NCBI GenBank assembly: GCA_005191425.1
Contig: SUPR01000005.1
Coordinates: forward strand, 1-32,000
Length of the DNA stretch: 32,000 bases
Origin: Candidatus Helarchaeota ASGARD archaeon Hel_GB_B
GTDB lineage: Archaea > Asgardarchaeota > Lokiarchaeia > Helarchaeales > HEL-GB-B
Direction: 5' to 3'
The first letter of the stretch is position 1. Every line of letters begins with the position of its first letter. A model generated the notes under the pieces. That model did not search any database and was not told where the DNA came from. It was given only the letters and a program-made list of their open reading frames with translations. Position numbers and translations under genes: made by a program. Shown in pieces: positions 1 through 32,000 of this stretch.

Positions 1-148
1 ATTCCTCATCAGAAATATCTGAAACTAATTTTTGTAATTGTAGACCATTCAATATATCTATTATTAAGTTTCTTCTACTCATTAATTCAATTAAATTCAT
101 CAATTTATTATATGTCTGCGGTTCAGATAAATATTCTTCCAAGCTCAA
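1..148 (-). CDS. Hypothetical protein, 5' part only (runs off the left edge)
   Basis: Absent from the ORF track. TTG at 148 follows GGGT-AAAA and an in-frame TAA; the frame is open for 49 codons to the edge: MSLEEYLSEPQTYNKLMNLIELMSRRNLIIDILNGLQLQKLVSDISDEE. Confidence 0.5.
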   Translation of the reverse strand, partial: MSLEEYLSEPQTYNKLMNLIELMSRRNLIIDILNGLQLQKLVSDISDEE

Positions 149-573
149 TTTTACCCTTGCTTAATTTTATTAATTTCAATATTGTCCAAAAAAACATCCT
201 ACTCTTTAATGAAATTCTTCAATTAAAAATTTAATGCTTATTCTTTATGAAAAATTGAATAAATGCCCTTTTAATTTGTTTTTGAAAACGATACAAAAAA
301 CCTTTAAAACGCTATGCACTCTTTATAGTATATATCGTATTCCTTTTTTAATATATTCATAAAAAACTATTTATAATTTCAATAAATATTATTCAGCCAA
401 TCATCAATTCTGTTTTGAGGATTTTTAGTTATTTAATAATAATGGATGAATTTTGTTCATAAGTATTAATAATCTTAAAAAATAATATATTTGTCAATAA
501 GAAATACAATAATCAATAAATTTAAATTCATCCCAATTTAATTTATTTCAATTGAAGGATATAAGAAAAATTA

Positions 574-681
574 GGGTTAGTAGCGCAGTATGGATAGCGC
601 GACGGACTTCTAATCCGTAGGTCGCAGGTTCAAAACCATAATCCGCCATGGGTTATAGGGAATATCCTGCCTAACCCGCCA
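574..681 (+). tRNA. tRNA-Arg(UCU) with a 30-nt T-loop intron (59/60) and encoded CCA
   Basis: Acceptor GGGTTAG(574-580)/CTAACCC(671-677), G73, CCA 679-681. D-arm GCGC/GCGC with A20. Anticodon arm ACGGA-CT-TCT-AA-TCCGT. T-stem GCAGG/CCTGC; removing 635-664 restores the TTCAAAT loop. Confidence 0.95.
635..664 (+). other. Non-canonical tRNA intron at 59/60 with a relaxed BHB motif
   Basis: Bulges A633-A635 and T663-T665 flank a 4-bp helix TTCA/GGAA that has one A.G pair, followed by an intron hairpin. Cleavage after the second bulge nucleotide gives exactly the mature T-loop. Confidence 0.88.
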
Positions 682-703
682 CTTTACTTACTTCTTAAAT
701 CAA

Positions 704-792
704 GGGCTCGTGGCCTAGTGGATATGGCACAAGCCTCCTAACTTTTATCTGGAGATAGCTTGTAGTCGTGGGTTCAAATCCCACCGAGCCCG
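704..792 (+). tRNA. tRNA-Arg(CCU) with a canonical 16-nt intron, no encoded CCA
   Basis: Acceptor GGGCTCG/CGAGCCC; anticodon stem CAAGC/GCTTG with CT-CCT-A; T-arm GTGGG-TTCAAAT-CCCAC. It lies 22 nt after tRNA-Arg(UCU), so it is likely co-transcribed. Confidence 0.95.
741..756 (+). other. Canonical 37/38 tRNA intron (BHB)
   Basis: CTCC(735-738) pairs with GGAG(751-754); bulges are TAA(739-741) and ATA(755-757). Confidence 0.92.
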
Positions 793-987
793 TATCACCT
801 ATATATTATCAAACTGACAAAATTCTTTTTGTTACATTAATATTTCTTCTTCAAAATTATTTTGTTTCGTAAATACAATTTTTATTTTTATTGATTGAAT
901 TTTTTGATCATATTTTTTCGATAGAAATAATTATATTCCCCAATTAAAAGTATCTTTCAATTATTTGAATATTTAAGTTCAAATGTA

Positions 988-1923
988 ATGATAAAAATGG
1001 ACAAATCAATATCGGAAAATAAGAATTTAGATAATATCAATATTACCCAAAAGACTAAGAGAATGGATTGGAGAATCGAGTTAATAAGAATACCCGCAAT
1101 ACTTGCTGTAGTCATAGTACATATGCAGTTAGAATCAGGTTGGATTAATGGTTCAACTATGCCACAAAATTTTATCTTATATATTGCTATGGCTATGTTC
1201 ATGTATGCTTCAGGATTTGTTCAGGGTTTGAAAAATGAGTTTAGTAATCCTGGAGATATAAATAAAAAGAGTTATTTTAAATATATCAAAAAGAGGTTTT
1301 TAAGATTATATATTGGTTATTATTTGGCTTTTGGTACTGTATTTTTGTCTCGATTATTTGCTTATTATATTATAAATAAGCCATTTCCACTAATATATTC
1401 CCCTTGGTCCCTATTTTTAGATTTGACCGGGACTTGGGGTTTATTTACCACATGTGGTTGCGGGGGTATTTGGCCTCCAGGGTGGTTTATATGTGCAATT
1501 TTTATGATATCATTAATTTATCCTTTTTTAAGAAGGCTGAGTTCTATTAATAAAATTTATATTTATGTGGTTATGGCAATCGCAATTGTGATGCGAATAA
1601 TCTTAGCAATTACATTATATAATCCAGCGTATTTCTTTCCCTTCTCTTGGATAACTGAATTTTCTATTGGAATGTTATTTGGGAAATGGTCTGGCTCAAC
1701 TGGGGGACCTCCAATCGTTTCAAAACGATATCAAAAAGTTGTAATCAAATTAGGGGCACGAGTCTGGCCAATGTACTTGTCTCATATAGTACCTATTGTA
1801 TGGATATCATATCTTGCAGGATTTTGGGAATTCTTTATAATATTCATAATTATTTTCCCATTGACAGAACTTTTTCATAGAATATTAATCATCATCAACA
1901 AAAAAATAAAGAAAAAAATTTAA
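988..1923 (+). CDS. Acyltransferase family 3 (OafA-like) integral membrane protein, AT3 domain only
   Basis: N-terminal RIELIRIPAILAVVIVH, FMYASGF, KKRFLRLY, GWFICAIF and YLSH motifs; about 9-10 hydrophobic segments. Confidence 0.85.
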   Translation: MIKMDKSISENKNLDNINITQKTKRMDWRIELIRIPAILAVVIVHMQLESGWINGSTMPQNFILYIAMAMFMYASGFVQGLKNEFSNPGDINKKSYFKYIKKRFLRLYIGYYLAFGTVFLSRLFAYYIINKPFPLIYSPWSLFLDLTGTWGLFTTCGCGGIWPPGWFICAIFMISLIYPFLRRLSSINKIYIYVVMAIAIVMRIILAITLYNPAYFFPFSWITEFSIGMLFGKWSGSTGGPPIVSKRYQKVVIKLGARVWPMYLSHIVPIVWISYLAGFWEFFIIFIIIFPLTELFHRILIIINKKIKKKI

Positions 1924-1960
1924 AACCTGTTATAAAAACATTGATTTAAAAGGTTTTGCA

Positions 1961-2864
1961 ATGTCAACCCTGCAAATTTTTAATAAAGAAACTAAAAAAG
2001 AAATTAAGAAAGATTGGCGAATAGAACTAGCTAGATTAATTTCTATTGTCATAATTATAATTTATCATATATTTATATTTACCAATTGGGTTGATATAAA
2101 TAATTGGTTCCAAACATGGCCCATTGTAGTAGCAATTGGTTGTTTTATGTATTGCTCGGGAAATGTCCATGGTCTTAAAAAAGAATTTAATGAACCAAGC
2201 TCATTATCTATTTCAAATTATTTAAATTTTGTAAAAAAAATTTATTCGATTATACTTCGAGTACTATCTTGAGTTATTCATAGTTTTTATTATAAAATAC
2301 ATTTGTGGAAAACTTCCTGTAATAACACCATTTTCTCTCTTTTTAGATTTAACAAGCCTATGGCCATTAATTACAGGAAATAGCGGCGGTATATGGCCTG
2401 AAGGCTGGTTTATTTGTGATATTTTCATATTATCATTAATTTATCCATTATTAAGACGTCTAAAAAAACAATACTTGAGCATTATAATTATTGTTGTACC
2501 TATTTTTCAAATTATGATTATGTTTTCACCATTTTATAAATTTGCATATTTTTTCTCTTTTTTCTGGACAACTGAATTTATTATTGGCATGCTTTTTGGA
2601 GATAATAGGTCTAAACGTATTGGAATACCAGTTGTCAATGGTCAGATTAAAAAAATAATTATAAAAATGGGTAATAGAGTATGGCCATTATATCTTGCAC
2701 ACATGGCTCTAATATCAATTCTACCTTTATTTACTCCATGGTGGATGTGTGTGTCGTTAATTCCTTTTATTCTCTTATTGACTGAAGGCTATTATCACTT
2801 ATTGAACAAAATTTATAATTTAATTGGATATGGCACTCTAAAAGCCCAAAAAAGACCAAACTAA
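1961..2864 (+). pseudogene. Second acyltransferase-3 paralog, frameshifted at an A8 tract (2233-2240)
   Basis: Track ORFs 1961..2272 and 2475..2864 are two halves of one gene. From 2241 the +1 frame is open (FIRLYFEYY...LFLDLTSLW...GGIWPEGWFIC) and aligns with the upstream paralog; removing one A gives about 300 aa. Confidence 0.85.
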
Positions 2865-3208
2865 CCATAAATAACAAAAATATATGATTTTGAATGGTCA
2901 TTGAGAAAAAAATAAAAGTATCTTATAATATTTTCACCTTGTTATAAAAACAATAATGATATACACTATAATTTTACCTAATTTTTAATTAATTATGTTT
3001 ATATTAAATTATTTTTAATTTTTTAATTATAAAATAAAAAAAGGTTATAGTTATCCCTACACAATTAGTTAAAAATATTTTAAAATTTAATCACTTAATA
3101 AATTTTAAATGCAATTTAATGAATTTTTTTAATGTTAAATATTTCTAATAATAAATCTAGTTAAAAAATATAAAACAAAATAAAAATAAACGATAGAAAG
3201 GGTCAATA

Positions 3209-5182
3209 ATGACTAATCCTATTGAAGAGTTAATTAAACAAATTGAAGATATAATTAAGAAATTTCTTGAAGACAAGGGAATATTAGAATATATAAGTGA
3301 TTTTGGGATAAAAGAATCGCCACAAACGAAGTTTGGCGATTATAATACAGCAATATGCTTTAGGATAGCAAAAATATTGAAGGAACAACCCAGAAATATA
3401 GCCGAGATGTTAATTGATTCTATTAATTTGAGAAATTATAATCTTATTAAAGAAGTTAAGAATGAAAATGGTTATGTGAATTTTTTTATCAATTATACTG
3501 AATTTAATTTTCTCGTTTTAAAAACTATTAATGAAATGGGTTCTAATTATGGTAGATTAGAGAATATTGATAAAGATAAAAAAATCTTGATTGAACATAC
3601 TTCTGTCAATCCTAACAAGCCATGGCACGTAGGGCATGCTAGAAACGCGATTTTAGGTGATACAATTGCAAGATTGTATAAGAAGGCTGGATATAATATA
3701 GAAGTTCAAAATTATATTGATGATACTGGAAAACAGGTCGCTGATACTTTATTTGCCATGGATTATTTTGGTTTTGATGGTTTACCTAATGATAAGAGAA
3801 TTGATCATTGGATGGGAAAAATATATGTGGATATTTATAAATTAATGGACGAGCTCCAATCAAAAATTAAAAAATCGAAAGAATTAGGAGAAAAAACAAC
3901 CAATTATGAAGATAAATTGAATGAAATTATTAATGGTATTGAAAATAAAATAAAATTAGTTGAAAAAGGGATATATAGAAATATTGTAGAGAAGTGTGTT
4001 AAGGATCAATTAAAAACTGCCTTTAAATTAAGAATTTTTTACGATCTACTCAGCTGGGAAAGCGATATTGTAAGAGCTGGACTTTTTAATGAATCTCTTA
4101 ATATTATTAAAAAAAGTAAATATGTTCAATATGTTGAGGAAGGAAAATTAAAAGGTTGTCTTACAATTCTTATTGATAAATATCTGGAAGATAACCCTAA
4201 TGATAAAGAAACTCGAAAATTATTTTATGGTATGTCTGAACCAAATAAAGTATTGCTAAGATCAGATGGCACTTCTACCTATGTAGCAAAGGACATCGCC
4301 TATCAGATGTGGAAATTTGGTCTATTAAAGAAAAACATGAAATATAAATTATTTATAAATCAACCAAATGGACAACAATTATGGACAACTGCTCCTGATG
4401 GAGAAACTAATGATAAATTTGGGCATGCTGATAAGATTATAAATGTAATTGGAATGGAACAAATGTATGAACAATCTTGTGTCGCTATTTCATTAAAAAT
4501 AATGGACTTTAATGAATATTATAAAAATTCATATCATCTAGGATATGCTCATGTTAAGCTAAAAGAAGGTAGAATGAGTGGTCGAAAAGGTATTTGGACT
4601 GCGACTGATGATATAATTAATGAAGCTATTTTAAGGGCTAAAAATGAAATAAAAAAAAGAAGAATTGATTTCCCTGAAGATAAACTCGAAAAGACGGCAG
4701 AATCCATAGGCATAAGTGCCATCCGATATGCTCTAATTAATCAAAATCCAACTAAAGAAATCATTTTTGATTGGGATACTGTTTTAAATTTTGATGGAGA
4801 TGCAGCCCCTTATTTACAATACGCTTATGCAAGAACTGCAGGAATCTTAAGAGAAGCTAAAAAGCGCAATATTTCATTTTCAAAAAAGAATTTAAAAACT
4901 GTATCTAAATTAATTACTCATGAAGAATTAATATTAATAAAAAATCTTGGTCTATATCCTCAAATTATTGAAAATTGTATAATAAACTATGATCCAAGTA
5001 TTCTTACTCAATTTACTTATAATTTAACACAAATTTTTAGCAGATTTTACACAAAGTGTCCTATTTTACCTACAAAGGATATCGAGCTAAGAGAAGCCAG
5101 ATTAATTTTGGTCGAATCATTTCAAACGGTATTAAAATCTATTTTTGATGTGCTAGGAATTGATATTTTAGAAAAAATGTAG
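3209..5182 (+). CDS. argS: Arginine--tRNA ligase
   Basis: FGDY and GYVNF in the N-terminal domain; EHTSVNPNKPWHVGHARN (HIGH), MSGRKG (KMSK-like), AIRY, FDGDAAPYLQYAYAR, and C-terminal M. Confidence 0.97.
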   Translation: MTNPIEELIKQIEDIIKKFLEDKGILEYISDFGIKESPQTKFGDYNTAICFRIAKILKEQPRNIAEMLIDSINLRNYNLIKEVKNENGYVNFFINYTEFNFLVLKTINEMGSNYGRLENIDKDKKILIEHTSVNPNKPWHVGHARNAILGDTIARLYKKAGYNIEVQNYIDDTGKQVADTLFAMDYFGFDGLPNDKRIDHWMGKIYVDIYKLMDELQSKIKKSKELGEKTTNYEDKLNEIINGIENKIKLVEKGIYRNIVEKCVKDQLKTAFKLRIFYDLLSWESDIVRAGLFNESLNIIKKSKYVQYVEEGKLKGCLTILIDKYLEDNPNDKETRKLFYGMSEPNKVLLRSDGTSTYVAKDIAYQMWKFGLLKKNMKYKLFINQPNGQQLWTTAPDGETNDKFGHADKIINVIGMEQMYEQSCVAISLKIMDFNEYYKNSYHLGYAHVKLKEGRMSGRKGIWTATDDIINEAILRAKNEIKKRRIDFPEDKLEKTAESIGISAIRYALINQNPTKEIIFDWDTVLNFDGDAAPYLQYAYARTAGILREAKKRNISFSKKNLKTVSKLITHEELILIKNLGLYPQIIENCIINYDPSILTQFTYNLTQIFSRFYTKCPILPTKDIELREARLILVESFQTVLKSIFDVLGIDILEKM

Positions 5183-5252
5183 ATTTAATATAAATAACAA
5201 TTAATATTTGAATTTATACACTATTTATTATTTATAAACCTTAAATCCCAGA

Positions 5253-5260
5253 TTTTTTTT
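5253..5260 (+). terminator. Possible oligo(dT) archaeal terminator after argS
   Basis: T8 run about 70 nt after the stop, preceded by CCCAGA. Similar C-rich plus T7 runs follow other genes here, but AT-richness weakens the evidence. Confidence 0.35.
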
Positions 5261-5483
5261 ATTAAAATCATTAGATGTCCCCATAATTTCCTTAATGGTG
5301 GGGTTTACCCGTTATATTTACATAAATTTTTTGTAAAAATTTCTACTTTTTCAGTTTTTTATAATTAGAAAAAATATTTGACTTGAGATCATTTAAAATT
5401 GTAAAATGATTAGATTTATAAATAAGAATTGAGAAAAAAGAAAATGGTGGACCTGGCAGGACTTGAACCTGCAATCGCTGGCT

Positions 5484-5513
5484 TACTTCCTTATATTTTT
5501 TTATATTATTAGT
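5484..5513 (-). other. Canonical 37/38 intron (30 nt, AT-rich) of tRNA-Arg(UCG)
   Basis: CUUC (32-35) pairs with intron GAAG; bulges GG|A and UA|A give the correct junctions. Confidence 0.9.
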
Positions 5514-5530
5514 CCGAAGGCCAGTGCCTT

Positions 5531-5553
5531 CTATGGATAGCTTTTAAGCCACA
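5531..5553 (-). other. Non-canonical D-loop intron (23 nt, about 20a/21) of tRNA-Arg(UCG)
   Basis: Central helix AUGG/CCAU, bulges AU|U and AG|A, outer intron helix GUGGCU/AGCUAU with a UAAA loop. Confidence 0.85.
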
Positions 5554-5897
5554 ATCCATTGGGCCACAGGTCCTCTAAATCTTTAGATAGGTAATATTCA
5601 GTTAATAAATAAACAAATTATAGTTTTTAAATGTTTTCAATATATAGATAAATATTATTTATGGTAATTTATTTTAGACAATCAATTTTATCTTTAATTA
5701 TTTGAACATTAATTTAATAAAGAGCTAAATGAGATTTACCTTACATTACTATTTTTTCTAAAAATTACAAATGACCGATATTTTGTTATAAAAAAAACAC
5801 AATTTTGATAAGTTATTTATATTATATTTCTATTAAAATTTAAAAGTTTATGATATTTAAAATGTACAAAGAAAAATAGAGAACGAAGGTCTAGTTT

Positions 5898-6188
5898 ATG
5901 AGCGAAAAGTCATATAGAGCATATTTATTAATAAGATTAGCAAGTGTTGGTAAAGAATGGATAGTAATTGATAAAATAAAAGAATTAAAATCTTCAAAAG
6001 GTAATTGGGTAATAACATATGCTTCTCCTGTCTATGGAGCATGGGATGCAATAGCTGAAATCTCCTTTAAAGAATTATCTGATCTTGACGAAATAGTAAC
6101 TGCATCAAGAACTGTGGAAACATTACGTGATGTTATTACAGAAACTACAACAGTTGTTTGCACAAAAAAAGATTATCCATGGGAATAA
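5898..6188 (+). CDS. Stand-alone Lrp/AsnC ligand-binding (RAM) domain protein
   Basis: 96 aa with the beta-alpha-beta pattern AYLLI...VYGAWDAIAEI...ELSDLDEIV...ITETTT; no N-terminal HTH. Confidence 0.8.
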   Translation: MSEKSYRAYLLIRLASVGKEWIVIDKIKELKSSKGNWVITYASPVYGAWDAIAEISFKELSDLDEIVTASRTVETLRDVITETTTVVCTKKDYPWE

Positions 6189-6380
6189 TTTATAAAATAA
6201 TATTATTCTATTTTTTATATATTCTGATAATTAAGTAATTATTCAAATAAAATTTATAGTGTATTATTCTGAATTTATTAATTTAATATTTGTAATTCTA
6301 ATGTATATTTTTTTTAAAATAAAAATAAGTGTATTTTTCAAAATTTACGAAATTTAAATTTAGAAAATTCATGATTTACA

Positions 6381-7682
6381 ATGCTTGGTCCATCGGAAAT
6401 TAATTATAAAGATTTGGAATCTCCATTTTGGACAAAATATCATACCTTTTTAGTATGGACTCTGTCAATAAATAGATTTTTTAATCTTTTTATGATTGTA
6501 TTTACTGGGTTATCAATTAGACAAATAGCCAACGCGATTAATGTAAATTCAATTACAATGATTATCATTTTTGCAATAATGAATTTAGGGAGTGGACTGG
6601 CTTTATTTTTAAGGTATATTGCGGACATTATAGGTCGAAAAAAGACTTTTATAGTAATGCACATTGGACTGATGATGGCATATGGAATTTCAGCGATGGC
6701 GACTAATGTATTGTTTTTTATCATATCAAGGTTGGCTGTAGGAATTTTTTCAATGAATGTTAGTGGACTTATTATAACTGAAGAAGTACCTGCAAAATAT
6801 AGGGGGCGAGCTATCGGACTTACAGAAGGAATTGGAATGACTTCTTCAATTCTGGCTTCTTATTTGGCAGTTTTTTTAGAGATTAATTTGGACTATTGGC
6901 GCGAAATTTTCTGGCTTATGGCTATTATAGGAATAATAATTCAAACAATATTTGCCATATTTATCAAAGAAACAAGACGATACAAATATTTTCTTAAAAA
7001 TAATAATAACCGCAGTTTTAAACAAGCATTTTTTGGAGTTTTCAAGAGAAAATATCTTAAATTTATGATTTTAAGTATTTCATTATTTTTTTGTATTAAT
7101 GGAGTATATCAAACAATAAAGCGGTATTATCCCGCATTTTTGATTGAAGAACGCGGATTTCTTGGTTTTAATACAGAAATTGTTGGTTATTGGTCAATTT
7201 TTTTATATATTAGTTCTATAATTGGATATAGTTTATGCGGCTTTATTTCCGATCATATTGGTAGAAAAAAGACGATCTCTATTTCTGCAGCTTCTTATTT
7301 TCTTGGAAGTTTATTTGTATTAGTTTTTTATAATATGTATATAATTTTTATTGGCTTTATTATAATCAATTTTTGTTTTGCGATATTCATAAATACTGCT
7401 TCTGTTCTTACTGTAGAATATTTCTCCACTGAAGATAGAAGTATCGGGTCTGGGTGGAACTCTACCATTATTAATTTTTTATCTATATTTGGAAATTTTA
7501 GTATTTTTTTAGTCGCAGATCCATATCTAGGGCTAGGATTGGGGTGGGGAAATTCATTTCTATTATTTGGGTCGATTTATATCATTGGAGTTATTATTAT
7601 CCCGCAATTCTTTATGGAGACAAAAAGTCGCGTAATAGAAGAGATTTATATACAAGATATCGAAAGAAATATAGAAATTTAA
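6381..7682 (+). CDS. Major facilitator superfamily transporter
   Basis: About 12 TM segments; motif A twice (ADIIGRKK, SDHIGRKK); EEVPAKYRG, EYFSTEDRS and C-terminal METK signatures. Confidence 0.92.
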   Translation: MLGPSEINYKDLESPFWTKYHTFLVWTLSINRFFNLFMIVFTGLSIRQIANAINVNSITMIIIFAIMNLGSGLALFLRYIADIIGRKKTFIVMHIGLMMAYGISAMATNVLFFIISRLAVGIFSMNVSGLIITEEVPAKYRGRAIGLTEGIGMTSSILASYLAVFLEINLDYWREIFWLMAIIGIIIQTIFAIFIKETRRYKYFLKNNNNRSFKQAFFGVFKRKYLKFMILSISLFFCINGVYQTIKRYYPAFLIEERGFLGFNTEIVGYWSIFLYISSIIGYSLCGFISDHIGRKKTISISAASYFLGSLFVLVFYNMYIIFIGFIIINFCFAIFINTASVLTVEYFSTEDRSIGSGWNSTIINFLSIFGNFSIFLVADPYLGLGLGWGNSFLLFGSIYIIGVIIIPQFFMETKSRVIEEIYIQDIERNIEI

Positions 7683-7736
7683 AATCTTTATTGACCGGCA
7701 TTTTTTTCTTTAAAAAATTTACGTGGTATTTAGATA

Positions 7737-9500
7737 ATGGCAGAAATTAATCGAAATTATACACATTATATAGAAAAAATCAGGAAGAAAAAGATAATTC
7801 CACTAATTAAAAAAATAAATAACATACCGGCGACCATTGACTTCAACCTCCATATTTGGTGGGCTAAAAAACCTAATAATATTATTTCGACATTGATTAA
7901 AGAGTTAAGTAACGAAAATGAAATAATACTTGACCCATTCATTGGTTCTGGCGTTTCTGCAATCGAAGCTTTAAAATTAAATCGAAAAATAATAGCTTTT
8001 GACATTAGTAAATTGGCGATTTTTATTACTAAAAGTATTATTAATTGTTATAATAAATCAAAATTTACCAATTTATTTGATAAAATCGTTCTCAACCTAC
8101 AAAATAAAGTCTATGGAACAGAACATTATAAAATTACTGATTTATATCTTACTAGATGTCCTATTTGCGGTAAAAAATCTCAATTTCTTTATATGGTCTA
8201 TGATTTAGACTCTCCAAAATGGTTAAGATTGATGTGTACTCATAATAACAGGCTAAAAAACATTAAAAAAACAACATTAGACGAAGATGACTTTAAATTG
8301 ATCAATAAATGTGATAACATTAAAATACCATTTTGGATTCCTGATGTCAAGCTTTACAAAAATACTCGAATAAATATTCATGACCATTATTCTGTTAAAA
8401 CTTTTTTTACAAAAAGAAATTTAATCGCAATTTCTATATTATTACATGAAATTTCTCAAATAGAAGAATGTCTTGAAAAATCTTTATTATATTTTATATT
8501 CAGTTCTATTTTACGTAAATGTAGTAAATTGATTGGTCTAAAAGGAGGACTTTCAATAGGATACTGGATTCCAAAAATTGATCGTAAAGAAAATAATCCG
8601 ATCTTACAATTTATTAAAGCCAAAAATAAAATTCTGAATAATTGGCAATATATTAATAAATTAGAAAAAAATTCTCAATTTGCTACATGTTATGGCGAAT
8701 TAATTCGTGGTAAGCAGATATTAATAAAGCAATTACCAGTTCAAGATTTGAATAATTTTGTTCCAAAAAATTCTATAGATCTGGTAATAACAGACCCACC
8801 TTACGGTGATGAAGTGCCTTATCTCGAATTATCTGCTTTATGGTCTTCATGGTTGAAATTAATGCCTTCAAAAGATGATTTTGAAAATGAAATTGTCCTT
8901 TCAAATAGTCCATATCGCCCGAATAAAAATCCAAGGACTACTCTTGGACTAAAAAATTATAAAACGATGATGGAACATGCTTTTAAAAATATCGCACTAA
9001 CACTAAAACCTGAACATTTTGCTTGTATTTGGTTTCATGAATTAGAACTTCCTATATGGAATATAATGATCGAAGCGGCATTAAAAGCAGGTTTGATTTA
9101 TGTTGAACAGACTTACATATCTACTTCTAATATCCGGTCTCTAAAATCTAAATTAACTCCATTTCCTACACTTACTGGTCATGTCTTATCATTTTTTATT
9201 AAATTACCCGATAGTCCTATTAATTTTAATGATAAAAATACTATCGATCAAATTAATTATACAAAAATAGATCAATTAATTTTAGATTTAGCTAAATCTA
9301 TAATAAAAAAGCAAGGCGGGTCTGCTACAACAAACGAACTCTATATTAATGCAGGACTTTATAATAGTGGTATAATTTCGACTCTTATTAAAAAAAATCT
9401 TTTGGGAATTGTATCAAAAAAATATAATAATTTATTTTCAATATTTAATAAAGAATTACAATTCAATAAAAATGATGGGAAATGGTACATATCTAATTGA
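7737..9500 (+). CDS. Amino (N6A/N4C) DNA methyltransferase with Zn-ribbon-like insert (COG1743-like)
   Basis: HIWWAKKP, motif I ILDPFIGSG, CPICGK, motif IV ITDPPY; motif order is I then IV with a long intervening region. Confidence 0.88.
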   Translation: MAEINRNYTHYIEKIRKKKIIPLIKKINNIPATIDFNLHIWWAKKPNNIISTLIKELSNENEIILDPFIGSGVSAIEALKLNRKIIAFDISKLAIFITKSIINCYNKSKFTNLFDKIVLNLQNKVYGTEHYKITDLYLTRCPICGKKSQFLYMVYDLDSPKWLRLMCTHNNRLKNIKKTTLDEDDFKLINKCDNIKIPFWIPDVKLYKNTRINIHDHYSVKTFFTKRNLIAISILLHEISQIEECLEKSLLYFIFSSILRKCSKLIGLKGGLSIGYWIPKIDRKENNPILQFIKAKNKILNNWQYINKLEKNSQFATCYGELIRGKQILIKQLPVQDLNNFVPKNSIDLVITDPPYGDEVPYLELSALWSSWLKLMPSKDDFENEIVLSNSPYRPNKNPRTTLGLKNYKTMMEHAFKNIALTLKPEHFACIWFHELELPIWNIMIEAALKAGLIYVEQTYISTSNIRSLKSKLTPFPTLTGHVLSFFIKLPDSPINFNDKNTIDQINYTKIDQLILDLAKSIIKKQGGSATTNELYINAGLYNSGIISTLIKKNLLGIVSKKYNNLFSIFNKELQFNKNDGKWYISN

Positions 9501-9579
9501 TAAAATTTAGAGATTTTTTATGAGAAATAATTTAAAATAAAAAATTTATAGATCAAATGATAAAAATATTTTTATTTAG

Positions 9580-10902
9580 CTATTCTAGGGCCAACTTAGC
9601 CAGAATTTCTGAACAGATCGCGATATAACCCCACTGACCGGCTACATAAGAACCATATTCTAATTCAAATTTCTCATAATTATTTATTATCATTGTATAA
9701 TAAAACCAAGATCCATTATGTGCTTGTAATGAATATGCCATTGAATATACTCCTATGTCCGATCCGCCTTTATATGAAACTACCGACCAAGCATTAGGAT
9801 CGGCGAGTCCTGGGTTCAAATGAGTCGAAGTATAATTTTTTGTTTTATTTTGGATTGAATATATATCTGTACAGTTGAATGTCCACTCAATTTTGCTCCT
9901 ATTTTCGATATTATGAGTAAAATTCACTGAATTTAAGTCTATGTCAAATACATTTAATAAAGAAATATTATTTTCTAAATAATTATATTTCTCTGTTGTA
10001 TTCATCTCAAGATATTTTGTCAAATCTTGGTCATTTAACAGCCATCTTAATTTAAATGATTCAGCTGTTGTTAAAAGCGGTTTTGGATAATTTTTAGGAA
10101 TAAAATTCTCAATATAACTTCGGTTTAAGTAATGAATTAAATGATCTGCGGCAGTATTATCACTTATATTTATCATATAATTGGCTAAATCACGAAGTGT
10201 TAAAAGAGTACCGTTGTTTTTTTGATAAAGTATTCCTGATGGTAAGGATTTATATTTATCTAAAATCGGTATTTTAGTTTCCCAAGTTATTTTTTGGTCG
10301 TTTTTAATTTTATTTACAAGAGCTTCAAGGACATATAATTTAAATGTAGATGCTACTTGCATTTTTTGTCCTGTATTAAATTGATAAATAGTATGGTTAT
10401 CTCGCATAATTAATAACGATTTATTTCCAGGCAAATTTTGAAATTCTGAATATATTGTGGACCAATTTTGGCTTAAAAGATAAGAATTATAGTATTTCAT
10501 CATTCCAATAAAAAATGAATTTACTAAAAGAGTTACATAATTTAATGCAATAGTCCCTGTAGTCCATGCATGTTCTAAATAAAGTGTATATGTATATAAC
10601 CCATATATATTAGGTCTAGAAGATATAGATACATTATCAAATGCGCCATAATACTTTGTAATTTCATTAACAATATAAAACATATAATCTAACGATACAG
10701 CATCTGTAAAAGATTGATCAAATATTCCTCCTAAATCATCCACACTATTTGCGTTAAAAATTCTTTGAATATCCGTTTTCAGAATCTGTGCATTTCTATT
10801 TTGCAAATTAATTATATACTGCGAAATAATAAGGGGAATTAAAATAATTGAGAAAATTACGCATCCTATTATTATTCCAATAATAATTTTCTGCTTTTTC
10901 AT
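9580..10902 (-). CDS. Membrane-anchored serine hydrolase of class A beta-lactamase fold (ORF12/LpqF-like), with an extra N-terminal domain
   Basis: N-terminal basic plus hydrophobic anchor; SxxK (ASTFK), SDN (ISDNTAAD), PLLTT.E.FKL, and KGG at the KTG position. Confidence 0.85.
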   Translation of the reverse strand: MKKQKIIIGIIIGCVIFSIILIPLIISQYIINLQNRNAQILKTDIQRIFNANSVDDLGGIFDQSFTDAVSLDYMFYIVNEITKYYGAFDNVSISSRPNIYGLYTYTLYLEHAWTTGTIALNYVTLLVNSFFIGMMKYYNSYLLSQNWSTIYSEFQNLPGNKSLLIMRDNHTIYQFNTGQKMQVASTFKLYVLEALVNKIKNDQKITWETKIPILDKYKSLPSGILYQKNNGTLLTLRDLANYMINISDNTAADHLIHYLNRSYIENFIPKNYPKPLLTTAESFKLRWLLNDQDLTKYLEMNTTEKYNYLENNISLLNVFDIDLNSVNFTHNIENRSKIEWTFNCTDIYSIQNKTKNYTSTHLNPGLADPNAWSVVSYKGGSDIGVYSMAYSLQAHNGSWFYYTMIINNYEKFELEYGSYVAGQWGYIAICSEILAKLALE

Positions 10903-11183
10903 ATTCTAGAACTTTAAATTCATAAATTTAAATATTTTTTTATTAAATTTTTAAATTGTGTCGATTAGTAAAATGGGATTATAATTTTTTAAATTTTTAT
11001 AAATAATTTTTAGGATATTTTTTAAAAAATTGCGTCATATTTCTTTTTAATGTAATAAAAACAGCACATTTGTTAGTATCAATAAAGTTAAAAAAATTCT
11101 ATGAAAAGAATTATTAATCAATTGATTCAGCTTAAATGTAATTCAATATAAACTTTAAATGATGAAATTTGATGTGATATAAA

Positions 11184-12443
11184 ATGGGTAAGTTAATGAG
11201 AGAAGTCGCCGTTATTGGCGCTGGAATGTCAAAATTTGGTGCATTTCCAGACAAAAATTCCCGCGATTTATTTGCGGAAGCACTTATTAATACCCTTCAA
11301 AGTATTGATAAAAATTTTGAAACAAAGGAAATAGAAGCGTTGTATTTAGGAAATTATTCAAGTGATCTATTTGAAGGGCAAGGGCATCTTGCACCAATGT
11401 GCGCGGAACTTGCTGGCTTAACACCAAAACCAGCTTCTAGAACTGAAAATGCATGTGCAAGTAGTGGAATTGCATTAAGAGAAGCAATTATTGCTATTGC
11501 AGCCGGTGCATTTGATATTGTATTGGTTGGTGGTGTTGAGAAAATGACTGATTTACCGACCGCTGGAGTAACTGATACTTTAGCATCAGCAGCCGATAGA
11601 ATTTTCGAATTTTATGCTGGGGTGACATTTCCAGGACTTTATGCATTAATGGCAACTGCTAGAATGAATAAATATGGTACAACAAGAGAAGATTTCATGC
11701 GAATTGGAATAAAAAATCATAAAAATGGAGCATTAAATCCTTTTGCACAAATGAACAAATCCGTGGCAGAAATAATGAACAGTAAGATAGCAAAAGCAGA
11801 GAAAAAAGGTTTACCGAAACCTAATTGGAAAGATGAAATGGACTTTTTACATGATTTATCGGCAAACCCATACATTGCATATCCCATGAGGTTATTTGAT
11901 TGCTCTTTAGTTACTGATGGGGCTGCATGTTTGGTCTTAACAACAAAAGAATTGGCTAAAAAATATACTGATACCCCTATCTATATAGTAGGTACTGGGC
12001 AAGGTTCAGAAACTTTTGCAGTACATGATAGACCTTCTTTATATTCATTAAGATCGGCAGTTAATGCTGCTAATATGGCTTACAAAATGGCAGGAGTTAA
12101 GCCAAAAGATATACAAATTGCGGAAGTACACGATTGCTTCACAATAGCAGAGATGGTAGCTATGGGCGATCTAGGCCTATGGGAACGAGACGATATAAAC
12201 CGTGCTGTCAGAGAAGGTGATACTGCTTTAGACGGTGTCAGACCATTAAATACAAGTGGTGGACTTAAGTCTAAGGGCCATCCTGTCGGAGCAACTGGGG
12301 TAGCACAAGCTGTAGAAATCTTCAAACAAATGCGAGGCGAAGCTGAAGGTAAAAGACAAGTTAAATTTGATGTTGAATGCGCACTTACGCATAATGTTGG
12401 TGGATCTGGAGGATCGTGTGTGGTACACATATATAAAAAATAA
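11184..12443 (+). CDS. Thiolase, archaeal/SCP2-type acetyl-CoA acetyltransferase
   Basis: ENACASSG (catalytic Cys), GGVEKM, EVHDCF, NTSGGLKSKGHPVGATG and HNVGG. Confidence 0.95.
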   Translation: MGKLMREVAVIGAGMSKFGAFPDKNSRDLFAEALINTLQSIDKNFETKEIEALYLGNYSSDLFEGQGHLAPMCAELAGLTPKPASRTENACASSGIALREAIIAIAAGAFDIVLVGGVEKMTDLPTAGVTDTLASAADRIFEFYAGVTFPGLYALMATARMNKYGTTREDFMRIGIKNHKNGALNPFAQMNKSVAEIMNSKIAKAEKKGLPKPNWKDEMDFLHDLSANPYIAYPMRLFDCSLVTDGAACLVLTTKELAKKYTDTPIYIVGTGQGSETFAVHDRPSLYSLRSAVNAANMAYKMAGVKPKDIQIAEVHDCFTIAEMVAMGDLGLWERDDINRAVREGDTALDGVRPLNTSGGLKSKGHPVGATGVAQAVEIFKQMRGEAEGKRQVKFDVECALTHNVGGSGGSCVVHIYKK

Positions 12444-12455
12444 AGGTGATGAAAA

Positions 12456-12935
12456 ATGGCTGATATTACTAAATTAAATGTTTATACTAAAGATTATTTG
12501 GACGGAATTGATAATAAAATTCTCTATGGTTCTAAGTGTAAAAAATGCGGGAATATTATGGTACCTGCAAAAGTTATATGTACAAAATGTCAAAATCCTG
12601 ATCTAGAACTATTTGAAATTAAACCTGAAGGTAAGATCGCAACTTTTACATGCATTGGAGTAGGAACTACCTATTTCGTAAAAAAAGGATATTCAATGAA
12701 AAAGCCTTATTGCGTAGCAGTTGTAGAATTAGATAACGGGCAAATGATCACTGGCCAATTAATCGGTGGCGATATAACATATGACGAAAATCAAGACCCA
12801 TTAATCGGTGGTAAACCTATAAAAGTCGGGGCTCCCGTAGTTGGTGAATATGAGGAATATAAAGAAGTAATAGAAGGAAAACGAGGCGGACCTCAAGAAC
12901 GCGATCGATGCAGATTAGTTTTTAAATTAAAATAA
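12456..12935 (+). CDS. DUF35 Zn-ribbon/OB-fold protein, thiolase partner
   Basis: CKKCG...VICTKC Zn ribbon, G.I.TFT, PY.VAVVELD.G; directly after the thiolase, with a GGTGA ribosome-binding site. Confidence 0.93.
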   Translation: MADITKLNVYTKDYLDGIDNKILYGSKCKKCGNIMVPAKVICTKCQNPDLELFEIKPEGKIATFTCIGVGTTYFVKKGYSMKKPYCVAVVELDNGQMITGQLIGGDITYDENQDPLIGGKPIKVGAPVVGEYEEYKEVIEGKRGGPQERDRCRLVFKLK

Positions 12936-12945
12936 TTTCACCCCA

Positions 12946-12952
12946 TTTTTTT
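12946..12952 (+). terminator. Possible oligo(dT) terminator after thiolase-DUF35
   Basis: CCCCA followed by T7, 10 nt after the stop, in the gap between convergent genes. Confidence 0.35.
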
Positions 12953-12953
12953 A

Positions 12954-13790
12954 CTAATAATTGCTTAATAATTTTCGTAAATCATTAATACTTTTTTTCA
13001 AGTCGTGTATATCATAAGTTGGGTCTCCAACGCCTATTAATTGAATCGGGTTTGAATTTGAAAGTAAATCCTTTTTTATGTTTTGATATAACCGGTTCAA
13101 TGGTACTTTTAAATTTATGATATTGCCCTCTTCATTTAATTTTAAATCACAATCAGATAAATAATTTTTAATGGTTCTTGTAAGGTCGTCAATAGATTTT
13201 ATTAAGATATTTTTTATTTCTCTATCTATTACAATTGTAATTGTAGCATCAAATATTCCCGCTCTACCTTTTGGATGAGTGATATAAAAGAGATAGACTA
13301 ATCCAAAATCATTCGAAATAGGAATAATAGAACTAGTAATTACTCGTTCATCTTGATTTCCTGCTAATAATATAAGTGATTTCATTGCAACAATATTCTG
13401 AAAATTTTCATCTTGTGGTGGAAAACAGAATTGAGGAGTTGGCCCTAGAATATTTGCAGTAGAAATTATTACACATTTGATAAATTTGTCTATAACTACT
13501 TGATTTATTTTCGAAAGTATTTCCACATGCTCGAAATTTATCTTATTTCCCGTCGCTAAAAGATAAATTTTGTCTGTTATTCTGTAAAATAAAAGTTGAA
13601 GAGCAAACTTCTGAATATCTAGGATAAAATAATGGTTTATATTAATTTGGTCTGGCTTTTTAACAAATTTTAAAAGATAATTTTCTATATTTGGACTAAA
13701 ATTAGAAAAAACTATTTTATTATTATTTATAATACAGTATTTCTGGAATAACTTTGATTCATTAATTAATTTTGTTATTTCATTAACTAT
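12954..13790 (-). CDS. Longin/uDENN-like protein, probably with an additional N-terminal roadblock/longin-like domain (track start is 13526)
   Basis: GPTPQFCFP...IVAMKSL...SIIP...GLVYLF...GRAG..DATITIV resembles uDENN/longin cores. The frame is open upstream to the TAA at 13824-13826, and an AGGTG site lies before an in-frame ATA at 13790. Confidence 0.6.
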   Translation of the reverse strand: MVNEITKLINESKLFQKYCIINNNKIVFSNFSPNIENYLLKFVKKPDQININHYFILDIQKFALQLLFYRITDKIYLLATGNKINFEHVEILSKINQVVIDKFIKCVIISTANILGPTPQFCFPPQDENFQNIVAMKSLILLAGNQDERVITSSIIPISNDFGLVYLFYITHPKGRAGIFDATITIVIDREIKNILIKSIDDLTRTIKNYLSDCDLKLNEEGNIINLKVPLNRLYQNIKKDLLSNSNPIQLIGVGDPTYDIHDLKKSINDLRKLLSNY

Positions 13791-14005
13791 TTTGATTACA
13801 CCTATTAGGTCTGAATTGATAGATTAATTATTCGAGTTTTAAATAAAAAAGATTTTTGTATAATGATCATTAAATTTTAAAAAATTCCATTTGAATAAAC
13901 ATCTAAATTATTTATTAATAAGTTTGAGTTTTGAGTTAATTTTATAAAAAATTAATATTTATTATAAAAAATAAGACAAAAATAATTGTAAATGAAGGCA
14001 TTAAA

Positions 14006-14896
14006 ATGAAGTTTAAATTAGAAGGAAATATACCTGCATTAATAACACCTATGAAAAAAAATTTAGAAATAGACTTCGATGCGCTAAGGAGATTCGTAGA
14101 TTTCCAAATTGAAAATGGCGTAGATGCTGTATTACCATGTGGTACTACTGGAGAATCGGCTACAATGAGTCACCAAGAGCATAAGAAGGTAATTGAAACA
14201 GTAATAGACGAAGTTAATGGAAGAATCCCTGTTCTTGCAGGTACTGGCTCAAATTCAACTAAAGAAGCAATTGACTTAACAAAATATGCAGAAGATGTTG
14301 GAGCTGATGCATGTCTTTTAATTTGTCCTTATTATAATAAACCGACACAAAGAGGTCTTATAAATCATTTTAAAATCGTAGCAGAATCTACTAATCTTCC
14401 GGTAGTATTATATAATGTTCCATCTCGTACCGGTAGAAACATTGAAGCTGAAACTACAATTGAATTATCAAAAATTCCGAACATTATTGGAATTAAAGAA
14501 GCCAGCGGAAATTTAGCACAAATAATGAAAATAATCAAAAACACTGAAAATTTCTCGGTTATTTCTGGGGACGATTCTCTAACGTATACAATATATATGT
14601 TGGGTGGAACTGGTGTTATCAGTGTTGCGACTAATATAGTCCCAAGATTAATGAGTGATTTTATTAAAAATTTACGATCTGAAAATTATAAAGATGCGCG
14701 GTCTTATCATTATAAATTATTGGATTTATTTAATGTTTTATTCATTGAAACTAATCCCGGGCCAGTAAAAGAGGCTGCATCATTATTCAAAATTGCTGGA
14801 ATTTCCAACTGGTTTCTTAGACCACCATTAATCAATCCAACACCTGAAAATTCTAAAAAAATCAAGGAAACAATTGATGCCTTAAAGGTTTTTTAA
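14006..14896 (+). CDS. dapA: 4-hydroxy-tetrahydrodipicolinate synthase
   Basis: PALITP, GTTGES, PYYNKP, YNVPSRTG, and IKEASG (Schiff-base Lys). Confidence 0.96.
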   Translation: MKFKLEGNIPALITPMKKNLEIDFDALRRFVDFQIENGVDAVLPCGTTGESATMSHQEHKKVIETVIDEVNGRIPVLAGTGSNSTKEAIDLTKYAEDVGADACLLICPYYNKPTQRGLINHFKIVAESTNLPVVLYNVPSRTGRNIEAETTIELSKIPNIIGIKEASGNLAQIMKIIKNTENFSVISGDDSLTYTIYMLGGTGVISVATNIVPRLMSDFIKNLRSENYKDARSYHYKLLDLFNVLFIETNPGPVKEAASLFKIAGISNWFLRPPLINPTPENSKKIKETIDALKVF

Positions 14897-14914
14897 TTTA
14901 TTAGGGTGAATTAA

Positions 14915-15742
14915 ATGGTAATAAAAGTAGTCGTTTCTGGTGCAGACGGAAATATGGGCTCACTGGTCGTAAAAAATATTATTAAAGATCCTGAAACAGA
15001 ATTATGTGGTGGAATTACAATAAAAGACTCCCCAAATCTTGATAAAGATATTGGATTAGTAGTCGGTCTTGAAAAATGTGGGATTACTTTAGTAGATAAT
15101 ACTGACATTGACTCTTATTTAAAAAATATCAAGCCAGATGTATATGTAGATTTTACAATTGCTTCAGCTGTTAAACAGAATATTAAACATGTTCTTAATA
15201 ACAAAATAAACTTTATTATAGGGACTACTGGGTTAGACCAAGAATTATTAGATTTTATAAATAAACAAGTTAAAATTCAGAATTTAAGTGGTGTAATCTC
15301 TCCAAACATGGCCGTCGGAGTTAATGTCTTCTTCAAAATGGCTCAAATTCTGACTAATTATTTAAAAGGATTTGATATTGAGATTATTGAAGCCCACCAT
15401 AATAGAAAGAGAGATGCACCAAGTGGTACTGCTTTAAAAGTTGCTAATTTAATTGCAGAAGAATTAGACAAAGATTTAAATAAAATTGGCAAGTTTGGTA
15501 GAAAAAGAGGTCCCGAAAAAAGAGTCCCAGGTGAAATTGGTATACATGCAATAAGAGCAGGCGATATAGTTGGCGAACACATGTTATTATTTGCTGGCCC
15601 TGGTGAAAGAATCGAATTAATTCATAGAGCTCATAGCAGACAATGTTTTGCCGAAGGTACTATAAAAGCTATTAAATTCATTTATAATAACAAAAATACT
15701 GGAAAAATTTTTGATATGTTCGATGTACTTGGCTTAAAATAA
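14915..15742 (+). CDS. dapB: 4-hydroxy-tetrahydrodipicolinate reductase
   Basis: GADGNMG, DFT, IGTTG, EAHHNRKRDAPSGTA, RAGDIVGEH and FAEG. Confidence 0.97.
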   Translation: MVIKVVVSGADGNMGSLVVKNIIKDPETELCGGITIKDSPNLDKDIGLVVGLEKCGITLVDNTDIDSYLKNIKPDVYVDFTIASAVKQNIKHVLNNKINFIIGTTGLDQELLDFINKQVKIQNLSGVISPNMAVGVNVFFKMAQILTNYLKGFDIEIIEAHHNRKRDAPSGTALKVANLIAEELDKDLNKIGKFGRKRGPEKRVPGEIGIHAIRAGDIVGEHMLLFAGPGERIELIHRAHSRQCFAEGTIKAIKFIYNNKNTGKIFDMFDVLGLK

Positions 15743-15780
15743 CTATCTTTTTTTTAAAATAAATTAATTAAGGGTTAAAT

Positions 15781-17091
15781 ATGGATTTTTTGGAAAATAA
15801 AGGGTTATCTATCAAAGATAATTTATTGTATATAGGTAATTGGAGCTGTTCAGATTTAGTTAATAAATTTAATACACCGATTTATGTTATCAATGAAAAA
15901 ATTATAGTTAATAGATATCAAACGCTTTATAATACTTTAAAAAAATATTATGATAAAATCAGAATTCACTATGCTGTAAAAGCTAACACTAATATGGCTA
16001 TATTAAAAATATTAAAAAACTTAGGATCTTATTTGGATTGCGTTAGTCCAGGAGAAATATACATCGCCAAAAATGTAGGTTTTAAACCTGAAAAAATATT
16101 ATACACTGGAAATAATTATACTAATGACGAGTTAAAATTTGCTTTAGATAATAAGGTAATGTTAAATTTAGACGCGATATCTCAAATAGACCGATTAATA
16201 TCTACAATTAATAAGGGAAAATTCTCTAATAACAGACCATTGATTTCTTTTAGAGTAAACCCTGAGTTTGGGGGCGGTCATCATGACCATGTCATCACAG
16301 CTGGTCCTAATGTAAAATTTGGAATACTTGAGCGCGATATTATTAGTGCATATAAAAAAGCAATTGACATGGGCTTTACAAAATTTGGAATACACATGCA
16401 CATTGGATCTGGAATTCTGGACGTAGCTATCTTTAAAATTGCTGCAGAAAAATTTTTTAAGATAATTGAATTAATTAAAGCAAATTTGGATATTAATTTC
16501 GATTTTATTGATTTAGGTGGTGGTCTCGGTATTCCATATAATCCAGCAGAGGAACCCCTTGATTTAGATCGATATGCAAAAACCATAATTGAAATTTTCA
16601 AGACATATAATGAAAAATGTTCTTTAGAGAACCCATATTTCTGTATTGAACCAGGTCGGTTTATCGTTGCCGAATCTTGTATTATATTATCAAAAGTTAA
16701 CACAATTAAAAAAATGCGAGATCAGAACTATGCTGGGATCGATGCTGGATTAAATCTATTGATTAGACCATCGCTTTATGGATCTTATCATCATGTAGTT
16801 GTCGCAAATAAAATGGACCAAACTTCAAAAGAAATATATAATATCGCTGGCCCAATTTGTGAATCCGGCGACATATTAGCAAGAAACAGGTCTCTTCCAT
16901 CTATTGAAGAAGGTGATATTATTGCAATTTTAGATGCTGGTGCCTATGGCTTTACAATGAGCTCAAATTATAATATGCGTCCTCGTCCAGCTGAAATTTT
17001 AATCAATGGTAATAAGATAAATATCGTCCGTGAAAAAGAAAGTTTTAAGGATTTAATCACAAAACAGAGAATTCCTGATTATTTACAATGA
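15781..17091 (+). CDS. lysA: Diaminopimelate decarboxylase
   Basis: TPIYV, YAVKAN (PLP Lys), KFG, HMHIGS, DLGGG, EPGR, GPICESGD, GAYG..M.SNYN.RPRPAE. Confidence 0.97.
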   Translation: MDFLENKGLSIKDNLLYIGNWSCSDLVNKFNTPIYVINEKIIVNRYQTLYNTLKKYYDKIRIHYAVKANTNMAILKILKNLGSYLDCVSPGEIYIAKNVGFKPEKILYTGNNYTNDELKFALDNKVMLNLDAISQIDRLISTINKGKFSNNRPLISFRVNPEFGGGHHDHVITAGPNVKFGILERDIISAYKKAIDMGFTKFGIHMHIGSGILDVAIFKIAAEKFFKIIELIKANLDINFDFIDLGGGLGIPYNPAEEPLDLDRYAKTIIEIFKTYNEKCSLENPYFCIEPGRFIVAESCIILSKVNTIKKMRDQNYAGIDAGLNLLIRPSLYGSYHHVVVANKMDQTSKEIYNIAGPICESGDILARNRSLPSIEEGDIIAILDAGAYGFTMSSNYNMRPRPAEILINGNKINIVREKESFKDLITKQRIPDYLQ

Positions 17092-17386
17092 ATATGTTTT
17101 ATCTTTTTGTTAATTTACTTTTTTATTTAAAATATTATTATTAATTTGTCATAATAATTTGTCATAAAAACGTTTCATATGAATAATAATATTCTAAACT
17201 TAATAATTGGAGATATTTTTATATATACAATTAAAAATATAAAAAATATTTGATTAATTATTGATTATAATATCCATTTGATAAAATAAAAAAGATAATA
17301 TAATAATATTCAAAAAATAAATTCAAAAAATAAATAAACAATCTGTAAATAATTTAAAAATTTCTAAAATGGAGTAAAAAACTAAA

Positions 17387-18211
17387 ATGGACAATAAGAA
17401 AATAAATTTAAAGACAAATATAATCGTCTTATTAATATTTATTACTCCGTTAATATTACTTTTTGTTTTATTTTTTCTAGATGATATGCCCCAATTTTTT
17501 GGAGATTTAATTAGGTGCATGTCTACAAGAACTCCATTAATTTTTATTGGTTTACCTAGAATTAATGTATTATTTTTTCTTCCAAAACCATTTCAAATTA
17601 TTCCATTATCTATTCCGCAATTATTAGACCTTATTTTATTCTTTTTTATATTTCATCATATTCAACTTTTAATAGCACCGACAATAAGGCATTATTATTT
17701 AATAAAAGAATATGAATTACCTTTAGATATTGACACATATTTTCTGAATCAAGAAAAAAATGATAATAATTTATCTATAATTGATATTGAAATTAGTCGT
17801 TTTTATAATCTTAAGCGGAATTTTTGGAAAAGTGGGCATTATGGGCATTATGGGCATTATGGGCATTATGGGCATTATGCTATTAAAGAAGGTATTCAGA
17901 ATAGTTTTTTTGTCATAGGATGGCGGAAAATAGTTAATAATAAGAAAACCAAAATTAGTATTAATTTTTTAAATACGAAATTTAAAAATTTCAAATTTTT
18001 TATTAAAAAGAATATAAAAACCTTATTTTCATACAAATTTTTTTTTATTTTCAATAAATTTATTAGATTTTTTATTATTTCATCTAATTTTTACTTAAAT
18101 TCTTTTTTTAAACTTTTAACTAATTTTTCGAGAAAAAAACGATACAAAATAAGGATAAATTGGAAAAAAACAAATCTAAATTTTTTATGGAGGTGTTTAA
18201 ATGGTATTTGA
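17387..18211 (+). CDS. Hypothetical membrane protein with an internal (Gly-His-Tyr)5 repeat
   Basis: 274-codon ORF with hydrophobic N-terminal segments and an F/K/I/N-rich C-terminal tail; overlaps the next start by 11 nt. No family recognised. Confidence 0.6.
   Translation: MDNKKINLKTNIIVLLIFITPLILLFVLFFLDDMPQFFGDLIRCMSTRTPLIFIGLPRINVLFFLPKPFQIIPLSIPQLLDLILFFFIFHHIQLLIAPTIRHYYLIKEYELPLDIDTYFLNQEKNDNNLSIIDIEISRFYNLKRNFWKSGHYGHYGHYGHYGHYAIKEGIQNSFFVIGWRKIVNNKKTKISINFLNTKFKNFKFFIKKNIKTLFSYKFFFIFNKFIRFFIISSNFYLNSFFKLLTNFSRKKRYKIRINWKKTNLNFLWRCLNGI
17834..17878 (+). repeat. Perfect tandem repeat (GGGCATTAT)x5, in frame
   Basis: Five identical 9-bp units read directly from the sequence. Confidence 0.99.
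18189..18195 (+). promoter_or_regulatory. Shine-Dalgarno site GGAGGTG
   Basis: Located 5 nt upstream of the ATG at 18201. Confidence 0.7.
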
Positions 18212-19190
18212 TACAATTCCAATACTTAAAATTGCATTTGAATTAATATTTCCAATAGTATTACTGATATTTCTAATACTTTTAATTGGATTAAGCATAA
18301 TTAATCGGAGAAAAGACCTAAAATTTATGACATTCGATGATTTCTTAAGTGAGTGGTTAATAGACCATGGGCAATCATATAGAGTAGAACAAGCAATGGA
18401 AGAGATGAAAAAAAATCCTGTAGGTGGACTTTATCAACCATTAACTTATAAACTGGGTAAATTATTATCAAGATGGGGTTTTACGGCAAATAAAGTGTCA
18501 ATTATAAATTTAATTTTATCTTTGTTTATCTTATATTTTACTATTATGGCAGGGAATGGCTATAATTTAGATTTATATTCTCAGCAACCATTTTACGGGG
18601 CATTATTATTACCAACAGGTTTACTGGTTCTATTTACTGGGATTCTTGATGGTGTTGACGGGTCAATTGCGCGATTATTAAAAAAGAAAACTAAATGCGG
18701 TGCATGGCTTGATGCAGTAATTGACAGAATTTGTGATACTTTAGTATTAGTCTGTTTATTACCTGGTGGGTTCTTAATACCAATACCAAATTTAAACTTT
18801 GCATGGTTAGTTTGGACGAATGTATTTATTATATTTCTCTATGAATATATGCGAGCTAAACATTATGAAGTGGGACTAAATGTAAGTCAGCCATTTTTAG
18901 GTGAAAGACCTACAAGAGTATTGATCCAGACTACCTTCTTTTTAATATACGGAATTTCGAGTTTTACCGTATTACTGACCTATTTTATTAATCCAACCGC
19001 TACTATCGAAACATCAATCTGGCAGACTTCTCATCCTGGAATCGTTACGTGGTCAATGACTATTTTTCAAGGTGTTCTATTTATAATAATGTCTTATTCA
19101 ATAATTAGAAGTGCTATATGGATTTGGAGAAAATTGAAAAAGATGGACATTGAAAATGGGACAATTAACAACAAAAATGACAGAAATTAA
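18201..19190 (+). CDS. CDP-alcohol phosphatidyltransferase family protein with an N-terminal TM extension
   Basis: Signature DGVDGSIAR-x8-GAWLDAVIDRICD, TAN..S, and multiple TMs. Confidence 0.92.
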   Translation: MVFDTIPILKIAFELIFPIVLLIFLILLIGLSIINRRKDLKFMTFDDFLSEWLIDHGQSYRVEQAMEEMKKNPVGGLYQPLTYKLGKLLSRWGFTANKVSIINLILSLFILYFTIMAGNGYNLDLYSQQPFYGALLLPTGLLVLFTGILDGVDGSIARLLKKKTKCGAWLDAVIDRICDTLVLVCLLPGGFLIPIPNLNFAWLVWTNVFIIFLYEYMRAKHYEVGLNVSQPFLGERPTRVLIQTTFFLIYGISSFTVLLTYFINPTATIETSIWQTSHPGIVTWSMTIFQGVLFIIMSYSIIRSAIWIWRKLKKMDIENGTINNKNDRN

Positions 19191-19223
19191 CTTAGAATTT
19201 GATTATTGGTGAAAAATTAAAAA

Positions 19224-20615
19224 ATGAAAATATCAAAAGTTTTGATTTATGGGACAATAATTGGTATATACTTTGTATTATACCATTTATTTTTTCCTTC
19301 TTGGGTATATTCGCCGATTAAACAAGGAATTAATGGCTTATTTACTGACTTTACAAATAATTGGCCTTTATTGTTTCCTTTTATTGGATTTGTTGCGTTA
19401 GCTGGATTGATTTCTTATTTTGGAATTCATTTTCTCGCTTCATTTGGTAATCTTAATGAATATAAAACTTCATTTACACCAAATATTAGTATTCTTATTC
19501 CTTCAAAAAATGAAAAACCATTATTGGAGAGAACATTAAATTCAATAATTGTTTCTAATTATCCAAAAGACAAAATACAATTAATTCTAATTATTAGCGG
19601 GTCTGAAGACGGCTCTAAAGAATTTTGCAAGGAATTCGCAGATAAAAATAGTAATATTAATATCGCGATATTATCCGACCCAATCAAAAAAAAGGGAAAA
19701 CCTGCTGCCTTAAATTATGGATTAAAATTTGTAAAACATGAAATATGTATTTTTTATGATGCCGGTGTTAGAATAGAAAAAGATACGCTCCAGAGATTAG
19801 TAAATCCACTCTCAGACCCCAAAAATATAGTTACCATTGGCCCAATTATACCGGAAAATTATAAAATAAATAAATGGACAAGGGCACTTCATCTTAGTTA
19901 TGCTATTACTGATGGCGGGTCAATTTTTTTTCATGTAAAAAATAAATTAGGTTCCTCGGCTTATCTTTTTGGTAAAAATTTTTGTATCAGGACTAAAAAT
20001 TTACTTAATTTTAATGGTTTTAATGAAGATGCATTAACTGAGGATTTGTATCTAACCGTCCTTTTGAACATTGATGGAGTTAAAATTAAATTTATATCAA
20101 AAGCTAAAGTTTATGAGTTAGTACCATCAAAATGGCATATAATAAAAAAGCAAAGACAAAGGTGGATAGGGGGTTATGTTGGAGATGTAGATCCGCTTAT
20201 GAAAATGAAAAAAGGAAATAAAAATGGTGCTTCTATTATAATTTCAAGGAATTTAACAATGCTTTTTTTAGGTCATATTGATGCATTTTTCTTTTTTGCA
20301 GTTCCTTTTGCAATTTTATATTGGGTGCTTGGCTTTTATTATATTTTCGGCTGGACTATTACTTTTATGGCGTTTATTTTTGGTTATATTATAAACGCTG
20401 TCCGAAAATATGGTGATAATCATTATATCAATCTTTTATGGATGCCATTAAGTGCATATTTTCATTTATGGGAATTCTCCCTCCAGTTCTCTCTTCCTAG
20501 TGAAATTTCGTGGGAGAGAACACCAATTTTATTAGAAAAAGATCAAGAAGAAATAAAAAATCTATTAGAGTATAAAAAAGATCAAAATCAAGGAGATATA
20601 TATGAAAATTTCTAA
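19224..20615 (+). CDS. Membrane GT2 glycosyltransferase, processive type (PgaC/IcaA/CesA-like topology), paralog 1
   Basis: Two N-terminal TMs; ILIPSKNE, GKPAALN, FYDAG, LTED, QRQRW; C-terminal TMs. Confidence 0.9.
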   Translation: MKISKVLIYGTIIGIYFVLYHLFFPSWVYSPIKQGINGLFTDFTNNWPLLFPFIGFVALAGLISYFGIHFLASFGNLNEYKTSFTPNISILIPSKNEKPLLERTLNSIIVSNYPKDKIQLILIISGSEDGSKEFCKEFADKNSNINIAILSDPIKKKGKPAALNYGLKFVKHEICIFYDAGVRIEKDTLQRLVNPLSDPKNIVTIGPIIPENYKINKWTRALHLSYAITDGGSIFFHVKNKLGSSAYLFGKNFCIRTKNLLNFNGFNEDALTEDLYLTVLLNIDGVKIKFISKAKVYELVPSKWHIIKKQRQRWIGGYVGDVDPLMKMKKGNKNGASIIISRNLTMLFLGHIDAFFFFAVPFAILYWVLGFYYIFGWTITFMAFIFGYIINAVRKYGDNHYINLLWMPLSAYFHLWEFSLQFSLPSEISWERTPILLEKDQEEIKNLLEYKKDQNQGDIYENF

Positions 20616-21969
20616 AGTTATATTTTATGGATCAATAGTAGCAACATATTTTATTGTTTTACACATTTTCTTTCCTCCATGGCTAAATTCTCCTATAAAA
20701 CAAGGAATTGACAGTTTATTTACCAACTTTTCAGCAAATTGGCTTTTAATATTTCCATTCATTGGTCTGGTAGCATTGTGTGGACTTTTAATTTACTATG
20801 GTATACATTTTGTTGCATCTTTTGGAATTAGCTACAAATCTAAAAAGTACTATTACCCATCTATTAGCATAATCATTGCATCAAAAAATGAAAAACCATT
20901 ATTAGCCCGAACTTTGAAATCCATTATGAATACAGAGTATCCAAAAGATAAAATTCAAATTATCACAGTTACAAGTGGGTCTACTGACTCATCTACAGAA
21001 TTCTGCGAAAAATTTGCAAAAGAAAACAAAAATATCGATATGATTGTTCTTTCTAAATCATTATCAAAAAAGGGTAAACCCGCAGCATTAAACTATGGAT
21101 TTGAATTTGTTAAAAACGATATTTGCATTTTTTATGATTCCGGAAATGTTATAACTTCAAAAACTCTTGCTGAATTAGTTGAGCCTTTTCAATATGGGAA
21201 TCATAAGGTTACTATTGGACCTATGATAATAGAAAATTGGAATCAAAATAAATGGACAAGGGCTGCTGCTTTAACATACGTTTTTTCAGCTGGTGGAAAT
21301 ATGTATTTTCACGTAAAAAATAAACTAGGTTCTTCTGCTTATCTTTTCGGTAGAAATTTTGCAATAAAAACTAAATTACTTAAGGACTTAGGTGGTTTTA
21401 ACGAAAATTCATTAACCGAAGACCTTTATTTAACTGTTTTATTAAACCTTGAAGGCGAAAAAATATTATTTGTACCTAAAGCAAGAGCTTACGATTTAAC
21501 TCCAAATAATTGGAACGCTATTAAAAAGCAACGCACTCGATGGGTAGGTGGATATGTTGGTGATGCACCCGACTTAACTAAACTAAAAAAAGGAAATAAA
21601 AATGGACAGTCTATTATTATTTCTAGGAATTTATCAATGTTACTATTACATCATCTTGATGTCTGTCTATTAGTAATTACAGGGTTTGTTGTTTTCTACG
21701 CATTGATCGGCTTTTACTATATGTTTGCTTGGACTTTATCTCTTTTCATTTTTGTTTTTGGATATCTATTCAATGGCATAAGAAAATACGGAGATAAACA
21801 CTATAGTCTATTTCTATGGGCTCCTGTTAGTTCACGCATAACTCTTTTTATGTTTAGTCTACAATTTACATTACCTGCGGCACCTGACATCTCATGGGAA
21901 AAAACTCCAATGATTTTAGAAAAAAGTCAAGAAGAGATAGAATCAATAATTTCAGCCACTATAAATTAA
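20602..21969 (+). CDS. Membrane GT2 glycosyltransferase, processive type, paralog 2 (tandem duplicate)
   Basis: Colinear with paralog 1 from MKISKV onward; IASKNE, GKPAALN, FYDSG, LTED, QRTRW; 14-nt overlap with paralog 1. Confidence 0.9.
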   Translation: MKISKVIFYGSIVATYFIVLHIFFPPWLNSPIKQGIDSLFTNFSANWLLIFPFIGLVALCGLLIYYGIHFVASFGISYKSKKYYYPSISIIIASKNEKPLLARTLKSIMNTEYPKDKIQIITVTSGSTDSSTEFCEKFAKENKNIDMIVLSKSLSKKGKPAALNYGFEFVKNDICIFYDSGNVITSKTLAELVEPFQYGNHKVTIGPMIIENWNQNKWTRAAALTYVFSAGGNMYFHVKNKLGSSAYLFGRNFAIKTKLLKDLGGFNENSLTEDLYLTVLLNLEGEKILFVPKARAYDLTPNNWNAIKKQRTRWVGGYVGDAPDLTKLKKGNKNGQSIIISRNLSMLLLHHLDVCLLVITGFVVFYALIGFYYMFAWTLSLFIFVFGYLFNGIRKYGDKHYSLFLWAPVSSRITLFMFSLQFTLPAAPDISWEKTPMILEKSQEEIESIISATIN

Positions 21970-21981
21970 AAATCTCCCCTA

Positions 21982-21988
21982 TTTTTTT
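21982..21988 (+). terminator. Possible oligo(dT) terminator after the CDP-AP/GT2 operon
   Basis: CCCCTA followed by T7 and further T runs, 12 nt after the stop. Confidence 0.4.
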
Positions 21989-22286
21989 ATTTTTATCTTT
22001 AATATTTCTTAATTCTAAGAGTTAAAACAAATAATAACTAAAAATTATAATTCAATTACTAATAATTCTTTATATTAATTCTTTAACTAAAAGAATAAAG
22101 CATTAAATCAACATATAACTATAACCATGTTAATAGAAACAGTCCAATTGATTATTTAACTCCATATTTTTTTTCATATGAATAAGAAATGGGTTATCTT
22201 TTTATATTTCTATTATATTAAAATTACAGTAAATTTTTCACAAAATTACAAATAATTCTAAAAATTTATAGTCAAAGGTAATCAAA

Positions 22287-23474
22287 TTGACTAATCAAAG
22301 CATATACGAAGATTTTAGGATTCAAATTGAGGGCACTTCAAGAGATTGTAAATTATACCATGATCTGTGTATAAAGGAAGATTATGATATAGACCAAACA
22401 ATTAAGGAATCAAATCTGGACGAAATTCCATATGTAAATTGGAATTATTTTAAAGAATCAAATGGAAAATATCACGATCTTTTAAGAATTCCTTATAATA
22501 ACCTCTCATATTGGACAATAAGCAGTAGTACAACAGGCGACCCTAGCATTGTCGGGAGAGGTGATATTGACATTGAAATTTTTAAGAATAATTACAAGAA
22601 AATTTTTCATGAATACTCTTCTATGGATATTATTAAAAAATTAATTTTATTTGCGCCATCAATCCGATTTATGAATAGAATGCCTGGATCTTGGTATGGA
22701 AAACGTGGATATCTTTTCTATAGAGATATAACTGAAATTTGGAAAAATTATGATATAACTTATCTACTAAAATTTAATTTTCAAAAAGTAATTTTATATT
22801 ATTTATCACATTTTAAAGGTAAAGCCTTTATTGAACTTGATGGAAGTCTTCTTAAAAAAAGCTTAAAAAAAGTAGAGAAGAGCAAGATCCCAACCCTTAT
22901 TGCAAATTCAGCTCCTCTTATGTATAAAAATTTCACAGACTATCTGAAAAAATATAAAAGTGGATTTGATATGGGTGAGAATTTTTATGTACAAACTGGT
23001 GGAGGCGGCTGGAACGGTATAAAAGGACGGGTAAAATTAAGATATGAAATTGATAAAGCAGATTTCTTTGAGAAATTAATGGATTTTTTTAATATTCCCA
23101 TTGAAAATTTTGCTGATTTGTTTGGTGCTACTGAAACACCTATTGCTGCTGGAGGACATTGGAGTAAAAAGTATAATGACATCATACTTCATTTAGATAA
23201 AAATCAAGGGCGAATTATTGCTAGAGATATTGAAACACTTGAAAAAATTAATAAAACAAAAAATCCCGGAGTCCTAGAAGTATTAACTCCATATGGGGTA
23301 AATACATATGCAGGAATTTCAGTTCTATTGGATGATATAATAGAAATAGTCGACTTTAATAGATGTGAGGAATGTGGAAGAGAAGGTATAATTTTTAGAG
23401 TAGTTGGAAAATTAACCCCTGAAATAGGTAAAGGTTGTACTTCATTTTACAATTTATATCCGTTTAAAAAGTAA
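22287..23474 (+). CDS. LuxE-like acyl-protein synthetase (ANL adenylating superfamily)
   Basis: SSSTTGDPS loop, TGGGGW, DLFGATE, VLLDD, and C-terminal GK...EIGKGC with the Cys; TTG start after AGGT-AATCAAA. Confidence 0.78.
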   Translation: MTNQSIYEDFRIQIEGTSRDCKLYHDLCIKEDYDIDQTIKESNLDEIPYVNWNYFKESNGKYHDLLRIPYNNLSYWTISSSTTGDPSIVGRGDIDIEIFKNNYKKIFHEYSSMDIIKKLILFAPSIRFMNRMPGSWYGKRGYLFYRDITEIWKNYDITYLLKFNFQKVILYYLSHFKGKAFIELDGSLLKKSLKKVEKSKIPTLIANSAPLMYKNFTDYLKKYKSGFDMGENFYVQTGGGGWNGIKGRVKLRYEIDKADFFEKLMDFFNIPIENFADLFGATETPIAAGGHWSKKYNDIILHLDKNQGRIIARDIETLEKINKTKNPGVLEVLTPYGVNTYAGISVLLDDIIEIVDFNRCEECGREGIIFRVVGKLTPEIGKGCTSFYNLYPFKK

Positions 23475-23490
23475 AATGGCTCAAATCTTT

Positions 23491-24264
23491 TTATGTAGAA
23501 ATATCTTTCTTAGCCAAATTTGAATATAATTCTTTATTTGTTTGGTATTGATAAACTCGTTCAAGTCCACGTTTAATTGATACCTTTCTTCCGCTCGTCA
23601 AAACATGTATGGATGATAGTGTTTTAACTTTACCAAAACCAGTTTTTTTAATATAATATAATATTGCATCTGTAAAAATTTTATCGATCCCCCATGATTT
23701 TGGAGGATTTTTAAATCCGCCAACTTTAAAAAAAATATTTCTTCTGACAATTATATTACATCCCGCAAGTTCTGGATAACCAAATAAATACCTTATAAAA
23801 TAATAGAGATAACTCCCCCAATTATAAAAAAAAAATGTGGTAATTGTAAACTGTTTGTTTCCTATTTTTATTGAGAATTTGGTCCCATTATTATATTTAA
23901 ATCTTGCACTACATGCAAATAGGTCTTTTTTCTTTTTAAATAAATTGTATATTTTTTCTAAAAATAAAGGCGGTATTATAGTATCAGCGTCCAGAAATAT
24001 AAGAATATCTCCTGATGTTTTCGGAACAACATAATTGACCTGCAAGGCTTTACCTCGTTGGGGTGTAATTATGACTGTTGCAAATTTTTGTGCAATTTTT
24101 ACAGTATTGTCTGTACTTTGACCATCAGCTATAAAGACTTCAAATGGTACATTGCATCTCTGCTTTTTAATTGAATATAAAGTTCTCTTAATATTTGACT
24201 CTTCATTGAAAGTTGGAATTACAATTGAGATTTCTGGTTTTATTTTTAAATTTTGTGAATTCAT
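23491..24264 (-). CDS. Soluble GT2 glycosyltransferase (track start 24309; ATG 24264 more likely)
   Basis: ISIVIPTFNEE, ADGQSTD, FLDADT (intact DxD), G.NI..RR..F..VGGF and TSGRK. Confidence 0.9.
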   Translation of the reverse strand: MNSQNLKIKPEISIVIPTFNEESNIKRTLYSIKKQRCNVPFEVFIADGQSTDNTVKIAQKFATVIITPQRGKALQVNYVVPKTSGDILIFLDADTIIPPLFLEKIYNLFKKKKDLFACSARFKYNNGTKFSIKIGNKQFTITTFFFYNWGSYLYYFIRYLFGYPELAGCNIIVRRNIFFKVGGFKNPPKSWGIDKIFTDAILYYIKKTGFGKVKTLSSIHVLTSGRKVSIKRGLERVYQYQTNKELYSNLAKKDIST

Positions 24265-24378
24265 AAGCAATCGAGAATTCCATTTAATAAAGTAAATAAA
24301 ATACATCAATTTATCAATATTTGTATTTATTTACCAAAATGTTAATTTAATAAATTTTCGAGTTCAGATGGAGTCAAT

Positions 24379-25740
24379 TTGGCATATTATTTAAAAATTG
24401 GTTATAGATATTTAGCTAGAAGAAAAATAAGGAGTATTCTTACTATTTTAGCTGTTTTATTAGGTGTATCGATATTAATGGGTACTCTTGTCGCCAATGA
24501 CTCTGTTAAAGGTACTCTAGAATATCATTTAGCAAAAAAGTTTGGTTATACTGATATAATTTTAATTAACAGTTCAGGTTATTATTCAAACTCAATTAAT
24601 TACAATGAAATAAGAAAAGATTTGGATAATTTAAAATATCTTGGCTTTATTTGGACCTCTCAAATGAAAGAAAGCCGAAATATAGCATTCCAACCTAATA
24701 TTTCTATTAGCAAAAGTTCATGGATACCTATTGTGGGCGTTGATACGCATAATCCATATGATTCAAAATTTGGGTCTATTTCTATAAATTCTTCTATAAA
24801 TTCTAATTTTACTACTTTAAATGACTTATTATTACATCCTCTTTATGTGAATTGCTGTGTAATAAATACAAAAACGGCAAATCAGTATAATGTTTCGGTA
24901 GGTGATATAGTCTACATTTATCCAGAAGTCCCAAGTGGGCCTATTGATTGGCAAAATTCAAGTAGTTGGATACAATTAAAAATTACTGGAATAATTGACG
25001 ATCATGGTAAAGCATTTGATTATATTGTCCCGCCTGTTAATGATATTTGGCAAATTAAAGATATTGACTATGCAATTTATGTAAATATGTCTATTGCACA
25101 TCAATTATTAACAAACAGCGATAATGAACTTAAAGTAAACAACATAGCAATTCATTCAAATTCATTACAAAATATTGATTCAACGCTAACTCAAATAATG
25201 ACCTATCTAAATAATACTATTCCAACTAATTCGTTATATGGTTTTAATTTAAAATCCTTTTTTGCAAGCGAAATTAATAATATTTTTGGTTTGATAATGA
25301 GCGTTTTAATTATTTTTTCAGGAATTTCATTACTAGTTTGTGCTATATTAATAAAAAATATGTTTGAAGTTGCAGTTGAAGAGCAGTTAGAAGAAATTGG
25401 TATAATGAGAGCAATTGGTATTTCAAAATATGGTATCTTTATTATTTATATTACCCAAATTTTATTTATATCATTAATTGGATCTATATTAGGTATTATA
25501 ATAGGTATATTTATGAGTACATCCTTTTTTAATTCAATTCAATATGTTTCTTCTATATTAAATCCTTCATTATTCGAATTACTTGGTAGTAATTTTGAGA
25601 TATTTATTACTATTACTCCTCAAACTTTAATACTCTCTTTTATTTCAGGTACGTTAATCAGTTTGATTTTTGGATTATCACCAGCATATAAAGCAAGTCA
25701 AATACAAATAATTGATGCTCTAAATCCTCGAAAAAGGTGA
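24379..25740 (+). CDS. ABC transporter permease, MacB/FtsX type, half 1
   Basis: R.K.RS.LT...V..GV, a large sequon-rich extracytoplasmic domain, EIGIMRAIG and PAYKAS...IDAL. Confidence 0.92.
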   Translation: MAYYLKIGYRYLARRKIRSILTILAVLLGVSILMGTLVANDSVKGTLEYHLAKKFGYTDIILINSSGYYSNSINYNEIRKDLDNLKYLGFIWTSQMKESRNIAFQPNISISKSSWIPIVGVDTHNPYDSKFGSISINSSINSNFTTLNDLLLHPLYVNCCVINTKTANQYNVSVGDIVYIYPEVPSGPIDWQNSSSWIQLKITGIIDDHGKAFDYIVPPVNDIWQIKDIDYAIYVNMSIAHQLLTNSDNELKVNNIAIHSNSLQNIDSTLTQIMTYLNNTIPTNSLYGFNLKSFFASEINNIFGLIMSVLIIFSGISLLVCAILIKNMFEVAVEEQLEEIGIMRAIGISKYGIFIIYITQILFISLIGSILGIIIGIFMSTSFFNSIQYVSSILNPSLFELLGSNFEIFITITPQTLILSFISGTLISLIFGLSPAYKASQIQIIDALNPRKR

Positions 25741-27414
25741 ATGTATAAGAAAATGAAACGACTATTAAATTATGGATTTGGCATTTTATTGATAACATTC
25801 GGTATAATTCTCACTTTTAATTTCTATTATGACTGGTTTAAAATCGATTTTATGAATGATACTTACATTTTTTTAACTGGAGGGATATTATTAGTAATTA
25901 TTGGTATATATCTAACTTTAGACATATTAAAAAAGATCGGCATTATTTTATTTGGGATATCTTTAATGGTACTTGGATTATTCCAACTAATTCATGGCAT
26001 TCAAAATATAGTGAACATTGCTGATAATTTTTCTAATTATTTAAATATAGCAGAATTATTTATTGGTGGTATTTTTCTATTATTAGGGACTATCTTTTTA
26101 GGATGTTTTTTACTTCCAGTTTTTATTAAAGGACTGGCATTTATATTATCGCCAATACTTACTAAAATGAAAATAATTGTATATAGAAATATAAATCGCA
26201 ATAAAAAAAGATCTCAAAACACATTTACAATGATTGCATTAGGATTAGCATTTATTATTATGATCGGGACGGTACTTGAATCTTTAGATGCTGGCGTTTA
26301 TCCCGGAGCAAAATTAGAACTTGGCGGAGATATACAAATTGGTGAAATATGGAACACACATGTTTTTGGATATTTAAATATGAGCAATGAAATAAAACAA
26401 ATAGACCATGTTAAGGAAGTAATACCTGTCCATGTAGAATGGATTTCTATTAATTATAACAAAAATTTTTCTGAAAGCATCTATTTATTTATAATTAATA
26501 CGACTGAATACGCCAAATTGCATTCTAAAAATACATTATTAACTTTTATTGAGCCAAAAGGTATCTCAATTGATCAATTCATTCATTTATTAGACCAAGA
26601 AAATAGTACAATTATTCAATATGAATTAGCTAAAGAGACCAATATTAAATGTGGAGATAAGGTAAATTTAAGTATAGATTCATTTAATACCGAATTAAAT
26701 GTGGTCGGAATTTTTGGACGGATGCCTGGACTACGATTTACTTTTGTTGATTACTGGGATGCAATGGCTGTAATAATATCTTGGAAAACATTATTCAACT
26801 TAATGGGTATAAATGCCTCAGAATATGATTCATATGCTGGGAGTAGGACAATAGCTTATTGGCTGGGGTTAGATAGTATATATAATGATCAAAAAGTAAT
26901 TTCAATTCTGAAGACTCAAGTATATTCAAAAATAGGCGTAAATTTAGATAGTGATGATATAAAGACTGCTCGATCCAGAGTTGAAGAATATGGCGGTATA
27001 ATAAAAGTAATAAATGGTACTTTAACAAACATTTTACTATTTTCTTTATTAATTTCATTAATTGGATTAGCTATTACCATGTTTATGAATGTCCATCAAC
27101 GTAAAAGAGAAATTGGAATTTTAAGAAGCATAGGAATTAGTAAAAATGAAATTATAAAAATGATTTTCTCTGAATGTTTTATAATAAGCTTTTATGGTTT
27201 ATTATTTGGTACGTTAACAGGAATTTTCGTTGGCTTTATTATGATAAATTATTTTCCATTTATTTATTTTTTACCTGCAATATTTACCATCGATTATAAT
27301 TTAATTGTCTTGACAATTTTTTTGGTATTTGTATTTACAGTAATATCTTCTTTAATACCTGCCTATTTGTCTAATAGAATAAGTATTATTGATGCAATTA
27401 GATCAAAAAGATGA
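25741..27414 (+). CDS. ABC transporter permease, MacB/FtsX type, half 2 with extra N-terminal TMs
   Basis: RN..RNKKRS..T, RKREIGILRSIG and PAY..NRISIIDAIR; same frame as half 1, separated by one TGA. Confidence 0.92.
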   Translation: MYKKMKRLLNYGFGILLITFGIILTFNFYYDWFKIDFMNDTYIFLTGGILLVIIGIYLTLDILKKIGIILFGISLMVLGLFQLIHGIQNIVNIADNFSNYLNIAELFIGGIFLLLGTIFLGCFLLPVFIKGLAFILSPILTKMKIIVYRNINRNKKRSQNTFTMIALGLAFIIMIGTVLESLDAGVYPGAKLELGGDIQIGEIWNTHVFGYLNMSNEIKQIDHVKEVIPVHVEWISINYNKNFSESIYLFIINTTEYAKLHSKNTLLTFIEPKGISIDQFIHLLDQENSTIIQYELAKETNIKCGDKVNLSIDSFNTELNVVGIFGRMPGLRFTFVDYWDAMAVIISWKTLFNLMGINASEYDSYAGSRTIAYWLGLDSIYNDQKVISILKTQVYSKIGVNLDSDDIKTARSRVEEYGGIIKVINGTLTNILLFSLLISLIGLAITMFMNVHQRKREIGILRSIGISKNEIIKMIFSECFIISFYGLLFGTLTGIFVGFIMINYFPFIYFLPAIFTIDYNLIVLTIFLVFVFTVISSLIPAYLSNRISIIDAIRSKR

Positions 27415-27418
27415 TAAT

Positions 27419-28099
27419 ATGAAAGATAAAATTTTAGAGGTCAGACATGTATCAAAAGAATATAAATTAGGAAAAATAAAAGTTAAGGCACTTAATGATG
27501 TATCTTTTTCTCTTGAGAGAGGTGAATTGATTTCAATAGTTGGCCCATCAGGTTCAGGTAAAACCACACTATTAAACTTAATAGGTGCCTTGGACAAACC
27601 TACATCTGGAAGTATTTACATTGAAGGTACTGAAATTAATAGTTTAAATGAAAAACAACTGACAAAAATTAGACGCGATAAAATCGGTTTTATTTTCCAA
27701 TTTTATAACTTAATTCCAGTTTTAAGCGCATTTGAAAATGTTGATTTACCAATGATGGCTGCATCAATAAAGAAAAAAGAGAGAAATAAAAGAGCATTAG
27801 AACTTTTACAGATAGTTGGATTAACGAATAGAAAAAACCACCGACCTGAAGAATTAAGTGGTGGAGAACGACAACGCGTAGCAATTGCTAGGTCACTAGC
27901 AAACAATCCTTCAATTATTCTTGCAGATGAACCTACTGGCGATCTTGACACAAAAACTGGAGAAGAAATAATCAATTATATTAAAAATTCAAATGTATCA
28001 ACTATCATTGTCACTCATGATCCAGTTGTTGCTATGGCAACAAGTAAAATAATCTACCTAAAAGATGGGTCTATTGAAAAAATAGAGAAAATAAATTAA
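27419..28099 (+). CDS. ABC transporter ATP-binding protein, LolD/MacB type (track start 27389; ATG 27419 more likely)
   Basis: GPSGSGKT, FIFQFYNL, LSGGERQR, ILADEPTGDLD and VTHD. Confidence 0.96.
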   Translation: MKDKILEVRHVSKEYKLGKIKVKALNDVSFSLERGELISIVGPSGSGKTTLLNLIGALDKPTSGSIYIEGTEINSLNEKQLTKIRRDKIGFIFQFYNLIPVLSAFENVDLPMMAASIKKKERNKRALELLQIVGLTNRKNHRPEELSGGERQRVAIARSLANNPSIILADEPTGDLDTKTGEEIINYIKNSNVSTIIVTHDPVVAMATSKIIYLKDGSIEKIEKIN

Positions 28100-28111
28100 T
28101 TTTCTAACCTA

Positions 28112-29296
28112 CTAATTATAATTTTCAATTAATCGAATTGCAGCTTGCTTAGTTGCTTCTACGGTCGGTACTAATGCAAATCGAACAAACTTTTCACCAG
28201 GATTAATCCCATTAAATTCCCTACTAATCCATGCACCTGGAGTACAAACAATTGCTATTTTTTCTGAAAGTAGTTTTTTTGCGAAGTCAACTGAATTCAT
28301 GCCCTCTGGAACTTTCTGCCAAATGTAAATAGTTGCCTTAGGTATACATTTAGGCAGTCCAATTTTCGTAAAAGCATCAATCATAGTATCTCGTTTTATA
28401 GCATAAAGTTCACGCATCTTTTTTACATGTTCTTCATCTTTAAGAGCTGCAATAGCTGCTTCTTGAATAAATCTTGGAGTTCCTGAATCTATATTTGTCT
28501 TAACTTTTTTAAATAAGGATACCACATTTTCATCGCCTGCAACCCAGCCAACACGATAGCCTGTCATATTACTCCGCTTTGAGAGACTATGAAATACTAT
28601 TACATTTTCTCTGGTAAATTCTAAAATGCTTCTTGGTTTTTCATTATAATAATTCTCTGTATATGCTTCATCTGATCCAATTACAATATTGTTATCATGA
28701 GCAAAATCAATAACCTCCTTAAAAAATTTCTCAGGTGCCATCGCTGCTGTAGGATTATTCGGGTAATTGATCCAAATCAGTTTAACTTTTTTAATTATTT
28801 TCTGATCAATATTTTTAAAATCAGGTAAAAAATTATTTTCCTCTAATAATGGAAGGAAATATGGGACTCCTTCAGCAAAAATAGTCCCCCGTTCATATGG
28901 GGGATATCCTGGATTGGGTATTAATACGATATCACCTGGATTTATAATAGACTCATGAAAATTAAAAATAGCCTCTTTAGAGCCTATGGTCGAACCTATT
29001 TCTTTTTCTGGATCAAGATCTATATTAAATCTTTTTTTATACCATTCTTGAATTGTTTCTCTATATTCAACTGACCCAATATAGCTCGGATATCCGCTCG
29101 ATTTATATTTATCAATAGCTTCTTTAGCAGCTTTTCTGATAAATTCGGGCGTAGGGTCTTTTGGGTCTCCCACTCCAAAATCTGTGGGGATGATTCCTTC
29201 CTCTTTTAGTTTATCAACTAATCTATCTACATCCGCAAATGCATAACTACCTATAGACTTTAACCTACTACTACCTTCTATTTTCAATTTTAACAC
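28112..29296 (-). CDS. dapL: PLP aminotransferase of the DAP pathway, probably LL-diaminopimelate aminotransferase (DapL/DapC-like)
   Basis: GVGDP, GSKEAI, NYPNNPT, DEAY, SLSKRSNMTGYRVG; directly downstream of dapF. DapL versus succinyl-DAP DapC cannot be resolved by eye. Confidence 0.7.
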   Translation of the reverse strand: MLKLKIEGSSRLKSIGSYAFADVDRLVDKLKEEGIIPTDFGVGDPKDPTPEFIRKAAKEAIDKYKSSGYPSYIGSVEYRETIQEWYKKRFNIDLDPEKEIGSTIGSKEAIFNFHESIINPGDIVLIPNPGYPPYERGTIFAEGVPYFLPLLEENNFLPDFKNIDQKIIKKVKLIWINYPNNPTAAMAPEKFFKEVIDFAHDNNIVIGSDEAYTENYYNEKPRSILEFTRENVIVFHSLSKRSNMTGYRVGWVAGDENVVSLFKKVKTNIDSGTPRFIQEAAIAALKDEEHVKKMRELYAIKRDTMIDAFTKIGLPKCIPKATIYIWQKVPEGMNSVDFAKKLLSEKIAIVCTPGAWISREFNGINPGEKFVRFALVPTVEATKQAAIRLIENYN

Positions 29297-29336
29297 ACTT
29301 TGAAATTCAATTAAAAATTAAAATAGATTTTCTTTT

Positions 29337-30194
29337 TTAAATTATAATGTGTATTGTCCCCTCAAACACTTCTTCTGCGGGTCCAGTCATGTAGACATCT
29401 GTACGATTCTCCCAAAAAATTTCAAGTTCTCCCCCTTTTAAGTGAACTATTGCCTTATTTTCAATTTTTGAATTAAGTATTGCAGCTACAACTGAGGCAC
29501 ATGCACCAGTCCCACAAGCTAAAGTCTCTCCGACCCCTCTTTCCCATACCCGTATTTTAATTTCTTTTTTGTTTAAGATTTGTACAAATTCTACATTTAT
29601 TCGGTCAGGAAACTTTTTATCAATCTCAATTTTTCTCCCTAAATTTATATCAATTTCATTTATATCATCAACAAAAACTATACAATGCGGATTGCCCATA
29701 TTTACACACGTTATATGGACTACCTCATTATCAACAATAAACTCTTCATTTATGACTTTACCTTCAGGTCCAATCATTGGTATCTGTGATCTTAATAGTC
29801 TAGGAGTTCCCATATTAACTTTAATACCAACAATTTCTCCGTTCTCAAACAATAATTCTGGAACAATCAGCCCTGCTTTTGTTTCAATTTTATAGTATTT
29901 TTTCTTTTTAATATTATGTGTATAAAGATATTTTACAAACATCCTAATACCGTTTCCGCACATCTCAGCTTCGGAACCGTCCGGGTTGAAAATTTGCATT
30001 TGGTAATCAAATTGGTCTGAAGTTGGAGATTGTGCAAATAAAATTCCATCAGACCCAATAGAAAAATGTCTTTGACATAATTTTCTTGCTAATAAACTTT
30101 TAGTCCTAAAATTATCTGGGAGTTTGTTTTCATCTATATTAATAATTATGTAATCATTTCCTAAACCATGATATTTATAAAAATGGATGTCCAC
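29337..30194 (-). CDS. dapF: Diaminopimelate epimerase
   Basis: KYHGLGNDY, FNPDGSEAEMCGNG, MGNPH, NVEF, and ERGVGETLACGTGA (both catalytic Cys); GTG start. Confidence 0.97.
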   Translation of the reverse strand: MDIHFYKYHGLGNDYIIINIDENKLPDNFRTKSLLARKLCQRHFSIGSDGILFAQSPTSDQFDYQMQIFNPDGSEAEMCGNGIRMFVKYLYTHNIKKKKYYKIETKAGLIVPELLFENGEIVGIKVNMGTPRLLRSQIPMIGPEGKVINEEFIVDNEVVHITCVNMGNPHCIVFVDDINEIDINLGRKIEIDKKFPDRINVEFVQILNKKEIKIRVWERGVGETLACGTGACASVVAAILNSKIENKAIVHLKGGELEIFWENRTDVYMTGPAEEVFEGTIHIII

Positions 30195-30261
30195 GAACTT
30201 ATCTCTCTCCAGATTTTAAACAAAATAAATAAAATAAGATAAATTAATTGATTGTAAAAAA

Positions 30262-31398
30262 TTATTCATTATATTCATGTTGGTCCTTTAAAAGTCGTTC
30301 TGGAATGTTATCTTCTCCAATAATTTCAAGCGAATATCCTAGACCATATCTTGCTCCACCTACAACACTTTGCCAGCCAGCTTTTGCTATACTTCTAGCC
30401 ACTCTTTCTGCAGACCTTTTCTCCACAAAACCAATGTTCTTTGTCCATGTCATTATCCATTTTTCTTTTGGTTTATCTAATGTTAAGAAGATACCATCAC
30501 CTGAAACCTCTGGTACTGTAATAAATTCCTTACCATTATATTTTAAATAAATGATATCCATTTTGCCTTTAATCATTTTTTCAGTTGGTTTTAAGCCTTC
30601 ATATTTTATTCTTAAATCTTCTAGTTCTTTATTATGTTGATCTTCTAGTTCTTCTATCCTTTTATTAAATTCTGTTTCAAGAGTTTTTTTCTGCTCTTCT
30701 AATGCATTATTTTTCTCTTCTTCCAATTTCTTTTTTTCTGATTCAAAATCTTTTTCCATTTGACTAATTTTCTGGTTTAATTCAGATTTCTCATTTTCTA
30801 AAGACTCAATTTTTTCATTCAAATCTTTTAATAGGTTCTCTTTTTCCTCTTGAAGGTTTTTTAAATCACTTTCCAGTTTAAAATTTTTATCTGACAAATT
30901 ATTTATTTCTGCATTCAACTTTTTAATTTCAGACTCTGAACTTGTTTTTAGTTTGTTAATTTCAGACTCTGAATTTGTTTTTAGTTCGTTAATTTCTTTT
31001 TCTGCTCCATTTAACGATTCTTGTAATTGAGCTATCTGCTGATCTTTCTCATTAATTTCTACGTTTAAAGATTCTATCTGATTTTTATAATTATTCTCGA
31101 TATTTTTAAATTCTTCATTTGTTTTATCCATTTCTTCTTTTAACATTTTGTTAACATTTATATTTTCCTGGATTTCATTGTTTAACTTGTTTATTTCTTC
31201 TTTAAATTTATTTTTCAAATCATTTATTTCAGTATTTAATTTTGAAACCACATTATTAAGTTCATTTATTTTCCGTTTCTGAGATTCAATCTCACTTTTT
31301 TGAGATTGCACCGTATCTCTATAATTTAAAATAATTGTACCTTCAATTTTATATTGTTTCTCTGGTTTTTCTTTAATTTTTTCGAAATCAATGGACAT
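30262..31398 (-). CDS. Long coiled-coil protein with a C-terminal gelsolin-like domain (track start 31407; ATG 31398 likely)
   Basis: About 240 aa of E/K/N-rich heptad and hendecad coil, then about 100 aa globular domain FLTLD...WIMTW...EKRSAERVARSI matching the gelsolin-domain strand-strand-helix pattern. Confidence 0.6.
   Translation of the reverse strand: MSIDFEKIKEKPEKQYKIEGTIILNYRDTVQSQKSEIESQKRKINELNNVVSKLNTEINDLKNKFKEEINKLNNEIQENINVNKMLKEEMDKTNEEFKNIENNYKNQIESLNVEINEKDQQIAQLQESLNGAEKEINELKTNSESEINKLKTSSESEIKKLNAEINNLSDKNFKLESDLKNLQEEKENLLKDLNEKIESLENEKSELNQKISQMEKDFESEKKKLEEEKNNALEEQKKTLETEFNKRIEELEDQHNKELEDLRIKYEGLKPTEKMIKGKMDIIYLKYNGKEFITVPEVSGDGIFLTLDKPKEKWIMTWTKNIGFVEKRSAERVARSIAKAGWQSVVGGARYGLGYSLEIIGEDNIPERLLKDQHEYNE
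30923..30996. repeat. 33-bp tandem repeat (about 2.2 copies) encoding 11-aa units
   Basis: TTAATTTCAGACTCTGAA(C/T)TTGTTTTTAGTT(T/C)G units start at 30923, 30956 and 30989; protein reads EINELKTNSES-EINKLKTSSES-EIK. Confidence 0.95.
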
Positions 31399-31596
31399 AA
31401 AAATCACTCTCTTTATATTTTAACAATCCATATCATATCTATACTTTTTATTATATTAAATTATAAATCATGAAAATAATGATTTAATGATAAATTGGTG
31501 TTTTTTTATTTTAATATTACTCATTAAAAATCTTATCAATACAAAAATATTTAAAAAAAATCGAAAAAATCAATTTTTGGTTAAAAAAATAGAAGA

Positions 31597-32000
31597 TTAA
31601 TAGGGTTCTTCTGGAATTAACGACCAAACGAATAGAACTGAGAGAACAACGCAAAGATAAATCCCTGGTATTCCCATTAAATCAACTAGAAAGAAATATG
31701 TACAAACTGCAAATATAGCGCTTAGTAATCCTATTGCAATATAGCCCCATATATTATTTTTTAATATTCTTGGATTTAAATGTTCAAATAGTTGCGCACC
31801 TATTCCAACACAGAATGCAATTAATAAAATGGGCGTTGAAGGTAAATATGCACTTGTCATGAAATAAATATAAAATAGATATGCAATAAATGCTGATATT
31901 GCTGCAAAAAATAGTCCCATACATGTAGCTCTATATAATCTATTTCTTGTTTTTACAAATATTGGCCAAATAAATGCTAAAATCCAAATTGTAATTAGAG
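31597..32000 (-). CDS. Hypothetical multi-pass membrane protein, 5'-truncated by the window edge
   Basis: The frame of track ORF 31597..31920 stays open to 32000 (...LITIWILAFIWPIFVKTRNRLYRATC-MGLFF...). Confidence 0.65.
   Translation of the reverse strand, partial: LITIWILAFIWPIFVKTRNRLYRATCMGLFFAAISAFIAYLFYIYFMTSAYLPSTPILLIAFCVGIGAQLFEHLNPRILKNNIWGYIAIGLLSAIFAVCTYFFLVDLMGIPGIYLCVVLSVLFVWSLIPEEPY

Follow-up and report, generated by a model that had tools for sequence, protein, structure and literature searches.

Synthetase and tRNA genes are normally scattered over the genome, and the balance between their products is assumed to be controlled in trans. In the pylT-pylS pyrrolysine cassette, a synthetase gene lies beside its cognate tRNA gene and the two have moved between genomes as a unit, and in Escherichia coli the thrU-tyrU-glyT-thrT-tufB cluster forms a mixed tRNA-protein operon. 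Here, we describe a block in the Asgard archaeon Candidatus Helarchaeota archaeon Hel_GB_B in which the arginine-tRNA ligase gene argS lies among genes for tRNA-Arg. As in pylT-pylS, a synthetase gene adjoins a cognate tRNA gene, but pylT-pylS is an operon made of a single orthogonal pair that serves a non-standard amino acid, whereas the argS block pairs a standard arginyl-tRNA synthetase (ArgRS) with multiple isoacceptors spread over separate units. As in the tufB operon, tRNA genes are linked to a translation gene, but there they are co-transcribed and non-cognate, while here they are cognate and appear to belong to separate transcripts. Our search of the literature on synthetase/cognate-tRNA gene linkage found no precedent for an argS/tRNA-Arg arrangement. 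Multiple and non-canonical BHB introns have been described in Asgard tRNA genes (bioRxiv 10.64898/2026.10.13.758758), and introns of this kind likewise occur in all three tRNA genes of the block; unlike the present analysis, that report mentions neither synthetases nor gene linkage (text search).

Results

The window analyzed is a 32,000-nt stretch (positions 1 to 32,000 of contig SUPR01000005.1), and Table 1 gives the features of its argS block. A sequence-only reading had proposed that three tRNA-Arg isoacceptors bracket argS and that all of them carry A20 and at least one intron. The bracketing was confirmed by Rfam and by intron-aware finders around the sole argS gene, and A20 and the introns are present in every spliced model. 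Matches to Rfam RF00005 above the cut-off of 29 bits cover 574–645 (39.6 bits), 704–792 (58.2 bits), and 5448–5557 on the minus strand (30.7 bits), and intron-aware cloverleaf finders return complete stems and the expected anticodons for the spliced UCU, CCU, and UCG genes. ARAGORN recovers one of the three (the middle one, CCU) and about 14 real tRNAs genome-wide. Under a BHB criterion of a 4-bp helix between two 3-nt bulges plus an outer or inner supporting helix, all four introns pass the finder's built-in score and their removal restores canonical loops; the helices were also read by hand, and that of the UCU intron has three of its four pairs. A20 in the D-loop is a tRNA-Arg identity element for ArgRS. 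The D-loop motif GGATA, that is G18 G19 A20, is found in all three block tRNAs and in 7/7 mature tRNA-Arg sequences from three genomes (G000, the sister species G001, and G004).

Table 1. Features of the argS block and its surroundings (positions in the window)
Feature	Position	Strand	Remarks
tRNA-Arg(UCU)	574–681	+	CCA encoded; 30-nt BHB intron at 635–664 in T-loop (59/60)
tRNA-Arg(CCU)	704–792	+	16-nt canonical 37/38 intron at 741–756
Acyl_transf_3 membrane acyltransferase gene	988–1923	+	PF01757, E = 1.9e-17
Second acyltransferase paralog	1961–2864	+	Broken in assembly; frame change near A-run 2238–2245 and in-frame stops
argS, arginine--tRNA ligase	3209–5182	+	657 aa; sole argS match in genome
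tRNA-Arg(UCG)	5445–5573	-	CCA encoded; convergent with argS, 262 nt past argS stop
tRNA-Arg(UCG), D-loop intron	5531–5553	-	23 nt; intron-aware cloverleaf finder
tRNA-Arg(UCG), 37/38 intron	5484–5513	-	30 nt; intron-aware cloverleaf finder
DNA methyltransferase gene	7737–9500		

A spacer of 22 nt separates the UCU gene from the CCU gene, and the two are thus probably released from one common precursor. Recent tandem duplication is ruled out as their origin, since they are 58% identical to each other versus 80–86% between orthologs. Genes for tRNA-Arg(GCG) and tRNA-Arg(CCG) were not found in this 94%-complete assembly by BLAST with relatives' genes, by an anticodon-loop motif, or by a cross-genome DNA search.

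The argS product exceeds the cut-off of NCBIfam NF002447 (E = 8.6e-187; 622 bits, cut-off 460), carries all three Pfam domains (PF03485, N-terminal tRNA-binding; PF00750, catalytic core; PF05746, DALR), and has an HVGH motif at residues 140–143 that is invariant across the alignment (HIGH-type; class I). Two other ArgRS proteins (P0003 and P0004) are about 51% identical to it, and a third (P0002), from a 21-kb contig, is 74% identical. A 345-nt AT-rich spacer precedes the gene, which is separated from the upstream UCU-CCU pair by 2416 nt containing two genes. The first of these, the Acyl_transf_3 gene, is a passenger and not a translation gene. The acyltransferase genes, which the sequence-only reading took for later insertions, occur in both Hel_GB_B and the sister species. 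No further translation genes turned up, either across the 32-kb window or over 5.3 kb upstream, and the base composition of the block matches that of the rest of the window.

The same layout is present on an independent metagenome contig (98.8% identical). The sister species G001 has a colinear block with UCU and CCU, argS, UCG, and an extra tRNA-Arg(CCG), in which the UCU-CCU pair is inverted and stands 5.5 kb from argS (2.4 kb in Hel_GB_B), about 2.7 kb of extra DNA lies ahead of argS, and the UCG gene is 161 nt away (262 nt in Hel_GB_B). This genus-level conservation does not exceed general synteny at that divergence, as the flanking genes are colinear too. For Hel_GB_B taken by itself, two independent tRNA-Arg loci would fall 2.5 kb or less from argS by chance with a probability of about 2–4e-5, or about 5–8e-4 when allowing for 20 synthetases. 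We are highly confident that the cluster is real and non-random. The UCG gene, a CGN-type tRNA adjoining argS, is its firm element. The presence of UCU and CCU 2.4 kb upstream may be coincidental: such a distance is not significant across the 133 genomes surveyed, among which we estimate that about 0.5 chance cases are expected.

Adjacency of argS and tRNA-Arg recurs across archaea. We define adjacency as a tRNA-Arg no more than about 1 kb from argS, and 21 of the 133 distinct archaeal loci scanned show it. Up to this distance we count 25 tRNA-Arg genes versus 3 other tRNAs, an excess with a binomial probability of 1.9e-21 per gene and about 1e-5 when each lineage is counted once; beyond 1 kb there are 5 Arg versus 16 non-Arg tRNAs. 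The adjacent loci are spread over six Asgard families, one Woesearchaeota genome, and one Altiarchaeota genome. Adjacency is found in every sampled genome of families f11 (4/4), f15 (6/6), f16 (3/3), f22 (6/6), and f13 (1/1), and on the ArgRS tree its state has changed at least five times. Conversely, it is absent from 3/4 other Helarchaeales in which argS was found, from 20/20 Lokiarchaeales, and from all Thorarchaeota sampled, and these many lineages without it show that adjacency is dispensable. In noisy DNA searches, the best tRNA-Arg matches of other Helarchaeales fall on contigs other than that of argS. At the single Undinarchaeales locus in the sample (L103), 8 kb upstream of argS and the 174 nt available downstream were covered, and the upstream flank contained no tRNA.

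Each adjacency-bearing Asgard family has its own layout, with tRNA-argS spacing conserved within families. In f11 and f22, a tRNA-Arg(CCG) lies on the same strand 46–104 nt upstream of the argS frame, in f16 the same isoacceptor is found 234–774 nt upstream on that strand, and f15 has a divergent UCG gene 14–132 nt away. Like Hel_GB_B, the Jord-/Freyarchaeia, Atabeyarchaeia, f11, f13, and f15 have a CGN tRNA-Arg as neighbor, at 4–350 nt from argS, and a convergent downstream CGN tRNA is shared with Jord-/Freyarchaeia (GCG), f13 (CCG), and a Woesearchaeota (GCG). The tRNAs that directly abut argS in other lineages are of CGN type, not UCU or CCU. In the Jord-/Freyarchaeia, Atabeyarchaeia, f11, f13, and f15 this abutting tRNA is often upstream on the same strand, whereas upstream of argS in Hel_GB_B stand the AGR-decoding UCU and CCU genes, 2.4 kb away and beyond unrelated genes. 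At one Atabeyarchaeum locus read base by base, the two tRNAs flanking argS differ at 1/91 bases and form direct repeats through which argS could loop out as a cassette.

As controls, we examined other synthetases. No tRNA lies near GluRS in 20 of the same Asgard genomes, and no tRNA-Ala lies near AlaRS at 14 loci. When 18 other synthetase genes of Hel_GB_B were checked for the same kind of linkage, none had a cognate tRNA within about 7 kb. At its gathering threshold, Rfam failed to detect a tRNA-Ile with an intron that is known to lie on L054, which makes its blank result at 16 synthetase loci weak evidence. Our own finder recovers about 30 of the about 46 tRNAs expected in the Hel_GB_B genome, so it may overlook non-Arg tRNAs close to argS as well as cognates beside other synthetases; a BHB path-search finder did not improve on the sensitivity of the loop-intron finder. 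The earlier view that clustering of this kind departs from the usual layout in archaea holds for synthetases generally, but 21 of the 133 argS loci surveyed show it. With a UCG gene less than 1 kb from argS that is kept in the sister species, and with empty GluRS and AlaRS controls, the Hel_GB_B block is best read as one lineage's version of an argS/tRNA-Arg neighborhood that recurs among archaea.

Discussion

Our best reading, to which we give about even odds, is that the physical linkage has been selected because ArgRS and its tRNAs are thereby inherited together or kept at the same dosage. Lying within a few kilobases of each other, the enzyme and tRNA genes would be inherited, replaced, or exchanged as a matched set, and proximity would hold them at equal gene dosage in one chromosomal neighborhood. 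The sequence-only reading had suggested either co-regulation or a block kept by selection. The latter is partly supported, as it fits the conservation in G001, the recurrence in multiple lineages, and the empty GluRS and AlaRS loci. Co-regulation via a shared transcript is not supported in this genome, because the UCG gene is convergent and the UCU-CCU pair is far upstream of two other genes and inverted in the sister species. The block would comprise at least three separate transcription units (the UCU-CCU pair, argS, and the convergent UCG gene) and so is not an operon; a co-transcribed synthetase-tRNA operon, as judged by a common strand, short spacer, lack of intervening genes, and conserved orientation, was rejected. 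ArgRS is among the few synthetases that require bound tRNA even for amino acid activation, and the ratio of enzyme to tRNA may therefore matter more than usual. However, GluRS likewise requires tRNA for activation and shows no linkage, which weakens this rationale.

A neutral history, in which proximity arose by rearrangement and has not yet been broken up, with the recurrence reflecting a few old chance events inherited widely, is unlikely. It would account for the missing linkage in many lineages, for the differing distance of the UCU-CCU pair in the two species, and for the conservation within the genus, which synteny alone explains. Yet it sits poorly with at least five independent state changes leading to differing layouts, with neighbors of argS that are nearly all tRNA-Arg, with control loci that are empty, and with adjacency fully kept in five families. 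Adjacency might also be a selected, repeatedly evolved module with functional cis coupling peculiar to ArgRS that is in addition the unit in which argS moves between lineages, a proposal we regard as rather doubtful; such coupling could mean that the enzyme assembles with newly made tRNA where both are encoded, or that ArgRS exerts feedback on the neighboring tRNA genes or on its own mRNA. It is also unlikely that the neighboring tRNA genes act on argS expression, whether as a co-transcribed, processed leader (same strand), through a shared promoter region (divergent), by ending or blocking the argS transcript (convergent), or because ArgRS, by binding tRNA as it is transcribed, might exert feedback on its own production. 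The upstream CCG genes of f11, f22, and f16, the divergent UCG gene of f15, and the conserved spacing within families speak for such an effect. In the Hel_GB_B window, however, the only close tRNA is convergent at 262 nt, the upstream pair, inverted in G001, is separated from argS by two genes, and a search of positions 300–6000 against known RNA families (E up to 1) for a T-box or tRNA-mimic leader returned the tRNAs and an antisense artifact only. Because orientation and partner isoacceptor vary between families, no single cis mechanism fits all.

Acquisition from outside is less probable still. That the genus gained argS with its flanking tRNA-Arg genes by horizontal transfer and lost its native copy is very unlikely in our estimation. 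The genus ArgRS is about 40% identical to that of its own order, compared with 54–58% for AlaRS and mostly 53–55% for GluRS in the same genomes, which hints at gene replacement, and it sits on a long stem apart from other Helarchaeales. Elsewhere the ArgRS tree conflicts with organism labels (Woesearchaeota inside an Asgard clade, Hodarchaeaceae inside Hadarchaeota), and the near-identical direct-repeat tRNAs around argS in the Atabeyarchaeum genome are also suggestive of a cassette. Against this, the tree tool flagged the long branch and an odd amino-acid composition, fast evolution could explain both, no donor was identified, the contig carries no partial tRNA copies or att-like repeats, and the block matches the window in base composition. 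An integrated mobile element with a tRNA-Arg gene as its attachment site is extremely improbable. tRNA-Arg genes are frequent integration sites, and the DNA methyltransferase gene and the extra DNA before argS in G001 would suit an element of this type, but argS is essential and present as the only copy. An integrative element was rejected, as partial tRNA copies are absent from the contig and an integrase domain is absent from the neighboring genes scanned, those of the block included.

Taken alone, the Hel_GB_B window yields a modest result, a cluster that is real and conserved in the genus but gives no indication of being an operon. Across archaea, the linkage is specific to ArgRS, is found in several phyla in varied layouts, and is kept without loss inside families, which suggests that gene position is of consequence for this pair, be it in expression, inheritance, or exchange. 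The linkage offers a test case for matched synthetase and tRNA sets staying together amid frequent synthetase replacement. In addition, argS can serve as a practical marker, as hidden intron-rich tRNA-Arg genes can be found beside it.

tRNA-Arg Genes Surround argS in the Window

The sequence-only reading had described three intron-bearing tRNA-Arg genes with A20 around argS, and this cluster is correct in every detail. Rfam matches three tRNAs in the window (574–645 and 704–792 on the forward strand, 5448–5557 on the reverse strand), and ARAGORN detects the middle one alone, leaving its identity unnamed. Full genes were obtained from sequence reading and two purpose-written, intron-tolerant cloverleaf finders, with coordinates checked. 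Every intron fits a bulge–helix–bulge (BHB) whose excision gives normal loops, and all three genes have the D-loop GGATA and thus A20. Intron-rich Asgard tRNA genes have been described previously (preprint 10.64898/2026.10.13.758758). The genes beside argS decode AGA, AGG, CGA, and, via wobble, CGG, and in long reading frames these codons account for ~87% of those for Arg; tRNA-Arg(GCG) and tRNA-Arg(CCG) were not found across the genome assembly. The argS gene is the sole argS match in this 3.54-Mb assembly (28% G+C), and its closest named ArgRS is 74% identical, from "Candidatus Helarchaeota archaeon."

Features of the window discussed here
Feature	Position	Strand	Details
Inverted repeats, imperfect, AT-rich	475–526 / 841–896		around the UCU–CCU pair
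tRNA-Arg(UCU)	574–681	+	30-nt intron 635–664, T-loop between 59 and 60; CCA encoded
tRNA-Arg(CCU)	704–792	+	16-nt intron 741–756, canonical 37/38 site; no CCA
Acyl_transf_3 gene	988–1923		between tRNA pair and argS
Second Acyl_transf_3 paralog, broken	1961–2864		between tRNA pair and argS
argS, arginine--tRNA ligase	3209–5182		NF002447, 622 bits; N-terminal, catalytic, and DALR domains
HPnc0260 match, sub-threshold	5345–5483	+	Rfam; bacterial antisense RNA
tRNA-Arg(UCG)	5445–5573	-	introns of 23 nt, 5531–5553 (D-loop), and 30 nt, 5484–5513 (37/38); CCA encoded
DNA methyltransferase (N6_N4_Mtase)	7737–9500		587 aa
dapA, dapB, decarboxylase	14006–17091		consecutive genes

The layout is not an assembly artifact, because a 98.8%-identical metagenome contig (L037) has the same argS/tRNA arrangement. 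This contig reaches 5.3 kb further upstream, where it carries methylmalonyl-CoA mutase genes and no additional tRNAs. Its positions 1–5325 join the starts of two contigs of the genome, C96 and C139, and the assembly is without ~4 kb present there (methylmalonyl-CoA mutase large and B12-binding subunits and an HTH regulator). Relative to the same contig, the broken Acyl_transf_3 paralog has 2 bases fewer after an A-run (2238–2245) and G-to-A changes that create in-frame stops, while the copy in the sister species is a single open frame throughout; the gene is either a pseudogene or a consensus error.

We located 18 other synthetase genes in the genome with eight Pfam models and searched the flanking 7 kb in both directions using our own finder and Rfam. 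As to whether other synthetases adjoin their cognate tRNAs, a check the sequence-only reading had proposed, 0/18 do so with a finder that recovers about 30 of roughly 46 expected tRNAs. Within ~7 kb of another synthetase it places only one tRNA, a tRNA-Ile(GAU) whose distance to a class II Asp/Asn/Lys-type gene is 4 kb. Other tRNA genes of the genome cluster too (contigs C165, C98, and C46); C165, for instance, carries Gly(UCC)-Gly(GCC)-Val(GAC) in a stretch of less than 400 nt. Most of these genes have one to three introns.

The Block Is Colinear in the Sister Species

The proposed synteny comparison bore out the linkage in G001, the genus's one other species, where the block is colinear and ArgRS is 73% identical. 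There, UCU and CCU are separated by 24 nt, and the pair occupies the same place but with its orientation relative to argS reversed between the two species (574–792 in the window, 6733–6917 at the G001 locus). The inverted repeats around the pair are present in both species and may reflect chance in 28% G+C DNA. In G001, a two-intron UCG gene lies 161 nt downstream of the argS stop, with a fourth gene, tRNA-Arg(CCG), behind it. Its UCU gene is intronless, whereas that of the window has a T-loop intron, indicating intron gain or loss inside one genus. Orthologous tRNA-Arg genes are 80–86% identical and UCU and CCU 58%, which identifies the tandem partners as old isoacceptors and rules out recent copies.

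Among Helarchaeales genomes of the order's other two families, G004 has tRNA-Arg(GCG) 6.1 kb upstream of argS, and around argS in G003, G005, and G006 the nearest ~5–9 kb (a reach set by contig ends) are free of tRNAs; argS was not found in G002 (82% complete). In these genomes, the best DNA matches to tRNA-Arg genes lie on contigs other than the argS contig. Twenty sister-order genomes have zero tRNAs within 8 kb of argS, and their ArgRS is of a different, very distant type and shorter (about 575 aa).

tRNA-Arg Genes Are Enriched beside argS in the Archaea Sampled

We sampled 80 diverse archaeal argS loci and a further 40 picked to represent families of the Asgard phylum. At least one tRNA-Arg lies within 1 kb of argS (adjacency) in 21/133 distinct loci. 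Within this distance there are 25 tRNA-Arg genes vs. 3 other tRNAs (two of them doubtful calls), compared to 5 Arg and 16 non-Arg tRNAs beyond it. The enrichment has P of about 1e-5 at the lineage level; the gene-level P makes the enrichment look stronger than it is because related genomes are not independent. Layouts are family-specific, and every sampled family member carries its family's layout. Adjacency is absent in sampled Thorarchaeota, Heimdall-type families, Hadarchaeota, Thermococci, and most Micrarchaeota. In a quick IQ-TREE analysis of 59 ArgRS sequences, at least 5 changes of the trait are counted, and f16, f11, and f22 group in a single clade with good support.

Layouts of tRNA-Arg genes at argS (f codes, Asgard families as coded by the genome search tool, with names taken from matching contigs; X>, same strand as argS; <X, opposite strand)
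Group	Layout	Loci
f11	CCG> argS>	4/4 sampled
f22 (Jord-/Freyarchaeia)	CCG> argS> <GCG	6/6 sampled; GCG seen in 5
f16 (Atabeyarchaeia, LC30)	CCG> argS> UCG>	3/3 sampled
f15	<UCG argS> (divergent)	6/6 sampled
f13	GCG> argS> <CCG	1/1 sampled
Woesearchaeota genome	UCG> argS> <GCG	single locus
Altiarchaeota genome	argS> UCU>	single locus

GluRS and AlaRS loci served as controls in 20 of the surveyed Asgard genomes, including 14 with argS adjacency. No tRNA occurs at the GluRS loci, and the 14 AlaRS loci have a few tRNAs and zero tRNA-Ala, so the enrichment is specific to argS. A literature search for argS/tRNA-Arg linkage found no paper. The arrangement resembles pylT-pylS, a neighborhood of a synthetase gene and its cognate tRNA gene.

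Proximity, Rather Than a Shared Transcript, Seems To Be Retained

The well-supported element of the linkage is a CGN-type tRNA adjoining argS, in the window the convergent UCG gene. The UCU–CCU pair, 2.4 kb away, is weaker evidence, since about 0.5 such placements are estimated by chance in 133 genomes. Gene order indicates that the pair, argS, and UCG are three units unable to share a transcript: UCG runs convergently to argS, the pair is set apart from argS by two genes plus an AT-rich spacer of 345 nt, and in G001 the pair is flipped. An Rfam search of positions 300–6000 found no known leader or tRNA mimic before argS. In some other families, a same-strand tRNA-Arg(CCG) ends 46–104 nt before argS, and a co-transcribed, processed leader is a live alternative there, although inapplicable to the window.

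The orientation of the tRNAs relative to argS differs among families, so the retained feature seems to be proximity as such. We favor two possibilities over one shared transcript: argS and tRNA-Arg genes may be inherited together or exchanged as a unit, or they may be held at equal dosage in a shared chromosomal neighborhood. Sequence comparisons lead us to lean towards a unit of exchange between lineages. The ArgRS tree conflicts with organism labels at several points, and the ArgRS of the genus is ~40% identical to that of its own order, as far as to Thermococcus, and sits on a long stem, while in the same genomes AlaRS is 54–58% and GluRS mostly 53–55% identical; the long branch may, however, reflect fast evolution. 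At an Atabeyarchaeum locus (L121), the flanking tRNA-Arg genes are direct repeats around argS: CCG (7576–7666) and UCG (9853–9943) differ at 1/91 bases, introns included, with only the first anticodon base changed and an identical 13-nt intron, which points to recent duplication or gene conversion. These observations should not be pressed too far: many archaeal lineages manage without the linkage, and GluRS, which likewise requires its tRNA for activation, shows none at the control loci.

Other Features of the Window

The HPnc0260 match overlies the 3′ half of tRNA-Arg(UCG) on the other strand and was taken as an artifact. The consecutive dapA, dapB, and PLP-dependent Orn/DAP/Arg decarboxylase genes probably cover the last steps of lysine synthesis, and nothing was seen that connects them to the argS block. 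The DNA methyltransferase gene adjoins an MFS transporter gene, and its product weakly matches an anti-phage-associated DUF1156 protein.

Follow-up and report, generated by a model that had tools for sequence, protein, structure and literature searches.

A putative accessory membrane-glycoconjugate gene module beside lysine-biosynthesis genes in an Asgard archaeon

Gene content and boundaries of the locus

We analysed a 32,000-nucleotide stretch of DNA (the window) from Candidatus Helarchaeota archaeon Hel_GB_B. A preliminary description had placed nine contiguous genes at 17387-28099, between lysine-pathway genes. An ORF check of the window found all nine, and their families and the dap/lysA flanks were verified as well. 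The features are as follows.

14006-17091, + strand: dapA, dapB and lysA, the left boundary of the cluster
17387-18211, + strand: orf1, a small membrane protein; its stop overlaps the start of the next gene by 11 nt
17833-17879, + strand: perfect 9-bp tandem repeat, 5.2 copies (TRF, 100% matches, score 94)
18201-19190, + strand: CDP-alcohol phosphatidyltransferase (CDPOH); Pfam PF01066 CDP-OH_P_transf, 49.9 bits (cut-off 22)
19224-20615, + strand: membrane GT2 paralogue a; fold like that of cellulose synthase, and the motifs D, DxD, TED and QRQRW
20602-21969, + strand: membrane GT2 paralogue b; Pfam membrane GT2 with QxxRW, overlapping paralogue a by 14 nt
21970-22286, no strand: AT-rich spacer, 17% GC; a third membrane GT2 (minus strand) lies here in relatives L054-L056
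22287-23474, + strand: LuxE-type adenylate-forming ligase ('B type'); Pfam PF04443, 60.1 bits (cut-off 24.9)
23491-24309, - strand: small GT2 with a GT-A fold and without a membrane domain; Pfam PF00535, 104.9 bits
24379-28099, + strand: ABC trio, type VII MacB/LolCDE-like, comprising two unlike FtsX permeases and an ATPase
24379-25740, + strand: FtsX permease 1, FtsX plus MacB_PCD
25741-27414, + strand: FtsX permease 2, FtsX plus MacB_PCD
27389-28099, + strand: ABC ATPase; probable start 27419, from where relatives begin to align
28112-30194, - strand: LL-diaminopimelate-aminotransferase-like gene and dapF, the right boundary of the cluster

The first four genes, which were said to overlap or nearly touch, do so: the first pair overlaps by 11 nt, the second is separated by 33 nt and the third overlaps by 14 nt. 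The small GT2 probably starts at 24264, going by the point from which its relatives align. A tblastn search of the spacer with the third GT2 of L054 as query detected no remnant of that gene. Comparison with related genomes sets apart a core at 17387-24309, made up of orf1, CDPOH, the two membrane GT2 paralogues, the LuxE-type ligase and the small GT2.

Conservation of the core across Asgard genomes

Four close relatives from the same family were compared: L054, L055, L056 and G001, the last from the same genus. In the first three, orf1, CDPOH, two membrane GT2s, the third GT2, the LuxE-type gene and the small GT2 (GT2c) follow one another between lysA and dapL, and in G001 the core is split over two contig ends. 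A further genome, G005, has dapA, dapB, lysA, a coiled-coil gene and dapL contiguously, without the glycan genes.

Among 56 Asgard species-representative loci, a membrane GT2 directly follows CDPOH on the same strand in 55, mostly 20-70 nt away. The LuxE-type gene comes next after this pair in 34 of the 56 and lies within 7 kb in 38, so that the centre of the core (CDPOH-GT2 and LuxE) is its most conserved part. CDPOH and GT2 are both present in 16 and both absent from 15 of 31 sister-family genomes, neither occurring alone, the genomes compared being related and hence not independent samples. The co-location of CDPOH, the membrane GT2s, the LuxE-like gene and the small GT2 as a set in many related genomes runs against the refuting condition named in the preliminary description, namely that homologues do not lie together in related genomes. 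Accessory content differs strongly between genomes. Many sister-family clusters carry a CE4 deacetylase and a hexapeptide acyltransferase, both missing from the window version, which suggests that the chemistry may differ between versions of the cluster; homologues of the two in the window's genome are scattered singletons.

The 83 CDPOH homologues collected all show 43% identity or more, and those that carry an organism name all come from Asgard archaea. Going by these sequences, the core module appears so far only in Asgard archaea. A literature search found no paper describing this gene combination, in line with the preliminary description, which did not recognise it as a described archaeal pathway.

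Predicted activities of the core proteins

The CDPOH translation contains the complete motif D-x2-D-G-x2-A-R-x8-G-x3-D-x3-D. In an alignment of 22 sequences (A4), D150, G151, D153, G154, A157, G167, D171 and D175 do not vary, and R158 hardly does. The best-scoring models are those of inositol-phosphate lipid synthases: archaetidylinositol-phosphate synthase (AIPS), bacterial PIP synthase and IPCT/DIPPS (PDB 4o6m, 4mnd, 5d91) give the best NCBIfam models and PDB sequences, and share the Pfam family and catalytic motif with the window protein. However, CDPOH falls far under their equivalog cut-offs (best model AIPS, NF040950, 77.8 bits against 180) and has an extra N-terminal extension of ~90 aa, made up of one TM helix and a conserved soluble stretch with its own conserved residues. 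Moreover, the genome encodes three other CDP-OH transferases, PssA-like, AIPS-like and IPCT/DIPPS-like, making the window gene a fourth paralogue, and another gene, on contig C2, outscores it on the AIPS model (105 versus 77.8 bits). The core genes are, on sequence grounds, accessory paralogues and not housekeeping genes. Two inositol-1-phosphate synthase genes are also present in the genome.

The two membrane GT2 paralogues are 59% identical to each other. Paralogue a has two N-terminal and four C-terminal TM helices (AF2 model, pLDDT 89.9), and D129, D179, E273-D274 and Q310-R311-x-R313-W314 are invariant in alignment A3 (30 sequences). In the phylogenetic tree, CDPOH-linked GT2s form one clade (support 100/99). 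Paralogue a clusters with its orthologues P0208 and P0209 (100/99), and paralogue b with P0205 and P0207 (100/96). The best NCBIfam model for both is PgaC/IcaA TIGR03937 (75.2 and 87.2 bits), with the cut-off of 422.3 not reached. Fold matches (TM 0.5-0.63) include BcsA, hyaluronan synthases, PgaC, IcaA, NodC, YdaM and CSLC; a cyanobacterial monoglucosyl-diacylglycerol synthase is among the best of them, equal to the BcsA and hyaluronan synthase matches, which makes a lipid acceptor plausible. With PgaC/IcaA, NodC, hyaluronan synthase, BcsA and the beta-monoglucosyl-diacylglycerol synthase, the window proteins share the GT-A domain, the D/DxD/TED/QxxRW motifs and flanking TM helices, but identity is 13-22%. 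In contrast to the minimal GT2 synthases, they lack a PilZ domain and partner genes (PgaA/B/D, BcsB), and they occur as two or three tandem paralogues fixed beside a CDP-alcohol transferase. Orthologues of the small GT2, 54-68% identical, lie within the same clusters of relatives.

The LuxE-type ligase has 395 aa, with a short C-terminal tail and without an ANL C-terminal subdomain (AF2 model, pLDDT 91.9); its adenylation motifs are intact and it carries a CxxC hairpin. Three Swiss-Prot LuxE proteins are its best fold matches (TM 0.70-0.75), followed by PaaK. S79-S80, G239-W242, K246 and C384 are invariant across 31 sequences (alignment A2); the cysteine closes a G381-K382-G383-C384 motif, 12 residues from the C-terminus, in which G381 is invariant and K382 nearly so. 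In LuxE of the LuxC-LuxE fatty acid reductase, the acyl-accepting Cys364 lies in the motif TRxxKGCxLS (PMC9157457). The window ligase resembles that protein in its PF04443 family, its fold, the absent subdomain and the C-terminal KGC cysteine, and a conserved lysine may correspond to its Lys238 (PMC9157457). Nevertheless, it is only 15-19% identical, has the added hairpin, and scores 25.4 bits on the LuxE equivalog NF052244, short of the cut-off of 550. There is no PF05893 (LuxC) match in its own genome, which is 93.7% complete, and no LuxC was seen in any related cluster examined. Because the genome has no LuxC, LuxD or luciferase, unlike the LuxE system, the acyl group must have a different acceptor. 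The same LuxE type also occurs in another family, where its neighbours are a CDP-OH paralogue, phosphatidylserine decarboxylase and geranylgeranyl reductase. Among bacterial flagellin-glycosylation islands (FGIs), Aeromonas group II FGIs embed a LuxE-type gene among glycosyltransferases, and the authors of that study suggest that it adds a fatty-acid-like component to a glycan; the Aeromonas FGIs, however, carry LuxC, ACP and FabG and decorate protein-linked nonulosonic acid, features not present in the window (PMC7874193).

For orf1, Pfam and NCBIfam assign no family. Positional homologues with the same overlap are found in L054, L055 and L056, and one lies at a contig end in G001. Conservation is confined to the N-terminal ~120 aa, with 18 invariant residues in the first 119 (alignment A1, the window and three relatives); the rest is a variable C-terminal tail of low complexity. 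The 9-bp repeat encodes (Gly-His-Tyr)n within this tail; it falls in a gap of the alignment and is missing from the three relatives.

Proposed product and alternative explanations

Together, these observations suggest, with a probability of roughly 55%, that 17387-24309 is a compact accessory membrane-glycoconjugate module. The product would most likely be a phospho-glycolipid, or else a short glycan anchored to a lipid, with acylation proceeding via the KGC cysteine of the ligase. None of the core enzymes reaches a characterised NCBIfam equivalog, and the following scheme rests on family chemistry. CDPOH would join an isoprenoid lipid to a polyol through a phosphodiester, our best guess for its substrates being CDP-archaeol and inositol-phosphate; in a possible reverse arrangement, a CDP-activated alcohol would be moved onto a lipid-bound sugar. 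The membrane GT2 paralogues, translationally linked to CDPOH, would add beta-linked sugars to the resulting lipid, and the small soluble GT2 a further sugar. The LuxE-type enzyme may adenylate a carboxylic acid, take the acyl group onto Cys384 as a thioester and, as there is no LuxC reductase, then hand it to the head group. For orf1, the conserved membrane domain at the N-terminus is probably a lineage-specific accessory.

A similar logic is found in the mycobacterial PI-mannoside (PIM) operon, which contains the PI synthase gene pgsA1, an acyltransferase and PimA: in both cases a CDP-alcohol phosphatidyltransferase accompanies a glycosyltransferase and an acyl-modifying enzyme, and a phospho-polyol lipid is, or here would be, made, glycosylated and acylated on its head group. 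The two differ in that the window glycosyltransferases are cellulose-synthase-fold membrane GT2s, whereas that of the PIM operon is a soluble GT4, and in that a LuxE-type acyl-AMP/acyl-Cys enzyme is proposed here in place of an acyl-CoA acyltransferase. The setting is also archaeal, with lipids that are presumably isoprenoid ethers, and there is no sequence orthology. Another reading, which we consider rather unlikely, is that CDPOH, the membrane GT2s and the LuxE-type enzyme jointly produce an acylated glycosyl-(inositol-)phospholipid specific to Asgard archaea, and that the module passes between lineages as a mobile accessory unit and remodels the cell surface.

The foremost alternative, which we regard as doubtful, is a synthase-dependent surface polysaccharide. 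In that case, processive membrane GT2s of the PNAG/chitin/cellulose/hyaluronan type would polymerise and extrude a long glycan, with CDPOH supplying a phospholipid primer or adding teichoic-acid-like phospho-alcohol side groups, and the LuxE-type enzyme esterifying or amidating the polymer. The TED and QxxRW motifs, the six predicted TM helices, the fold matches to polymer synthases and the PgaC/IcaA model are all compatible with this, as is the frequent CE4 polysaccharide deacetylase of sister-family clusters, which recalls PgaB and NodB. However, the PgaC scores of 75-87 bits lie far under the cut-off of 422, and two to three conserved tandem paralogues with separate sets of orthologues are easier to reconcile with stepwise addition than with a single homopolymer synthase. 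A lipid product is favoured by the near-invariant coupling to CDPOH, a phospholipid head-group enzyme, and by the lipid genes found beside the LuxE type. The QxxRW motif is indeed present in both membrane paralogues, which had initially been called processive; it is no proof of processivity, since it also occurs in non-processive lipid glucosyltransferases such as glucosylceramide synthase.

The glycolipid or short lipid-anchored glycan that we favour had originally been combined with an export arm, in which the ABC transporter extracts or exports the lipid-linked product as part of a nine-gene system. LolCDE and MacB, which are type VII ABC transporters, handle lipidated envelope substrates, and the window trio has the same layout: a pair of FtsX-type permeases, whose extracytoplasmic domains are MacB-like, and a LolD-like ATPase. 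The permeases score 62 and 71 bits for FtsX and 24-25 bits, just under the cut-off, for MacB_PCD; the ATPase scores 132 bits for ABC_tran and 248.7 bits on the LolD model against a cut-off of 307.75. These values support a MacB/LolCDE type VII assignment at the family level only. Unlike the known systems, the trio belongs to an archaeal host without an outer membrane, remains under all equivalog cut-offs, is unlinked to the biosynthetic core, and has, as read from the translation, an extra N-terminal hydrophobic stretch of ~150 aa in its second permease. It adjoins the small GT2 divergently, at 70-115 bp, in the window and L054, the only two genomes with the trio at this site. However, three of the four close relatives (L055, L056 and same-genus G001) have no trio between the small GT2 and dapL. 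A search of the whole G001 assembly (93% complete) gave no homologue at E<=1e-20, and the trio is missing from each of the 61 CDPOH-GT2 loci that come from other species. Conversely, G002 and G006 carry it as an operon of its own, and it also occurs in G008, G023 and G036, three genomes in which no close homologue of GT2 or CDPOH was found. The phyletic pattern of the trio thus does not follow that of the core, and its participation in the window organism is distinctly improbable; it is most likely, as judged from its distribution, a separate module of three genes that came to lie next to the cluster in some members of the window's family.

A chance neighbourhood of unrelated envelope genes, each with its own pathway, would agree with the mixed orientation (the small GT2 is on the other strand) and the varying accessory content, but it is made highly implausible by the adjacency of CDPOH and GT2 in 55 of 56 loci, with the LuxE-type gene directly next in 34, and by their perfectly matched presence and absence in 31 genomes. 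That the adjacency is an artefact of a single clonal lineage is also unlikely, given that 61 species representatives, with identities of 47-57%, contributed the loci.

Gene content and setting in the dap locus

The window is AT-rich (~27% GC) and represents contig C139; the assembly to which it belongs totals 3.5 Mb, with a completeness of 93.7%. All nine ORFs that the preliminary description had placed here were recovered at the same coordinates and in the same families, and the lysine-pathway genes said to bound them are indeed found on both sides.

Genes of the cluster and its flanks, with assignments from Pfam and NCBIfam
Left flank: dapA, dapB and lysA
17387-18211: orf1, no family in Pfam or NCBIfam
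18201-19190: CDP-alcohol phosphatidyltransferase
19224-20615 and 20602-21969: pair of membrane GT2 glycosyltransferases, 59% identical to each other
22287-23474: LuxE-like ligase (PF04443, LuxE)
23491-24309, minus strand: small GT2
24379-27414: two FtsX/MacB_PCD permeases
27389-28099: LolD/MacB-like ATPase
Right flank, opposite strand: LL-DAP-aminotransferase-like gene and dapF

DNA matches to this stretch came from hydrothermal-vent and marine-sediment metagenomes; none of the listed datasets carrying it was RNA, all being DNA only. A promoter and terminator scan returned 99 matches against 82 expected, using a sigma-70 consensus that is uninformative for an AT-rich archaeon.

Three loci from close relatives (L054, L055 and L056), whose transferases are 63-69% identical to that of the window, are collinear with it from a beta-lactamase-like gene through dapA-dapB-lysA. 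There, an orf1 homolog that overlaps the start of the transferase comes after lysA, and then the transferase itself and two membrane GT2 genes. A third membrane GT2 gene, lying on the minus strand, precedes the LuxE-like gene (70-80% identity) and the small GT2. The third GT2 has been lost from the window, where a 317-bp spacer of 17% GC takes its place, and no remnant of it was found in this gap (21970-22286). Beyond the small GT2, L054 carries the ABC genes of the window, and L055 and L056 proceed directly to dapL and dapF.

For a further relative of the same genus (G001), whole-genome searches matched neither GT2 nor transferase. The reading that the cluster is absent from this genome was rejected, as orf1 follows lysA at the end of one contig (C30) and dapF-dapL-small GT2-LuxE lies at the end of another (C7). 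Because both parts sit at contig ends, an assembly gap at the tandem GT2 paralogs most likely accounts for the missing middle of the cluster.

In G005, a genome that belongs to a different family within the order, dapA-dapB-lysA, a coiled-coil gene and dapL are contiguous and free of glycan genes, which makes it most likely that the cluster was inserted into the dap locus in the window's family. The locus has also been rearranged: the G005 genes (L063, contig C11) all lie on one strand, whereas in the window's family (window 14006-31407) the glycan cluster follows lysA and dapL-dapF-coiled-coil is inverted. The coiled-coil gene (30262-31407) accompanies the dap genes in every relative seen.

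The first ~120 residues of orf1 form a conserved membrane domain with many invariant residues, and the tail is of low complexity. Within this tail, a perfect 9-bp tandem repeat (17833-17879; 5.2 copies, 100% matches) encodes (GHY)5. The Gly-His-Tyr repeat is absent from the three aligned relatives and, given this absence, is a recent, lineage-specific expansion. An atlas search with the orf1 N-terminus gave scores of only 0.86-0.87, below the useful range, and a complex prediction of residues 1-135 with the transferase scored 0.00, which speaks neither for nor against binding.

Distribution and conserved heart of the cluster

Homologs numbered 83 for the transferase (each at least 43% identical), 128 for the LuxE-like protein and 156 for the GT2, and every named source organism was an Asgard archaeon, under labels including Helarchaeota, Lokiarchaeota and Promethearchaeota. 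In a sister family (f4), 20-kb regions from 14 genomes show a head-to-tail arrangement of the transferase, a single membrane GT2 and a LuxE-type gene. The LuxE encoded there, which we term the A type, is ~35% identical to that of the window (B type), and two of these loci additionally encode the B type at 66-68% identity. Accessory genes in f4 are variable and include a hexapeptide acyltransferase whose N-terminal domain is unassigned, the small GT2, a CE4 deacetylase, another GT2, radical-SAM and B12-radical-SAM enzymes, an alpha/beta hydrolase, UDP-galactopyranose mutase and a sulfotransferase. Among the 31 f4 genomes searched, 16 contained both transferase and GT2, 15 contained neither, and none contained one alone; presence was patchy inside genera. 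A second glycan locus uniting homologs of the A-type LuxE, hexapeptide acyltransferase and CE4 deacetylase was sought in the genome of the window, where each of these genes instead stands alone, spread over three contigs.

A scan of one genome per species identified 61 transferase loci, all in Promethearchaeota MAGs, and adjacency was counted in the 56 whose downstream sequence extends for 2 kb or more. In 55 of these, the membrane GT2 was the very next gene and lay on the same strand, mostly 20-70 nt away. The LuxE-type gene directly followed the GT2 in 34 and lay within 7 kb in 38, and ABC or dap genes accompanied the transferase at none of the 56 loci from other species. On the GT2 tree, the transferase-linked proteins formed a single clade (support 100/99), distinct from the GT2s of families in this order without a transferase; this clade holds the third paralog and both paralogs of the window, each with its own orthologs (100/99, 100/96). 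Because adjacency persists at 47-57% protein identity, with joint gain and loss, these data provide strong evidence that transferase and GT2 would function together, though related genomes are not independent samples.

Two further features of f4 were observed. In L027, L035, L036 and many of the loci L073-L133, the core often adjoins tandem zinc-ribbon proteins, radical-SAM/SPASM enzymes, B12-binding radical-SAM triplets, U32-family proteins and an ABBA (Orf2-type) aromatic prenyltransferase. Together these resemble a distinct anaerobic gene set of prenyl-aromatic or tailoring type. One f4 genome (G028, contig C47, 2017-10099; loci L037/L123) carries three membrane GT2 copies interleaved around the CDP-OH transferase, each paired with a member of a ~283-334-aa family without a Pfam match.

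Enzymes and proposed product

The transferase retains an intact, invariant D-x2-DG-x2-AR-x8-G-x3-D-x3-D motif, and its best-scoring models are inositol-phosphate lipid synthases (AIPS at 77.8 bits, PIPS and DIPPS), all below their cut-offs. Since the same genome encodes PssA-like, AIPS-like (105 bits) and IPCT/DIPPS-like fusion CDP-OH proteins elsewhere, the transferase of the window is an extra paralog with a dedicated role. Our best guess for its acceptor is an inositol-type alcohol. The fusion (contig C97; L004, 1381-2940, minus strand) joins a nucleotidyltransferase and a CDP-OH transferase in 519 aa and resembles bifunctional IPCT/DIPPS at 284 bits, against a Thermococcales cut-off of 580. 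Together with two inositol-1-phosphate synthase genes, it points to CDP-inositol metabolism in an Asgard archaeon from sediment.

The D, DxD, TED and QxxRW residues of the membrane GT2 are invariant, and in its model (pLDDT 89.9) two transmembrane helices lie N-terminally and four C-terminally. Among the proteins matched by fold are PcManGT, BcsA, hyaluronan synthases, PgaC, IcaA, NodC, YdaM and plant CSLC/CSLA, and cyanobacterial beta-monoglucosyl-diacylglycerol synthase is an equally good match, so that the fold cannot decide between polymer and glycolipid.

A sequence search of the PDB with the LuxE-like protein gave no match, and a fold search was needed. Its model (pLDDT 91.9) most closely matched true LuxE (TM 0.70-0.75), followed by PaaK-family ligases. 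The adenylation motifs read from the sequence are intact, and the C-terminal G-K-G-C, with an invariant Cys384, corresponds to the TRxxKGCxLS motif of LuxE, in which Cys364 receives the acyl group from the adenylate (PMC9157457). As LuxC was not found in the window's genome, the predicted acyl-cysteine would have to serve another acceptor. In family f2 (Hel-type), the B-type LuxE occurs with a CDP-OH paralog, phosphatidylserine decarboxylase, geranylgeranyl reductase, an HDAC-type deacetylase and an alpha/beta hydrolase, a context that independently links it to membrane-lipid head-group metabolism; in G002, a LuxE homolog was not detected at the f2-type lipid-gene locus. This neighborhood, which also includes a flavin reductase, is conserved at L069 (genome G006, contig C71, 5226-13631), L070 and L072, with B-type LuxE at 58-61% identity.

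From the gene families, motifs, folds, synteny and co-occurrence observed here, the substrates, the sequence of reactions and the product may be read as follows. The transferase would make a phospho-alcohol linkage, the membrane GT2 paralogs and small GT2 would add sugars, and a LuxE-type acyl-AMP to acyl-Cys route would add an acyl decoration. Of the possible products, a phospho-glycolipid or a short glycan anchored to lipid is best supported, its main competitor being a synthase-dependent polysaccharide that the transferase primes or decorates. The polymer synthases among the fold matches are consistent with such a polysaccharide, and the fold match to the lipid glucosyltransferase is equally good; we consider the polysaccharide rather unlikely.

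Each enzyme of the proposed glycolipid pathway belongs to a known superfamily, and we found no description of the gene combination in the literature, nor any report of Asgard intact polar lipids that would match it. The mycobacterial PI-mannoside operon is similar in logic but not homologous, and the richer sister-family versions resemble, also without homology, the deacetylate-and-reacylate chemistry of Nod factor, PNAG and lipid A.

Asgard membranes are central to models of eukaryogenesis, and to our knowledge almost nothing is known of Asgard polar head groups and surface glycoconjugates. The cluster, conserved, so far Asgard-only and patchily distributed across Asgard genomes, joins a phospholipid head-group enzyme, membrane glycosyltransferases and a LuxE-type acyl-loading enzyme, and thereby predicts a lipid class not yet reported. 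What the window adds is a compact Hel-type version in a dap locus, counts of how often transferase and GT2 are adjacent, a LuxE cysteine motif in a genome where LuxC was not found, and an ABC transporter set apart from the core. The cluster is a short, testable gene set, and the version in the window, which comprises six or seven genes and lacks radical-SAM tailoring, is the simplest to express.

The ABC transporter

Neighborhood conservation, raised in the preliminary description, was borne out for the biosynthetic genes by the four close relatives and the transferase-GT2 loci; the role assigned there to the ABC genes, as the pathway's export arm, was not. Of the four close relatives, three lack this MacB/LolCDE-type module with two unlike permeases at the cluster site. 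In G001, no ABC genes lie between dapL and the small GT2, and no homolog of the second permease was found genome-wide at E<=1e-20. The trio forms a stand-alone three-gene operon with no glycan genes nearby in G002 and G006, and it occurs at none of the 61 transferase-GT2 loci of other species. Among core-bearing f4 genomes, a homolog stronger than E 1e-60 was present only in G009, on a different contig, and strong homologs occur in three genomes (G008, G023 and G036) where no close GT2 or transferase matched. These results speak against the transporter being necessary for the pathway, and its exclusion avoids a wrong pathway annotation. Local, facultative recruitment in this organism, where the trio does adjoin the core, is improbable.

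The second FtsX permease begins, as read from its translation, with an extra ~150 hydrophobic residues (25741-26200) ahead of the usual MacB-type topology. Permease relatives in G003, G009, G023 and G036 are single ORFs of 730-760 aa that apparently fuse parts of both permeases.
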